Below are positions 1-64,000 of a DNA stretch of 64,000 nt, in pieces; within the stretch, counting starts at the first letter, position 1; each line of letters opens with the position of its first letter. Source of the stretch: Massalongia carnosa (Eukaryota); assembly GCA_965645245.1 (NCBI GenBank), contig OZ287067.1:124001-188000 (forward strand), read 5' to 3'. Position numbers and translations under genes: made by a program. The notes under the pieces are model-generated. The model was not told the origin of the DNA. It was given only the letters and a program-made list of their open reading frames with translations, and did not search any database.

Positions 1-1889
1 CTAGATATGCAACTTCTTTAACATGGAATTTGGATTTGGTGATGTCGCATTGTAGCCCGTTTTCTATCAATTTGTTGAGAACTCTTCTGACATGGATCTC
101 GTGTTCACCTTCGATTTCACTATAGATAAGGATATCATCGAGATAGGCTGTACAGAAATCGTCAAGAAATTCTCGAAGAATGTCGTTGATGAAATGTTGA
201 AAAGAGGCGGGTCCGTTGCACAGACCGAAAGGCAAGACCAGGGATTCGAATAGGCCGAAACGAGTTCGAAAGGCGGTGAGTTCCTCATCCCCCTCTTTGA
301 TTCGAAGGCGATTAAAGGCTGCAATGATATCTAACTTGGTGAATATCTTGGCCCTGGCTAATCGATGCAGGGTTTCAGCAATCAGGGGAAGTGGATATCG
401 ATTTTTTACGGTGACTGCATTGAGACCTCGATAGTCCACGCAAAAGCGAAGTCCTCCTTCCGGCTTTTTTACGAACATAACAGGGGACGCGGCAGGCGAT
501 TTGCTCGCTCGAATGAAACCTTTAGCCAGGTTCTCATCCAGATAGCGACGAAGTTCTTGAATCTCATCACGGCTCATGCCGTAAAGAGCTTGATTGGGTG
601 CCTGAAAGCCTTCTTTTAGCTTGATGGCATGGTCATAGGGTCGATGATCGGCTAAGACGTCAGAGTCTTTTTTGGAAAAGGCGTGCAATAGGTCGTGGTA
701 TTGCTTGGGAAGGAGGAGGGCTGGATCGACGTTTTTCTGCTTGCGATATTCGTCTAATTCTTGGGCGGTCACTGATGTCTGCAGTGTCAGGGCTTGGTTC
801 ATGCGAAACAGGGCTAGATGAAGTTCCTTTTCACTAGGACTGTGACGCGGGTTGGGTTGATAGGTTGGTTTCGGTTTATTCAGACTACTATGGCGACTGA
901 ATTCGGTTGCGGATTAGATTTCGGTTTTGGGTTCGGTTGGGGTCACTCCGAGGAAGCGATCGATTTCTTTCAAGGAGAGGCTAAACATCTCGTGGTTTTC
1001 TTTGCGTCCGAGACAATTGAAGTTCATGGCGCTTATCTCGCAGATGTCCATGACTGAGGGTTTGATTTTTTGCTGAGCGGCGTGTCTTTCGACCGAAGTT
1101 CGTTTGGAGGAGGGGCTTCGGTATCGAATTTTTGGTGGGTTGCCTTGTTCAATCGCTTTTTCAATGCGACTGACGTCTTTCATCTCCTCCTTCACGGAGG
1201 TCTCCTGGCCGACGTTTTTGGGCGTGATTGTGATTTTTGAGGTTTCAATTGAGGTTTCAATTGAGGCTGGATTTATTTCCTCGGATTTCCACACCTCCTG
1301 ACTTTCAGCAGGCGAAAGAAATTCTTCCTCAGTATGAGCTTGTACTTTGACCGGACGAGGAGAGCAGTGAGCGAGGCAGAAAGGAGACGCCAATGATTGA
1401 GAGTTGGTGTTGAAATCGATATGGGCTTGATGCCGACGCAGCCACGGGTGTCCGAGAACAATGGGGTATGTTTTCAATCCAGTTACGAAGAGAAACATTT
1501 TTCCGTGTGTCCGTTTAGATCCATGATTACTTCGGCCGCATGAGTGATGTTTCCAGTCAGGGCCGGTTGACCGTCAAAACCTTCGAGGCGTCGAGCGTAT
1601 TTCAGAGGATGAAGAGGGATTTGATTAGTTTGCGCGAATTTCTTGTCAATGAATGCATAGCCGGATGCACCACAGTCAATCAAACTAAGAGTTTGAATTC
1701 GAGATCTACCGAGACGTAAAGTACATGAAACCACTAAGTGGCTATCTCTAAACGCCTCTTCAGACTCAAATTGCTCCAAAGCGGTTGCTGCAGAAAAGCG
1801 AGTGTTTGATCGGAGGGGGGGAGAAAAAGAATTGGCTAGCAGACAAGAAGAAATGAGAAATGGTTCCTGCGCGCGACGATGCGCAGGAC
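1..1889 (-). pseudogene. pol: Pol of Gypsy A (protease + RT), frameshifted
   Basis: -1 frame relative to gag is open into LIDCGASGYAF protease; frameshift near 1490; RT motifs further left. Confidence 0.85.
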
Positions 1890-3047
1890 CTAGGCTTTTT
1901 TCGAGTCTTCGAGCTCGGAAATGGAGGTCGTATCTGATGAGCGAAGACTGGTTTTCTTATTAGGACAGTCGATGGCTGTCTTCCCCGGGTGTTTTTGCTT
2001 GCAATAATGGCAGAGATTCCATTTATCACAGATATCCCTCACCCCTTCCGTTTTCAGAGATTTACCTTTGACGGCTGCCATAGCCTGGCTCAGGTCCATG
2101 GGATCTCCGATAGAAGAAGTTGGGACTGGTGCGGAAGGGATATCCGGTATGCGAGCAAGGGGTGCGGCGAGAGTGATGGTCGGGTTATCCTTTCGCTGAG
2201 ACGAGGTGGTTGTGGATGTCGGGATAGTCCTGTTGTTGGGAGCCAGGTGTTTGATCTGGCGAATTTTCCGATCGGTATTCAACCACATTGCGACATGTTG
2301 ATCGAAGGTGACTGGTTGCAGGTTGGTTCCGGGGACTCGATAGTGGACGGCGGCGGCTTGAATGACATAATTGATGTTGGACTTCATGGCATCATTTAGA
2401 GAAGCATCCTCCATTTTGGAGCGATCCTTCTTCTGGGCGAATAGGTTATAGTACTCTTCGAAACTCAGAGTACCCTGTTTAAGGGTTTCGCGAAGATACT
2501 TGCGAGCATCTTCCTGCTCGAAGGGGTTACCGCAAGCCTTACGAAGAGCGGTACGCCATTCGAAGAAGGTCTTCAGCGTGCAGATGCCGTCTAATCGATA
2601 GGCGTTCATGAGGTTGTGAGCTCTTTTCCCAATGGTGAGTCGGTTCTCCGCATAGGCGATCTTGGCGACGTCGGTTGGATAACGATCATGATTAACATGC
2701 ATTCGTTGGATCAGGCTTTGTTCCCAGGAGTCCGATTTGGCTTCCTCACCATCGTATTCGGAGATGTCAGGGAGCTTCTCGGAACGGATATCGACGGGTT
2801 TCTTGGCTAAGAGGATCTTCATCACCTCAGCCAGCTGAGAGTCCAAGGTGGGATTGATAGCGGGAGCGGGAACGGGAGTGGGGACAGGAGCCTGAGTCGA
2901 CAAAGCATCGATTCGTCGATGAAGTTCCGCATTCTCGGCTTGCATGCGAGCGATGCTATCAACGAGTCCTTGAGGGTTGTCGTTGATATGTCCTTGAAGA
3001 TATTCTGCGGCGGTTTGAGTTGATTCGGTATCCATTTGCTCAGTCAT
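1890..3047 (-). CDS. gag: Gag of Gypsy A
   Basis: 385-aa ORF with retrotransposon-gag-like core (LKQGTLSFEEYYNLF), DPMDL motif and CHYCKQKHPGKTAIDC knuckle. Confidence 0.85.
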   Translation of the reverse strand: MTEQMDTESTQTAAEYLQGHINDNPQGLVDSIARMQAENAELHRRIDALSTQAPVPTPVPAPAINPTLDSQLAEVMKILLAKKPVDIRSEKLPDISEYDGEEAKSDSWEQSLIQRMHVNHDRYPTDVAKIAYAENRLTIGKRAHNLMNAYRLDGICTLKTFFEWRTALRKACGNPFEQEDARKYLRETLKQGTLSFEEYYNLFAQKKDRSKMEDASLNDAMKSNINYVIQAAAVHYRVPGTNLQPVTFDQHVAMWLNTDRKIRQIKHLAPNNRTIPTSTTTSSQRKDNPTITLAAPLARIPDIPSAPVPTSSIGDPMDLSQAMAAVKGKSLKTEGVRDICDKWNLCHYCKQKHPGKTAIDCPNKKTSLRSSDTTSISELEDSKKA

Positions 3048-3545
3048 GACGATGGATTATAGGAGAGGAGATAAATCAAAGAAAAATTGCTTTGGAGGGC
3101 ACTTATAATGATCAGGTCCGACGTAATGTCAAGGACTGGGTTGGCAATTGAACTAATGTTCCTAGGAATTGGATTGGATGATCAAGATGTCTTTATTAAT
3201 GAGGCTATAGCTAGGAGGTGGTTTGCTATACAAGACGTCGGACGAGGAGTCAGCTATCTACTGGATATGTCCTCTTTTTATACCTGAGCCAGCCCCTTCT
3301 TTCTCATGTTTTACCTTCACCCTAGATGAGAGATTTGGGTGATGGTGGCGGCGATAAGATGGAGCGATAAGTGGGCCAGTGGATGTGATCGTTCTAGCGA
3401 TAAGAGGGTATAGTGGAGTGAGGAGATTGGTGGAGTGGAGAAAGGGGTTTATTCAGACTCATACCGAGGATGAATCTGAATAGGCTTTCAGGTGGCTTTT
3501 ACCTCGATCGCCGCTTGGCGGTTCGGGGTAATCAATTAGGTTTTA

Positions 3546-4887
3546 CAGTCCCGTGCCAAAAGTCTGCGGCCCAACCCGTAATTTTCGTGATTTCGCGTTT
3601 TCAACTCATCAACCCCCCATCTTCCACCTCATCATTTCACCATGCTTCGTGCTTCTTTGACCCCCATAAGTGGTAATCGGCCTCGTAACACTGAATTGAC
3701 GCCATATCAACGTGGTATGATTGTTGGGGCCCAGGCGTTGGGGCACACACCGACCGAGATTGGGAAGACTCTTAATTTCACTAAATCGACCGTGCAGAGC
3801 ACCATTCAGAAGCACTCAATTCGCAACGACGGCGTGTCTAAATCACGTTCTGGACGGCCTGAAGTGCTGTCAGAATGCGATCGACGTTATATCATCAAGC
3901 ATGCACGAATCAATCCACGAATCACTTATGCACAAATCAAACTAGAAGTGGGGCTCGGCTGCAGTCGTACGACTATTTATCGGGCACTCAAACTGTATGG
4001 TTTAACCAACTGGGTGGCTAAAAAACGACCTTTATTGACGCCTGAGGTGGCCAAGAAACGATTGGATTGGTGCTTGCTGCGGCGTGAGTGGACTTTTGAG
4101 CAGTGGTCAAGAGTTATATGGTCAGATGAGTGCTCGGTGGAAAAGGGGTCAGGAAAACAGCGTCAGTGGGTGTTCAGATTGCCAAAAGAAAAATGGAATA
4201 AAGAGATGATACAACCTGTCCCTAAAGGCAAAGGAGTCAGTGTCATGGTCTGGGCAGCTTTTTGGGGAGATGAAAGGTTAGATCTTTACAAATTGGCTCG
4301 TGATTTTGCTGCGAAGAAGATGGGGTACTCGGCGAACTCATATATGGAAGGAATTATTGAACGATAATCTGCTTGGAATTTGGCAACCGGGCCTCATTTT
4401 CATGCAGGATAACGCACCTATACATAAGGCTAAAAAGGTGATGGAATGGTTCAATGAGAACGGCATAGAGGTCATCGATTGGTCCCCCTATTCACCGGAT
4501 TTAAAGCCCATCGAGCACGTCTGGTATGTGCTCAAAAAGCTCGTCTATCAAGTCAACCCGGACATAGATTTGGTGATCGGCAGTGATGAAAATGTTCGTG
4601 AGGTACTTTGGAAAGCGTTAGAAGAAGCCTGGACGTAGATAGATGTGAAAATGATGAGGAGGTTAATAGAGAGCATGAATAGGAGGATAAAAGCGTGTAT
4701 AGCGTCGGAAGGATGGTATACTAAATATTAAAAATCAATTTTTGGGGGAATTCTTGTTTAGTATGTATGTAATCATTATGTAAAGTTTCAAGACATTTCA
4801 GCAATCGTGACGTGGTTGATTGTTGATTGAATAGAATGATTGAAATGTTGGTGGGGTGCGGGGCCGCAGACCTTTGGCCTAGTACTG
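3546..4887 (+). mobile_element. Tc1/impala-like DNA transposon
   Basis: 27-bp imperfect TIRs (CAGTCCCGTGCCAAAAGTCTGCGGCCC vs CAGTACTAGGCCAAAGGTCTGCGGCCC); TA duplications at 3544-3545 and 4888-4889. Confidence 0.95.
3642..4730 (+). pseudogene. Tc1-family DD34E transposase, disrupted
   Basis: HTH with GRP, WSDE, QDNAPIH...SPDLKPIE (34 residues between D and E), C-terminal GWYTKY. Frameshift near 4350 and in-frame TAG at 4636-4638. Confidence 0.92.
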
Positions 4888-4971
4888 TAACTCAAACTTT
4901 ATTTCATGACAATAGGCCTGTGCAGCCGAGAGTCGGGATAAAAGGGGCTTTTTGCTGTAGTTTTCTCCTAA

Positions 4972-5160
4972 ACCTACACATCTCTACATATCCAGCTCAC
5001 ACCTACATATCTTTTCACATCTATCTCACACCTTTATATCTCTACAAATACATCTCTATAAACCAATACATTTCTACATATGTACCTTCACATCTCTACA
5101 TATCCATCTCACATCTACAAATCTTTTCAAACATCTACATATATCACACGACACATATCA
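4972..5160. repeat. Degenerate ACATCTCTAC-like low-complexity tandem repeat
   Basis: Recurrent CATCT(CT)ACA units; almost no G on the plus strand. Confidence 0.6.
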
Positions 5161-5241
5161 TCTTTGTCACCTAGCTATGCCGCGCAACGGGTTGGGTTTT
5201 CGCCCCAAAAATGTTTTTTCGCCACCGGGTTTTTCTTTGAA

Positions 5242-5422
5242 TGTCAGGGTCCTAGCCTGACATAAGGCTGAGATGGAAGGGGGGATCACGGGAGCACGCG
5301 AGGCTAGCGCGACACTCGGTACAGATATTTCTAGCGAGTCGCACACAATGATTCTTTTCTTCTTTTGTAGATAAATTTTAGTTTAATAGCGGTTGATTAG
5401 AATCGACGACAGCTTCCTTACA
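5242..5422 (+). repeat. 5' LTR of Gypsy B
   Basis: Direct repeat of 16666-16846. Confidence 0.97.
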
Positions 5423-5617
5423 CAATTTTTCTACCTATTAGTATTCTTTCTTCCAGAACTTCCAGTAGGGACGAGGTCCCGTTCCAGCAACTTTCTTCCA
5501 GATAGGGTGAAAACCCGTTCCAGTAACTTTCCAGACTGATCGTTTGTGCGAATCCAAACCGATCCAAATTCCAGAACTTCCAGAACTTTTAGAATCAGGG
5601 AATCAAGGAATCCAGTC

Positions 5618-7262
5618 ATGAGCTCAAAAACGCCCATGACGGCGAGAAAGGCCGTAGCCCCTCCCGCAGAGGCCCAGACCGGCCTAGCATTTAACACCCG
5701 CGCTCGTTCCGTCTCCCGCCATTCGTCTCGCTCGGATAGCAGCATGCCGGGAACGTTTGAAGACTCCGAATTACCTCAGAACGAACAGATTAAAGAAACA
5801 ACGTAGGGGACGTGGGAAAAAACCCCAAGAGCAGGACGTGAAAAAGAAAGGAGTTTTTTCAGAAGATCGATGTCTCCGATCATCCATATTACGAGAAGGA
5901 TGCCGCGGAACATCCGTCCCACGTTGCAGCACACAATTTGAAGGAATTGCAGAGCATTTTGCGAGACGAGAAAGAAGGACCCCGATGGTATGACTTCCTC
6001 GCGAGAGCGCTCGAATACGACTAGACCCTATTCAACAAATACATCTCCTTGCAGGGCGACCTGGAGAAGCTTGGCGAGGCCAAAAAGATCAACAGACGTT
6101 ACAAACAAGTACATGAACGTCTCATCACGGAAAAAGACGATGCCGCACGAGAGGCCCTTCTCGCGCAAGAAGAACTATCGCATAGAGATATCGAATTGGA
6201 GGCAATGACTATAGCAAAAGAGAGATTACAGAAAGACATAGACTCCCTGGTCCGCCAGTTAGCGGAAACACGGGAAACACCACGTCATCAACGAGAAGAT
6301 ACCGTTGCTACCCGAAGCACCAACGCCAACCCCCAGAATTGGTGACCCCGTGGTATAAACCCTAGCAAGCCACTTAAAGGTGAGGACTCGGAGGAGTATA
6401 GCCCTTGGGCGTACTCCGTCCGCAATAAACTGAAGACAGACGCACCCCTCTACGCCGATGAGAACGAAAAGGTCGGTTACACGCTGTCTCAAATGGAAGC
6501 GCCGATCTTCGGGGCTATGCACTCTTGGATAGTGGATATGGGAGACTCACTATCGGCCGACGCTTTATTCGAAGAGATAGAGCACTATATGGGCATTCAC
6601 CTCCAGAGCCGCGACGCCAAGAAAGAACTCCTCACCGTCACCATGAAAGGGGGCGAAAGCGTCAGCGAGTATTATCACCGAATCTTCAAGATATGGCAGA
6701 AAGCCAAAACTCCCGTTGACGAGCGAATTGAGAAGTTCCTCGTGACGTTAAAGCCTAGCATCTCCAACTCTCTTATGGGTTCAGTCTTTACTGATTTTCG
6801 CCCTTTACTTGACGAAGCACGAAGAATCGAAGACCGCCGCAAAGATGTGGCGCACCACTTTCCTCGTCCCGATAAACCAGCCGCAACGAAGAATTCCAGC
6901 CAACGAAGTTACTTCTCCGGCGGACAATCCTCAACCCAGTCCTCCGGCGGAAGTCTGCCTCATCCTCCATCAATCAAACCAGCTCCAAGAAATCTGATGA
7001 TCGGCCAAATGCGAAGCTGATGCCAACGATAGTCAAACCGGCCGGTTGGGTAGGCACCTGGTATGATCCAGACCCAAACCCAAAGAAGCTGAAGGACGAC
7101 GAGCGCGAGTCCCTCTCCCGTCAACGCCGATGCTGGGCATGCAGGGGATCAGGACATCGAGGGAACGATACCATTTGTCCTCAATACAGGGACAAGAACT
7201 TGAGCACCATGAGGACAACAGAAACAGATTCGGGAGCGGAATCTGAGGCGGGAAAAGCCTAG
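5618..7262 (+). pseudogene. gag: Gag of Gypsy B, fragmented
   Basis: Coiled-coil and capsid-like fragments (MKGGESVSEYY) and CWACRGSGHRGNDTIC knuckle spread over several frames. Confidence 0.8.
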
Positions 7263-10203
7263 TCCTTGATCTAAATCGCGATCAAGGGCTTACAAACAAG
7301 GAGGTTGTTAATGGGAACGGTGACACTGAAACGAAAATGGTTAGGGTCTCTACTTGTGCTGTCCGCGATACTGAAAAGAAAATCGAGGGCAAGCATTTAG
7401 TTTTTAAAACTAGCATAGCTGGAATTAAAACCCGTTTACTTATCGATAATGGAAGTGAAGCTGAACTCATTGACGAATCCTTTGTGCGTAAACACAAATT
7501 GAACACCTTCAAATTGGATAAGAAGGTGAAACTTACTTTGGGAAATGGAGAGGTAGTGCAGCTCCTCTCGAAGGCCGCCTTGATCGACGTGAAAATCGGA
7601 GATCACGAAGAGCAAGTCTTATGTTATTTGGCAAATCTAGAAGCGTATGCAGTCATTTTAGGGGATGGATGGCTGCAAACGCACAACCCAATGATCAATT
7701 GGAAAGAGAGAACGATGAAGTTCAACTCATCAGATTGTCTTGAAAAAGGATGTCTTACACGAGGGATAACTTGCACCGAATTCGCTGTCGGAAGCAAAGT
7801 TAAGAATAGGATCGAGTCTAACGAAGACATCGAAGTTCTTCCAGTCAACGCAAAACACCTCTTTCGAATGGCCAGAAAGAAGGATCACGACGGCTATCTA
7901 TGGATTCCTCGAGAAACAAAGAAGGCTTTCTGCGCAACTACCACCGGAGCAGTGACATCAGGAGATTACGACAAGTTCATGAAGGGAAAACCGGAATACA
8001 CCCGAGAGGAGTAGTTGAAGAGTCTCCCAGCAGCTTTATCACAGCGTAATAGATGTTTTCATGAAGCACAAGGCGGATGAACTGCCTGAACACCAGAAGG
8101 AGGATCATCAGATAAATCTCGAAGCGGGAAAAGAAGCTCCGTACGTAAGGAACTATAAACCCATGTCAGAACAAGAATTGGACGCGGTTAAGAAATACAT
8201 CGACGAGCATAGCATCTGGGAAAAGGCTTCATCCGTCCAAGTTTGTCAAGCGCAGCAGCCCCCGTTCTTTTAGTTAGAAAACCAGGGGGGGTTTAAGATT
8301 TTGCGTAGATTATAGAGCCTTAAACTCCATCACGATCAAGAACAGGTACCCAATACTGTTGATAAATGAAACGTTGGGAAAACTATCACAAGCCAAGAAG
8401 TTCACAAAACTGGATGTGATTACCGCTTTCAATCGTATGAGAATGAAGGAAGGCCACGAATGGCTCACGGCTTTCAATACCAGATATGGTCAGTTCGAAT
8501 ATCTGGTAATGCCATTCGGTCTCTGCAACGCTCCGGGAACCTTCCAGAGCTTCATTAACGATACAGTCAGAGAATACTTAGACGTCTTCTGCACTGCGTA
8601 CTTGGACGATGTCCTAATTTATAGCGAAAAAGAAGAAGAGCATTCCGAACAAGTGTTAAAAGTTCTAACTCGATTGAAGGAGAAAGGACTGCAAGTGGAC
8701 ATAGACAAATGCGAATTCTCTGTGACGGAAGTAAAGTATCTTGGATTGATAGTTACCACCGATGGAATAAAGATGGACTCGGAGAAAATCGAGGCGATTC
8801 TGAAATGGGAAACCCCAGGCTCCGTAAAAGACGTGCAAGCATTTTTAGGCTTTGCGAATTTTTATCGACGATTTATATCGAGATTTTCGCAACGGACGAG
8901 ATCGTTAACAGAATTAACAAAGGGCGAACAAATAACGACAAATTCAGGAAAGAAACGAACCAAGTATAACTCGTTCGTATGGTCTGAAGATTGTCAAAGG
9001 CCTTCGAAGATTTAAAAATTGCGTTCACCACCGCTCCCGTCTTAGCACATTACGATCCGGCTCTGGAAACATGGGTCGAGACTGACTCTTCAGATTTCGT
9101 CAGCGCCGGAGTACTCTCTCAAATACACGATGGAGTACTGAAACCGGTAGCCTATTTTTCCAAGAAGATGACCCCTGCCGAGTGTAACTATATGATTTAT
9201 GATAAGGAACTCCTCGCTATTGTAAAGAGTTTCGAAGTCTGGCGCCCCGAGGTTGCAAGTGCTACTCCTGATAAACCTGTTAAAGTATACACCGATCACA
9301 AGAACTTAGAGCACTTCATGACCACGAAGCAGCTAAACAGAAGGCAAGCCCGATGGGCCGAATTTCTTTCCGAATTTAATTTCAAGATTATGTATCGACC
9401 GGAAAAGCAAGGAGAGAAACCGGATACGCTTACTCGACGCTCTCAAGATCTCCCGAAAGGATTCGAAGATATCAGAGAGCAACATCAGTTTCAAACGCTG
9501 CTTCAAGAGCATCAACTAGATGACGCTGTATGAAAAGCGTTAGCAGTCGTGTTCTGCGCAAACACAGCGGACGACGACGACGACGACGACGATAACAATC
9601 AAGATAATCAAAGCGAATTCATCGAGGAAGACACAACAGGATCGGAAGAACCCAACGCAGAACCTACATCAGTAATCGACGAGACCGAGAGCTCAGTAAC
9701 GAAGACTTTGGAGGAACTAATTGAAGAAGCTTACGGAAAAGGCGAAACAGTTCAAGACATAGTAGCAGCAAAGAGGAAGGAACTGAGGAAACTCCCTTTG
9801 AACCTCATAAAAAGCGGAATAAAGCTAGCAATGGGGGAGCTCAAACTAGAAAACGACAAGCTGTATGTCAAAGGAAGACTATACGTACCAGATTACGAGC
9901 CATTGCAGCTACATTTACTGAAAAAGCATCACGAACCACCATTACAGGGCCATCCGGGATACAAAAGTATGTATCAGATAATGAGAGAAAATTATTTCTG
10001 GTTTGAAATGAAGGATCACTGCAAGAGATACGCAGTTAACTGCTCCGTATGCCGAAGATCAAGAGCATACAACAGTGTTACTAACAATAACATAATAATC
10101 TTTACTGAAAATATATACAGGTTTTATCAATTTGCGAAGGAAATCTTTTTATATTTTACAATTAATTATCTTCTTTCGAAAATAAGAGAAAATATTGGTA
10201 CAA

Positions 10204-11826
10204 ATGATGATCAACAAATCTACACAAGACCGCGAGAGACGCAAGAAGGAGCAGGAGAAGACGATAAAGCTCTTGGGAGCAAAGATAGATGAGTATTTAA
10301 AGCTTGGCAACAGCTCAGGAGACCCAGTGGCGCACTCTTTGTTAAATGAGGTAAAAGCCACGTTGCAGACGCAGATCCATATTAACTCGGAAAATGAAGA
10401 CACCAGCATGGTGGCGGAATCCCTACGGGACATAAAGAACGCGCTCAATCGCATGGAAGGCGTTAGAAAGAACAACGAGCCCACCACAAGCTATGCCACC
10501 GCGGCAACCCCATCGACATCCCGAGCCCAAGTCGGGCCCAACCCAACGTACAATCTAAGACACCCAAGACCTCAAAAAACCAAAGAACTATCCCCTAGCG
10601 AGGCCAAAAGAGCCCGGGAGGTCACACTACGGTTCACCAATGAGGCCGATCGAGAAAGAGTAAGACAGCTGCCCACCCAGGAGCTGGTGGAATCGCTGCA
10701 GAAAAATGTCGGAGGAATAGTGGGAATATCTCGACTCACAAGCGGGGACATACGGATCCACGCAGAATCAGCAGAGATCAAGAAGACCCTACACGAGAAC
10801 ACCAAGTGGATCACCGCGGTCGCAGCGTCAGCCACGGTCCAGCGCCGCACCTTTGCAGTACGAGCTAGCGGAGTCAAGGTGGAACATATCGATGCCACCA
10901 ATCAGAATCAAATCATACAGTACCTGCAGACAGCTAATGCACGATTACACCCAGGCCTAAAAATCACGAGGATCGCCTGGTCGTTCAGGGCTATCAAAGA
11001 AAAGAAGGCATACTCATCGCTGCACATAGAAGTAGAGACCCCTGCTATGGCCAACCGCCTCATTAACGAAGGCTTCCTGGTCGACCACGAGATAAAGAAC
11101 TGCGAAAAATTTGCGAAGAGCTGCAAGCTGACGCAGTGCTTTAACTGCTACAAATACGGACATATAGGAAAACGTTGCCGCAATCCTACGGCGTGCGGCC
11201 ACTGCGCCGGCGGGCATCCGACCAACGAATGCAACCCGGAAACAACCGGTAGACAGAAGAGATGCGCATGCTGCGACGAGAGAGGCCACGTAGCGTGGGC
11301 CCCCACATGCAAACTCAGGATACAAGAAATGAGCAAGATAGAGAAGGCTAGGAAAAGCTCGTCGCAGCTCTTCGCTACGGGCGACCCGATCGTAGCACGA
11401 TCATTCATCTTTTCGTCCCAGGCCCCAACTGACAAAGAAAGCAATGCAGCACTAGGAGAGGCAACGGAAAGCCCCGTCAATGGTATCCCGAAAGTTGCCA
11501 GCAGCAAGAAAAGAAAAACCGCCCCAGCCGGCTCTCATGAAGTATCGCCGGCAGGCCCAAGCCGCCCAACAGGAACGTCGTGGAAGGACACAGAGATCAT
11601 GAAGCCCATGAACATGCAAAGAGCAATGGCAAAGCCCATTCTAGGCAGACCACCCAACACGTCAACGACGATGGCTGCAACACCCGCCCCCACCCGCACC
11701 AATCCCGCCGCCCACCCGCTGCAACCCTCCCCGCCGACCCCCGACACACCTCCCCCCCTCGACGACCAAGGACTAATCACCCGCACCGCTCCTGCAACGG
11801 ACGTAATGGAAGAAGGATGTTTATGA
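10204..11826 (+). CDS. LINE ORF1 (gag-like nucleic-acid-binding protein)
   Basis: Three Cys/His knuckles: CFNCYKYGHIGKRC, CGHCAGGHPTNEC, CACCDERGH...C. Confidence 0.92.
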   Translation: MMINKSTQDRERRKKEQEKTIKLLGAKIDEYLKLGNSSGDPVAHSLLNEVKATLQTQIHINSENEDTSMVAESLRDIKNALNRMEGVRKNNEPTTSYATAATPSTSRAQVGPNPTYNLRHPRPQKTKELSPSEAKRAREVTLRFTNEADRERVRQLPTQELVESLQKNVGGIVGISRLTSGDIRIHAESAEIKKTLHENTKWITAVAASATVQRRTFAVRASGVKVEHIDATNQNQIIQYLQTANARLHPGLKITRIAWSFRAIKEKKAYSSLHIEVETPAMANRLINEGFLVDHEIKNCEKFAKSCKLTQCFNCYKYGHIGKRCRNPTACGHCAGGHPTNECNPETTGRQKRCACCDERGHVAWAPTCKLRIQEMSKIEKARKSSSQLFATGDPIVARSFIFSSQAPTDKESNAALGEATESPVNGIPKVASSKKRKTAPAGSHEVSPAGPSRPTGTSWKDTEIMKPMNMQRAMAKPILGRPPNTSTTMAATPAPTRTNPAAHPLQPSPPTPDTPPPLDDQGLITRTAPATDVMEEGCL

Positions 11827-14800
11827 AGGACACAAACTCCATTAACATACTACAGTACAACGTCAGAAACGACCGAGTAAGTACAATGATACCACTTTTG
11901 GCAGATTCAAACACGCAGGACTACGACGTTATAGCAATACAGGAACCATGGCGGAGCACGCACGCCCCGACCACTCTTAGCTCTCACCAAAGCGGATTCC
12001 ACCTTCTATATCGCCCCGGCGGCGACACACGCGTATGCTTCTACGTCAACGAGAAAATCGACCCGGAAAGCTGGGAAGTAGAATTCCCAACCGCAGACCT
12101 ATGCACGTTGAAATTGAACGTGAGCACCGACGGTGTTACGAGAACGTTGCACATTCATAACGTGTATAACCCGTCCCCGTCTTCTTATTCATCCACAGAC
12201 AGCCCCTCCACGCTCCCGGCTGTTCGTCAGCAACTCGCCGCAGATGCACAGCACGTCCTCCTCGGCGATTTCAACCTTCACCATCCATTTTGGAACGGAG
12301 TCACAAGGCCAACGCAACACGCAGCCGCGGACCAACTACTGGATATAGTAGAAGAATTCGATCTCTCACTTACACTGCCCAAAGGGACCGTTACATGGGA
12401 GGCTCGGAACTCTTTTAGCACCATAGACCTAGTATTTATGTCGGAATTCCTGACGGAAAGACTAGAACACTGCATGTCGAGACCGGAAATGAACCAATCC
12501 TCTGATCACATCCCGATTTCCACCCGCATTCTTCTCGGTAGTGAACAGCTAACGCAAGTCAAGCGCAGAGCATGGAAACTGCTGAACATGGAGAAACTGA
12601 GAGAGGCAGAAAGCAACGCCCCGCCCGTCACCCACCCCCGCTCCGCCGAGGAAATTGACCAGTACGCTCAGACAATCCAAGAGTATCTTCAGAAAATCAT
12701 AGCCGCCTCCGTCCCCTGGGCCAGACCCAGCGAATACGCGAAACCTTTTTGGAACGAAGAATGCAATCGCGCCATCCGTGAGACTCGCAAATTGCGCCGT
12801 TCCTGGTCGTCATCGCGTCACATGGACGACTGGAAAGCGTACATGAAGTCCAACGACAAGAAGCAAAAGATAATCCGAAAAGCAAAAATGCTCTCATTCC
12901 GCAAAGAGATCAGTGCAGTCACCGAGTCGCCGCTGGGCATATGGAAGCTGGCAAGATGGGCAAAAGATAGAAGCCAGAAGCCCCGCGAGATACCGAAAAT
13001 GCCGCCACTGAGGCACGGAGGGCAGACGGCGGAGACGTTCGAAGAAAAAGCGGAAATGCTGAAAGCCAAGTTCTTTCCCCCACCACCGCCGGCGGACCTG
13101 AGCGACATACCTGGGTCATTCTACCCCGCTGCCGCGGATTGTCCCATGATGATCACAAAGAACGAAGTGATCGCAAACATACAATGCCTCAAGTCCGACA
13201 AGGCTCCGGGTCCTGACGGGATCACCAACAAAATCCTCAAGGCATGCTCTACAAAGCTAGCAGAATTGCTAACCCCTTTATTTCAGGCGTGCGTCACGCA
13301 AGCGTATCATCCTCGCGAGTTCAAAAGAGCGAACACGATAACGCTCAAAAAACCGGGAAAGAAAGACAACACCAGCCCAAAGGCATATCGGCCCATAGCT
13401 CTCCTGAACACAATGGGTAAAGTTCTAGAAGCGGTCATCGCAAAGAAAATCACCCACATAGCGGAACAGCATCGGCTCTTGCCCGACACGCAAATGGGTG
13501 CTCGGCGAGGGCGATCCACCGAGTCCGCACTCGAGCTTCTCACAGAACAGGTATACACCGTATGGGGACAAGGCAACGACAAGGTGGCAACCCTACTCAG
13601 CATGGATGTGGCAGGTGCGTTTGACACGGTGTCTCACCGTAGGCTAATACACAATCTACGGAAAAGGAAAATTCCGAAATGGATCACAGACTGGACAGCA
13701 AGCTTTCTGGAGAATAGGAAAACCACATTAGCAATAAATCGGCGAGCAACCGGGGAGTTCGCAGTGCGCACGGGCATTCCTCAAGGCTCGCCCATTTCCC
13801 CTATTCTGTATCTGTTCTTACAACGCGGACCTATTAGAGATATGCCAGAGACCCGGCACGAACACGAGTGCGCTGGGATTCGTAGACGACGTAAACGTGT
13901 TGGCATACGGTAAAAGCACGGAAGAAAATTGCAGAACTCTTGAAAGAATTCACAGGAAATGCGAATTGTGGGCGACACGGCATGGCTCCGTATTTGCACC
14001 GGATAAATATGAACTCATTCATTTGTCAAGAAATCCAAAGAAATTCAACATGACGGCCACTATTCAAATTGAAACCAATCTGATTGAACCAAAAACGGAC
14101 ATAAGAGTACTGGGCCTACAAATCGACACAAAACTAAAATGGGGAGCTCATATACGGAAGACGCAGGAAAAGATGACGTCGCAGTCGCTAGCGCTCACAA
14201 AAATCTCGGCATCCACCTGGGGAGCATCCTTCGCAAAGGCCCGGCAGGTCTACACCTCCGTCGTCCGCCCGGCAATGACATACGGAAGCGCCGTGTGGCA
14301 CACGCCCAAGGAAATCAAGAAAAACAAGGCCACGATGTCCAAACTCAGTGTCATGCAGAACAAATGCCTACGCACTGTGGCAGGAGCGTTTAAAGCAACA
14401 CCCGTCGAGGTTCTCGAAGCGGAAACTTTCATCGCCCCTATGGAGCTACACTTGGATCATCTGCAGATGAAAGCAAGATACCGCCTACGGGCCTCAGGGC
14501 AAGCGAAACTGATCACCACTGCCTGCAGCACAATAGCGAACAAGCTACGAGGCAAGGCAAGACGCAAAAGAATACAACGCCCCACCCTAGGAGATTTAAA
14601 ACACGAATGGGCCAGCAAGATGCTAAACAACGAAGCCCCAGCCGCAATACCGCCGCCGCCCCGACCCTGGTCAGGACCCGACCCTGTCCGTCTCGAGAAA
14701 TACATCACGGCACGCCGAATTATCGGAAAGCACGCAAAGACCATTACAGTACGAATCAAGGAGCGTTGGGAGACCAGGTGGAAGGCGTATCAGGACCGCG

Positions 14801-15186
14801 TTCCCTACCCAACAGAGGCACAGCTCGGACCACTCAACAGAACTAGATTGAAGATTCATGACAACTTGATGAAGGCGGAAAGCGCGCTAACCACGCAAAT
14901 CCGCACTGAGAAAATAGGTTTGGCAAACTTCCTGTTCAATCGTCGGGTTCCGGGAGCTATGACTCCAGCTTGCTCGTGTGGCTGGCAGAAACAGACTGCC
15001 AAACACATCATATTACACTGCAGACTAATCGAAGGCAGATATGAGCTGCTCAGACAATTGGGCACCCACGACTACCGGACGATTACGCGTTCGTCGAAAA
15101 TGCTGAAAAAGCTAACTGCATGGATAATAAAAGCAAACTTGTTAACACAGTTCTCACTAGCATCGCAAATGTTATACGAGATATAA
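11823..15186 (+). pseudogene. LINE ORF2 (AP endonuclease, RT, CCHC) with one +1 frameshift
   Basis: ILQYN, IQEP, GDFNLHH, SDH (APE); KAPGPDG, YRPIALL, GIPQGSPISP, GFVDD (RT); CSCG...HIILHC. Extra T near 13818 disrupts LFYNADL. Confidence 0.93.
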
Positions 15187-16665
15187 CTTCTCATTTTCGT
15201 CAAGGATTCTAAAGAAAAACGATCACAGAGAGCAGCCTGTTGCCAGCGAGGCTCCGGAGGTAGTGCGTAGTCTACGGGGTTTTTATTCCCAAGAAGGGTT
15301 TTCCTTGTATGATAAACATAGACAGCCCGCATGGGCCGGCCTTCGGCCGGTGTCATATCGGAATAAGAATAAATCAATCAATCAAGAGCATACAACGACA
15401 AGAAGCAAGGCCTGCTGAATCCTCTTCCCATTCCAAATAGAAAATGGATGGACGTATCATTGGACTTCGTCGAATTCCTTCCAGAATGCCGAAGACGAAA
15501 CAGAGTCTATCAACACATATTAGTGATAGTAGATCGTTTAACGAAAAGACGATTATACGAACTAACCTCTCTCTCTACTGATGAACTGATGGATGCGATG
15601 TCCAGGAGATTATTCTCCTCTTACGGATTTCCTATATCAACAGTCAACGATCGCGGTAGTCAACAAAACGCTCACTTATGGAAAAGAGTTTGCGAAAGAT
15701 ACGGGGTGAGAATCAAATTCTCATCTGCACATCATCCCGAAACAGACGGTCAAACCGAAAACGCCAACAAGGTAATGAAAAATTATCTTCGAGCATACGT
15801 CAATTACACACAAGACAACTGGGTGGATTATCTTTCAGACGCAGAGTTTGCCGCCAACAATCATGTAAATGTATCAACGGGAATGACTCCATTCTTCGCA
15901 GACCATGGCTTCCACCCACGCTGTGGCATCGAACCACCAGGCACATACGAAGGAAAAGGAAAAGCAGAGATACTGCATGCTGACAAAATCATAGAACGGC
16001 AAGAAGCCATGCGAACCTGGTTCCGAGATCAATTAGCCTGGGCTCAGGAAGAACAAACACGACACGCAAACAAAGGCCGTCAACCTCACCCCGAATACAA
16101 AATCGGGGACATTGTTTATTTAAATGCCAAGCATTTTGCTTCAGAAAGACCCAGCAGATCATTAAGCTTCAAGAACATAGGACCAAATAAGAATTATCGA
16201 CAATAAAGCATACGAATTAGAGATCCTGGATCAGTTAAAGAACGTCGGGCTTATCCCCATCTTTCATCCGTGGAAGCTACATCTCGCACCTTCCAACCCA
16301 TTCCTAGGACAAGTCTTACCGCCTGGACCGCCCATAGCCATAACCGAAAACGACGAAGAGGAGGCCCACGAAGAATGGGAAGTCCTCGAAATAATAGACT
16401 GCCGCGAAACAAGAAAGTTCGGCGTGCAGTACAAAGCAACCTTCATTGGAAATTGGGATGAATGGAACGCGAACCCTTACTGGCAACCATGGACCGACTT
16501 CAAGAATTCAAAGGACAAAATCCTCCAATACCATCGAGAACATCTACAGAAACCCAAACCACCAGAGGATCTAACAAAAATAGATGATAATCAAGAATCA
16601 GGCTAGCTGGCAGGGCGCCTGCCACTTAGCGCTTCGGAGACCTCGCCAATAGAAGGGGGGGATAG

Positions 16666-16846
16666 TGTCAGGGTCCTAGCCTGACATAAGGCTGAGATGG
16701 AAGGGGGGAGCACGGGAGCACGCGAGGCTAGCGCGACACTCGGTACAGATATTTCTAGCGAGTCGCGCACAATGATTCTTTTCTTCTTTTGTAGATAAAT
16801 TTTAGTTTAATAGCGGTTGATTAGAATCGACGACAGCTTCCTTACA
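16666..16846 (+). repeat. 3' LTR of Gypsy B
   Basis: Direct repeat of 5242-5422, preceded by the PPT. Confidence 0.97.
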
Positions 16847-18573
16847 TTGAAAACCCAACCCGGACACCAAAAATCATAGGGTTCGCCACAAACGGGTTGG
16901 GTTTTCATCAGAGAAACCCGGCCCGTTGCCCGGCGTACACATAGCCATAGTGATAACATATTCATCTGTGCAGTCGTCTAGTCGAGTTCTTCACATGTTC
17001 ATGCAGACGTAGACTTATTCAATCTTTTGTGTAAGTGTTCTGTAACGGTTCTACCAAGCGTGGTGCGGACGGCAGCGAACATAGCAGGAGTCCCAGTTAT
17101 AGTAGAATAGAGCTTGGTCTGCGGACTAAGTATTGTGCCTTTTGGTCGGGAAGGACAGGTGGCGTAATGGTAGAAATCTATTCACTATCTCGCTTCGTCA
17201 CATGTTCACTGCTCAGTTGGCCGTCTATCTATCACGTCGCACTATGGAGGGGTTAAGTGGAACTCCGTAGCAAGTCAGGTGATGAGTCATGTAGTCGGGT
17301 GCTGGCGTCTTAGCGTTCCGGTTATATAAGTCTTTTTCTCGCATATTTCCTTCTCATCTTTCGGGATATCTATCTTCGGATCATACTGCTATCAACATTC
17401 ATATAGCTAGTCGGCCATTGATAGGCATGACGATTCATTCATCGATGCAGTAAAGCTATTTTAATTCGGCCATTTGTTTGTTTGTTTCATCCTTCTATCG
17501 TTCGCCACCACCCTTTTTATCCCTTTACAGCACCTCTTTCTATCAGTAAGCATCTTTGCTATTCATCACCCCGCCACAATACAATCTTTGAACTGCCCGC
17601 AATACCCATCAATACGCCGCGCAACGGGTTGGTTAGGTCGGGTTTTGACTAGTCAAACCCGATCCGCTACCGGGTTGGGAAACCTGTAGGGCTCAACCCG
17701 GTGGGTTAGGGAACCGTTCCCAGGTTGACCCGTTTGACCCGTTCGACCCGGTCGATTTTTTTTGTCAATTTTAAACGTGTTTTTGAGACGGAGGTGATAT
17801 GAGAAGACTCGGGACAATCCCCTCCCCACCGTCCCCCCAGCGAAAATCATTCCAAATTAGGACTAGCTACAAGCCACCTCCCCATACTAAATAATTAGAT
17901 GCATATATTAATAATATTATAGGTACAGGCAGCCAGCCCTCTGTATAAATTTATCACTATGATAGGTAGACCGCACTTCTTCTCTCCTTATCTTTTTCTT
18001 TGCTATGGCCCTCACAACAACGTCCCTGGATGCACGTTTGCAAAGGGCTATAGCAATTTTACTGTCTTCTCATCGTCTTCCTCCGAGTGAGAGTGAAATC
18101 TTTATCTCCTGGGAGGAGGGAAAAACCTGCCTTCAGAATTATGCCTTTACTCAAGGCTTTGCATTGGTCACAGAGACTAATGATAAGAAGAATCATCTCG
18201 TTATACTAGATTGCACCCGTCATCACAAAAGAGAAAGAAACACTAGAAAGCTAGAGGAGAAGGACCGCGTACAAAAAAACACGAAGGTCTCGTTCAACGA
18301 GTGCAAATATCGACTAAGACTGAAGCAAAACAAAGACAAATCGTGGAGATTAATCATCACCAATCCTGATCACAATCACGAGATGGCTACAGACCCCTTC
18401 GGTTTCAAAGATCATCGTAGCCAAGACCTCGATCGAGCAACTGCCCTAGATCAAGCAAAAAGTCTCCGTGATGCATCAACTAGATAGGGTCAAGCATCTC
18501 ACGTTTTGGGAATGACTAGCCTGCGCCTTTCGAAGAAGGACTATTACAACCTGGCTCGATCCCAGAGCAAACA

Positions 18574-21500
18574 CTTTGATTGCAGGAGGCTTAGTGGCAG
18601 ACTGAAGGCTTTGAAAGGTGATTATATTAATGCTATCTAGAAGGAAGGAAGTTCGAGGGGGTCCTCCCGAGGACCTTATTGACCAGATTGTTTGCTATAG
18701 CAAACACCTCCTTAACCACCTTACCGCATGAGGATTCAGGGGGTCGGCCTATTGTAGGGCCGGCCTCCGATAAGGCTAGGTGGACCGTCGCTATTGTCAA
18801 TCCAAAGCTCCCTCACAATAGGAAGGTTCCAACCTCCAGAAGTTTGAATCAACCTCATTGCTTTGATGCCTCAGGGGCAGTGGTCATATTCATCTGATCG
18901 ATGAACCTTCGAAAGGAGATCCACGGTAGAGGCTTGGTTAGTCCATCAGCTATCATATCCTTAGTAGGCACATAGCTAATTTGAATAGCTCCCTCAGCGA
19001 TCAGCTCCCTCGTCTTATGATACTGGATATCGATGTGTTTGGCCCGAGGATGATTGATGGGGTTGTCGGCTAGCTTTATAGCCGCCTTATTGTCAGCTTT
19101 CAGGGGAACGGGGCCATTGACACCATATCCCAAGGATTTCAAGGCATTCGCCAAGAATACAGCCTCCTTGCCAGCATAGCACTCCCCCATATACTCAGCC
19201 TCAGCTGTGGAGGTGGCCACCGAGGCCTGGCGTTTCGTTGACCAGCTGATTGGTCCGCTGTTCAGGAGGAAGACATAGGCGGAAGTGGATCTCCTAGTGT
19301 CCAGACAGTCTCCATAAGAGGCATCAGTATAACCGATTAAATCAGTGTGAATACCCTCATAGGAGGATCCAAAACATAGGCCTAGGTCCCTTGTTCCAGC
19401 CAAATATCGAATTATTCTTTTTAAGATTGCGCCTTGATAGGGGGTAGGATTGATTGAATATCTACTGCAGCGACTCAGCGAGTAAGCAATATCCGGCCGA
19501 GTCATACATGCTAACCACAATAGAGATCCAATAAGCATTTGATATGCCTTGATCTCTCTATTTGTGGCCTCGTATATCTTGCCTTTATAGTAATTCTTGA
19601 CCAGAAGAAGATTGGTCTCCATGGGTGTTTTGACAGATTTGCAATCGGACATGTCGACTGCATCGATGATCCGCCTAATGTACGCCGATTGATGAACATA
19701 TATTCTTCTATTTGGCCGGTCTCGAGTGACGTGCATCCCTAAATAGAAATTAATTGGTCCGAGATCCTTGATCCGGAATCGGTGAGACAATTCAGTCTTC
19801 AAAAGACTTATGTCCGAAAGAGAGGGTCCGATGAGAAGTAGATCATCCACATAAATCGCTATTATGATGCCATTTTGCTGATAAATATAGACCGAATGGT
19901 CCTCGTCCACTCTCCTATAGCCCATGGTGATAAGATAGTCAGTGAGGGTGGAATACCATTCACGGGGGGCCTGCTTGAGACCATACAAGGCCTTCTTCAA
20001 GCGACAGGCATATCCCCCTGGTTTGTCAAACCCATGGGGTTATTCCATCCAGACCTCCTCTTTTAGAGGGGCCTCAAGGAAAGCGGTGACCACGTCGATC
20101 TGTTCGACCTCCAGGTCATATCTAGCCGCTATAGCCAACAGGGCCTTCCATGTCATTGATATGACCACGCTGGCATAGGTTTGATTATAATCAATGCCTT
20201 CTATCTGGCAAAAACCTTTACCTACCCATCGGGCCTTATATCGAGATATTTCCCCATCCGGACCGAGTTTGGTGGTATAAACCCATCTACCAGGGAGGAT
20301 CTTCCTACAGGTGGTGGAATTTCCAGGGCCCAGGTCCCGTTGATGGAATGAGATTCAACCTCCTCCTCTGATGCTTGGATCCATTCGGTAGCCTCTGAAG
20401 ACTGAATGGCCTCCTTGTAGGTGCTGGGGACGGTGAGGTCGTTTAAGGAGGCCTTAAGAGCTCTCAATGCGAATCCCTTGTTACCTCCTTTCTTAGACCA
20501 TGGATCAGCTAATTTAGCATAATCGGGTTGAGAGGTGTTTCGGGATGGTCGGGATGATGATGTGGGTGGAGGTGGTGGTCTAGGTTCCTGAGGTACCTCT
20601 CCTGGTGCGGATTTGATCGACTGCTCGGAATTACTAGTAAATTGGCCTGTAAAGGAGCAGTTGATGACCCAGAGGTCAGGTCGGCTACTTGTGAGTCCTC
20701 TGAATTTTCTGAACTTTCTGATTTATCATCGTCCTCTCTCCCGGTTCCTTCATCTGCAAATTCCGGTTCTAAAGGCCGTTTAGGGGGTTCCTCATTAACG
20801 AGTTCCTCCTCTTCATTGGCATAAATTATCACTCCTGGTGTGTCCACCTCGTCGTCACCATTTCGGTAGAAGAATTGTAAGAAGCCATAGTCGTCGTCGC
20901 CACCATCCCCCGATTCTTCAACCGAAAGGGATGCGGTCTCGTCCCATAGCACGTATGCCGAAATGATGAGTTTCTTGGAGGTGAGGTCCCAAATGCGATA
21001 CTTGTTGTTGCCTTGAAGGCCAAGAAATCTGCATTTGATGCTTCTGTCGTCCAGCTTCTTCTTCTGAGGGTCAAAATTGTAAGAGTATGCTACGCACCCG
21101 AAGATACGAGCACCCGACAAGTCTGGCTGTCTGCCATACATCACTTCGAAGGGTGTTTCATCACCATGCCTTGGACTCCTGTTTTTCAGGTAAGTAACGT
21201 AGGAAATAGCCTCCCCCCATTGATTAGAAGGCATTCCACTGTCACTAAGAATCGCACGGGTTCGCTCGAAGAGGGTGCGAAAGCACCTCTCGGCTACCCC
21301 ATTCTGATTCGGATTGTGTGGTGCTGTCACATCCCACTCGATGCCGTTGTCCTTCAAAATTTGTAAGGTCTGATGGCCAGCATACTCCCCTTCGTTGTCA
21401 CTGCGCATAAGTTTGACCGGATGTCCTTGTGTCTTCATCCATGCTAAATAGTCCTTTAGGACCTCCTTTAATTCGGATTTATTCTTCAGAAGGTAAATCA

Positions 21501-23630
21501 CCGTCCAGTCAGTAAAATCGTCAACGAAGGAGGCAGCATACTTGGCTCCCCCAATTGTCTGACGTATGTCCCCTCCGCCAGCAATGTCGGTATGTACGAT
21601 TTCATCGATGTTGGTGGCCTTTAGTCGTTGAATTCTAACTGGATTTCAATGTTGTTTTCCTATTGCACATGATGGACACACGTTGATTTTAGGTTCTGCT
21701 GATTCACATTTATCAGCCTTAATTGCATCAATGCCAGTGGAGAGTTTAGCTAAAATCTTGACGTCCATCATGTTGAGATGGGCTAATCGTCGGTGCCACA
21801 CCGTCCACGAGGCATTGTCGGAGGATTTGTAAGAGGTATGTAAGGTCTTTGATTGGTCCAGGTCGATCGAGTGTGTGGATCCCGAAGACTAACGAGTACC
21901 AGTAAGACAGAGTTCTCCGTCAGGGGCAAAACATTCAGTTCTTCCTTTTCCTACTCAAAATTCGAATCCTTTCGACTCAATAACACCTACAGAAAACAGA
22001 TTGTATGCTGACTCGGGTACGTGATGGACATCCTTTAGGCATACAGCCTTTGATTCACCATCCACGTCTAGATACAGGGTAACAGATCCTTTTCCTTTAA
22101 TAATCATATCAGTGGAGTTGGCCGTTTTTATGACCTTCCCTCTAATTGATTGATAGTCATCAAATAGGTATTTGTCATAGCAAATATGGACATCGGAAGC
22201 CGAGTCTATCCACCAGGTACGATCCTTATTTTGAGACTTATAGACGTTAGTAAAGAGGCTCTTGGTTATCATTGATCTTGGAACGAAGGCTGATTTGGAC
22301 GAGGGATTCGATTCCTTCTTGTCCTTATCCTCCTTCCTATCCTCCTTATTCTTCACCAAGTTTTTCCTTAGATGGGGCCGGTTTCCAATTATCGGGCCGG
22401 TTGGTTGCATTCAGATAATAGAAATTGGTCTTGTTGTGGCCAGGACCGTCACAGTATTCACATTTTGACGAATTGGTATTTTTCTCCTTTTTCCCCTTTT
22501 TGCTCTTCTTATCTTCTTCTTTCTTTTCCTTCCTGTTGAACTTAGCCGTCAGTGCCTTGTTGGATTCCTCTAAGTTATGTTGACGGTTATCATGATCTAT
22601 TTAGGCCATCATCATCTCGTCAACGTCTATCTCCCTCATGTTTGCTCTTGCAGCCTCTACGAGACTGACGATATAAGGTTCCAGGTCCGGTTTAAGACCA
22701 AGTCGGAACGAGGTAGAGAGAACCAAGTCTGGTAACTTGTGACCGAGTTGTATCAACTGGGAGTGGGCCTTCTTTAGGTGTTCGGCGTACTCCTGAATGG
22801 ATTTGAAATCTGATTGGCTAGCATGAAGTTGAAGGAGGCCAGGTCTCTAGTGGCCAGACTTGTTGCTTTGTAATGCTTTTCCAGTACATCCCACATCTGT
22901 TTTGGGTCTTCCAGGCCCTCTATATGGACTCGAGGGCCTGTTCCACAGTTCAAGTATATCTTGGTAGCTACTTTTACCCTTCGCTTGTCCCATTTCTTCT
23001 GTTTGTCCTCGAAGGCCTCCAGTTTGTCCTCCCACCGCTCAATAGTGCTTTGTGTCACTACTATGGCCGGGGTGGTGACTCCATCCTCTATCTTAGAAGG
23101 GGAGTCCACTGGTCGAGGCGGAGCATTAAGGGGTCGGAGTTCTTCCTCTTTAACTATATCCCACAGTTCGTCTAAACTGAGGAGGCCTTTCACCTCCTCC
23201 TTCCATACATTGTAGTTCTTTTCACCTACCAACGGCTTTATCTGATAAGTTTCTAGTCCCATTGTTGAAGACTAAGCACCGACAGCTGAGGAGGTTCTTT
23301 GAGGCTTGATAATTGGCCTACAAGGACGAGGACTAGATATGTAGGAAGAGAAGAGATTATATAGCACTTCCCTAGCGTCTAGCCGAGCTCATAACCCTTT
23401 GATTACAGGAGGCTTAGTGGCAGACTGAAGGCTTTGAAAGGTGATTATATTAATGCTATCTAGAAGGAAGGAAGTTCGAGGGGGTCCTCCCGAGGACCTT
23501 ATTGACCAGATTGTTTGCTATAGCAAACACCTCCTTAACCACCTTACCGCATTAGGATTCAGGGGGCCGGCCTATTGTAAGGCCGGCCTCCGATAAGCCT
23601 AGGTGGACCGTCGCTATTGTCAATCCAAAG
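18574..23630 (-). mobile_element. Ty1/Copia LTR retrotransposon 1 with CTTTG...CAAAG termini
   Basis: 234-bp LTRs (18574-18807, 23397-23630; 5 differences); TSD AAACA (18569-18573, 23631-23635); PBS GGTTATGAGC; PPT GTGAGGGAG; order gag-PR-IN-RT-RH. Confidence 0.96.
18855..23262 (-). pseudogene. Copia 1 gag-pol, fragmented
   Basis: WWIDSASDVH protease; RSDNEGEY / QNGVAER integrase; KALYGLKQA and YVDD RT; GYTDASY and ADGLTKPL RNase H; several frameshifts and stops. Confidence 0.93.
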
Positions 23631-26262
23631 AAACATACACCTGAAGAAGAGTTGACCTATGCACTTGGATTTCTAGAAGAAGAAGGGTTTCATGTACGGA
23701 CTTTAGAGAAATATCTCGTTGAAAACAATACTCCCCGAAGACGTGTTGTTGAACATTTCTTTTTCTGTAACGCTGAACAGATCCGACTGACTAGACGATT
23801 CGTCAGTGGATTTTTGATAGAAACGGATGCTACGTTCAATACAAATCAGTTGAACTTACCTCTATCGGTGTTGGTTGGCATCACCAACACAAATCAGACT
23901 TTCCCCGCGGCCTATTGTTATATAACTTCTGAATCGGCTGAGTGCTTTACGTTTCTATTTGATTGTATGAAAGATCTCTTTTTTCATGATACATGTCCTG
24001 GTCCTAGGGTCATCCTCGGAGACTTCGCCGCTGGATTGACAGCAGCGATGCATAAAAAACGGGCTAAGGAAATAAACCCGGATGCAGCAATGACCGTTGC
24101 ATTGCAAGTTGCCCAATCAATACACGAAACCGACCCTGATTGTGTGTTGCAATTATGCACGTGGCACGCAGTGGAGGCAATCAAGAAACGCCTGATCAGG
24201 GCGGGTTCATATCCTTTAGAAGTATGGAAAGAGCTGCATGAATTGATATGGGAGTGGATCAAAACTCCTACCGTTGAACAGCTGGATGAGAAGAGAAACG
24301 CGGTGATATTGAAGCTGCATGCTTCAGAAAAGGTATGAAGCCATCAAAAAACGTTAATAAGGGCTAACTCACTCCTATTTCCAGGAGTATTTTACTAGCT
24401 ATTATCAACGTCAGGAGTATCAGTTTGTTTCCGCATACACCAGAAAGTTCCCTGATTTAGGTGCACATAGCGCACAAAGGGTGGAAGGTTTGCATCCGTT
24501 GGTAAAGAATGTGACAAATAGGCATACACCTATTAAGGACTCGGTGCGGAAAATATGCGAAACAGTGCAAAGGGTTCAGGTTGACTACGAAATATCAACC
24601 AATCATCAACGAATCAACAACCCCCTGCTAATGGATAGAAGTGCGTTCAAAGACCTTATAGGTTTAATAACTCATCATGCTATTGACCTCATATCTAGAG
24701 AGTTGGATGCAGCTAAACTTTTAGCCGAAGATTTCAATCAACAGGTTTCTTTTGGAGTTGAAGGGACTGCATTAATCGAACCAACCGGTGAGGATTGTAT
24801 GTATGACTGTGATTTGCCTCCACGATACGGTCTTCCGTGCAGATGCTGCTTGTATCGTTGCGTCATTGATGTTATCCCCATACCTATCTCCCTCATTCAT
24901 CCCCGCTGGTTTTTCGATGGCCCGCCTTTTGTGGTCTCGTGGAGCATGGTTTTTGACCCCACCATAAATTTCGCTGAGATGTTTCGGAGAGCTGCTCACA
25001 GGAAGACCATAGAAGAGCAGGATGAGGAGGCGGATGAGGGGGGGAATTCTCAACAAAGTCAAGAATCTGAGCCGGAAGAGGAGATCGAGAAGGCAGTTGA
25101 CAATAATACTGGGGATAGATTTCGTCGCGGGGGTGTTGATTTGCTGATGCGGCCGGACATCAGTCTATTGATTTTCATAAATCAATAGAAAATGTGCATA
25201 GAAGGGAGGGATACGCTCGTGAATTCGCCAAATTCACTGCTATTTTCAATAAAAAATGGCAGGATAAGGAGCTGGCGAGGCCACTTATCCCTACAACTTT
25301 CCCCGACGAAATCCGACCGAAGGAAAACCTCATGTATAAAAAGAGTGGGAGTCGCCGGCGGGCTTACACTGGCCGTGAGGCAGCTGAGGCAGATGAAGCT
25401 AAGCAGCGACGTGCTAAACGTAAGGACTCGATTGAAGAAGGGAGGAGAAGAAGGCATGAGGATGAATTGCGGGCAGGCGGTGAAGCCAAGGGTATGATTG
25501 ATGATTAAAAACCCACGATATCAGCAAATCGATCGATGTAGCGCGGCTAATATTCGGTATAGATTCCGGAGATGCTATCATCGTATCTGACGACGATGCC
25601 CTGCAATATATAGCAACTCAGCCTACCCCCGATCCTCCACTCTCTCTGAATGAGAGTGATGATTTTATCCCTCCATCCCCGGCATCTTCTTCCGATTCAT
25701 TTGAAGATACTGATGAAGTGCTGGCGAAACATAGCCAAAAGGCTCTTTCCCAAACGGTTCCCTCTCCAAAAGCTCCTTCCCTTTATAGCCTCTGTCAAAA
25801 AAACATCCGCGCTAGCCAGCTACCATCCACGTCGTCTGCAACAACAACACGAGGGTCACGGGGTGTGGTAGCCAAAAAATCGAAGGCTCAGTTGGAGTTG
25901 GAGTCTCAGCAGAGGGCCGACCGAGTGGCCAAACAAGCAAGGGCTGAGGAGAGGAAAAACGCAGCTGCAAGAAAGGTTGCTAAGACTATGAAGCCTAGAA
26001 AAGATAATGTTTCGCAATTGAGTGATGCATTTTCAGAATTGAGATCATCGCAATGAGTGGTAGGAGTAGGAGTATTAGTAGTAGTATGAATAGGTAGATG
26101 AGGATTTTTCAGAATGCGGGGCTAAGCTAAATCAGCTAGAGGAAGCTTGCGGAGAGATGGTGGACGTGCACATATTTAGTATGGGGAGGTGGCTTGTAGC
26201 TAGTCCTAATTTGCAATGCTTTTCGCTGGGGGGACGGTAGGGGGACTGTCCCGAGTCTTCTC

Positions 26263-26894
26263 GGAGGTGATAAGGGCACTCATTGAACGAAAGTTTGGTA
26301 TTGGCTCGCACCCGGTCTTCCTCCTCTACTTTTCTAGTGTTTCTAACTCTTTTGTGGTGGCGTGTGCAGTCTAATACGATTAAATGGTTTTTCTTATCGT
26401 GAGTTTCTGTGACCAACGCGAAGCCTTGGGTGAAGGCATAGTCTTGAAGACGAGTCTTTGCCTCGTCCCAAGACGAAAATAACTCATTCTCTTGAGGAGG
26501 GAGGAGGTGAGGTGGGGGTAGAAGGGCAATGGCATGTTGCTTCCGTGCATCCAAAGAAGTGGGATCGAACTCCATCGCGATGAGGAGTAGTAAAATATAT
26601 AATATGAGGTATAGCATAAGTGGAAGGGGATATTTAGGGAGGGCAAAGGGTTAGGACAAGGGCAAGGGCAATTGGTAAGTGAGGGTGAGGGTGAGGGTAT
26701 CAGACCGAGTAGGGTAATTATTAGTAGCAATAACACCTCATACGATTTAAACCGAAAAGAGTTTAATGTGCTGTTGGCAGTTGCATTACTAGCTTGTACG
26801 CACCCTGGATAAGCAGTGAAATGGCTTTTACTAGCAAAGATTTACACAAGGGGGGGGGGGGGACGGTCGGGGGGGGACTGTCCCTAAGCACCTC
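26263..26894 (-). mobile_element. Truncated second MULE (MULE-B), the target of MULE-A
   Basis: ATG at 26575 encodes a close paralogue of the MULE-A N-terminus (TSLDAR...YAFTQGFALVTE...NECPYHL). The frame continues as RLK left of MULE-A (~17780-17790). Related TIR at ~26850-26894. Confidence 0.85.
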
Positions 26895-26896
26895 GT

Positions 26897-26956
26897 ATAA
26901 TCCACACCTTCAATGACAATCATGCTATTATACCTACACGTGAACTTTACTATTCA
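26897..26956 (+). repeat. LTR 3'-end fragment related to the Copia 2 LTR
   Basis: CACCTTCAATGACAATCATGCTATTATACCTAC closely matches ~33156-33188 and ~36731-36763. Confidence 0.7.
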
Positions 26957-26959
26957 TCA

Positions 26960-27849
26960 CGAATTAGTTGTTACTACGTTCTAGACTGCTTACAGATCAA
27001 ACACCTGCCGAGGCCGCGGTGGTAGATTGCCATGGAGTAAGGCGAACTCCTGTGGACACTAGCCGTGAACTCTATATGGAATCTACTGGCCTACTCGGAG
27101 CTACTCGATCTCTTGATGGATCAAGAGTTGTAGCAGGAGGCACGGCTAGCTGGACGCAGCTTGAGCTCGGCCTCCCCGGTGTAAACTTCAGCTTCAACCT
27201 TTATTGCTACGCTGGTAGTGGCGGCTGAATGAACCCACATGACTTTGTAGTCTGGACCTTGTGTCTAGAGGCAGGTCCGCAGTGTAGATAGAGATTCAGT
27301 CGGAGGTAACCTTCCATCGCTATGTTGGTAGTGGTGACGGCGAAATGAAGCTACATAGCCTCGGCGTCCAGACTTTATGTTTAGAGGCGAGCTAGCAATG
27401 TGGCGAGGGATCTAGCCGGAGGTAGAACTGTTCTACCTTGCAAGGGAAGATCTAGAAGGCTGCTCGAGGCTGACTAGATGATCCAGCGAACGTCGAGTTC
27501 GTGGATGGATCCTGAGGGATGGTTGGATGTAAGGCGATAAGGTCAGAAGTGGGCTGCAAGGCTCCTAAAATTCCAAGGCTATAGGCTTGGGGTGAGTAGG
27601 ATAAATACCAGAACGAATCCTGTAGTATTCGTTAGCAATTAGTCTTTATTCTATGAACAACCTACGTTTGGGTCTTGGACGAGATCTCTTGGCCTAAGCA
27701 CTTCCACATCTATTAGTTCTTTGGATCACGTATACTCTCGGAGACCAGCACGTAGTAGCTATCTTCCACCTCTCACGCTGAGCATTTCCCCTTTTGAGAT
27801 CAGTGTGGCTCGTGATTAGCTTACTGGTCTCGTAGCCCATTACATTACA
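26960..27849 (-). mobile_element. Probable LTR-retrotransposon remnant (LTR-like 27621-27849 plus decayed leader)
   Basis: TGTAG...TTACA termini with minus-strand AATAAA; degenerate ~115-bp tandem duplication at ~27200-27425. No recognisable protein motif. Confidence 0.4.
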
Positions 27850-28649
27850 AACTGACCGGGTTGAACGGTTTAACCCGGAACCCCGCATAAAAAACCCGAA
27901 CCCGTCGGGTCGGGTTCGAGGGAGTTCAACCCAACCCGAAACCCCGACCCCAACCCGTTGCGCGGCGTGCCCATCATATAAACGTTTTCATTCATGTTGT
28001 ATATATCCTCGTTCAATATACCATGTGGGGCCTTAATAGATAGATACAGATCGAATCACTGCTGTATTGAATCCCGATTTTGAGCTAAAAACCGTTCTTG
28101 ATCAAGCGTACGGCTATATTTCGACTGTAGTATAGGATGACGGTTGAGGAATTTTTCTGACCAGTTTTTGCCCAGCTCTTTAAAATCCTGTTTGACTCTT
28201 AATAATTCTTCTGTCATTTCGCGTAACTGCGCTATTCTAGGCGGAAATCCCCAAGACTGAAGTTTTAAACGTTCTCTAACCTCGTCTTTCAAGGTAGTAC
28301 GCAATCCCGATTTTGTAACTCGAAACTGCCGGGAAGAAGCCATTTCAGCGATGCAATTTATCGATAATCAGATATTATAATAATTATAATACCCTTTGCC
28401 TTATTAAATCAGTTTTAGGGTTTTCTTCAATAAGTTGTAGAAGAGATAATGGTTGAAAGTAAGTCTCGTGGTTTTATTAGTTCCGAATAAGCGGGTGTTC
28501 CGAATACAGGTGAATTACGTTACTCTATCCCAAGTGCGCTTAGCCGCTTTGGGGGGATGTGGCTGCTGTTGATTCGTGCGCCTGGTACAGAGCGATACAG
28601 GGTGGCTACTTAAAACACATTTGATCTTTTGATCTTTTAGGTCGCTACA

Positions 28650-31600
28650 ATGATGTGCAGCAGAGACACAGTCAAGGTCTCAGGTCTTAATATTTGGGTC
28701 AGTGGCGAGCAAGACGGTAATGCACCCGAAGTAGAGTAAGACAAATGATTCTTCATGAAGCCGCAGCATCACTGACAGGCGTTTAAGCGTTATTGCAGTT
28801 CAAGGCCTCGGTGCTCATCCATATTACACATGGATTTCGAGGCAAAATTCTGCGAAGCAACCGAAGTCTAGAAAAGCTCATCGATTCAAGTTCTTAAAAA
28901 GCTGTGCTCAGACTGGCAAACTTTCCGATGTCGCTCAAACGACATCCGACACTGATGAGGTGATGTGGCTTCGAGACTTATTGCCGAACTTCGCTTCAAA
29001 TGCTCGAGTTGCGACATACAGTTACGAGTCAGACTGGCGAAAAGCAGACATCAAAACAAGTCTCCGCAGATGTGGGGAGCAGTTTCTTAATGTTCTTTAT
29101 CAGAATCGGTTAAGTGAAAAAGTCAGTAAAGCGATCGCGGGAATTCTTCATTTGTTCTTACTAATAGTCTATATAGCAACGTCGTCGACCCTTAATTTTT
29201 ATTGGACATAGCCTTGGAGGTTTAATTATCAAACAGGTCGGTCTAGCTTGACACTAAATTTTTTAATTACTAAGGTCCTCTTTATAGGCTCTAGTATTAG
29301 CCAATCATAGTGAATATTTTAGAGATATTAAACTGTCCACGACTGGGATAATCTTTCTTGGAACACCACATCAAGGAAGTGACGCTGCAGTATATGGTAC
29401 ATGGCTTGCTCAAGCAGTAGGACATGATAAGACATTATTAGAGTCTTTAAAAACAAACAGTCCTACTCTTCATGATGTAGCGCGGGACTTCGAAACAAGT
29501 TACATCAAGGTTGATGTCGTTTGTTTTTATGAGGACAAGAAAGTGTCATATGGACCTTGGCAGACTCAGGTCTGATAACTCTGTTTTCACGCTCAACTGG
29601 GATGAAAGCTTATGACTCATAGCTCGTTGATTATCAATCAGCTTCTTTGCTTAGCAAAAGGATCATATATCTCACTACGGATCACTCAGGGTTGAATAAA
29701 TTCAATGGCCCTGAAGATGAAAATTTTCTCTTGATAAAGCCAGAGGTTCAAAGAATGATTCAGAATGCGTCTCAAAGAGTCGAGGAACATTATCACTGTA
29801 TGATTTATTTTCCTTACTCTAGATTTCATGTTTTTCAAGGCTTCTCTGACTTTTTGTCAGCTCCTGTTGAAATCTGCGTAAAAAAATCGTTCCACGTTGA
29901 ATTCAGTCTTCAGGGCATTCCTGTGATGAATTATTTTGTGGCCCGAGACGCAGAGATGACTCAATTGACTCAGAATTTACTTCCCACCACCGTAGGCTTA
30001 ATGCGTCGTAAAGTATTCATTCTTCACGGGCTTGGCGGGATTGGAAAGACTCAGCTCTCCGTTGAATTCGCTCGACAATATCACAAGAACTACACCGCGG
30101 TCTTCTGGGTCGATGGTTCGACTAAGGAGAGACTGAGGCGAAGCATTGCTGATCTTGCTGGTCGACTACCACAGCATCAGATATCTGAAAATAGCAGAAA
30201 TTATTCACAGGAGAAAAGCATGAAGAATAACGCAGATGTGAATGAGATCGTTAAGGATGTGCTTAATTGGTTATCACAGTCATCAAATGATCAATGGCTG
30301 CTAATTTTTGACAATTTGGATCGAGAGTTTTCCGTATCAATTGAAGATCCGAAAGCCTTCAATGTTCAAGATTTTTTCCCAACGGCAGATCAAGGATCTA
30401 TCCTTATCACTTCTCGACTAGCCAGTTTATATCATTTGGGTACGGATATGAAAGTGAAACCGGTCAATCAATTGCAAGGAGAAAGTATTCTCGAGAAGTG
30501 TCTCGGGCAATCCATGCAAGGTCAGTGCAATAAGAAGCATACTTGCTCGGGCATTATCTGACATTCGAGACTTATTAGATTTATTCAAGATTGTCAATCA
30601 ACTGCAAGGCCTTCCTCTGGCGATTAATCAAGCCGGTTTATACATGCGGAAAACAGGCACAAACGTGTCTGGGTACATTAAATCATATAATCACACATGG
30701 GAAAAATTAATGAACAAGCAGCATCGCTCCACATTTCAAGCAGACACAGATCGCAGTGTTTTGACAACATGGATATTATCTTTCAATCACCTCCAGGCGC
30801 AAAGTGAGGACGCAGCGAAACTTTTAATGCTGTGGGCGTTTCTCGACAATCAAGATCTCTGGTACGAGCTTTTTGCGTCTGCGCTAGATCTTGACATTGT
30901 CGACAAGATGCCTGATTGGTATATCAGATGTGCAGGTGATGAACTTGAATTCAAAGACTGCATAGGACTACTTTTGGAATATTCCTTTATCGATGCAAAA
31001 ATTGAATCAACTTCCTTCTTTATGCATCCTGTGCTTCATCAATGGTCATTTCACGCATTTGAGAAAGAGAACACTGATATGAGCTGGCTTGCCATGATTA
31101 TTGTCGCGTCCGCTGTACCTTTAGAGACTGTGCCTAACCATTCTTTCATATCGAGACGTCTTCTGCCACATTGCGATCGTGTTTTCCCATTACTGAAGCA
31201 TCACATACAAGAAAGCTTTGTTAACGAGACAGATCCTTTATCTTTTAGCTACGCATGTCATGAATTAGGTCGTCTGTACTCCGATCAAGGCAAAATGAAA
31301 GAAGCCGAAGAAATGTATCTGCGGGCACTGACAGGCTACGAAAAGGCCTGGGGCGTCGAGCACACGTCGACGCTCGACACTGTCAACAATTTAGGAGCTC
31401 TGTACTTCAATCAAGGCAAAATGAAAGAAGCCGAAGAAATGTATCTGCGGGCACTGACAGGCAAGGAAAAGGCCTGGGGCGTCGAGCACACGTCGACGCT
31501 CAACACTGTCAACAATTTAGGAGCTCTGTACAGCGATCAAGGCAAAATGAAAGAAGCCGAAGAAATGTATCTGCGGGCACTGACAGGCTACGAAAAGGCC

Positions 31601-31870
31601 TGGGGCGTCGAGCACACGTCGACGCTCGACACTGTCAACAATTTAGGAGCTCTGTACTTCAATCAAGGCAAAATGAAAGAAGCCGAAGAAATGTATCTGC
31701 GGGCACTGACTGGCAAGGAAAAGGCCTATGGACCTAAGCATAAATCGTCCTTTGACACAAGATATAATTTAGGAATTTTGTACAAGAAAAGATCTATGTT
31801 TGAGGATGCGACACATCACTTCAAGCTTGTCGTACAAGGCTATACAAGTACACTAGGATCCGATCACTAG
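28650..31870 (+). CDS. NLR-like STAND protein: SesB-like alpha/beta-hydrolase, NB-ARC, TPR (multi-exon)
   Basis: Manual splicing gives DVIAVQGLG, WLRDLLP, FIGHSLGGLIIKQA, FLGTPHQGS, DHSGLNKF; Walker A LHGLGGIGKT; Walker B WLLIFDNLD; GLPLAI; MHP; 42-aa TPRs. About six short introns; start codon uncertain. Confidence 0.9.
31274..31727 (+). repeat. 126-bp near-identical TPR-coding tandem repeat (~3.6 units)
   Basis: Units start at 31274, 31400, 31526 and 31652. Confidence 0.97.
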
Positions 31871-32938
31871 GAGACAGTTGATGCCCAGAATGAACTGAAA
31901 AGCTGCGACTCCGAACAGTTAAACAGCTTAACTGATGTATCTGACACGGATCATGCCTCAAACTATATCGCAGAAAACGATCGACTAACTAAACTGTGAG
32001 ACTGAAATTATATTGACGATACAGAGAGGCTGATCGAGACAACTGTAGTGTTTGGGGGTTTCATTTAAAACTGATTTCTTGTCATGAGTATGCATACATC
32101 AAAATGATTCAGCCATGGTGGAAGGTAATACCGGGACATGAGAAGAGAGGTGTACATATTTTCTCTAACGTGCTCATTGATTCAGGTTTTAGTCTCAAAA
32201 GATCTTTTATCTATCTGTCACTACCGATGTACAACTTTTCATCTAAATATCATCTCATTATCATTATCTATTGTTTGCGAAAAATCAACGCTTAGCCTGC
32301 CTAATTCCTTTACTCAAGGCCTGATGACGCGGACATGCCTCTCGCCCTAGGCCTCCACGCCTCGCTCTATCTATATCTGCTATATCTGTGGCTGAGATAT
32401 GTAGGGAACCACACCCCAGCGATAAGCAATTTCCCCTATATCTAAGCGACAAAGTCTCCAAATGAATGAGTGATCATCAAGCTCCTGCTAATGCTCCGAA
32501 GAATCGACATTCAACGAAGTAAGAAGCAAAAAGCATGTGAGAATATCATCTGTATGTGCTTTAACTCTCTACCACACTTCCCCGCCTAGTTACTATCCCG
32601 CTTTGTCCCCGGCGCCGATCACACGCAAGCCCTCCCTTCCTCCACCAACCTGAAATATTTAATCTCGTTCTGTCCCAGTCATGCGCCATACATATATCTA
32701 ACAGACCCTCCCGATCTCTCCCAAACCCAGAAAACCTCAACTCTTCAACTCTTTCAGAACCAAACTGTCATGACCTGCCATGTTCAATGAACCTCCAGCC
32801 AATTTCAATGAATCTTCAGTCAGGTTCAATGACACTCATGACATTTATATCAGTTTAGCTGATGGGTTGTATGATTCGATGAATCAGCACCTCGACGAAC
32901 GGCCCGGCACTCGGCTTCCAGCCCTCGGAAGAGTACCC

Positions 32939-35900
32939 TGTTAAATGGTAAGGCTACCATCAGTTAGATGGTCAGACTACCACTAGTATAGGCATCCATC
33001 GTGAGCCTCGGGAGGTGCCTTGCAAAGTGCCTAAAAAAAGCAAATATGGGAGTCAAGTTCTGACCGTCAGGGGACAAGGTCTGACCGTTTAGGCTCCTAG
33101 ATGTGACTGTTTTGTGACTGTTATATAAAGCAGACAAATAGCCCACATAGATAATCACCTTCATTGACAATCATGCTACTATACCTACAAAGTGAATTTA
33201 TATTTCATAGGTTATGAGCCCGGCTTACTTCTGCTACGTCTGAAAAGCCTCCACATTGATTGTCAACCAACTTACCTCCATCCCTCCATCTACTCCATTC
33301 TATACTATATATATTCCCTACCTCCGTCCGCGCCAAAGTCAAAGTATCAGTCCATTCCACAGGATCACTGCCCTATTCCTCATTTCGTCTTTCTTGTAGC
33401 ATCATGGCTAAAAGGGAGAGCCTATACACGTTCCCCAAACTGATGGGGAGCGGGAACTATAAGAAATGGTCCAGAGACATGGCCTTCGCCCTGCAGGAAG
33501 CGGAACTTTGGAGTTATGTTACTGGGGCCCGGAAAATACCTCGAGAGATTACCTTTCCATCAAATAGTTCTGATGATGACGAAGTCTCTCTGGAAGAAAC
33601 ACAGGATTAGCTCGATAAGCGGGATCAACGGGACCTTGAACGACTGGAGTTCGAGGAAAAGTAAAGAAGAGTAGTAGGAAAGATAGGCAAGATGTGCACG
33701 GACGACGTGCAGCAAGAATTCTTGTCGATGAGCGACCTAGCCAACGGTGAGATCTGGAATCCCAAGGACCTCTGGGAGCATTTGAAGACCCGTTATACAT
33801 TGAAGAACTGGAGTGCTAAGTGGAGCACCTTCAACCGGCTAGAGGAGATCAATTATGAAAAGTGCAAGACCATTGAGGAGTACGGTAGCCTGGTCAGAGA
33901 TATCAAGGCTGAGATCACCGACATTTCCATCTCTGTCGAGCAAATAGTGGTGCTCAAGCTTCTCAACGGACTTGGTAGTTCATTTAGCACCTACCCGACC
34001 ATCCTGAACGAATAGGCCCGGCGGGAGGATAAAATCCCTGCGCTGGATGGACTACTGAAGAACCTGGAGGACGAAGAAGCTCGAATGCGCCAGGACTCTG
34101 TTGCCATAGCTAACATGCTGAAGGCAAAGTAGAATAAGAACCCCACTGGAGAGGGTAAGAGCAAATGTAAATATTGTGGTTATAACCACTCCGGGAAATG
34201 CAGGCATAGCAACGCCACATGTAGGAAATGTGGTAAGACCGGCCACCTGGAACGCGTTTGCGAAGACAAAGGAGGTAATGAAACCTCGAAACCCTAAATA
34301 GTTTGTACAATAAGGGAATGTTCCGGGAAAAGAACCCAGGAAACACCGCCTATTTGTATGGCAAATCTGTACCGAGGCCCCAAGAATGCCCACGATCTAT
34401 TGATCGACTCCGGTGCCACCGCGCACATTATATGCAATAAAGATCTCTTTCAAGAAGGGACCTTTCGGAGCGAAAATATCTGTTTAGAAACAGGTTCCGG
34501 AGAGGTTTTATCGACAGAGGGGAAAGGCTCTCTACTCGTATCACTGCACAATGGAAATGGAGATGTAACGGACCTCATTTTGACCAACGTCCTTTCGCCC
34601 CCGACCTAAAATTCAACCTCATCAGCAAAATACAACTCGCCAAAAAGGGCATATCTACGTACCTGATGGCGGATGACAAGCCCGCTCAACTGGTGCATAA
34701 AGGAAAGGTGGTTGGACTGGCCAAAACAATAAATAATCAGTATATAAATAATCAGTATATAAATAATCAGTATATAAATAATCAGTATATAAATAATCAG
34801 TGTATTTTGCAGACAACCACTATTAGCCCTACCGAAGCACGGGCCCTCACCACCACAAACGGTACAAAGGCCCCTATCCAAACATGGCACGAACGACTAG
34901 GCCATCTCAGCTACCCAAACCTCCTAAAATTAAATCATTTAGCCAATGGAGTCACCATCGAAGGACCCATACCAGAAGAAGTATGCGGCTCATGCATGAT
35001 GGGAAGACAACAGCGGAAAATAAATCGCACTCCACGAACCCGAGCAACAGAATTTCTCGGAATAGTGCATAGCGACTTAGGGGGACCATTTCCACTGACA
35101 AGGTTCGGTGAACGTTTTTATGCTACGATGAAAGACGACTTCTCCGGGGTAGTGTGGATCTACCTGCTGAAATCAAAGGGTCAAACTTTCGAATGTTTTA
35201 AGCAGTTCAAGACATGGATAGAAAATCAATCGGGAAAGAAAATAAAGAGACTCCGAGCTGATGGAGGAGGGGAGTACACCAGTGGTGACTTCCAGGAATT
35301 CCTAAAGAGTGAAGGCATCCAGTGGGAGGCCCGGGCACCAAATGTGCCAGAACAGAATGGGAAGGCCGAAAGGCAAAATTATACCCTCATGGTCCCCACT
35401 CGGTCCATGATGAAGGCTAAAAAGCTTCCAAAGTCCCTTTGGGGGGAGGTCCTGAAGACGGCCGGGTCGACGAGGTCACTCCATATGAACGCATGAATAA
35501 TGCGAAACCCTTCCTCGGCCACATGAGAACGGTCGGGGCTAGGACGTGGGTACATATCCCAAAAGAGAAGCGCAAGAAGCTGGACGATAGGTCCTGGCAG
35601 GGGATAATTGTTGGGTATGAAGGAAACAATCAGTATCGAATTTACGATCCTCTCACTGGAAAAGTCCATGTTTGTCGCGATATCACCGTCGACGAAGGCA
35701 ATATATATAATTCCAAGGACAAAAAGGCCTGGGACCTAGCCGACATTCCATGGGAGGGAGACGATGATGCTTTGTTTGATGACCCAGATGATTTTGTTGA
35801 TGAAAACAAAAGTCATAATCCGCCATCTTCGTTGTCTCCGAAAACTCCGAGCTCTGAAATATCGAGAGGTTCGGAATTTCAAAATGAAACGGCCCCACCA

Positions 35901-36784
35901 GCACTACGGATAGGGCTACATCCAATGGGAGTAAATGCTTCGGGGGGAGACCGAGAAGAGGAGAATGGGGGGGAGAGTGACTCCGATGAAGTGGAGGACA
36001 TTCCTCGCCAGCCCATCGAACCTCGAAGATCTAGACGAATAAGGGTCCCCAGTCAAAGAGCACTGGAGAACATTCGTCCCAGCATCAACACCGTATTCAG
36101 TTCAAACCAGGTCCCGAAATCCCATGAGCACATGGTGCGGGTGCTAGCAACCCTGGCAGGAGGCGAGGACAATGAGGGCCTCGCTGATCCTTTGACACTG
36201 AAAGAGGCTATGTCCTCACCCCACTGGGATCAATGGAGAAAGGCCATGGAGACCGAGTATCAATCGCTAGTGGAGAATGAAACTTGGACACTAGAAAGGG
36301 CACCGACTGATCGAAAGGTGATCACCGGTCGCTGGGTGTTCAAAATAAAGAACCACAGAGATGGTGGCAGATTGGCTTACGAAGCTACTGGCCGCTAAAC
36401 CCTTTGCAATGCTTGGCATGAGCTAAGCTCAAAGAGGAAATTAATTCCCGAATGATGGCTGAATGGGAGTGTTAAATGGTAAGGCTAACATCGGTTAGAT
36501 GGTCAGACTACCACTAGTATAGGCATCCATCGTGAGCCTCGGGAGGTGCCTTGCAAAGTGCCTAAAAAAAGCAAATATGGGAGTCAAGTTCTGACCGTCA
36601 GGGGACAAGGTCTGACCGTCAGGGGGACAAGGTCTGACCGTCAGGGGGACAAGGTCTGACCGTTTAGGCTCCTAGATGTGACTGTTTTGTGACTGCTATA
36701 TAAAGCAGACAAATAGCCCACATAGATAATCACCTCCAATGACAATCATGCTACTATACCTACAAAGTAAATTTATATTTCATA
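32939..36784 (+). mobile_element. Ty1/Copia LTR retrotransposon 2, internally deleted for RT/RNase H
   Basis: LTRs 32939-33209 and 36470-36784; TSD TACCC (32934-32938, 36785-36789); PBS GGTTATGAGCCC; PPT GAATGGGAG; IDSGATAH, WHERLGH, RADGGGEY. GRWVFKIK is joined directly to the RNase H tail (EMVADWLTKLL) near 36350. Confidence 0.95.
34729..34800 (+). repeat. 15-bp in-frame tandem repeat (ATAAATAATCAGTAT, ~5 copies; INNQY)
   Basis: Directly visible between protease and integrase of Copia 2. Confidence 0.97.
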
Positions 36785-37834
36785 TACCCGAGGCCCGGCC
36801 ATCGAAGCAAACGAATGAATGCGACCTATCAATAAAGAGGGTAATTGTCAATGAAAGGAAGGCAAATATATGAGGTGCTACCCTCCTCTGAGAAGGTTCA
36901 ATCTTTTGACGCTTCGAAAATTTGCATGTAAATAGCAATGGAGCTTTCTCGCCTTCAGATATAAATATCCTCACAATACACTCTTACAAGCAACCTTCCC
37001 GTCAAATATCTACGCAATGGCTATTGTAAACAGCACCTGAGCCTCTCGCTCACCTAGCCGCCACCGTACCCGTCGGAGTGCCTCCAGAGCATTCAGTCCA
37101 GCAAAATCCAAGCAGGGAGCCTCACGAGGCACTCGCAATTATACCACCCAACAGAAGACACTGCAGGACACAAAGGACCTCATGGAGATAATTCCCAACA
37201 GCCAGGCAAATGACCAACTGCAGGAAGAGATTGCAGACCTCGAAAGGAAGTTTCTTCTAGCTAAGAAGGTCTCTCTGAAAAAGAGCATCGCCGACCTCAC
37301 CTCCACGAACAACACATCAAGTCAGTCGTCCATGCCGAGCCAGACAAGCAGCCCCGATTCAGATGTTCACCGCTCAGAGCACGCCCTCGGCCTTCGGCCA
37401 ATTCTTCGAGCAACAAGGTGGGAAAGAATATTTCCTTCCATTCATGCAAGAATTTCGCTCCATCGACATACAACACATCCGGGACATAAAAAGAAACAAG
37501 TTCAAGCCCGGAAACATCGTGAAACTCAGCACCAGCATAAGAAGGACCGGGGAGATTGCCAAGAACGTCAAACTCGACTTATCGGGTCTCAAAATCGAGA
37601 CTCGGGAAGAGGACTGCACCGTCGCCGACGCCAAGAGCATTGTGTCGCTGCTTCGTTCTTTTCTCGTATACAAGCAAACTCTTCTTTTCCTCGCCCCCTC
37701 GGGCGTTCAATTTCAACTGAATCTTGCCCTCGACAAGTACACTGAGGACCTCTTTGTTGAAGTGTACCAGTGGAGGACCGTGCATAGATTACTCTATATA
37801 ATCCAGTCACCTGACCTTCGATAAGGAGGAATTC

Positions 37835-40800
37835 TGTCAAACCTGAATGTGGTCGATTCTCATCGCCGATCCTCGACCCCCTGTCGCGGCAGATGCCGCT
37901 AAGCTACGCCATTTCTTCCACACCTTTACCCCTCAATTTGCCGGGGTTAATATCGTTGCTGCCATGACCCCTTTTCCCTTCTATATAGGTAGCTAGATGT
38001 GGGCATTTCCCACATACAGAATACAGCCTTTTTCATCCTTCCTGAATTCATGTGAAAGGTTGACAGTTATGAGCCCGGGTTAGCTGAATTTTTCGCTGCC
38101 TCCGTCTTAACTTTAGTTATTGGTAAGCTGATTTATCGCTGCCTTCATCGACCCCGAAATATCCTAGGCAGGCTGAGTATCGCCGCCGGAATTATCGTAT
38201 CTCTCATGGAGCATCGCAGAGTTGATTTATTCCTCGTGCTTCTGTTTTCCTTTGCCTTTTTGGTCGTTTCCCTGTTTTTCCCATCTGTCTCCATCTTTGG
38301 TCGGTTATCCCAAATGGAAGACTACTCGTCGGGATCGTCTCGGAAACTCATCGTCTCGGCTCTGACGCCTAGGACCTACAATTCCTGGTTGTCGGAAATC
38401 AAGGGTATCGCAGTACGATCTCAGGTATGGGAGTACGTCGATCCGGAAGGATCAGAATCGGAACCTACCATTCCCAAATTTCCCAAATTCAGTGATTACG
38501 TCAAAGTCGTCCCGGTTAATACGCCTGGCACTGACTCTACCAATATCCCTACGCCTGCTATTGTCGCTTCTCAAGGTTCTTCTCAAGGGACAGTTCTCGG
38601 CGATTTAAATGGCCCGCCGGTCCTGATTCCCGAACCATGTTCTCGGTATGCCGATCTCTCGGAATCACAGAAGGAGTCGTACAATGCAGATGAACGGTCA
38701 CATCGAGGGCTTCAGGCAGATGCCAGGGCCGCAGCCATGGGAATTGAGAAGGTTCATACGGTCATCCTAGAGTCGGCTAAAGATTATGTCGCCAGGAATG
38801 TCAGATCATCCTCGGTTCGAGAAATTCTTCAGTCCCTGGCCCATAAATTCAAAAAGAGTCCGGACGAAGTTCAAAGGCAGATCGATCGCCAATACGACGA
38901 GTTGAGAAATTCTCACCCGGTGAAAGGGAAGATCGAATCTTGGATCTGCCAATGGGAAACGCTGAGGGAAGAAATCGTTGCTTTGAAAGTTGAACCCATC
39001 TATAGTGAGTATATCTACACTCAGCACTTTCTGAAAGCCGCTCGGATATGGGCACCATTCTTTTGCGACACCTGGATCAAGATACGAAATGTATCAGGTC
39101 GTCCCCTTAAATTCTTCGAGGCCGCCAATGAGTATCGGACCGAGATAGAAGAAAATGCAATCAGCACTGGTCGTCGTCAGCAGCTCTCGGCGAATTCCGC
39201 TTCTCTGCAAGGACAGTCTTCTTCCGATCAGGGAAATTCCACTTCTGACGATAGCAAGTACGGCAATAGCGAATGCCTTTGCGGCGAAACTCACTCCTGG
39301 AAAAGATGCCCTTATTTGACAGTCGAGTCTAGAATCTCGGGATGGAAATTCAATAAGGAGATACGCGACCACATCCGACAAAAAATCGGGTCCAATTCCA
39401 AGCTTTATTGGTATGTCAAACGCGCCGCTACATCCGACATTCTCAACGGCATCTCCGAGCCTGATGAACCTTTGAAACCTCGATATCGAGGAAGAGGTGG
39501 AGGTCGAGGGGGTCGCGGAGATGGAGGTCGTGGCCGAGGCAATGGCAATGCTCCCGCCGAGCTCCCTGTTGTCGAGAATGCTCCAGTCTCTTTTGGAAAT
39601 ACTATCTCGGATCGCGACAATCTGCTTCATCTCAGCGTCTCCTACGACTCGGGATGCTCCAATCATCTGACCTGGGACAAATCCCGGTTTATTGACGAAA
39701 TCATCCCGGCATACGAATGGGTCTCGACTCCCGACGGAGATCTCCTTATTGAAGGTTTTGGGACAATGTTGGTGAATGGGACACTAAAAGGGAAGAATCA
39801 GCCTCTGCATTTTCGACACACAGCATACGTTCCCGACTCATCGGTGACTTTGATTTCGGTCAGCAAGCTGAAAAAGGATGGATTTCTGTGGAACATGCAT
39901 ACGGACACGGTCGAGAAGAAGGGTATTTCAATCTTCGAATTGGAAGAGCATTTCGGTCTCTACACTGCCGAGTATCGTCCCGTTGGCCACGCTGGTGCTT
40001 TCGCAAATTTCGTCGGTTCCCGAGTCTCGGCAGATGCAATCCCAAAAGGCACGCCATGGAAATTTCATCTCCGCCTAGGACATTGCCAACCGGAAGTCAT
40101 TAACCAGTTGTCGAATCAGAAGATGATTGAGATTTCAAGAGGTAACAGTGGTCAAGATGCTCCAAAGACAGTGAAATGTGAGACGTGCGCATTGTCAAAA
40201 ATGCATACACTAGTATCAAGGGTCTCGGCTACTAAAGCCACTAAACCATTCCAGCGTCTTCATTTTGACCTCATTATTTTGAAAAGGACTGCTTTCGATG
40301 GGACCACCTGCGTCGCTCATTTTCAGGATGATTTCACCTCGTTTCATTGGGTCTTCCCCCTGCAAGATCATAAGCAGGAGACACTACTTCGGATTGTCAA
40401 GCATGTCATAAATCGGTGCGATCGACTCGGAGCCGAATTCGGTCTTTTCGTTCAGACCTTTCGAATGGATCAGGAAACGTCGGTTGGAGACGTCATTCAA
40501 GACTTCGTCAAGGAACAGGGAATCGCGTTTGAATGGTCCGCAAAGCATACTAAGGAGCAGAATGGGTCGGCTGAGAGGGCAGGAAGCCTTTTGACTCAGA
40601 AGGCTAGATGCATTCGCATCGGCGCCGATTTGCCAGAAGATCTGTATCCCGAGTGCTATCTCGCTGCTGGACACTTGCTAAATAGGACGCCGACAAAAGG
40701 ACTAGATTGGAAATCGCCTCACATCTCCCTGCACCGAGCCCTGAAGAAGCCATACAATTCCGAAATTGGTCATCTCAAGGTCTTTGGGTGCAAGGCATAT

Positions 40801-43663
40801 CCCCTTCTGAAAGGTAAAGATGCCCCGCCAAAAAGTGAGAAACTAGCCCCTCGAGCATTTGTTGGCTATCTGGTCGGATACGATTCTACAAACATTTATC
40901 GAGTCTGGAATCCCGAGACCTGGTCGGTCAGCGGATATAGAGATGTTATCTTTGATGAGGATCAAACCTTCTCCACATACGTCAAAAAGGATCTGATTCC
41001 CAAAGAGAAGGTGGCCGAGTTTGTAGAGCTGGAAGTTTTCGATGCTGCTCCCTACATTGTTGATTTGGCAGAAAATGAGGAGCAATGGCTGGCGACATCT
41101 GTGCGCAATCGGTCATTTGCTGATCCTTCTTCGTCGGTTGAAAATTCGTCCGCACTGGATGTGCCCGCGTCGTTGACTGCGAAAGACGTCCCTATCATGC
41201 CGAGACATTCACCGAGTCAGCAGCATCTTCCAACTCCCGAGAGCACTCCGCCTCCATCGACCTCAGCACCTGCAGCTACATCTTCGTCAACATCTCGCAA
41301 CAAACGGGTGGTAAAAGACAGTCTTCCGAGTAGCATAGATCTACCGACTGATCTGCCAGAAACCGGCCGGACGCCTCTCGGCATTGCCGAATCTTTTGGC
41401 ACCGGTCCCAGTAGGAATATCGGATCTGCCAAATTGGATGTCAGCAATATCGTCGAAGGAAAACGAGTCAGAAAACCGAAGCAGAAATTCGCAAATCTTG
41501 CAGCACCTCTCGGCATCAGACCACTCGGCATCGCTTCGGAACCACTAGGGAATACAAACTCGAGATTGGATGACGGGATGAAGGAAGTTTATTTGGCATT
41601 TGCAGTGACCACTAGGTCGACCAGATTGCATAGGGACAGCCTGCCGCCGCCGCCGAAGCAGTGGCGAGGTATGCTTCGACATCCCCATGCAGAAGGATTT
41701 CGCAAAGCAGCCGAATTTGAATATCAGACTCTTCTCAGAATGGACACCTTCGTCGTCATTCCCAAAACTTCCAATCAGAAGCCGCTTCCACTAATGTGGG
41801 TCTTTACATACAAGTTCGACCCGGATGGCTTTCTAGTAAAATACAAGGCACGCCTGGTAGTCCGAGGGGATTTGGAAGAAGTCTCGGCGGAAGATGTATA
41901 CGCCTCTACGCTGGCAATTAAGATCTTCAGGTGCCTCATGGCCCTGACGTCTGCTTTCGGACTCAGGACAAGGCAGTTTGACGCGATCAATGCCTTCCTA
42001 AATGCCAAAGCCGATAGGGTCATCCACGTGTACATGCCAGATGGTTTCGTCATCGAGGGGAAATGCTTGCTCCTGGTCCGGGCTTTGTACGGGCTTCGAA
42101 AATCGCCTCTACTATGGCTACGAGAATTTTCCAAAGCACTCACCTCATTGGACATGCAGCAGATCCCTGGCGAGCCCTGCCTTTTTACCGACTACTCTGG
42201 CATCATCCTCTTTTTCTATGTGGATGACATAGTCATCATCTTTCCGGAAAGTAGAGCTGCAGACGTAGATCTGCTGATTCAGAAGTTGAATGCTCGATTT
42301 GAATTACGCGACATGGGCCAATTGAGCTTCTTTCTCGGTGTACGGATTGTTCGAAATGCTGGCGACATTTATCTTTGTCAAGACTCCTACATGGACAAGT
42401 TGGCAATTGAATACGAGATAGACACGTCTAAATCTCCGTCATCCCCGCTACCGTCAGACTTCATCGCATTCACCTCTGCCTCGGCAGCTAGCCCAGACTC
42501 GGACTCGCCTCGGTCAGTCGACCAATCCCTGAGGCAGGAATATCGTAAAAAGGTAGGATCGATCTGCTATCCCGCGAATATCACTCGGCCGGACGTTGCC
42601 AAAGCTGCCTCCAAATTGGCAGAGCATCTCACCTGTCCCGGTCTGGAGCATCTAGACGCGGCAAATCACTGCCTGCAATATCTACACGCGACTAAGTATC
42701 TGGCGATAAAATACTCACCCTCGGGAGGTGGCGAGCTTACCGTGCAGTCTCCGGATGATGATCAGCTCTCGGCAAAGCATGTCTTCGAAAACACTGCCGA
42801 TGCCAGCTTTGCAAATAGTCCCGAGCGACGCAGCTACGAGGGTTTCACATTCAAGCTGTATGGCGGCATGATCGACTGGGCTGCCAGGAAGCAGGCGACC
42901 GTCTCAACTTCGACGACAGAGGCAGAATTGCTTGCCCTTCTCCATGCCGGCAAGGCATGCATCTGGTGGATTAATTTCTTTGGCAAGCTGGGATTCGACT
43001 ACGACCATTCGGTCAAAATCTACAATGATAACATGCAGACCATCCGCATTCTGACGTCGGAACAGCCCAAAGTTACCACCAAACTTCTGCATGTAGACAT
43101 CGCTCAGTTGTGGTTGAGACAGAGCGTTCAATTTGGTCATCTCAATGTGGGTTATCTACAGACCAACCGGATGACGGCAGATGGTCTCACCAAGCCCTTG
43201 CCTCCGCAAAAGCATCGTTCCTTTCTGGAAATGCTAGGCCTTATTGATATCAAGTGTCTGATTTAGGAATGGGGCAGGCGGGAGTGAACCGGGCGGAATT
43301 CCTCTCGGCGGGCAGAAATTTCTTTTCACTGGCATCTCATTTTGATTTTGCAAGAATTGCACCTTTTTCTCGAATGGGAATTGCTTCATGTTTTCTTCTT
43401 TTGGTCAGGATGCTTCGCATCCTGGGGGGGTATGTCAAACCTGAATGTGGTCGATTCTCATCGCCGATCCTCGACCCCCTGTCGCGGCAGATGCCGCTAA
43501 GCTACGCCATTTCTTCCACACCTTTACCCCTCAATTTGCCGGGGTTAATATCGTTGCTGCCATGACCCCTTTTCCCTTCTATATAGGTAGCTAGATGTGG
43601 GCATTTCCCACATACAGAATAAAGCCTTTTTCATCCTTCCTGAATTCATGTGAAAGGTTGACA
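37835..43663 (+). mobile_element. Ty1/Copia LTR retrotransposon 3, apparently intact
   Basis: 231-bp LTRs (37835-38065, 43433-43663) with 1 difference; TSD AATTC; PBS GTTATGAGCCC; G-run PPT; single long ORF. Confidence 0.98.
38206..43266 (+). CDS. Copia gag-pol polyprotein (1686 aa; true start may be the ATG at ~38314)
   Basis: CLCGETHSWKRC, YDSGCSNH, HLRLGH...CETC, HFD / RMD / GSAER, YKARLVVRG, YVDD, ADASFA, ADGLTKPL. Confidence 0.96.
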   Translation: MEHRRVDLFLVLLFSFAFLVVSLFFPSVSIFGRLSQMEDYSSGSSRKLIVSALTPRTYNSWLSEIKGIAVRSQVWEYVDPEGSESEPTIPKFPKFSDYVKVVPVNTPGTDSTNIPTPAIVASQGSSQGTVLGDLNGPPVLIPEPCSRYADLSESQKESYNADERSHRGLQADARAAAMGIEKVHTVILESAKDYVARNVRSSSVREILQSLAHKFKKSPDEVQRQIDRQYDELRNSHPVKGKIESWICQWETLREEIVALKVEPIYSEYIYTQHFLKAARIWAPFFCDTWIKIRNVSGRPLKFFEAANEYRTEIEENAISTGRRQQLSANSASLQGQSSSDQGNSTSDDSKYGNSECLCGETHSWKRCPYLTVESRISGWKFNKEIRDHIRQKIGSNSKLYWYVKRAATSDILNGISEPDEPLKPRYRGRGGGRGGRGDGGRGRGNGNAPAELPVVENAPVSFGNTISDRDNLLHLSVSYDSGCSNHLTWDKSRFIDEIIPAYEWVSTPDGDLLIEGFGTMLVNGTLKGKNQPLHFRHTAYVPDSSVTLISVSKLKKDGFLWNMHTDTVEKKGISIFELEEHFGLYTAEYRPVGHAGAFANFVGSRVSADAIPKGTPWKFHLRLGHCQPEVINQLSNQKMIEISRGNSGQDAPKTVKCETCALSKMHTLVSRVSATKATKPFQRLHFDLIILKRTAFDGTTCVAHFQDDFTSFHWVFPLQDHKQETLLRIVKHVINRCDRLGAEFGLFVQTFRMDQETSVGDVIQDFVKEQGIAFEWSAKHTKEQNGSAERAGSLLTQKARCIRIGADLPEDLYPECYLAAGHLLNRTPTKGLDWKSPHISLHRALKKPYNSEIGHLKVFGCKAYPLLKGKDAPPKSEKLAPRAFVGYLVGYDSTNIYRVWNPETWSVSGYRDVIFDEDQTFSTYVKKDLIPKEKVAEFVELEVFDAAPYIVDLAENEEQWLATSVRNRSFADPSSSVENSSALDVPASLTAKDVPIMPRHSPSQQHLPTPESTPPPSTSAPAATSSSTSRNKRVVKDSLPSSIDLPTDLPETGRTPLGIAESFGTGPSRNIGSAKLDVSNIVEGKRVRKPKQKFANLAAPLGIRPLGIASEPLGNTNSRLDDGMKEVYLAFAVTTRSTRLHRDSLPPPPKQWRGMLRHPHAEGFRKAAEFEYQTLLRMDTFVVIPKTSNQKPLPLMWVFTYKFDPDGFLVKYKARLVVRGDLEEVSAEDVYASTLAIKIFRCLMALTSAFGLRTRQFDAINAFLNAKADRVIHVYMPDGFVIEGKCLLLVRALYGLRKSPLLWLREFSKALTSLDMQQIPGEPCLFTDYSGIILFFYVDDIVIIFPESRAADVDLLIQKLNARFELRDMGQLSFFLGVRIVRNAGDIYLCQDSYMDKLAIEYEIDTSKSPSSPLPSDFIAFTSASAASPDSDSPRSVDQSLRQEYRKKVGSICYPANITRPDVAKAASKLAEHLTCPGLEHLDAANHCLQYLHATKYLAIKYSPSGGGELTVQSPDDDQLSAKHVFENTADASFANSPERRSYEGFTFKLYGGMIDWAARKQATVSTSTTEAELLALLHAGKACIWWINFFGKLGFDYDHSVKIYNDNMQTIRILTSEQPKVTTKLLHVDIAQLWLRQSVQFGHLNVGYLQTNRMTADGLTKPLPPQKHRSFLEMLGLIDIKCLI

Positions 43664-44639
43664 AATTCACTGGATGCATCTGGAAGATTCCAGTAGCATC
43701 AAGAGGAGGCCTTCAGGTGGCAATAGGGGTAGAAATCTCGTAGCTAGATAGATTTCTTCTATATCTTCAATTCAGACTATTCATTGCCTCTGAACTCCGA
43801 CACTCTTGATACTATGGCAACTATACTCATGGGATTCGGTAAGAAATTATCACTTCGACTTCCACAAGGCAAGGATCCTAAATGGTGCCGACGACCCATT
43901 GGCATGGAAAAATCCAGACTAGGAATTAATACATCAGATTCTCGTCCCTCGGCCCGCACACCCATCGTCAGCCGACTCGCCCCTCTTTCAACGCACACGA
44001 GGATCATTTACAAGGGAGTATGTTATCGATGCTCTACAAGGGTACCTCCGAGATCTGGGATACACAGGCAACTATACGGGCCATTCCTTCCGAAGAGGGG
44101 CGGCAACGTCAGCGAGAATGGCCGGACTCTCGGAGGACGACATTCAGCTTTTAGGACAATGGAAATCCAACTCCTACCAATTATACATTGACACAAATCA
44201 AGCACACATTCTACGGGCATCCTCCAGGCATCAAACATCCCACACTCAACCTCACAGACGTTAGGCGAACGAGTTCACCGGTATTGGGGTTTGGGAGTCA
44301 GGTCAGGGGCGCCGGCGAGGTCTCGAGTCCACAAGAGGTCAGGCGAGTGTAAGGAGACTCATAGAGCGAATCAATTTGGTGCTGATACTAATTAATCTGA
44401 ATCTAAGGAAGGAAGTAAAAGGATCTGTGGGAGCTGTGGCTTTTAACCTTCCAGTAGCGAGTTCCCAATTAGGCTTAGCCTCTCCGCTCAACATAACTAC
44501 GTCCACCATTCAATCATCAACCCTCGCTCGGTCTAGGAGAGGTTTTTGTCGACGTCATTCCATGACAGCGAGGGGCCTTGAGGTGAGGGCGAGGAGGTCT
44601 CGGAAAAGCCGGACCTCCGAGGCTACCCCTGGCCAACCG

Positions 44640-45129
44640 CCAATCAATGAAGAAGGTTCAAATACTACGGAGTACTCTCCTGTTAATCGTGCCATCTCGA
44701 CGGCTTTCTGATTCGTTAATTCGGGTTCTTTTAAAGACGCAGGATCTACTTTAGTTATTCCTGCAGCTCGGCTCCACGGTTATCGGGATCGGGATCGGGA
44801 TCGGGCTCGGGATCGTTTCAGGTTCGTTTTAAGATCTAGATTCTTCGGGTGTGGAGTTTTCTATCGTCCTCGGGATAGTAATGATGGGGGGAGTTTTAGA
44901 ATAGTGTAAGGAATCACATAGAGAAAATCAATCTGAATAAGTTATTACGATTTATTCTAAAACTACAGACGGAAGAGAGTTAGTTCTATAGATGCGGTTG
45001 TAGGTCTTAACCACTACTAGAAGCTAGTCCGTATCTGTACGATGAACACTGAACACCTTTCGATCCCACGGTTCAACCGTCAGGTTCAATGAAAGTTGAC
45101 TAGGGTTAGGCGAACGTCGATTCGTGACA
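44640..45129 (-). mobile_element. Gypsy-like remnant C (LTR 44905-45129 plus leader)
   Basis: TGTAA...TGACA termini; 12-nt self-complementary PBS adjacent to the LTR; (ATCGGG)n repeat at ~44782-44815. Confidence 0.6.
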
Positions 45130-46459
45130 GATCAAGAAATTGCACTTTCGCGCTGTTTTTTTGATTTGAGTGGAATGAGATTCGAGATATCACGACAAAG
45201 AATTGAGATTAGAGTCTCTGTGTTCTATTGAAAGCGATTAAGGTACACACACCACACCGTAGACTTAATAGATAAGATAGACAAGACTCACTCGAGGGTT
45301 TCCAATTGACTCGGCACAGGCTTTCGATAGGCTTGCCACATTTCCACAATCTCGTTCGCGGTCGAGTTCGCCCACGTGTAGCCGACTCGATGACTGTAAG
45401 GAACTGATTGGTCGTACGGGATGGATGAATAGTTCTGACTACGTTTCTTGGGGATTCAATTTTGGAGAATGGCCTTTGAGCGTTGCCTGGCTCGTACAAA
45501 ACGATTGGTATGCTTCATTTTGAGCGCTGAAGACATGCGACCGCTATGCTGCTGCTTTTGATGTGACTCTTTGCGACGTTTAGAGCTACCTTGATCCCCG
45601 TCAGTCTCGTTATCACCCTTTTCTTCCTCCTCGTTCTCCTCTTCCTCCTCTCCTCCGTCCTCGGCTTCACTCTCCCTTCCGTCCTCATCTGAACGAGCTT
45701 CATCGCCTTGGCTCTTGTGCTCTCCATCCCCGAAATTCGACAGTTCTTTCGAGAACAGAGATTGTGATAATTGATCAAAAGGGTATTGAGTTCACTATAG
45801 ATATTGCGTGTTTCTACGACTTTGCTTTTAAGAGAAATCAGTGGCGTCGACAAAAGAGCACTATTCCGTAGGATCACCACTCCGACTTCTTCATTCCATA
45901 TTTTTTTCAGGCTGAATCTCGAAAGCGGATTTGTAACCTTTATCTTGAAAGGCAGGCTAGTCGGAATCGGGTTGAAGTAAAATTCTGCTGGGTAAGAAGA
46001 GCATAGATATTTTGTTTTGAATTCATTCCAAATATAGAATTAACCATCCTGAGCCATCCACGCGGGTGAAAAAAAAGGGCAACGTGTAAGCCAGAACCTC
46101 ACCAAGACTTGACCAACGCACAAGTTCAATCAACACCCACAAAGATTTCAGGCAATGCTGAATGATACAAGCTTATTGCTGAACATCATTTTCGAGTAAT
46201 TAAACTGAAGGGGCTAAAATTTGGAGGAGTTTTCGCTTACTAATTGCCCTTATTTTTTTCACCCGAAACAACGGTAGCATTAGCGATTTGTCCGTGAAAT
46301 AAATTATTCCACTACTGCTTTTTTACGCAGAATCCTGCTCGTATGATGCGGGGTCATAACTTTACCTTTTCCATAGACTTGCAGTGTCTTTGATTGGTTC
46401 ATCACCTCAGCCGTGGCCATCAGATCATTTTTTGCGTAGTTTTATGTAAGAATACTGAT

Positions 46460-49400
46460 TGACTGATCCAATGGTCGTCGGGTTGATGTTGAGCACCTGG
46501 CCCCATATCCTCTGCATCTGCCGCTCTACCTCTGAAATTGACTGCCGCTTCGTGCCTCGTCCTGCCGTCTGCATTTCAGCCAGTTGTTGGACAGAGAATG
46601 ACCCGCCGATCTCACACAGTCGTCTCCGGTTTTTCTTTCCTGTGGCTGTCATAGGCAGCTCCCGCATGGAAAAGAACACTGTCGGTATCATATAGCTCGG
46701 TAGATGCTCGGCCAACCTGCCCTCAAGACTAGCATCAATGAGGAGTAAACTGGCAAAGACACTCCCTCGCCGGTCTGTCTCTGTGACATCATCATTCATC
46801 TGGACAAACGCTGCTAACATTGGGCTTGAATTGTCCCCTTCCGGCACAATCACCTCGATCACAACATGCTCTGCCTCCAGCATGCACTCCTGGACGTGGT
46901 GCGCAACCTCTTCAAGCTCGACTCGCTGTCCACGGATCTTGACTTGCGTGTCTTTCCGCTTGATACACGTTAGACTTCCATCTTCGTTGTACCGGACCAG
47001 GTCACCTGTCTTGTAGAGTCGTCCATGCCTTCCTGGCCGATCTAGCGCGTCTTGTAACAACCATACTGGGTCCTCAATGAATACCGCTGCCGTCTTTTCT
47101 GGATTGTTCACGTAGCTAGGGCCGACAAGCGGCCCTTCAAGTAGTAGCTCGCCGATGGATCCAAGTGGGAGCAGATGATCGTGGTTTTTTGAATCGACAA
47201 CCCAAGTCACGAGCCCGGCACCTTTTCCTATGGGAGTGGTCTCTTCTGGACTAGATGCACTGCAATTGATCGTACTGAGTGTGGTGCATTCGCTTGGTCT
47301 ATATGCTTGGAGGACCCGCACCTTACCCCCACCAAGGTTTTACATCGTTAATATGAACTTTCTCACCAGCCAAAATAATCATCTGTAACTGAGTTGTCTA
47401 CTCGGGAACTAGAAGCTGAGCAACAGACGGGGTAAGATCGATGACATTAGCATGGAGAGATGCTATGCTCTCCGTCAGCTTATTCCTCCGGTCTTGATCG
47501 CTTGGGACACATAAACAACCACCCACAAGAAGGGTTGTAAAAGCGTTGCTAATAGTTGCATCAAAGCCTTAGGATGCAAAATCAAAGACTCTTGAGTCTG
47601 TCGTCAATCCTCGGAGTCTTAGCTGATGGTGGAGAGCTGAAGCCACATGCCTGTGGGTTATCACTACCCCTTTTGGTGTCCCTGTACTGCCTGATGTGAA
47701 AACCACATACATGACAGACCATGGGCTGGGGCCAGAAAGGTGCTCAATCGGTCCATCACCCAGGTCTGCAAAAAATTCCGAACTGACAGTGATAACCTGT
47801 TGCGCTAGCCGCGAGCTCAGAGCATAGTTGGAGAGAGAAAATAGGACCAGGCTTGCTTTGGTTTGTTTGACGATGTCCTGAAGACGTTGCTCAAGATGTG
47901 AGGGGTCAAGCAAGACAAAGCCGCCGCCCGCCTTAAGCACGCCAAGTATCGTGACTGTCGTCCACATTGACTTCTCAAAACAGAGTGGCACCAGAACGTC
48001 CGGCCTGACACCGAGCTCGACAAGCCGGCCCGCTAGTCCCATAGCAAGCTGGTTTAGTTCGCTGTATGTTAGCTCACCATCCCACGCGCGCACACGGCTG
48101 GTGCGCTAGGCTGAGCCTGTGCCTGCTCCTCAATCATCTTGTGGACGCATCGCTCGACTGACACTGGAACAATGCTATTCCATTCCCATATCTCTTTGAG
48201 GTCTTTCTGTGTGACCATCTTGATCTCCTTTAACGTCCGGTTAGAATTCGCATTGTCAAACTGGCCTATTACAGCTTCAAGCCGCTCTAGTAAATTCTGC
48301 ACCACCCACGGCTCGATCACCCTTGAGTCAAAGCTGGCTGAAGCTGTAATGTTGTCTGCGTCAAGCCGTATCTCAAGCATAAGAGCATATGTGCTGAATC
48401 ACTGTTGTTGGCTGCTATCCTGCCACTTCCCAAGCAGATCCTGGGTAGAGTCATTATCCTGCAGCTAAATGACAAGCAGCGTTTAGAACATGCACGATTA
48501 CTTACTATCAGGGCCCATCTTGGCAATTTGATGCAAGCCAGTCTGCTCAAAAGGGATCATATCTATTGCTTGTCGTTGTTCTGCCTCCAAATATTCTGAA
48601 ACTCTTTGGTTGCTGGCTACCTTTATGCGCACTGGAGCCGTGGCGATTGTTGGGCCTGCCATCTCATCAATGCCAACAACAGGCGCGTTCCTTCCAGACA
48701 CTGTGACGCCAAACAAAACATCATCTGAGTCTGTCATATGGCTAGTGACCAAGGCCCATGCAGCGCGGATAAGCGTTAATGTTGTAATATCCAGAGACTG
48801 TCTTTGGGGCAATAGGAATTGATGCTCTATTACTATGTCTGCCACCGGCTGTTGCACAGATGGCGGGAGGGCTGGGAACGGTGTACAATTGCAGTCTGCC
48901 AGCACTTGTTGCCAGTAATCCACCACCTTTTTATCGTCTTGCTCATCGATATATTTGATAAACGTTTTGAACTGAGGCCTAGACTCAAGCGCCTCACCAC
49001 AATATACCCGATTAACTGCGTTCATAATCAGAGGCAGTGACCAGCCATCATAGATGGCGTGTTGTACCGTCCACACGAACCACTTGTATATACCTGTATC
49101 ATCTTTGACAAGAGCATACCGGGCGAGCGGCTGACCTATCTCCATAGACTCTTTTCTGTCAGCTTGGAGATACTCATTTAGTCCTGTTGCCTCAATCCAA
49201 GGGATGTCTTCGTCCAAGACCACCTGCAAAAGGCCAATATCATTGTGCTGAACAATTCTTGTACGCAAGATTTCCATTGTCCCGGCTACTTCCTTCCATG
49301 CATTGTAGAAAGCCCCGATTGTGCTGTCTGAAGATAATTCTAGGGTACTTTGCATAATGTAGTCTCCTGATCGCTTTGATGACAGAGACAAAAGACCTTC

Positions 49401-50445
49401 TTGAAGTGGAGTGTATGGATATGCGTCCTCAATAGTAGCTGGGTCCAATTGACACTGAATCGAAATATTCTGGATGAGCAAGGTGATATCAAAGCTGTTA
49501 CCCAGAAGAGAAAATGGTATGATATACTCCAGAAGGTCATCCGCTAAACCAAGCCCCTGGTGTGCCACATGCTCCAACCGAGGATGGCGGAAGATGTTTG
49601 TCATTGCTAGTTTGACGCCAATCTTTTGAGCCTCACTCACAAGTTTCATTGCTGCAATTGAGTCACCTCCAAGCCGGAAGAAACTATCGTCAAGCTCAAT
49701 GGTCGTCGGGTTAATGTTGAGCACCTGGCCCCATATCCTCTGCGTCTGCCACTCTTCCTCTGACTTCGGCTGCCTCTTTTTGTCTTGCCCAGCTGTCTGC
49801 ATCTCAGCCAGCTGTTGAACAGAGAATGACCCACCAATCTCACACAGTCGTCTCCGGTTTATCTTTCCTGTGACTGTCATAGGTAGCTCCTTCATGGAAA
49901 AAAATACTGTTGGCACCATATACCTCGGTAGATGCTTTGCCAGCTTGTCCTCTACATCAGCAGTAATGAGAAGAATATTGGCCATGGTAGACTCTGCCTC
50001 GTTGGTTTCTGTCACATTGTAGTTTATCTTGGCGAACGCCGCTAACACTAGGCTTTGATTCTCCCCTAGCGGCATAATGACTTCAACCACAACCTGTCTC
50101 GCTTGCGGTAGGCACTCCTGCACGCGGTACTCAACCTCTCCAAGCTCAACTCGTTGTCCGCGGATCTTAACTTGTGCATCTTTTCGGCCAATGAACGTCA
50201 GGCTCCCAGCTTTGTTGTACCGCACCAGGTCACTTGTCTTATAGAGTCGTCCATATCCTCCTAGCCGACCCGGCGCCTCTTGCAGTAGCCATGCTGGGTC
50301 CTCAAAAAACGCGGCTGCAGTCTTCCCTGGATCGTTTAGGTAGCCCTGGAAGATAAGTGGCCCTTCAAGCAGTAGCTCACCGATGCATCCGAGCGGGAGT
50401 AGATTACCGTAATTATCTGGATCCACAACCCAAGCTACCAGCAGG
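46460..50445 (-). pseudogene. Non-ribosomal peptide synthetase fragment (partial A, T, C, A, partial T)
   Basis: GELLLEGP, LYKTGDL, QVKIRGQRVEL (twice), FFRLGGDSIAAMKL, YTPLQEGL, QHAIYDGWS, FTSGSTGTPKG. Frameshifts and stops; truncated at both ends. Confidence 0.93.
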
Positions 50446-51169
50446 CCCGCGGCGGGATGTCCTTCCCAAGCCGTGCACGGCCAAGCCCTCACCCGCGTTT
50501 TCGAGGGCGCACAGGAGTCTGGGAGGGTCGTAGCAGCCAATACCGCCTAGGAGGTGGGCTTGGGCTTGATGGGTGTAAGGTTTTGGTCCAGGCGCTCCCG
50601 TCTTCTCCCAGCGAGCATTTTATTTGAAAAAGTAAATGAGAAGGCAAGGATCATAGATATATTTAAAGGCAGTAAGCTGACCAGGGAGAGCTTCGAATTC
50701 GATCAAGCGCTCGTAAAACTTCACAGCAACGACCGGGGCCCAAAGACAAGGCCGATGAACGTGCGAATATACTGATGCGGACCGTCAACGGCGCAGCTAC
50801 TTCATGATGCGTCGGACGAACCGCTGGCGCTGTGCGTGATTCAGGAGGACGAAGGGGCCGGTGTCAACATGACGGAATCGACGAAAGCGCTCGCCACGAA
50901 AGAAGGGCTCGGAGGAAATCATCCGAACGTCCGTGACAGCATCATCGCGATCAGATGGGTTTGGAGGATTTTCACGATGGGAGTTCATGCTCACTGTTGA
51001 CTAGCAGGAATGCAAAGGCGTCAGAATGGACAAGGTTTCTTACGTCTGAGCATGCCATTTTTGCTAACTTGCTTCGGGCGCTCTGGGCTAGCTCCCGGCG
51101 CAGTTTTAGCACCGAGCTAGAGGCCCTGAGAGCTACTCGCAATCGCTTACAGTAGTACTGTACAAGGTA

Positions 51170-51269
51170 CAAGGTCTATAAATCTAGCTACGTATTCCCA
51201 ATATATAGAACAAAAGCAAGTGTTTTATCTTCTATTGACTTTACATTACTATCTTGCCTTTTGATACCA
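51170..51269 (+). repeat. LTR 3' segment related to the Copia 4 LTR
   Basis: GTCTATAAATCTAGCTA...GAACAAAAGCAAG...GCCTTTTGATACCA matches the reverse complement of 59380-59472. Confidence 0.8.
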
Positions 51270-51559
51270 CTACTGCTAGGAGGTTAGGAGAAGAACAAGA
51301 CAATAGAATAAAAACAATAGCTAGACTAGTCACTGTATGCCTCGTGCCTCGTGCATCGTGTCTCTTCTGTATGTGAACTGCATGTGTTGATGCTGTGTGT
51401 TGTTATAGCTATGTGTGCTGTAGCTAAGCTACAAGCATGCTCTGCTCTGTATCTAAAGGAAAAGAACTATCTGTCACCTGACTTCCGTGCCACCCATACA
51501 ACGAATTAATTATCTTCACCGTATTTGGCATGAAATTGACCACATGACCACTTTTCTTA

Positions 51560-53140
51560 TATTGATATCCTTTCACACAACGAAACTTTATAAGTATATA
51601 AATATATGGGCTCGGGCAATTAGCATCTATTTAGCGATAGATAAATGAGCCAAGTTGGAAGGCGCTGTACCTAGGTCCATGTTATTTTCAAAATTCGTTC
51701 AACCCATCGATAGTTTCTTCGCCTCTACCGAAGTCAATCTCATTACATACATCGCAAGCGCGTCATTTTAACTTGTCGAGCTTGCTGTGGAACTTCTCAA
51801 TATATTTTCAATGCTGACTACAACGGCCGCATTATCGAGAAATTGAGTTTTGACAACTGCGTCTTCCAAAGTAGAGGGCTCTTTAATGCGAGTATGACGG
51901 TTAAAATGGCTCTTCTTTGTTAAAGGAAGCTATTTGGTTCTTCATTGTGACAATTTTGCTGTTGCAATAGGAGTAAAAACAACATCTATTCGAGGTAGTA
52001 CTATACATGCCCTTTAGCAATTACCTTATTGGCCGCTTTGAATGACATTAAGATTAAACCTTGATGAATCAGCACCAGAGAAAATGCTGCTATTGACATG
52101 TTTTCTCGAGGAAAAATACCAAAGATCGCTGACAGCTATTCTAATTTCCAGACATTAGCAACACCTTTGTTCATGATCCTCCAATCTTTTGCACTCAAAC
52201 TTCTTTGACTTCTTTTGACAAAGAGTCAATCAATCTGATATGATTGGATTTAGCAACCAAGACTTGAGATTTTAATTCCTCAGCTAGAAGAAGCTACGAG
52301 ATTCATTGTCAAGTCAACAAGATCTTTTCCTATTTTCCTGTTATCTTGCAAAGAATAGCTTCAGAAATCACCGAGCTAGTCAAACGGAAAATTGCCTTTA
52401 AAACCCTCAAGGGTTACCTTGCCTGGCTTACATCTATGTTAATTGATTTTGGTGTGGAAGATCTGGCAATCTTTTATCATTCTTCACTTCAGAGACTGAT
52501 CACGGGCATCAGAAGAAGACGAGGGGAAGAAGACAATCGCGAGCGTCTTCCTATCACAAAGGATTTTCTTTTACAACTAGTGTCACAGCTTGATTTAACA
52601 GTCGAATCACAAGCAGTGATACGCGCCGCTTACTGTTTAACTTTTGCAACTTTTCTCCGAGCAGGAAAGTTCACCTGCTTAAATAAAGATTTTCAGAATC
52701 CTGAATTTGCGTCATGACAATTAATAAGACAAGCAGCAGGAATTCGGTTTAATAAGCTCTTGCTTCGAAACTGATCGAGTCAGAAAAGGCGTAATGCTTA
52801 CGGTGGAACTTGCGCAATTTCCTCTCTCCGAACACTGTTCATCCAATTTCCACGACATTCTTCTGGCCTCTTATTTTATTCAAAAGACGGGTCTGTTATA
52901 AAAGAGTATTTCATCATCCGGCTCCAATCAGATATTAATTAGCTAGGCATAAAATGAAAATTTTCCAGACATTCAGAAGAAGAGCAGCAACCACAGCTAA
53001 ACAAACGCACTTTCTAAAGAAATATAGCAACTTGGACGATAGAAATCGAATGCATACCAGCTTTACATTCAGTCTAGTTTAGATTAAGTTCTCAACACAT
53101 CTATACGTTTTCAGCGCCCTTTATCCTCGCCCGGTTGAGC
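51560..53140 (+). mobile_element. Second, older tyrosine-recombinase retrotransposon remnant
   Basis: KTLKGYL...LITGIRR...RLPIT...AAYCLTFATFLRAGKFT (52346-52717) and decayed RRAATT...LGR*KSNAYQLYI (~52970-53070). Upstream part heavily decayed. Confidence 0.75.
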
Positions 53141-53494
53141 CTTAGTCGAAGCAGCATCAGTAAGGCCAGCATCGGTCGGAACGGCACTGCCAGCAGGCCA
53201 TTCAGTTTTGGGATTTGGGAGTTTCTCTGTCACTCGCACCAGGGGCCAGCATTTCAGCGAGCAAGCTGGGCCCTTTGAGCCGAGCGTTCCTGATCCCCTA
53301 GGGCGCCAGCGTGGTGCGAATAGGAGGGAGCAGCCAAACTCTAGATAGACAAGAATGCGAGGGTTTTAACGGGTTAGACAATAATTATCAAATTTGAATC
53401 TTTTGCTTATCAGCGGGTGTGTGGATTTTTTTGTTCACCGCGTGTCACTATATCACTAGATCAGTAGTTAGCTCGTCACATCGGTGCTATGTTT

Positions 53495-53770
53495 CTACCC
53501 TATTGCACCAGCGGCAAGTAACATTTGCATCTCCTTATCATGACCTTTCGCTGATGCCGTCCACAATGTGTAGTCACAGCCTTCACTTTGTGCGTTGAGA
53601 TTAGCCTCTTTGTCGAGCGATATCTGCATCACTCGATCATGATCATTAAATGACGCCGTCTGCAGTTGCATCGTCAATGGCTCCACCTCGAGCGTTCTCA
53701 TCGGCTCTTTTCTTCAGCAGCAGCTGCAATGCTTGATCATGATCTTCTTTTGATGTCGCTTGCACTTCAT
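53495..53770 (-). pseudogene. Ankyrin-repeat gene remnant
   Basis: About three degenerate repeats, e.g. TLWTASAKGHDKEMQMLLAAGA. Confidence 0.7.
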
Positions 53771-54417
53771 CTCTGTGAATCGCAAGTCAATTATCACTTA
53801 GATCAGTGAAGGTTTTTCTGTCAACCTCAGTCCTTGCTTAAAGGCTTTGAAATGTCCAAACAAATCTCAATAATGTCAACGTACTGACCTGACATAATGA
53901 AAATGATAGGAATAGATGTCAGGACTTGATGTATTGTAATTGCTCGTCTCATCTTCAGCTATGTCGTCGATTGTGATGCTCAATCGCTTTACAATTTTAG
54001 CGTACTTTATCAAAGGCTAGGCTCGACAGGCGTAAGCACTGATTGTACGTCTTTGAAAATCTCCATCATTGCATCTACGTAGCTCAATGAAGTAAGATGC
54101 TTATTCATTCAATAATGATTTGAGATCTTGTCAGACTTTTGTTCTGAAGTGCTTACGGAAGCAAGGGCAGGATTCAGAGATCGGACATAAGTTGGATAAG
54201 CATTCTCTGCTAAGAGGCCCCTCTAGCTGCGGCATATTTGAAGCCTGGAACTCTTGTCATGCGAGCTCTTCACGTCTCACAAGGAGTCAACTTTCACCCG
54301 AAGCTGATGACTGCGCAAAAAAACTTTGTTTTGAAAGACGTCAAAAAGTCAATTGATTATTTCATGTCCCTGAATAGTTTCCTAGAATGACTCCGCAATG
54401 ATTGCCTATCCCTCGGT

Positions 54418-55681
54418 CTACACAGAGTCTTTTGGGTTAATGCCATGATAAGTATTCTTTATTTTCTGTCAGCTTGTACATCGCTATCGAATGGATAGGT
54501 GATCCTTACAGTGATACTACTCCCAGATATTTTAACACCTTCTGTGGCCGTACTATTTGCATGACCCATAATCACACCTGGATTGTTATCGATTTTGTCC
54601 CTAAAGTTAACATCGCCCATACGAACCGAATGGTTCTGTTGATTTACAGCTAACTTCAAGCGCGCGAAAGAGATGTCAGACCTGGCGATCCTCTCCAGAC
54701 CCCTTGGATCGACTATTAAGATCCGATATCCATTGAACCAACTTTTGTGAGATTCTCTTGTATCCCTCTCGGTCTTCATCCTCAAACTTGCACATATCAA
54801 CATGGTTCGCCTGGATCGACTGTGGATCGATACCAGGCAGGCAAGCCGATTCCTTGGCCACGATAAATCCCATCTTCGTCCCTCCCTCATACATAGCATA
54901 CTGTTCAAAGAAACAAGCTACTTCCACAAACTCTCTTGATTCTGAACGATCCCATGCTTTCAGGAATTTCTGAAAGGCCTCGTTAACGCTGATGAGCTTT
55001 GCCGAACGCTCTTCAAGATCCTTTATATCCTGCTTATGCGTGGTGCTTATCCAGCCCAGTATCTGTAGAGCCCTGCTTCCCCATTTTGCTTTTGACGATC
55101 CCTCAAAGGACGTTCCAAGGAAGACGACTCCAATCGTTCTCTCTACGAGGGTAGTGCTAGCAATGTCGGTACCATTGTGCCTTGACAACGCATTGGCGCA
55201 CACGAGACCCCCTAGGCTGTGCGAGACGAAAATAATCGGCCGTTCAGCCTGGACATAGACATCCTATTAGCATATTTCTGGTGGAAAGGGTAGGGGTGCG
55301 CCGATTCCTACAGTTTTGGTTTTCTCGTGGAGACTGATTAGGCTCTGAAACATTGCAGTCGCGTGATCATCAATAGTCAAATGCTCCGGGATGAATTTCG
55401 GTCCAACAAACGGATAGAAGTGAGCAAAGTCCGCATTGTAACCAAAAGAAGGATGCGAGCTGTTGGGCAGGCTTGAGTTAAGAGATCTTGCGGCCACAAC
55501 AGCGATCTATCTCGACCCTCCCATGTCCAAGTTTTCACTCTGTCGCCGCCGAGCCCGTGGACGAAGACAATACTGTTGGGTCAATACAAAGCAACCCGGA
55601 CGAGAAATGACATCTGGTGCGTACTCTATATTCGCGTCTGGAGAATCAAAGAGGGTCGCCTAATCCGTACGGTTCGGCCAT
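54418..55681 (-). pseudogene. Stand-alone SesB-like alpha/beta-hydrolase with C-terminal putative amyloid motif (two homopolymer frameshifts, possibly artefactual)
   Basis: DIVFVHGLGG, LWPQDLL, FGYNA, IIFVSHSLGGLV, FLGTSFEGS, CFFE, NHVDMCKF. Introns 55573-55624, ~55250-55311, 54636-54681, 54457-54509. Tail NHSVRMGDVNFRDKIDNNPGVIMGHANSTATEGVKISGSSITNTYHG. Confidence 0.85.
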
Positions 55682-56025
55682 GCTGGCGTTGTCATCGCAA
55701 TACTACAGAGGGGTCGTGCTTCAAATTTAGCACTATGACTTATGCGAGATAATTGTGATACCGCCTGCATGGAGAGACCAGGCGCTTCAGCACGTGCATA
55801 GCCTTGGCTCTATCAGCCATCTATCCCGCATGATGGCGGGGGCCCCTCCATCGGCGAGTCCGTGCCTATATTTATACTTAGAGATGAACAGTGCTTTTAG
55901 AAAGTCTTGGGCGTCGAGTTTCCGGCCGAGCCTAGGTGCGGTCCTGAGCACGGTAAAGGTAATGGTTTTCAAGTCTTATTCAATATAGCTCCGAGCTCTA
56001 ATGTCTACAATCTTCCGACGCAGCA
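55682..56025. promoter_or_regulatory. Putative bidirectional promoter between hydrolase and NLR
   Basis: 344 bp between divergent ATGs; AT-rich TATATTTATA at ~55868-55877 reads TATA-like on both strands. Inferred from geometry only. Confidence 0.5.
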
Positions 56026-58754
56026 ATGGCCGGTAACACGCCAGTAGTCTCTACAGGCACGAAGGACTTCGGCACGATTTCTGGCAACCAAGGCGCTGTG
56101 ATCGGTGACGTCTCAGGCTATGCGAAAGTGATTGGTTTGCGTCCTGTTCATATCGATATTGATCTTATGCTAAATCCTGATTAGGCTCTCAGACAAACAA
56201 TATTGTTCAATATCCAGGCAAGTCGCCATTCACAATAATATAGCGTCCTGTGAGCCAAGGCTGATAGCATTCTGCGTTTGTAGAAAGACCCGATACCCCA
56301 CCAAGCCCATCATCTGCTGTTCGTTTCCCCCGCGACCCTGATTTCGTCGATCGCGGAACGCTACTTGATCAGATCCACGAAAAGTGCTCCGCGCCAGCAT
56401 CAAGGGTAGCGCTTGTCGGCCTAGGCGGCGTTGGGTAAGCCAAAGGGCCTCAGGCTAGTTCTAATAGCTTACTTTCGCAAAGAAAGTCGCAGCTTGCCAT
56501 CGAGTACTGCTATCGAATCAGAGAGCAGTTGCCGACGACGTGGGTGTTCTGGATACACGCTAGTAATGCAGCCCGTATCGAGCAAGGTTATCGGGATGTT
56601 GCAGAGCAAGTCAAGATTCCTGGCAGGGAGGACCCAAAGGCGGACATATTCCGGCTAGTTGACAAGTGGTTACGCGACGAAAAGAACGGAAAGTGGGCTC
56701 TGGTCCTCGACAATGCCGACGAAGCTACTGTGCTTTTCGAAACTCATGCTACAGGCCAGAAGGCGCAGGATTGCGGCATTAGAAGCGGGCTCACGCAATC
56801 ACTGTTAGCATATCTACCTCAGAGTCGAAACGGCTCGATTCTCATCACCTCCCGGACTAAAAGCGTGGCATTGCGGCTAGCAGAAGAAAGAGACATAATA
56901 CCGGTTGAGCCGATGGACGATACACATGCGCTAGCGCTCCTTGAAAAGAAGCTGGGAGAACAGATGGACAGAGATGATACTGCTGAGCTAGCAGCAGCAC
57001 TCGAATTCATGCCGCTTGCCATCGTTCAAGCGGCCGCATACATTCGACAAAGAGTACCAAGATATTCTGTTCGACAATACATAAAAGAGTTCTATAAAAA
57101 TGATAAAAGAAAGACTAGTCTGTTGAATCACGAAGCGGGACATCTTCGCAGGGACCTGGATGCTAAAAATTCAATCATTATAACCTGGCAAATATCGTTT
57201 GATCATATTCATCAGATCAAGCCTTCGGCAGCTAATCTGCTGTCGCTTATGAGCTTTTTCGATCGACAGGGAATTCCTGAGGCTTTACTCAAGACACAAA
57301 ACGAGGCAGGAAATGAAAATACGGGAGAAAATGCTGGAAATGACGAAGATGATGACCACGAAGACGATAGCAATAAGGATACCGTATCCGATTCCAGCGT
57401 CGACGAGTTTGAAGACGACATACTTGTCTTGAGAAACTTCTCGTTCATCACCATCAGCATAGATGAAACCACCTTTGAGATGCACGGGCTAGTGCAGCTA
57501 GCGATCAGAAAGTGGCTAGAAGCATCCAATCAGCTCGAAAGATGGAAGCAGCAATACATCAAGAATCTCTGTACAGTATTTCCGACGGGAAATTACGAGA
57601 ATTGGACAAAGTGTCAAGCGCTTTTTCCTCACGCAAAGTCGGCAGTAGCGCAGGAGCCAGCTGTCGAAAGCTCATTACAAGACTGGGCCTTGATACTATA
57701 TCACGCTGCATGGTATGCGTGGGCGAAAGGGAGTTACGCTGAAGCAGCGACAATGGCCCTAAAAGCAAAAAGAACCAGGCAAAAAGTGCTTGGTCCAGAG
57801 GATGAAGAGACATTGAATAGTATGGCTATGCTAGCCTTGGCATACAAGGGACAAGGACGATGGACGAAGGCCGAAGAGCTGCAGGTGCAAGTGATGAAGA
57901 CGAGTGCGAGGGTGCTAGGGGCGGAGCATTCTTCCACGCTGATCAGCATGGCCAATCTTGCGTCGACGTACAGGGATCAAGGACGATGGACGGAGGCCGA
58001 AGAGCTGGAGGTGCAAGTGATGGAGACGAGTGCGAGGGTGCTAGGGGCAGAGCATCCAGACACGCTGACTAGCATCGCCAATCTTGCGTCGACGTACAGG
58101 AATCAAGGACGATGGACGGAGGCCGAAGAGCTGGACGTGCAAGTGATGGAGACGAGAAAGAGGGTGCTAGGGGCGGAGCATCCTTCCACGCTGACTAGCA
58201 TGGCCAATCTTGCGTCGACGTACAGGAATCAAGGACGATGGACGGAGGCCGAAGAGCTGGAGGTGCAAGTGATGGAGACGAGTGCGAGGGTGCTAGGGGC
58301 AGAGCATCCAGACACGCTGACTAGCATCGCCAATCTTGCGTCGACGTACAGGAATCAAGGACGATGGACGGAGGCCGAAGAGCTGGACGTGCAAGTGATG
58401 GAGACGAGAAAGAGGGTGCTAGGGGCGGAGCATCCAGACACGCTGACTAGCATGGCCAATCTTGCGTCGACGTACAGGAATCAAGGACGATGGACGGAGG
58501 CCGAAGAGCTGGAGGTGCAAGTGATGGAGACGAGTGCGAGGGTGCTAGGGGCAGAGCATCCTTCCACGCTGACTAGCATGAGCAACCTTGCATTTACGTG
58601 GAAGTCTCAAGGCCGCAATGATGAGGCTCTCTCACTGCTAAAGGAATGTTTTCAGCTCCAAAAACACAAGCTGGGTCCTCAACATTCTCATACAGAGTCT
58701 TCGCTTAAGTATCTCAATGAGTGGCAGATGGAGAGTTTATCATTGGAGTCTTAA
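56026..58754 (+). CDS. NLR-like STAND protein: short putative amyloid N-terminus, NB-ARC, TPR
   Basis: Exons 56026-56134, 56185-56217, 56284-56434 and 56483-58754 give an open frame: ERPDTPPSP linker, FVDR, Walker A VGLGGVGKS, Walker B LVLDNAD, MPLAIVQAAAYI, MHGLVQ, TPR array. Confidence 0.92.
57852..58607 (+). repeat. 126-bp near-identical TPR-coding tandem repeat (6 units)
   Basis: Units start at 57852, 57978, 58104, 58230, 58356 and 58482. Confidence 0.97.
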
Positions 58755-58989
58755 AGCGATTCATATAATTCAGAACTAAATCCTATTACCCTTGAAACCT
58801 ATCCTGATCTTCTTAGCGGTTGATGAACAAGGCAGTGTAAGAATACTACTTTTTATTTTCTCCAAAGCTGAAAGTTTAAAACGTGAATGACAGAATGATC
58901 GAGCTCGCTGACGCACGCGACTACCCCTAGGTTTTACACTCGCCCGCGTTAGCAGAGAGGCCTAAGCGGTGCGCTCTAACTGTTCCAAA

Positions 58990-59205
58990 TAGTAGGAAGT
59001 CGTCAAACCCTCTCCCTTGAGCATTCACCTCCGCGCCCTTGTCCAGCAACATCTCCACAACCTTCTTGTGGCCTAGTTCTGCTGCCCAAATTAACGCTGT
59101 CCGCCAGTGCTGATCTTGTGCCTCCAGATCTACCAATTTAGCATCCTCGATCATTCTCAGGATGACTTCGTATTCATTGAACGCTGCAAGCCTGTTGTCA
59201 TTCAT
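58990..59205 (-). pseudogene. Ankyrin-repeat gene remnant
   Basis: QDQHWRTALIWAAELGHKKVVEMLLDKGAEVNAQG. Confidence 0.8.
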
Positions 59206-59379
59206 GACCGGCTGATCTTCATATCGTGATAAAGCCCGCCACAGTAAGGGAAATCATAGTCGAGGTTAATTATCTTCTCCTCAGCTTAGTTCACAGTCCC
59301 TTGACATATCTGCATCTTTCAACCCGAAAGTAGCATAAGTAGCATTTCGGAAATGGGCCGTCTGATGTTTAGAACCTGA

Positions 59380-62300
59380 TGTTATCAAAAGGCAGTATAG
59401 TAATATATAGTCAATAGAGGATAGAACGCTTGCTTTTGTTCTATATAGTGGGAATAGCTAGATTTATAGACAATGTACGGTATCCTAGTATTAGACTAGC
59501 GATACGTCTAGCCATTAGTTAGCGTGCGCCATACTCGTGCGGTAGAAGGTGAGTGCGGCTGAAATGAAGTAGCCTGATTTGTACATTCTAACACTCCCAC
59601 TCAGGCACTGAAATAGCTCTCCCACATGATAAAGAGAAATTCAATAACTCCCACATACTCCAGTATAATATCATGCTTCCTAGTGGATCACCTGCAGGTG
59701 AGTCAGTGTACTCCGCAGGCTAATGCTGCTGGTGATGTACGAAAACACCCCCGCAGGCTCAGCTGTGGGTGATACTTTTTTTCGGGGGTTAAGGTCGGAT
59801 TTTTACGACAAAGGGCTTCTGGTTTTACTTTAAGCCTAAAGCCCTTCGAAAGACAACAAATTTATCGTTTGGTAGGGCCTTGATTAGGCCGACAGCTACC
59901 TGCTCTTCGGTAGGAACATAGCGAAATTCCACTGATTTGTCTTCGATCTTCTCTCTTTGGTAGTGCCATTGGATGTCGATATGCTTGCTCCGCGCGTGTG
60001 CCTGGGGATTTCTGGCCAAAGCCATTGCTCCTTGATTGTCGCAGTGAATGATGATAGCGTTTAGGGCGAAAGATATAGGCAAGTAGGCAAGGGCTACAGA
60101 GGTGCTCTGGGTTTGGATATAGTTATTCCCAAGGACTTGAGGTGTTGAGAGTTGGTCGAGAAGACTAGACAACCAGGCGGCTTCCTTGGTGGCTTGGTCT
60201 GACCCATGTACTCGACTTCGCATGAAGATAGGGCTACGGTCGGTTGTCGTTTGGAAGACAAGCTAATAGCGCCACTACCAACATTAACACGAAGCCAGAG
60301 GTAGTAGACCTTCGGGTATGATGATCTGCGGCCCAATCCGCGTCAGTGTAACAGTTCAAGGGTTGTAGGCAACCTTTGTATGTTAACTGCAACGGAAGAG
60401 TGCCCTTGATGTATCGAAAGATGCGTTTGACTGCCTTCCAGTGCGTGTCGGTCGGGTTCGAGGCATGGCGGCTGACCACCGGTACGATGTAGGCTAAGTC
60501 AGGCCTGGTGCCTAGCATAGCATACATGAGAGAGCCCACCGCTGATTGGTAGCGGAGGCGAGAGTCATCTGTGGCCTGATGGCCCTCTGGTGCAGCCTCC
60601 AGTCGCCCATCCATCGGGGTAGCCACGGGTTAAGTGTCCCACATGCCATGGTCGCGCATTACTTTTTCCAGATAGTCCTACTGACCAAGGCGAAGAATCC
60701 TGTTGGCCCGATCCCGAGTTATCGTCATGCCCAGGTAGTAATTGATAGGGCCTAAATTAAACATCGAGAACTCGTCGCTCAGCAGTTTCTTGACACATTG
60801 TATCTTTGAAGAAGAAGGGCCAGTGATGATTAAATCATCGACATAAATGGCTACGATAACCCCTTCTTTAACAAAAACGCTAAGGTCGGCATTGACTCGA
60901 ACGAAGTCATGCATGAGACTTGAAAAAAATAGTGATCGTGTCATACGAGATTCTAGACGACTGTTTCAGGCCATAAAGAGCTTTCTTCAACTTGCAAACT
61001 CTCGTTGACCCGTCATCAAGACCGGTTGGTTGCTCCACGTAGATTTCCTCGTCCACCCTTCCGTACAAGAAGGCTGATTTTACGTCCATTTGGTGAATTT
61101 CCTAGTCATTAGCTGCAGCGATAGCGAAGATGGCTTTATAGCTCATTGGCTTCACTACTGAAGCAAAAGTCTCATTGTAGTTAATGCTTTCACGTTGCTC
61201 AAAGCCTCTGACCACCCATCGAGCCTTGTAACGAAGAATCTCGCCAGCCGGGCCTCGTTTGGTTTTATAAACCCATTTGCCTCGCAGGGCTTTGCGGTCC
61301 GAGGGCAGGGAGGTGAGGATCCAGGTATTATTTTCGTTGATAGAGTCGATTTCTTCCTGCATTGCCCTTCGCCAATCCTTATCCTACCGACTGTCTACGG
61401 CCTGTTTATAGGATTTAGGCTCGTATGGCTCCGGGTCATTGGCTCTAGCAAGAAGGGCCAAAAAAGCTAGTGGGTCAGGCGAGGGGGCACGAAGTTTTGG
61501 GTGCTTAGAGAGGATATCTGCCTGGGACCGAGGCTCAGTGGGCCGTTGGTTTGCCAATGCCTCTTGTCTAGCGTTTGGTGGGAGAGGTCCAGTGGGAATT
61601 GATTCTATGGATTCATGAGCGTCGACTAAGTCCGTATGAGGGGCGTCCGTATGATGGGTAATTTTTTTGCTTTCTCGTTGGCGGTCCTGACTGTCCAACA
61701 TGTAAGGCTCTTTTAGTTTGAGAGAATGATAAGGAAGGAGGAGTTGGGGGATTATTATCTATCCACTGAACATTGGAATAACGCATGACCGCGCCCCGTG
61801 GATTTATCATTCGATAGATGTGATCGCCTTCGTATCCTACTACAGTACATTTGGTGGTTCGTTCCTGAAATTTCTTCCATCCGGTGGAGGGCTTGCGATT
61901 TTGCGCATAGCCAGTCTATCCTATTATCTATCCTTAGATGTTCTAGTTCTGGTAGGCTGCCGGTGTGAGACTTATAGGGGGTGATGGAGCGTCCCGCAGT
62001 CGGTCGTCGATTTCGTAGGTAGTTGGCGGTGAGAACCATTTCAGCCCAATATTTGATGTCGAGTTTAGTGCCTTCTCGCATGGTGCTGGCTAACTTGTGA
62101 AGCGTTTGACCTAGGCGCTCGGCTGTCCCGTTCATGAGTGGATTTCCCGGTACGGTAGGCTCCCACTGAATGCCATGCTCGTTTATGAAATTCTCGAAGT
62201 CTTTGGAGTCATACTCACCCCCGCAGTCCGATCGCAAGCGCTTAACTCGTTTGTCCACATATTCGTTTTGCTTCTTGTAGTTTTTAAAGCCTTGAAGGAC

Positions 62301-63660
62301 TCCGCTTTTGACGCGCAGTAAAGTGACGTGAGACCGTTTATCGAAATCGCAAAGAAAAGTCACCATATATTTGGCGCCATTCAAGGATTCTGGGAAAGGT
62401 CCTAGACATCGCTGTGAGTTAAGTCCAGCGGGTGCTTGCCTAGTTGGATGGGGGCCCGGTGTGGTTCTACTTGGGACTGAGCGATGGCGCACGGAGGACA
62501 GGCGTCTTGGGGCGGGGGCTTGATGAGGTCCATTCCTTTTGACATGCCAGCGAGCTTGAGAATGTTTTGATTTCCAAGATGGCCTAAACGAGCGTGCTAC
62601 ATTTTTATCGCCTCGCTATTAATTGCAGCGAGAGCGAGAGCGGCTTCAGAGACGTTCCACATGTTCAGGATATACAGATTGTTGTCCTGGCGGCGAGCAG
62701 TGATACCATAGTTCCCGATTTCAATTCCCTCTGGTACGATCTTCAGGGGACATCCATCTCGTTGTAATTGTCCTTGGGAAATGAGATTTAGGCCTCCGTC
62801 CGGAACGTATAACACATCGAAAAGAGGGAACTCCCGAAGACCCTTGTTACCGGCACACAGCAACATGATGTTACCTATTCCTTTGGGAATTAATACTCCT
62901 CCAATGCCTTGAATTGGTGGGCAATCGGATGTCTTGAATGAGGTGAAGATGGAGCGATCGTGGGTAATATGTTGGCTAGTTCCAGAGTCACAGATCCAGA
63001 GCTTAGATATTTTGGTTATATCCGCGGTGGCCATGTAGGCGCAGAAGGCTCCTTTGGTTGAGTCATTGTTTCCGGTTGGCTTTTGACTTTGACCTTGACT
63101 TTTGGAACTCCTGCGACGCTTATTGGACTTACGCCGTGAGTCTTGGTTAACGAGGTGTGGATATTTTTCATGACACTCGCTCTCTACGTGATAGTCCTTT
63201 CCGCAGTGGTTGCAATACTTGATGGTCTTGGTGATGATTCGAGAATGGGCTGTTCCAGGTTGAGCTCCGCGTTTGAAACTGCTGCCATTGCGATTACGGC
63301 CTTATCGTTGGACTTGCTTGGGTTGGTCACCGTGTTTTGGAAATGCTGCATAGCCTGACTTAATGTGTGCTTGAGTTCACCCATTTCATTGAAAGGATCA
63401 TGATCCTGAGCGTATCGTTCAAAATAGCTGTTGTATTCGAGGCATAAATTGGTATGAAAGCGATAGATAAGCCAGTTTTCGTCCAGGCTTAGCTTGCTTG
63501 AGAAGGTGCGAAGCTTATTGACCGTGGCGCGAAATTGGGTAATAGGGCTGCTGCAATCCGATAGGATAAGGTTGTCTAATTTTCTGAAGGTGTCATTGAG
63601 GAATCCCGAACCGCGAGGCTTATGGTTTGATTCAAGTGAAGCCATCATTGGGAGCGTTTG
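59380..63660 (-). mobile_element. Ty1/Copia LTR retrotransposon 4, 5'-truncated and degenerate
   Basis: 3' LTR 59380-59593 (TGTTA...TAACA) with PPT GAGTGGGAG; WICDSGTSQH, RSDCGGEY, RYKARWVVRG, DVKSAFL, YVDD, TDADWA, RSKHIDI. No 5' LTR or PBS. Confidence 0.92.
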
Positions 63661-63661
63661 G

Positions 63662-63863
63662 TCCCATGTCCAGGTTGGTTTTCACTCCGTCACCGCCGAG
63701 CCCGTGGACGAAGACAATACTGTATGGTCAGTACCAAACAACCCGGACGAGACATGACATCTGGTGCGTACTATATTCGCGTCTGGAGAATCAAAGAGGG
63801 GGTCGCCTAATCCGTACAGTTCGGCCGTGCTGGCGTTGTCATCGCAACACAGAGGAGTCGTAC
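63662..63863 (-). pseudogene. Diverged duplicate of the 5' end of the SesB-like hydrolase gene
   Basis: Aligns to ~55520-55720 (exon 1, intron 1, IVFVHGLGGD...WTW). ATG changed to ACG; fused to Copia 4 gag. Confidence 0.9.
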
Positions 63864-64000
63864 GAAGGTTCGGGTGAAAAGTATTGACGGATTAAGCGAG
63901 AAAATCAAAATCGATCTGTCAATCTCAACAATCAAAAATATTACACCTTAAGTTTAACATGATTATTTTTACAATTGATAGCAAAGTCAGATGTACGTAT

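Follow-up and report, generated by a model that had tools for sequence, protein, structure and literature searches.

To our knowledge, amyloid-templated signalling from NLR receptors to their effectors has been established for few motif families (HRAM, PP, sigma and PUASM), and how enzymatic, lipase-type effectors are activated is, as far as we know, not understood. The closest described systems are built on the PP motif, which the sections of PMC5485727 and PMC9815663 available to us present as a pseudo-palindrome of about 20 residues, NxGxQxGxN, with a conserved central Q. According to the accessible parts of PMC7885112 and PMC5485727, one NLR of Chaetomium globosum controls both HELLP and SBP, and the TPR copy number of pnt1 differs between isolates. 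For other motifs, non-adjacent partners have been suspected in the part of PMC9815663 at hand. Here, we describe a locus in which a receptor with a short N-terminal motif stands next to a lipase-like gene with a C-terminal tail resembling that motif.

Structure of the receptor gene

In the 64,000-nucleotide stretch of DNA (the window), an NB-ARC/TPR receptor gene on the + strand, predicted from four exons to encode 854 aa, lies head-to-head with a hydrolase gene on the - strand. The hydrolase starts at 55681, and the intergenic gap is therefore 344 bp, in agreement with the divergent arrangement proposed in the initial annotation. The features of the two genes are as follows.

56026..56134, + strand: receptor exon 1, Met plus 36 residues, the bulk of the N-terminal motif VSTGTKDFGTISGNQGAVIGDVSGYAKVI; aligned with P0040, P0092, P0141, P0065 and P0155
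56185..56217, + strand: receptor exon 2, end of the motif (GSQTNNIVQYP), then a GC-AG intron (56218-56283)
56284..56434, + strand: receptor exon 3, ERPDTPPSPS linker, FPRDPDFVDRGTLLDQI and the start of the Walker A motif (GLGGVG)
56483..58754, + strand: receptor exon 4, remaining NB-ARC, DUF7779 and TPR domain; stop codon at 58752-58754
57852..58591, + strand: TPR array, 126-bp (42-aa) units, 5.9 copies, 92% matches
55682..56025, no strand: shared intergenic region, 344 bp separating the two divergent start codons
55625..55681, - strand: hydrolase exon 1, beginning MAEPYGLGDPL; 2-base gap in a G run near 55652-55655
55312..55572, - strand: hydrolase exon 2, IVFVHGLGGDR...ARIL / FGYNADF...HEKTKT; 1-base gap near 55448
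54682..55248, - strand: hydrolase exon 3, catalytic core with the SHSLGG nucleophile and the ANHVDMCKF histidine
54510..54635, - strand: hydrolase exon 4, C-terminal tail motif NHSVRMGDVNFRDKIDNNPGVIMGHANSTATEGVKISGSSIT; tail HMM 61.3 bits
54418..54456, - strand: hydrolase exon 5, NTYHGINPKDSV and stop; acceptor alternatively at 54466/54465

The receptor has a Walker A motif (GLGGVGKS, interrupted by intron 3), an NB-ARC domain and C-terminal TPR repeats, which is the make-up of the fungal NB-ARC/TPR NLRs, and 2646 of the 8000 sequences scored were its relatives at E<=1e-3. In Pfam, the large exon matched DUF7779 (33.4 bits), TPR_10 (1.1e-101, 8 stretches) and, weakly, NB-ARC (17.5 bits), the last score being measured on exon 4 alone, which is without the P-loop; full-length relatives carry NB-ARC above threshold (P0040 33.4 bits, P0092 41.5 bits). 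Exactly 47 residues lie upstream of the ERPDTPP linker and no Pfam domain was detected in them, so that the earlier claim of about 47 residues and no effector domain held. Exon 1 scored 77.4 bits with the c3 HMM, a model that includes the window's own sequence. The predicted structure requires a GC-AG splice at intron 2, and the same exon junction in the Lobaria model P0040 gives ...SQTNNNFQYPGRPDTPP; the features of exon 3 are kept in nearly all of the short-N-terminus relatives listed.

The receptor is intact in the window's strain. Among the 41 of 106 sequence differences that were listed, those in exons 1 and 3 (56067, 56070 and 56399) were all synonymous, with coding effects read by hand at five sites, and this counts in favour of constraint on the receptor tip. 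In addition, TPR copy number varies among related assemblies, with receptor ORFs of 601, 610, 652, 736, 778 and 820 aa (clusters P0036/P0037).

Structure and decay of the hydrolase gene

The neighbouring gene is, from its predicted product, a SesB/SBP-like alpha/beta hydrolase (DUF676/PGAP1-like) with the GxSxG serine and the histidine in place, in a frameshifted copy. SHSLGG and ANH are invariant in its 25 relatives, all 25 match DUF676 at E<=1, one homologue (P0026) bears the name 'SesB protein', and the AlphaFold2 model of the relative P0001 has its matches among monoglyceride lipases and esterases (E about 1e-6). An upstream in-frame ATG (MTTPAWPNRTD) was rejected as the start because homologues begin MAE(Q/P)YGL. 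The 52-nt intron upstream of exon 2 (55573-55624) is skipped exactly by one contig of run X5. The tail, encoded by 54635-54510 and 54456-54418, is G/N/S/T/V-rich, as had been noted initially for a G/N/S/T-rich C-terminus, and P0002/P0195 end as exon 5 does.

The initial annotation had recognised the SHSLGG and NHVDMCKF motifs, which are indeed present, but the gene itself is not intact. Its frame is broken twice, by the 2-base gap near 55652, which leads to an in-frame TGA in exon 1, and by the 1-base gap near 55448, both being gaps relative to all homologues. Moreover, a private serine (55110) replaces P154 and a private tryptophan (54954) replaces R206, two residues that are invariant in the 25 relatives. 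With both frameshifts and the replacement of two invariant residues, the effector allele in the window's strain is decayed, and the hydrolase/receptor pair is probably not functional there because the hydrolase is broken.

It could be argued that the same pair is intact and working in this strain and that misassembly of homopolymer runs accounts for the frameshifts. Both gaps do lie in short single-base runs (G near 55652 and A near 55448), and intact versions occur among contigs of X1 and X2, runs with the same organism label. However, the same gapped states recur in contigs of other runs. A GG insertion behind 55652 was carried by 69.2 of 69.2 depth in X3, 5810 of 12272 in X2, 12490 of 68642 in X1 and 432 of 1154 in X5, so that roughly half of the depth, or more, is without it in each of X1, X2 and X5. 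The A insertion behind 55448 was carried by 335.6 of 335.6 in X5 and 4117 of 95419 in X1, but had zero depth in X2 and in X3, a run with another organism label and from another study. A 2-base homopolymer error would also be unusual, and the private changes at the two invariant residues, where all four runs have another base, tell against this explanation as well, which we regard as quite unlikely. Both broken and intact hydrolase alleles are found among the contigs of related samples, and the locus is therefore polymorphic for function.

The motif shared by the receptor and the hydrolase tail

The receptor motif spans about 40 residues, with three 'V-x-[IM]-(x)-G' blocks about a core N-x-G-x-[VI]-x-G, and it is also found in the five other NB-ARC/TPR receptors aligned with exon 1. 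On the hydrolase side, stand-alone hydrolases (344-431 aa) of the Dothideomycetes, Eurotiomycetes, Sordariomycetes and Leotiomycetes retain the tail, G316 in its N-x-G core is invariant in all 25 relatives, and the corresponding residues 290-344 of the P0001 model have pLDDT below 55. When the six receptor N-termini were aligned with the 25 hydrolase tails by hhalign, the score was 27.2 (P 3.2e-6, 26 columns), a value reached by none of 300 column shuffles (maximum 15.5); the N-termini of PP-type receptors aligned in the same register but lower, with 17.2 against the tail and 13.4 against the N-terminal class of the window. At the family (profile) level, these alignments indicate that the two motifs are homologous.

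The likeness claimed initially between the receptor N-terminus and the tail is accordingly upheld for the family, but it is weak for the window's own pair of peptides, which gave a local score of 39 (z 2.0, with 22 of 500 shuffles equally high) and 6.0 bits with the tail HMM against a shuffle maximum of 6.5. In a six-frame scan of 1992 window ORFs, each motif HMM placed the motif of the other gene among its top non-self matches, with cross-gene scores of just 6.1 and 7.4 bits, and neither HMM found a strong further copy of the motif among these ORFs. In addition, the N-x-G turn of the window's tail contains a proline where close relatives have R or Q, which counts against the two genes being a pair.

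Such values invite the explanation that the two genes are chance neighbours and that their peptides share a G/N/S/T/V-rich composition, with no signalling relationship. For the window's own two peptides the score scarcely exceeds that of shuffles, transposon remnants abound in the window, where a second NLR is also present (a fused SesB-like NB-ARC/TPR NLR with broken frames at 28759-31870), and fungal genomes contain many NLR and SesB-like genes. Nevertheless, the column shuffles keep composition and never attain the profile score, the alignment keeps the register of the PP core, and the adjacency is seen again in Lobaria, as is an NLR adjoining a tailed hydrolase in Cenococcum; together with the partner-specific covariation at a metagenome locus (see below), this makes coincidence very unlikely in our view.

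Named motif families were compared with both peptides. The PP motif (Pfam PF17046, 'Ses_B') was rejected, as there was no match at E<=10 (27.5 bits for the control P0046), and PF17046 was absent from the 25 of 27 families listed for the 25 hydrolases. The central Q of PP is not conserved, its position being Q/E/H/S in the receptors and V/I in the tails. The sigma motif (PF17106, NACHT_sigma) was rejected, with neither the tail nor the N-terminus matching (48 bits for the control P0027), and so was HET-s/HRAM (PF11558), since neither peptide matched any Pfam family at E<=10. As judged by these Pfam models, the motif fits none of sigma, PP and HET-s. None of the protein accessions from Lindgomyces, Patellaria, Zopfia and Clathrospora appeared in the portion of the PMC9815663 supplements that was compared, and the motif may be the same as the unlabelled NLR34 or a minor effector-side motif of that paper.

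Adjacency and motif partners in relatives

In Lobaria immixta, the receptor (MMC22_008330, MCJ1268442.1) and a tailed hydrolase (MMC22_008331, MCJ1268443.1) carry consecutive locus tags on one 53,149-bp contig. In Cenococcum, the accession of a tailed hydrolase (OCK93015.1) adjoins that of an NLR (OCK93014.1), which is of the ANK type, with its N-terminus not read, and was scored "noasm" in a 2022 census. A gene model of Clathrospora (KAF1941162.1) combines an NLR linker with the C-terminus and tail of the hydrolase, and five contig sizes are common to tail ORFs and receptor ORFs in related assemblies. In contrast, the matching receptors found in Lindgomyces, Dendryphion and Zopfia lie on scaffolds other than that of the tailed hydrolase. 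Adjacency, the conservation of which had been suggested for checking in the initial annotation, was seen in Lobaria, with the tail present, but not for the receptors found in these three genomes. Among Logan contigs, the uninterrupted ORFs P0001, P0185, P0189 and P0195 (344-395 aa) read through all four intron sites and keep the tail in frame, and would therefore most simply represent spliced transcripts, that is, expression in relatives.

Covariation of the motifs had also been suggested for checking. A metagenome scan with the hydrolase alignment kept 80 loci of 360 relatives, among which one (L002) has a PP-like tail and one alone (L003) a window-type tail. In L003, a hydrolase with a divergent tail and a neighbouring ORF are arranged head-to-head, and the N-terminus of this ORF matches the tail of the hydrolase (score 65, z 8.6, 0 of 500 shuffles). 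The same N-terminus matched the other five tails more weakly (z 0.8-3.0), and against the L003 tail the four receptor N-termini gave poor matches (z -0.5 to 2.2). Judged from these scores, partner-specific covariation is seen at L003, but no NLR domain was found in the neighbour of its hydrolase.

A further possibility is that the receptor acts mainly on an unlinked effector, such as a HeLo-like pore former with a closer copy of the motif, and that the hydrolase is a secondary or dispensable client, like SBP beside HELLP in Chaetomium. The control of HELLP and SBP by a single C. globosum NLR and the suspected non-adjacent partners of other motifs, both cited above from the accessible parts of those papers, would suit this arrangement, as would the decay of the effector beside an intact receptor and the hydrolases unlinked to matching receptors in three genomes. 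On the other hand, among the 120 of 126 window ORFs of at least 90 aa that were examined, no HeLo, HELL, HeLo-like or SesA domain was found, in agreement with the earlier statement that no HeLo, HELL or SesA gene was seen in the window, and the 1992 window ORFs held no further strong motif copy. Searches with the tail returned hydrolases only: phmmer against 1.84 billion representatives gave 17 matches, all of them tail exons or hydrolases and none a receptor. On the receptor side, a word-indexed search with the Lobaria N-terminus (residues 1-48) gave itself alone from 30 candidates, and the receptor N-terminus had no usable match in the ESM Atlas. We consider an unlinked main effector unlikely.

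Discussion

The locus is probably a two-gene NLR/effector amyloid-signalling module of the PNT1/SBP type, with a decayed effector allele and an intact receptor, and its motif is apparently uncatalogued and PP-related. The amyloid-signalling pair envisaged in the initial annotation is thus retained in its architecture, its profile-level homology and its adjacency in Lobaria, and is modified in that the hydrolase is broken and the motif falls outside sigma, PP and HET-s. In an intact module, binding of a ligand to the variable TPR array would lead to oligomerisation of the NB-ARC domain, and the clustered N-terminal motifs would then fold into a cross-beta (amyloid-like) nucleus. This nucleus could template the disordered C-terminal hydrolase tails and thereby, in the course of a cell-death or defence response, concentrate or activate the lipase-like enzyme; we infer the templating, the activation and the outcome.

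More tentatively, and with somewhat less than even confidence, we propose that the shared peptide represents an uncatalogued family of fungal amyloid-signalling motifs that couples SesB-like lipases to NLRs in several ascomycete classes and possibly to non-NLR partners (L003). It would be PP/RHIM-related, about 40 residues long, with three V-x-[IM]-G blocks and a hydrophobic residue in place of the hallmark glutamine, and intact and inactivated effector alleles would occur beside an intact, repeat-variable receptor. This would matter in several respects. First, a motif with the PP/RHIM register and without the central glutamine would test what a RHIM-like core needs for templating and specificity. 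Second, it would provide a second well-conserved model for enzymatic (lipase-type) effectors. Third, the occurrence of effector alleles of both kinds, intact and broken, next to an intact receptor offers a natural genetic contrast, which, if our reading is right, would amount to a naturally occurring on/off polymorphism in the amyloid immune switch of a Lobaria-related fungus. Amyloid-type immunity would also be extended to a probably lichen-forming fungus, as suggested by the nearest named relative (Lobaria immixta) and by the lichen-metagenome runs in which the locus occurs, and the 2022 census would have scored as motif-less an NLR (Cenococcum) that adjoins such a lipase.

Compared with the known systems, the locus is most similar to hellp-sbp-pnt1 of C. 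globosum (PP motif) and pnt1-hellp of Podospora anserina, which, as far as the accessible descriptions go, share with it a short-N-motif NB-ARC/TPR receptor and, as the lipase with the same motif, SBP. TPR copy number is variable in pnt1, and here between assemblies, the NOD/TPR region is 58-66% identical to that of many PP-type receptors, and the motif core is in register with the PP core N-x-G-x-Q-x-G. Unlike hellp-sbp-pnt1, no HELLP gene was seen at the window and the effector is broken, and in contrast to PP, the motif has about 40 residues instead of about 20 and aligns V/I with the central Q, which its family does not conserve. The het-eN/sesA/sesB cluster of Nectria haematococca (sigma), as described in the part of PMC5485727 at hand, resembles it in a SesB-type predicted lipase whose C-terminal motif of about 40 residues is common to the NLR, and the sigma-tailed hydrolases P0027, P0028 and P0032 are distant homologues of the window hydrolase (36-39% identity). 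However, NACHT_sigma matches their tails (48 bits in P0027) and not the tail or N-terminus of the window, where the receptor is NB-ARC/TPR and no sesA gene was found. The fused SesB-like NB-ARC/TPR NLRs have the same effector class and receptor chassis, but in them the hydrolase forms the receptor's own N-terminal domain, whereas the pair in the window consists of separate genes linked by a short motif alone. Finally, in the available parts of PMC9815663 and PMC12261475, the PUASM (FxGxGxQxxGxGxF, effector PNP_UDP) and 'GDQN' (NxxxGxQYxxxGxGDQN, effector SesA) pairs differ from the window pair in both pattern and effector, and provide precedents for new motif families being recognised by the adjacency of NLR and effector genes.

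Gene models and the broken frame of the hydrolase

The two genes were modelled as follows.

56026-56134, 56185-56217, 56284-56434, 56483-58754, + strand: receptor (NB-ARC/TPR NLR), best gene model, four exons
55681-55625, 55572-55312, 55248-54682, 54635-54510, 54456-54418, - strand: SesB/SBP-like hydrolase, candidate effector, gene model

The receptor has introns of 50, 66 and 48 nt, of which the second requires a GC-AG splice (GCAAGT...TAG), and its 854-aa product carries exactly 47 residues before the ERPDTPPSPS linker, in agreement with the approximately 47 aa of the initial annotation. Support for exon 2 and the GC-AG intron comes from the predicted protein of Lobaria immixta (P0040), which is continuous over these junctions (…SQTNNNFQYPGRPDTPP). 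When the large exon was searched with Pfam, TPR_10 matched in eight stretches (1.1e-101) and DUF7779 with 33.4 bits, and NB-ARC gave merely 17.5 bits because the P-loop sits in another exon; intron 3 interrupts the Walker A motif GLGGVGKS, and full-length relatives score above the NB-ARC threshold (P0040, 33.4 bits; P0092 from Lindgomyces, 41.5 bits). The TPR region consists of arrayed 126-bp units (5.9 copies, 92% matches).

The hydrolase starts at 55681 on the - strand, 344 bp from the receptor ATG, so both start codons bear out the head-to-head order and the gap described initially. Its introns (52, 63, 46 and 53 nt) are all GT-AG, and the SHSLGG nucleophile and ANHVDMCKF histidine were found. 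Homologues all read MAE(Q)YGLGDPLFDSP… and …ARILSFGYNADF…; compared with them, the window hydrolase is two bases short in a G run near 55652, with an in-frame TGA as the result, and one base short near 55448. Both sites were surveyed in contigs of four public sequencing runs (X1, X2, X3 and X5) over 54300-56600.

Depth with the frame-restoring insertion / total depth in four public runs
55652, GG inserted, frame restored: X1 12490/68642; X2 5810/12272; X3 69.2/69.2; X5 432/1154
55448, A inserted, frame restored: X1 4117/95419; X2 0/8123; X3 0/62.2; X5 335.6/335.6

Gapped as well as intact states of both sites are present in other data sets, and therefore the gaps are real, polymorphic alleles; simple assembly errors are an unlikely source of them. 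Two substitutions, P154 to serine (55110) and R206 to tryptophan (54954), occur in the window hydrolase alone at positions invariant in 25 relatives, and all four runs have the other base at both sites when read by hand. The effector allele is decayed in the window strain. In one X5 contig, 55572 is followed directly by 55625, so that exactly the predicted 52-nt intron is missing; since X5 is only guessed to be DNA, this contig represents a spliced transcript or an allele without the intron.

Hydrolase family and its conserved tail

The hydrolase exon query gave 34 relatives at E<=1e-3 among 575 candidates. The closest is P0001 (89% identity), Pleosporales proteins and one from Aspergillus nanangensis have 71-78% identity, and remoter relatives come from Xylariales, Sordariales, Fusarium, Leotiomycetes and Nannizzia, the last under the source name 'SesB protein'. 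DUF676 matched in 25/25 aligned members (E<=1). The AlphaFold2 model of P0001 (mean pLDDT 73.9) has a generic alpha/beta hydrolase fold nearest to monoglyceride lipases and esterases (E about 1e-6), and pLDDT is <55 at residues 290-344, the C-terminal tail. This tail is conserved family-wide in the alignment of 25 relatives, with the consensus S-V-x-M-G-D-V-x-[FY]-x-x-x-I-x-N-N-x-G-V-V-x-G-H-x-x-x-T-A-x-D-G-x-R-x-T-G-S, and its N-x-G core glycine is invariant in 25/25. Uninterrupted ORFs of 344-395 aa on Logan contigs (P0001; P0185, 15 contigs; P0189; P0195, 20 contigs) run through each of the four intron sites and keep the tail in frame, and the simplest reading of these sequences is that they represent spliced mRNA of orthologues. 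Among the runs listed for the window locus itself, none is RNA.

Resemblance of the receptor tip and the hydrolase tail

The likeness of the receptor N-terminus (tip) to the tail, proposed from the window alone, stood at the level of families and was weak for the window pair itself. When six receptor tips were aligned with 25 tails by hhalign, the score was 27.2 (P 3.2e-6, 26 columns, 42% identity), with VSTGTKDFGT-ISGNQGAVIGDVSGYA of the tips opposite VRMGDVNFKDKIDNNQGVVMGHAYGTA of the tails; none of 300 column shuffles reached 27.2 (mean 8.5, sd 1.8, maximum 15.5), and the reversed profile scored 11.2. The 27 PP-type tips share the register over N-x-G-x-Q-x-G with the tails and the window tip class, at lower scores (17.2 and 13.4, respectively). 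Single sequences give a weak signal: on the window receptor, the tail HMM scored 6.0 bits (shuffle maximum 6.5), its best two of 122 receptors being P0141 (10.5) and P0092 (9.1), and in Smith-Waterman comparison the window tip gave z 2.0 with its own tail (22/500 shuffles as high) and z 4.1 with the intact Lobaria tail (0/500). Among 1992 six-frame window ORFs scanned with the motif HMMs, the other gene's motif ranked third or fourth (6.1 and 7.4 bits), and the sole match ranked in between was a 24-codon ORF just past the hydrolase stop.

That ORF (54365-54436, - strand, different frame; …DRGIGNHCGVILG) is the top non-self match of both HMMs (9.7 and 7.9 bits; E 0.077 and 0.31). A remnant of a second motif repeat is one possible explanation, and coincidence is another.

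Distribution of the tip and the pair

The receptor NOD (nucleotide-binding region) query gave 2646 relatives among 8000 scored. In the 120 matches listed, PP-type tips (…ISFGDANSGFQAGIINGPV…) are found on most of the receptors whose N-terminus is short, and five receptors have the window type.

Receptors with the window-type tip among the 120 matches listed
P0040: Lobaria immixta, 74% identity over the searched region
P0092: Lindgomyces
P0141: Dendryphion
P0065, P0155: Patellaria

A quick maximum-likelihood tree built from 56 NOD regions makes the window receptor and P0040 sisters (SH-aLRT 99) and puts the window tip type in four or more distinct positions among NB-ARC/TPR receptors of the PP type. 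This scatter indicates that receptor chassis have exchanged the signalling tip.

The idea that the two genes are kept together was upheld in Lobaria immixta, where the receptor MMC22_008330 (MCJ1268442.1) and the tailed hydrolase MMC22_008331 (MCJ1268443.1) carry successive locus tags and share a contig of 53,149 bp, and failed for the receptors found in three other fungi. Matching receptor and hydrolase are not on the same scaffold in Lindgomyces (KAF2468400 and KAF2476197) or Dendryphion (KAH7119994 and KAH7122359), and the receptors found in Zopfia (KAF2181395, KAF2181614) are not beside the hydrolase KAF2181455. The tail type was found in only one of 80 metagenome loci. These results count against the paired-module reading. 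Further arrangements were seen in other genomes. First, the accession of the tailed hydrolase of Cenococcum geophilum 1.58 (OCK93015.1) directly follows that of OCK93014.1, a protein that supplementary file 2 of PMC9815663 gives as an NLR of 1130 aa with NOD 93-294, an unannotated N-terminus, ANK repeats and the entry 'noasm'. Second, in KAF1941162.1 (P0169) of Clathrospora elynae, a degenerate hydrolase C-terminus and tail run into an NLR linker (…ARPDTPPSPS…FRRDSDFVD…), which suggests a same-strand or fused arrangement of both genes. Third, in related assemblies, tail ORFs (P0156, 7 members) and receptor ORFs (P0036/P0037) are on contigs of identical sizes (2110715, 2104751, 2077076, 2023447 and 1685442); the lengths of four receptor ORFs (652, 736, 778 and 820 aa) are separated by whole multiples of 42 aa, a step that the listed ORFs of 601 and 610 aa do not follow.

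Covariation of the two motifs, anticipated if they act as partners, was found in the metagenome locus L003.

5838-6770, - strand: L003 hydrolase with divergent tail
8480-9337, + strand: L003 partner, 311-codon ORF without Pfam domain, head-to-head with the hydrolase

The N-terminus of the ORF scored 65 against the L003 tail (z 8.6, 0/500 shuffles) and cross-pairs scored low, which indicates partner-specific covariation. The motif-bearing partner in L003 may not be an NLR. A DUF6603 gene (1-2325) lies near this pair.

Surroundings of the pair

A second NLR at 28759-31870 (+ strand) carries at its N-terminus a SesB-like hydrolase domain (probability 89% and P 2.3e-6 in hhalign with the hydrolase alignment) fused to NB-ARC (24.3 bits) and TPR repeats (TPR_10, 1.4e-43), and thus the same effector class occurs in fused and split form within 25 kb. 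The gene is spread over several frames, either by introns or because it is broken. Transposon remnants are dense at 1-28000, 33000-44000 and 59800-63700, including copia- and gypsy-type reverse transcriptase and integrase, LINE-type endonuclease-RT, and Tc1/mariner and MULE transposases, and positions 38056-43263 contain one long, open polyprotein frame of copia-like type. A non-ribosomal peptide synthetase fragment (47572-50546, - strand; AMP-binding, PP-binding and condensation domains) is about 4 kb from the pair. Ankyrin-repeat ORF fragments on either side (58930-59253 and 53495-53786, both - strand) may be what is left of a further ANK-type NLR or HET-like gene.

Comparison with known systems

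According to PMC7885112 and PMC5485727, the putative lipase SBP and a HeLo-like killer are both under the control of a PP-motif NB-ARC/TPR receptor in the hellp-sbp-pnt1 cluster, and the pnt1 repeat number differs among isolates. PP is described there as a pseudo-palindrome of roughly 20 residues centred on a conserved Q (PMC5485727), and Pfam PF17046 is PP misnamed SesB, as noted in PMC12261475. Neither PF17046 nor PF17106 (sigma) matched tip or tail at E<=10 in Pfam searches or appeared among the families listed for 25 hydrolases; PP and sigma membership was ruled out, as positive controls did match (P0046, 27.5 bits; P0027, 48 bits). Published fungal families comprise HRAM, sigma, PP, PUASM 1-2 and a 'GDQN' pair (PMC9815663; PMC12261475), and the window pattern was not found among these as printed in the portions available. 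The PP-related motif is apparently uncatalogued, and it could equal the unlabelled NLR34 of PMC9815663.

In conclusion, the window locus is probably a PNT1/SBP-type two-gene module with this PP-related motif, and the pairing of the two genes is conserved in Lobaria at the least. In contrast to PP, its centre has V/I in place of the conserved Q, and the neighbouring Q is not conserved. By analogy with the known systems, the module would work through amyloid templating and activation of the hydrolase.

Follow-up and report, generated by a model that had tools for sequence, protein, structure and literature searches.

A motif of about 35-45 residues is common to the N-terminus of an NLR and the C-terminal end of an alpha/beta hydrolase encoded by adjacent, divergent genes of Massalongia carnosa, and the similarity between the two peptides is beyond chance. 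The genes lie in a stretch of 64,000 nucleotides (GCA_965645245.1 OZ287067.1:124001-188000; "the window" below, with positions counted from its first letter). The motif has the skeleton N-x-G-h-x-h-G-x-x-S/N-G followed by an extra unit K/R-h-h-G-S, and the hydrolase tails possess an additional first unit h-x-h-G-D. To judge from its sequence, it is a conserved family that is most likely derived from the PP motif of other fungal NLR/effector pairs.

The NLR gene (56026-58754, + strand) encodes an NB-ARC/TPR receptor beginning with the ATG at 56026. Exon 1 (56026-56134), delimited by translation and by the RNA coverage of a relative, includes the initiation codon along with the larger part of the motif, which reads ...TG-x-K-x-F-G-x-I-S-G-N-x-G-A-V-I-G-D-V-S-G-x-A-K-V-I-G. 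Intron 1 (56135-56184; 50 nt, GT-AG) separates it from exon 2 (56185-56217), whose 33 nt encode the end of the motif (S-Q-T-N-N... Y-P) in residues that are identical in P0126 and P0206. Intron 2 (56218-56283; 66 nt) has GC-AG ends, and reading through it leads to an in-frame TAG. Exon 3 (56284-56434) encodes a linker rich in proline, E-R-P-D-T-P-P-S-P-S, and the beginning of the Walker A loop; after intron 3 (56435-56482; 48 nt, GT-AG), exon 4 (56483-58754) encodes, according to Pfam and homologues, the NB-ARC domain, DUF7779 and TPR_10/TPR_12 repeats up to the stop codon, with a tandem TPR array at 57852-58591 (5.9 copies of a 126-nt, 42-residue unit, 92% matches; all features on the + strand). 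Splicing restores the loop G-L-G-G-V-G-K-S, and the spliced gene is a single open frame of 855 codons.

The RNA evidence consists of contigs from a relative of about 90% identity (runs X14 and X15). The joints of introns 1 and 3 are seen in contigs of both runs, as skips of 50 nt at 56133/56184 and of 48 nt at 56433/56482. The joint of intron 2 occurs in one X14 contig, where a 66-nt skip at 56215/56282 has two ambiguous letters and a shift by two gives the ends GC..AG; one X15 contig retains the intron. An annotated homologue from Lobaria immixta (P0126) has the same spliced N-terminus. Introns 1 and 2, including the GC-AG ends of the latter, had been called in the original prediction from the window sequence, and both are confirmed by the open frame, the joints in the relative's RNA and P0126; its claim that such micro-introns hide the NLR peptide from ORF-level gene calls is supported as well. 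Pfam identified TPR_10 (1.2e-101) and DUF7779 in the exon 4 fragment; NB-ARC scored 17.4 bits on this fragment alone, under its cutoff of 23.5, and PF00931 is carried by the NLR homologues (best E down to 1e-240). With a Walker A NB-ARC domain, TPR_10/TPR_12 repeats, a short N-terminus and no effector domain, the window NLR has the composition of a PNT1-like receptor.

The SesB-like alpha/beta-hydrolase gene (55681-54418, - strand) is transcribed divergently from the NLR gene. An intergenic region of 344 nt (55682-56025) is common to both start codons, and X15 RNA contig 17 begins within it at 55851. Exon 1 (55625-55681) starts with the ATG at 55681 and has lost 2 nt near 55652, which shifts the frame; the two missing bases are present in a paralogue at 63.8 kb, and an X2 contig has GG inserted behind 55652, an insertion found in 0 of the X1 depth. 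Intron 1 (55573-55624; 52 nt) is indicated by loose ends of RNA contigs at 55572 that continue with sequence from 55625. In exon 2 (55312-55572; HGLGGD...ARIL / SFGYNAD...), the loss of 1 nt at about 55448 shifts the frame again: tblastn alignments switch frame at 55443-55449, and an extra A follows 55448 in the RNA relatives X14 and X15 and in one minor X1 contig. Intron 2 (55249-55311; 63 nt) has an X15 RNA joint (65 letters skipped, two letters between). Exon 3 (54682-55248) encodes the hydrolase core with the nucleophile elbow H-S-L-G-G, as indicated by weak Pfam alpha/beta-hydrolase matches and 133 homologues. Intron 3 (54636-54681; 46 nt) is placed by RNA joints in X14 and X15 (49 skipped, three letters between) and by frame logic. 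Exon 4 (54510-54635) encodes the C-terminal motif, reading ...S-V-R-M-G-D-V-N-F-R-D-K-I-D-N-N-P-G-V-I-M-G-H-A-N-S-T-A-T-E-G-V-K-I-S-G-S-S... A putative intron 4 (54457-54509; 53 nt) is suggested by its ends (GT..AG), by a CTGAC resembling a branch site and by homologues with the reading ...GSSTSNTYNGINP, which continue ...N-T-Y-H/N-G-I-N-P; the last exon (54418-54456), assigned from homologous C-termini, would then encode N-T-Y-H-G-I-N-P... and the stop codon (all features on the - strand).

The elbow of the window hydrolase is of the G-x-S-x-G type and the Pfam matches on its fragment are below cutoff; DUF676 is above the Pfam cutoff in the homologues P0072, P0108, P0113 and P0110, and NCBI names the homologues P0067 and P0272 'SesB-related regulatory protein'. 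The gene may be classified as a SesB-like (SBP-like) alpha/beta hydrolase with two frameshifts in this copy. Both frameshifts are present at full depth in the best-matching DNA run (X1), which may be the window's own sample. The window copy is probably a pseudogene, so that the local pair may no longer work and is probably decaying; an intact, transcribed and spliced copy is kept in relatives. Elsewhere in the window, at about 28.8-31.9 kb, there is an all-in-one SesB-like/NB-ARC/TPR gene.

The shared peptide aligns between NLR and hydrolase as originally drawn, and is conserved in both protein families. The three pseudo-repeats noted in the tail (h-x-h-G-D, G-V-h-h-G-H and G-V-K/R-I-x-G-S) are conserved throughout the family, and the reported lack of the G-h-Q-h-G core of PP and RHIM holds generally: among 66 distinct tail rows, the centre position is V in 60%, I in 31%, L in 6% and Q in 1%; in the six NLR rows it is V or I throughout and never Q. 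The share of charged residues in the motif is 8.0% for the NLRs and 14.1% for the effectors. In the AlphaFold2 model of a full-length homologue (P0242; overall mean pLDDT only 62), the hydrolase core ends at a helix of residues 265-285, and residues 285-350 are predicted with pLDDT <50 and no secondary structure. A complex prediction for the NLR exon 1 peptide with the tail peptide, made with alignments unused, scored 0.01 (mark 0.34), with both chains disordered.

The strength of the match was assessed with a profile of six NLR N-termini (A1) and a profile of 13 hydrolase tails (A2). Hhalign aligned A1 with A2 over 34 columns (P=1.6e-7, probability 93.9%), and the observed score of 34.3 was reached by 0 of 200 column shuffles (null 9.4 +/- 2.4, maximum 17.4). 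When 2946 six-frame pieces of the window were scanned with a tail profile built from other species, the window's own tail ranked first (70.8 bits) and NLR exon 1 ranked second (10.3 bits, E=0.068). Leave-window-out profiles scored the spliced NLR N-terminus at 83.4 bits and the spliced tail at 82.3 bits; exon 1 of the NLR scored 78 bits against A1, which includes this exon. The single window peptides score marginally against each other (near 10 bits, with E at about 0.07-0.11 in a set of 2946 pieces), as would be expected if two low-complexity peptides rich in Gly, Ser and Asn resembled each other by chance. This explanation is contradicted by the match between the family profiles, by the failure of composition-preserving shuffles to reach its score, by the rank of NLR exon 1, which is the top non-self match across the window when a profile of tails alone is used, and by a second locus (L001) in which both motifs face each other again; it can hardly be credited.

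When 1.84 billion proteins were scanned in full by HMMER for the tail profile, 45 clusters passed E<=0.001 and 12 of these passed E<=1e-10; their taxa include Orbilia, Daldinia, Fusarium, Penicillium and many Dothideomycetes. Among 11 longer proteins scanned with Pfam (ten HMMER matches and P0242), six were alpha/beta hydrolases and five had no Pfam match, two of the latter being named in their source as SesB-related and SERAC1. All tail-profile matches with a recognisable domain were alpha/beta hydrolases, and no HeLo-like partner was seen among them. The motif ends at most 31 residues from the C-terminus in 25 of the 29 matched proteins of at least 180 residues, and was found in at least 12 of 120 listed hydrolase homologues, most of the others being ORF calls that stop at the intron. 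On the NLR side, 57 short N-termini were available from 121 NLR homologues; the motif occupies residues ~8-46 in five of them, and in 31 the corresponding place is taken by GxQxG PP motifs. The end-specific placement that the original prediction proposed as a check is strict: NLRs have the motif at the N-terminus, SesB-like hydrolases at the C-terminus. Few sequences represent the NLR side, since only five proteins among 4790 candidates, four of them found already, came out of a word-indexed search with the profile of NLR N-termini.

Recurrence of the motif in neighbouring genes was established in a second organism, at the locus L001 on a metagenome contig, where the tail (1473-1703, + strand) and NLR exon 1 (103-267, - strand; 65 bits) are arranged head to head. 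In the window and at L001 alike, the same motif is at the N-terminus of an NLR and at the C-terminus of a nearby effector, the arrangement that characterizes NLR-associated amyloid signalling motifs in general. The evidence from gene neighbourhood rests on these two loci because a locus search with a closer alignment of six tails confirmed only L001 out of 174 pattern matches. In Clathrospora, one predicted ORF (P0274) strings together the tail and the NLR linker; in Lindgomyces ingoldianus, the motif-bearing NLR (P0167) and the motif-bearing hydrolase (P0242) are on different contigs and are not neighbours. A comparison of the two pairs gave no clear signal of co-variation between partners: the window pair has 8/26 identities within the pair versus 8/26 between pairs, and the L001 pair has 11/26 within versus 8/26 between.

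The nearest relative of the motif appears to be PP, which was reportedly described by Daskalov et al. 2012 in PNT1, HELLP and SBP of Chaetomium globosum and Podospora anserina. The Pfam family PF17046 is named Ses_B, a misnomer, and models the PP motif. It scored the PP controls P0134 and P0136 at 32.7 and 31.0 bits (cutoff 23.2; E=7e-8 and 2e-7) and matches sister NLRs of the window NLR, but at E<=10 it left unmatched the N-termini of four motif-bearing NLRs, the two peptides of the window and 12 hydrolases, tail-bearing or related. The motif resembles PP in its location at the N-terminus of an NB-ARC/TPR NLR and at the C-terminus of a SesB-like lipase whose gene is adjacent, in beginning at NLR residues ~5-10 and being followed by a Pro-rich linker (E-R-P-E-T-P-P in the PP sisters), and in its spacing N-x-G-h-X-h-G-x-x-N/S-G, which an aromatic F and a G precede. 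It differs from PP in having V or I at the centre, where Q is invariant in 12 PP sequences, in having no pseudo-palindrome, in its length of ~35-45 residues compared to 17-23, with the extra units K/R-h-h-G-S and, in the tails, h-x-h-G-D, and in being seen with no HeLo-like partner and no score from PF17046. The spacing and the NLR/effector position of PP are present, and the PF17046 score, the central Q and the pseudo-palindrome are absent.

Three accounts of this relationship may be compared. If the motif were simply a divergent subfamily of PP (PF17046, 'Ses_B') and nothing new, one would expect what is found in the gene pair, which is of the PNT1/SBP type known from C. globosum, an NB-ARC/TPR NLR with a SesB-like lipase (PMC5485727 and PMC3321046, accessible parts), and in the sister NLRs, which have PP at the same position followed by the same E-R-P-E-T-P-P linker; the N/G spacing is the same, the profile scores are above the shuffle null, and the short N-terminal forms P0150 and P0241 look intermediate. 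Such a subfamily is nevertheless unlikely, given that PF17046 scores the PP controls and no motif-bearing peptide at E<=10, the central Q and pseudo-palindrome that define PP are absent, the motif has roughly double the length of PP, and the hhalign probabilities to PP are 17.7% and 1.7%, versus 93.9% between the two sides of the motif. The same weak probabilities, together with the different length, the three-unit build and the wide and apparently old distribution of the effector side (Orbilia, Daldinia, Fusarium, Penicillium, many Dothideomycetes), would fit an independent family that never descended from PP, its glycine spacing being a convergence imposed by a beta-arch fold. We consider this improbable as well: the motif-bearing and the PP-bearing NLRs are 58-73% identical to the window NLR over the NB-ARC region and carry their motifs at the same residues before the same linker, and the best alignment to PP has an identical register on both sides, with scores reached by only 1/200 shuffles for A1 (P=0.0014) and 2/200 for A2 (P=0.03). 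The original prediction that this may be a distinct family stands insofar as the motif is conserved and unmatched by Pfam, and has to be qualified in that it is probably related to PP (same NLR place, N/G spacing, P=0.0014); the scoring against known motif models that it proposed was carried out with Pfam models, of which PF17046 gave no match.

By analogy with studied systems, the two genes are fairly likely to represent an NLR signalosome of the PNT1/SBP type that employs a Q-less, extended offshoot of the PP motif. We infer the amyloid fold, the templating and the descent from PP. The receptor is predicted to consist of NB-ARC and TPR domains without an effector domain, and the separate SesB-like hydrolase would carry, as a disordered tail, the same motif as the first ~46 residues of the receptor. 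Binding of a ligand to the TPR array may cause oligomerisation through NB-ARC, as in NWD2/HET-S and PNT1/HELLP/SBP; the N-terminal motifs gathered in this way could fold into a nucleus of stacked beta-arches, amyloid-like, which would template the matching tail of the hydrolase, so that the enzyme may be aggregated, relocated or activated. The descent from PP would have kept the skeleton, replaced the central glutamine by valine or isoleucine, and appended the K/R-h-h-G-S unit.

It is also conceivable, at a quite low probability, that the shared peptide has a non-amyloid role, as a one-to-one docking strand, as a targeting or degradation signal, or as a leftover from the fission of a SesB-NB-ARC-TPR gene. 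The amyloid behaviour of the motif is itself an inference, its tail form is fairly rich in charged residues (14%), and all-in-one SesB-like/NB-ARC/TPR genes exist, among them the one at about 28.8-31.9 kb. Against these points, the motifs shared by NLRs and effectors that have been studied (HRAM, PP, sigma, PUASM) are all amyloid or prion motifs according to the accessible part of PMC9815663. The conserved Gly and Asn residues, the runs of V and I, the three-fold pseudo-repeat and the predicted disorder of the tail fit this class, and a leftover of gene fission would not stay conserved at both ends across fungal classes.

To our knowledge, prion-like signalling in immunity is best understood for the fungal NLRs that signal by amyloid tags, and only about five or six tag families have been catalogued (HRAM, PP, sigma, PUASM 1-2 and, provisionally, GDQN). 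Glutamine is regarded as the core of PP, RHIM and BASS3. A wider interpretation, to which we would give slightly less than even credence, is that the motif constitutes a further amyloid-motif family, reserved for SesB-like lipases and old enough to span Orbiliomycetes, Lecanoromycetes, Eurotiomycetes, Sordariomycetes and Dothideomycetes. It would have originated from PP when the 'indispensable' glutamine was lost and an extra strand gained, would be orthogonal to PP pairs of the same cell, and would have been missed because gene callers drop the 5' micro-exons with its receptor-side copy. If so, it would illustrate the way in which an old signalling channel gives rise to new ones that are insulated from each other, provide a natural test of the part of the central Q in fold and seeding specificity, and add a lipase-only branch to the system. 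Protein-level surveys under-count such pairs because introns of 50-66 nt, one of them GC-AG, split the receptor motif; the annotated motif-bearing NLRs that were found number only five, versus 45 clusters on the effector side.

Searches for the motif among other known families gave no relevant match. No other Pfam family matched the motif peptides (the library is presumed to include sigma and HET-s models; PP was the positive control), and PDB sequence searches with both profiles at E<=10 returned two unrelated chains, neither HET-s nor HELLF. No description of the motif was found in open-access literature text, and six family accessions had 0 occurrences in the searched part of the supplement of PMC9815663, whose data end at about 2019 accessions. 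The unassigned NLR34 (Wojciechowski et al. 2022) may be the NLR side of the motif.

By published patterns and positions, the motif is set apart from PP, sigma, PUASM, GDQN and HRAM, fitting none of them. The sigma motif carried by SesA, SesB and HET-eN in Nectria haematococca, with the Pfam model NACHT_sigma, consists of Q/N-rich units GxGxQFNxx and GGTQNINT, and the het-eN copy was also missed at first because of an unnoticed 5' intron (PMC3321046, accessible part). The present motif is like sigma in being about 40 residues long, in having three short repeated units and in occurring on SesB-like lipases and at NLR N-termini; it is unlike sigma in that its units are h-h-h-G-D/H/S with almost no Q, the GxGxQFNxx and GGTQNINT units are absent from the tail consensus, and no Pfam match is found. 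In one protein, P0108, the tail opens with G-G-G-T-Q-N-N-I-N-Y, a stretch reminiscent of sigma unit B. An HRAM unit spans 21 residues, with a glycine at position 19 (G19), hydrophobic residues at 5, 8, 10, 16 and 18 and R or K at 15; HeLo-type proteins carry it twice, with a loop (PMC4518210, accessible part). Like HRAM, the present motif occurs once on the NLR, is more charged on the effector, in the same direction as that reported for HRAM r0 versus r1/r2 (PMC4518210, accessible part), and includes a hydrophobic run followed by G-D/N. By inspection, however, setting any conserved glycine as G19 leaves positions 15, 5 and 8 misfitting, and there is no Pfam HET-s match, so the motif does not qualify as an HRAM. 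PUASM has the pattern FxGxGxQxxGxGxF and is found on PNP_UDP effectors and NACHT NLRs (PMC9815663, accessible part). This pattern is absent here, where hydrolases serve as effectors and the NLR belongs to the NB-ARC/TPR type. GDQN, reportedly published in Bioinformatics in 2025, is said to have the pattern NxxxGxQYxxxGxGDQNxVSxxxxQxN on a SesA protein. Neither the PUASM nor the GDQN pattern fits the present motif, and neither of those motifs sits on a hydrolase; with these two recent additions, it shares the paradigm of one motif on NLR and effector, in a catalogue that is still open.

The window derives from a lichen-forming ascomycete, and the best named homologue of its NB-ARC/TPR receptor (NLR) belongs to Lobaria immixta (73% identity). 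The NLR gene, on the + strand, and the gene of a SesB-like alpha/beta hydrolase, on the - strand, are divergent and separated by a spacer of 344 nt. The NLR gene starts at 56026 and its exons (56026-56134, 56185-56217, 56284-56434 and 56483-58754) form a single open frame of 855 codons. Its large exon encodes NB-ARC, DUF7779 and strong TPR_10/TPR_12 matches in Pfam; the TPR array (57852-58591, +) consists of 5.9 near-identical copies of a 126-nt unit with 92% identity; such high similarity between repeats is characteristic of the rapidly evolving sensor domains of fungal NLRs. No effector domain is present at the N-terminus of the protein, where a glycine-rich motif of about 46 residues and a proline-rich linker precede the Walker A loop. 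The hydrolase gene extends from its start at 55681 to its end at 54418 (-), with introns at 55573-55624, 55249-55311, 54636-54681 and 54457-54509.

Contigs of four sequencing runs were compared over 54300-56600, including two RNA runs (X14 and X15) of a relative with approximately 90% identity. In NLR introns 1 and 3, the joints of X14 and X15 contigs omit 50 nt at 56133/56184 and 48 nt at 56433/56482, respectively, both with GT..AG ends. For intron 2, one X14 contig lacks 66 nt at 56215/56282; two letters of the joint are ambiguous, and the cut is placed at 56218-56283 with GC..AG ends. The intron is retained in one X15 contig, so splicing here may be partial. In the hydrolase gene, RNA joints take out a net 46 nt (54636-54681) and 63 nt (55249-55311), and loose contig ends at 55572 run on into sequence beginning at 55625, giving a first intron of 52 nt. 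The last intron (54457-54509), which lies beyond the RNA cover, is predicted from its GT..AG ends and the homologue tails N-T-Y-H/N-G-I-N-P. The spliced N-terminus that had been proposed from the window is exactly that of the Lobaria protein annotated by NCBI (P0126); together with the RNA joints, this indicates that the gene models of the original prediction are correct.

Taken singly, the NLR peptide of the window matches the hydrolase tail only marginally. A profile of 11 tails from other species gave 70.8 bits for the hydrolase tail of the window itself and placed NLR exon 1 second among 2946 six-frame pieces of the window (10.3 bits, E=0.068), and leave-window-out profiles gave about 10 bits in either direction. 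At the family level, the predicted sharing of a motif by receptor and effector was borne out: a profile of six NLR N-termini (A1) aligned with a profile of 13 hydrolase tails (A2) at 93.9% probability (P=1.6e-7, 34 columns) in the register originally proposed, and the observed score of 34.3 was reached by none of 200 column shuffles of A2 (9.4 +/- 2.4, maximum 17.4). A 24-codon ORF in a different frame, directly 3′ of the effector stop (54365-54436, -), reads ...G-I-G-N-H-C-G-V-I-L-G-N-Y-S-G-T and is the third-best window match of both motif profiles (8-9 bits, E 0.16-0.33); this could be a chance match or the relic of a further motif copy.

Among the 120 hydrolase homologues listed, at least 12 have the tail, the others being mostly ORF calls that end at the 46-nt intron, while 57 of 121 NLR homologues have a short N-terminus, five of them with the motif (long form in P0126, P0167 and P0206; short form in P0150 and P0241). 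When A2 was run by HMMER against the full set of 1.84 billion representatives, it yielded 45 clusters at E<=0.001, many of which are exon-sized ORF calls, and 12 at E<=1e-10; named sources include Orbilia, Zopfia, Daldinia, Phyllosticta, Lasiodiplodia, Clathrospora, Lindgomyces, Kalmusia, Fusarium and Penicillium. The consensus of 66 distinct tail rows is H-S-V-x-M-G(96%)-D-V-N-Y/F-x-x-K-I-x-N-N(84%)-x-G(96%)-V-V/I-M-G(93%)-H/N-A-x-S-T-A-x-D-G-V-R/K-I-x-G(96%)-S ... Y. The motif ends at most 31 residues from the C-terminus in 25 of 29 matched proteins of at least 180 residues (exceptions: P0102, P0274, P0278 and P0292). Eleven longer proteins (10 A2 matches and P0242, a Lindgomyces ingoldianus hydrolase) were scanned with Pfam, which found an alpha/beta hydrolase in six, nothing in five (two of them named SesB-related and SERAC1 by their sources) and no other effector domain. 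In a mediocre full-length AlphaFold2 model of P0242 (mean pLDDT 62), the hydrolase fold ends at helix 265-285 and residues 285-350 are without structure (pLDDT <50).

A metagenome contig of 2984 nt (L001) carries a hydrolase tail (1473-1703, +, 84 bits) head to head with an NLR first exon (103-267, -, 65 bits) and represents a second organism with the same arrangement. A Clathrospora gene model (P0274) joins the tail and the NLR linker in one, which implies neighbouring genes. Effector and NLR ORFs from equal-sized contigs of the same source (47111, P0032/P0170; 5376, P0024/P0173; 3767895) suggest possible further neighbouring pairs.

With regard to known motifs, Pfam at E<=10 found nothing in either window peptide, in four motif-bearing NLR N-termini or in 12 hydrolase homologues, whereas two control N-termini of PP type from sister NLRs matched PF17046, the PP model (termed "misnamed SesB" in PMC12261475), at E=7e-8 and 2e-7. 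Searching all PDB chains with the profiles returned nothing relevant. Compared by published descriptions, the motif fits neither PP (FxGx(x)NxGLQLxGxNxGxL) nor the sigma units (GxGxQFNxx, GGTQNINT) as given in PMC3321046, nor PUASM (FxGxGxQxxGxGxF; PMC9815663), GDQN (PMC12261475) or HRAM (G19, hydrophobic 5/8/10/16/18, R/K at 15; PMC4518210). Even so, the motif is probably related to PP, with which it shares position, linker and N/G spacing. Sister NLRs of this NB-ARC/TPR clade carry PP motifs (GxQxG) in 31 of the 57 short N-termini; these occupy the corresponding residues and precede an E-R-P-E-T-P-P linker that is also shared. Aligned to them, the motif reads N-x-G-h-[V/I for Q]-h-G-x-x-S/N-G. 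Compared with a PP alignment of 12 sequences, A1 gave P=0.0014 over 18 columns (reached by one of 200 shuffles) and A2 gave P=0.03 in the same register (two of 200); the share of Q at the centre position is 1% among tail rows and zero among NLR rows. The motif is most likely an extended derivative of PP that lacks the central Q, distinct enough to count as a family for practical purposes. The tail of the hydrolase homologue P0108 begins G-G-G-T-Q-N-N-I-N-Y instead of the usual first unit, resembling sigma unit B (GGTQNINT), and may link the motif to sigma. No description of the motif was found in the open-access literature searched. The NLR side could correspond to NLR34, which Table 1 of PMC9815663 lists as an unassigned motif of 28 residues in 29 ascomycete NLRs with no neighbour matches; six family-member accessions were absent from the searched supplements of that paper, the data of which end around 2019.

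The NLR gene is intact, and an intact hydrolase is transcribed and spliced in relatives; the window's hydrolase copy is probably a pseudogene. Two bases absent near 55652 (-) are present in a contig of another run (X2) and in a truncated paralogue, and one base absent at about 55448 (-) is present in the X14 and X15 RNA relatives and in a minor contig of the best-matching DNA run (X1). Both breaks are within homopolymer runs. X1 has both at full depth and X2 has the second, but X1 may be the window's own assembly sample and is therefore not independent proof. The minor X1 contig (depth about 400 versus about 2980) hints at another copy or strain. The paralogue (63662-63861, -) is an 88% identical duplicate of the effector 5′ end (55519-55717) with its start codon now ACG, cut off by an adjoining Copia/Ty1-like retrotransposon (about 59800-63700, -) that has many stops, an integrase core (rve), a Pol beta-barrel domain and gag-like ORFs.

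Elsewhere, 34441-35496 (+) contains a second integrase/gag_pre-integrase ORF, and the long open frame at 48498-50546 (-), which encodes phosphopantetheine-binding and condensation domains, belongs to a non-ribosomal peptide synthetase gene. Ankyrin-repeat fragments are found on either side of the NLR/hydrolase pair (58927-59253, -, with a Pfam Ank match; 53495-53713, -, by eye only), and the pair may be inside or beside a broken ankyrin-repeat gene. An all-in-one NLR (28759-31870, +) has a SesB-like hydrolase segment (tblastn 29186-29533, 28% identity to P0242, with stops within the alignment) followed by AAA_16/NB-ARC and TPR_10/12 ORFs; accordingly, fused and split (tag-coupled) architectures occur 25 kb apart in one window.

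The motif contains 8.0% charged residues in the NLRs and 14.1% in the effectors, a difference reported in that direction for HRAM r0 versus r1/r2 (PMC4518210) and a small supporting detail for templating between tags. Co-variation between partners gave no clear signal in the two pairs compared. By analogy with the PNT1/SBP and NWD2/HET-S paradigm (PMC5485727, PMC3321046, PMC9815663), oligomerisation of the NLR would allow its tags to nucleate a stacked beta-arch fold, which would then template the hydrolase tail. As in those systems, the receptor has a short tag where an effector domain would be, the effector has the same tag on an unstructured tail, and the gene pair is divergent.
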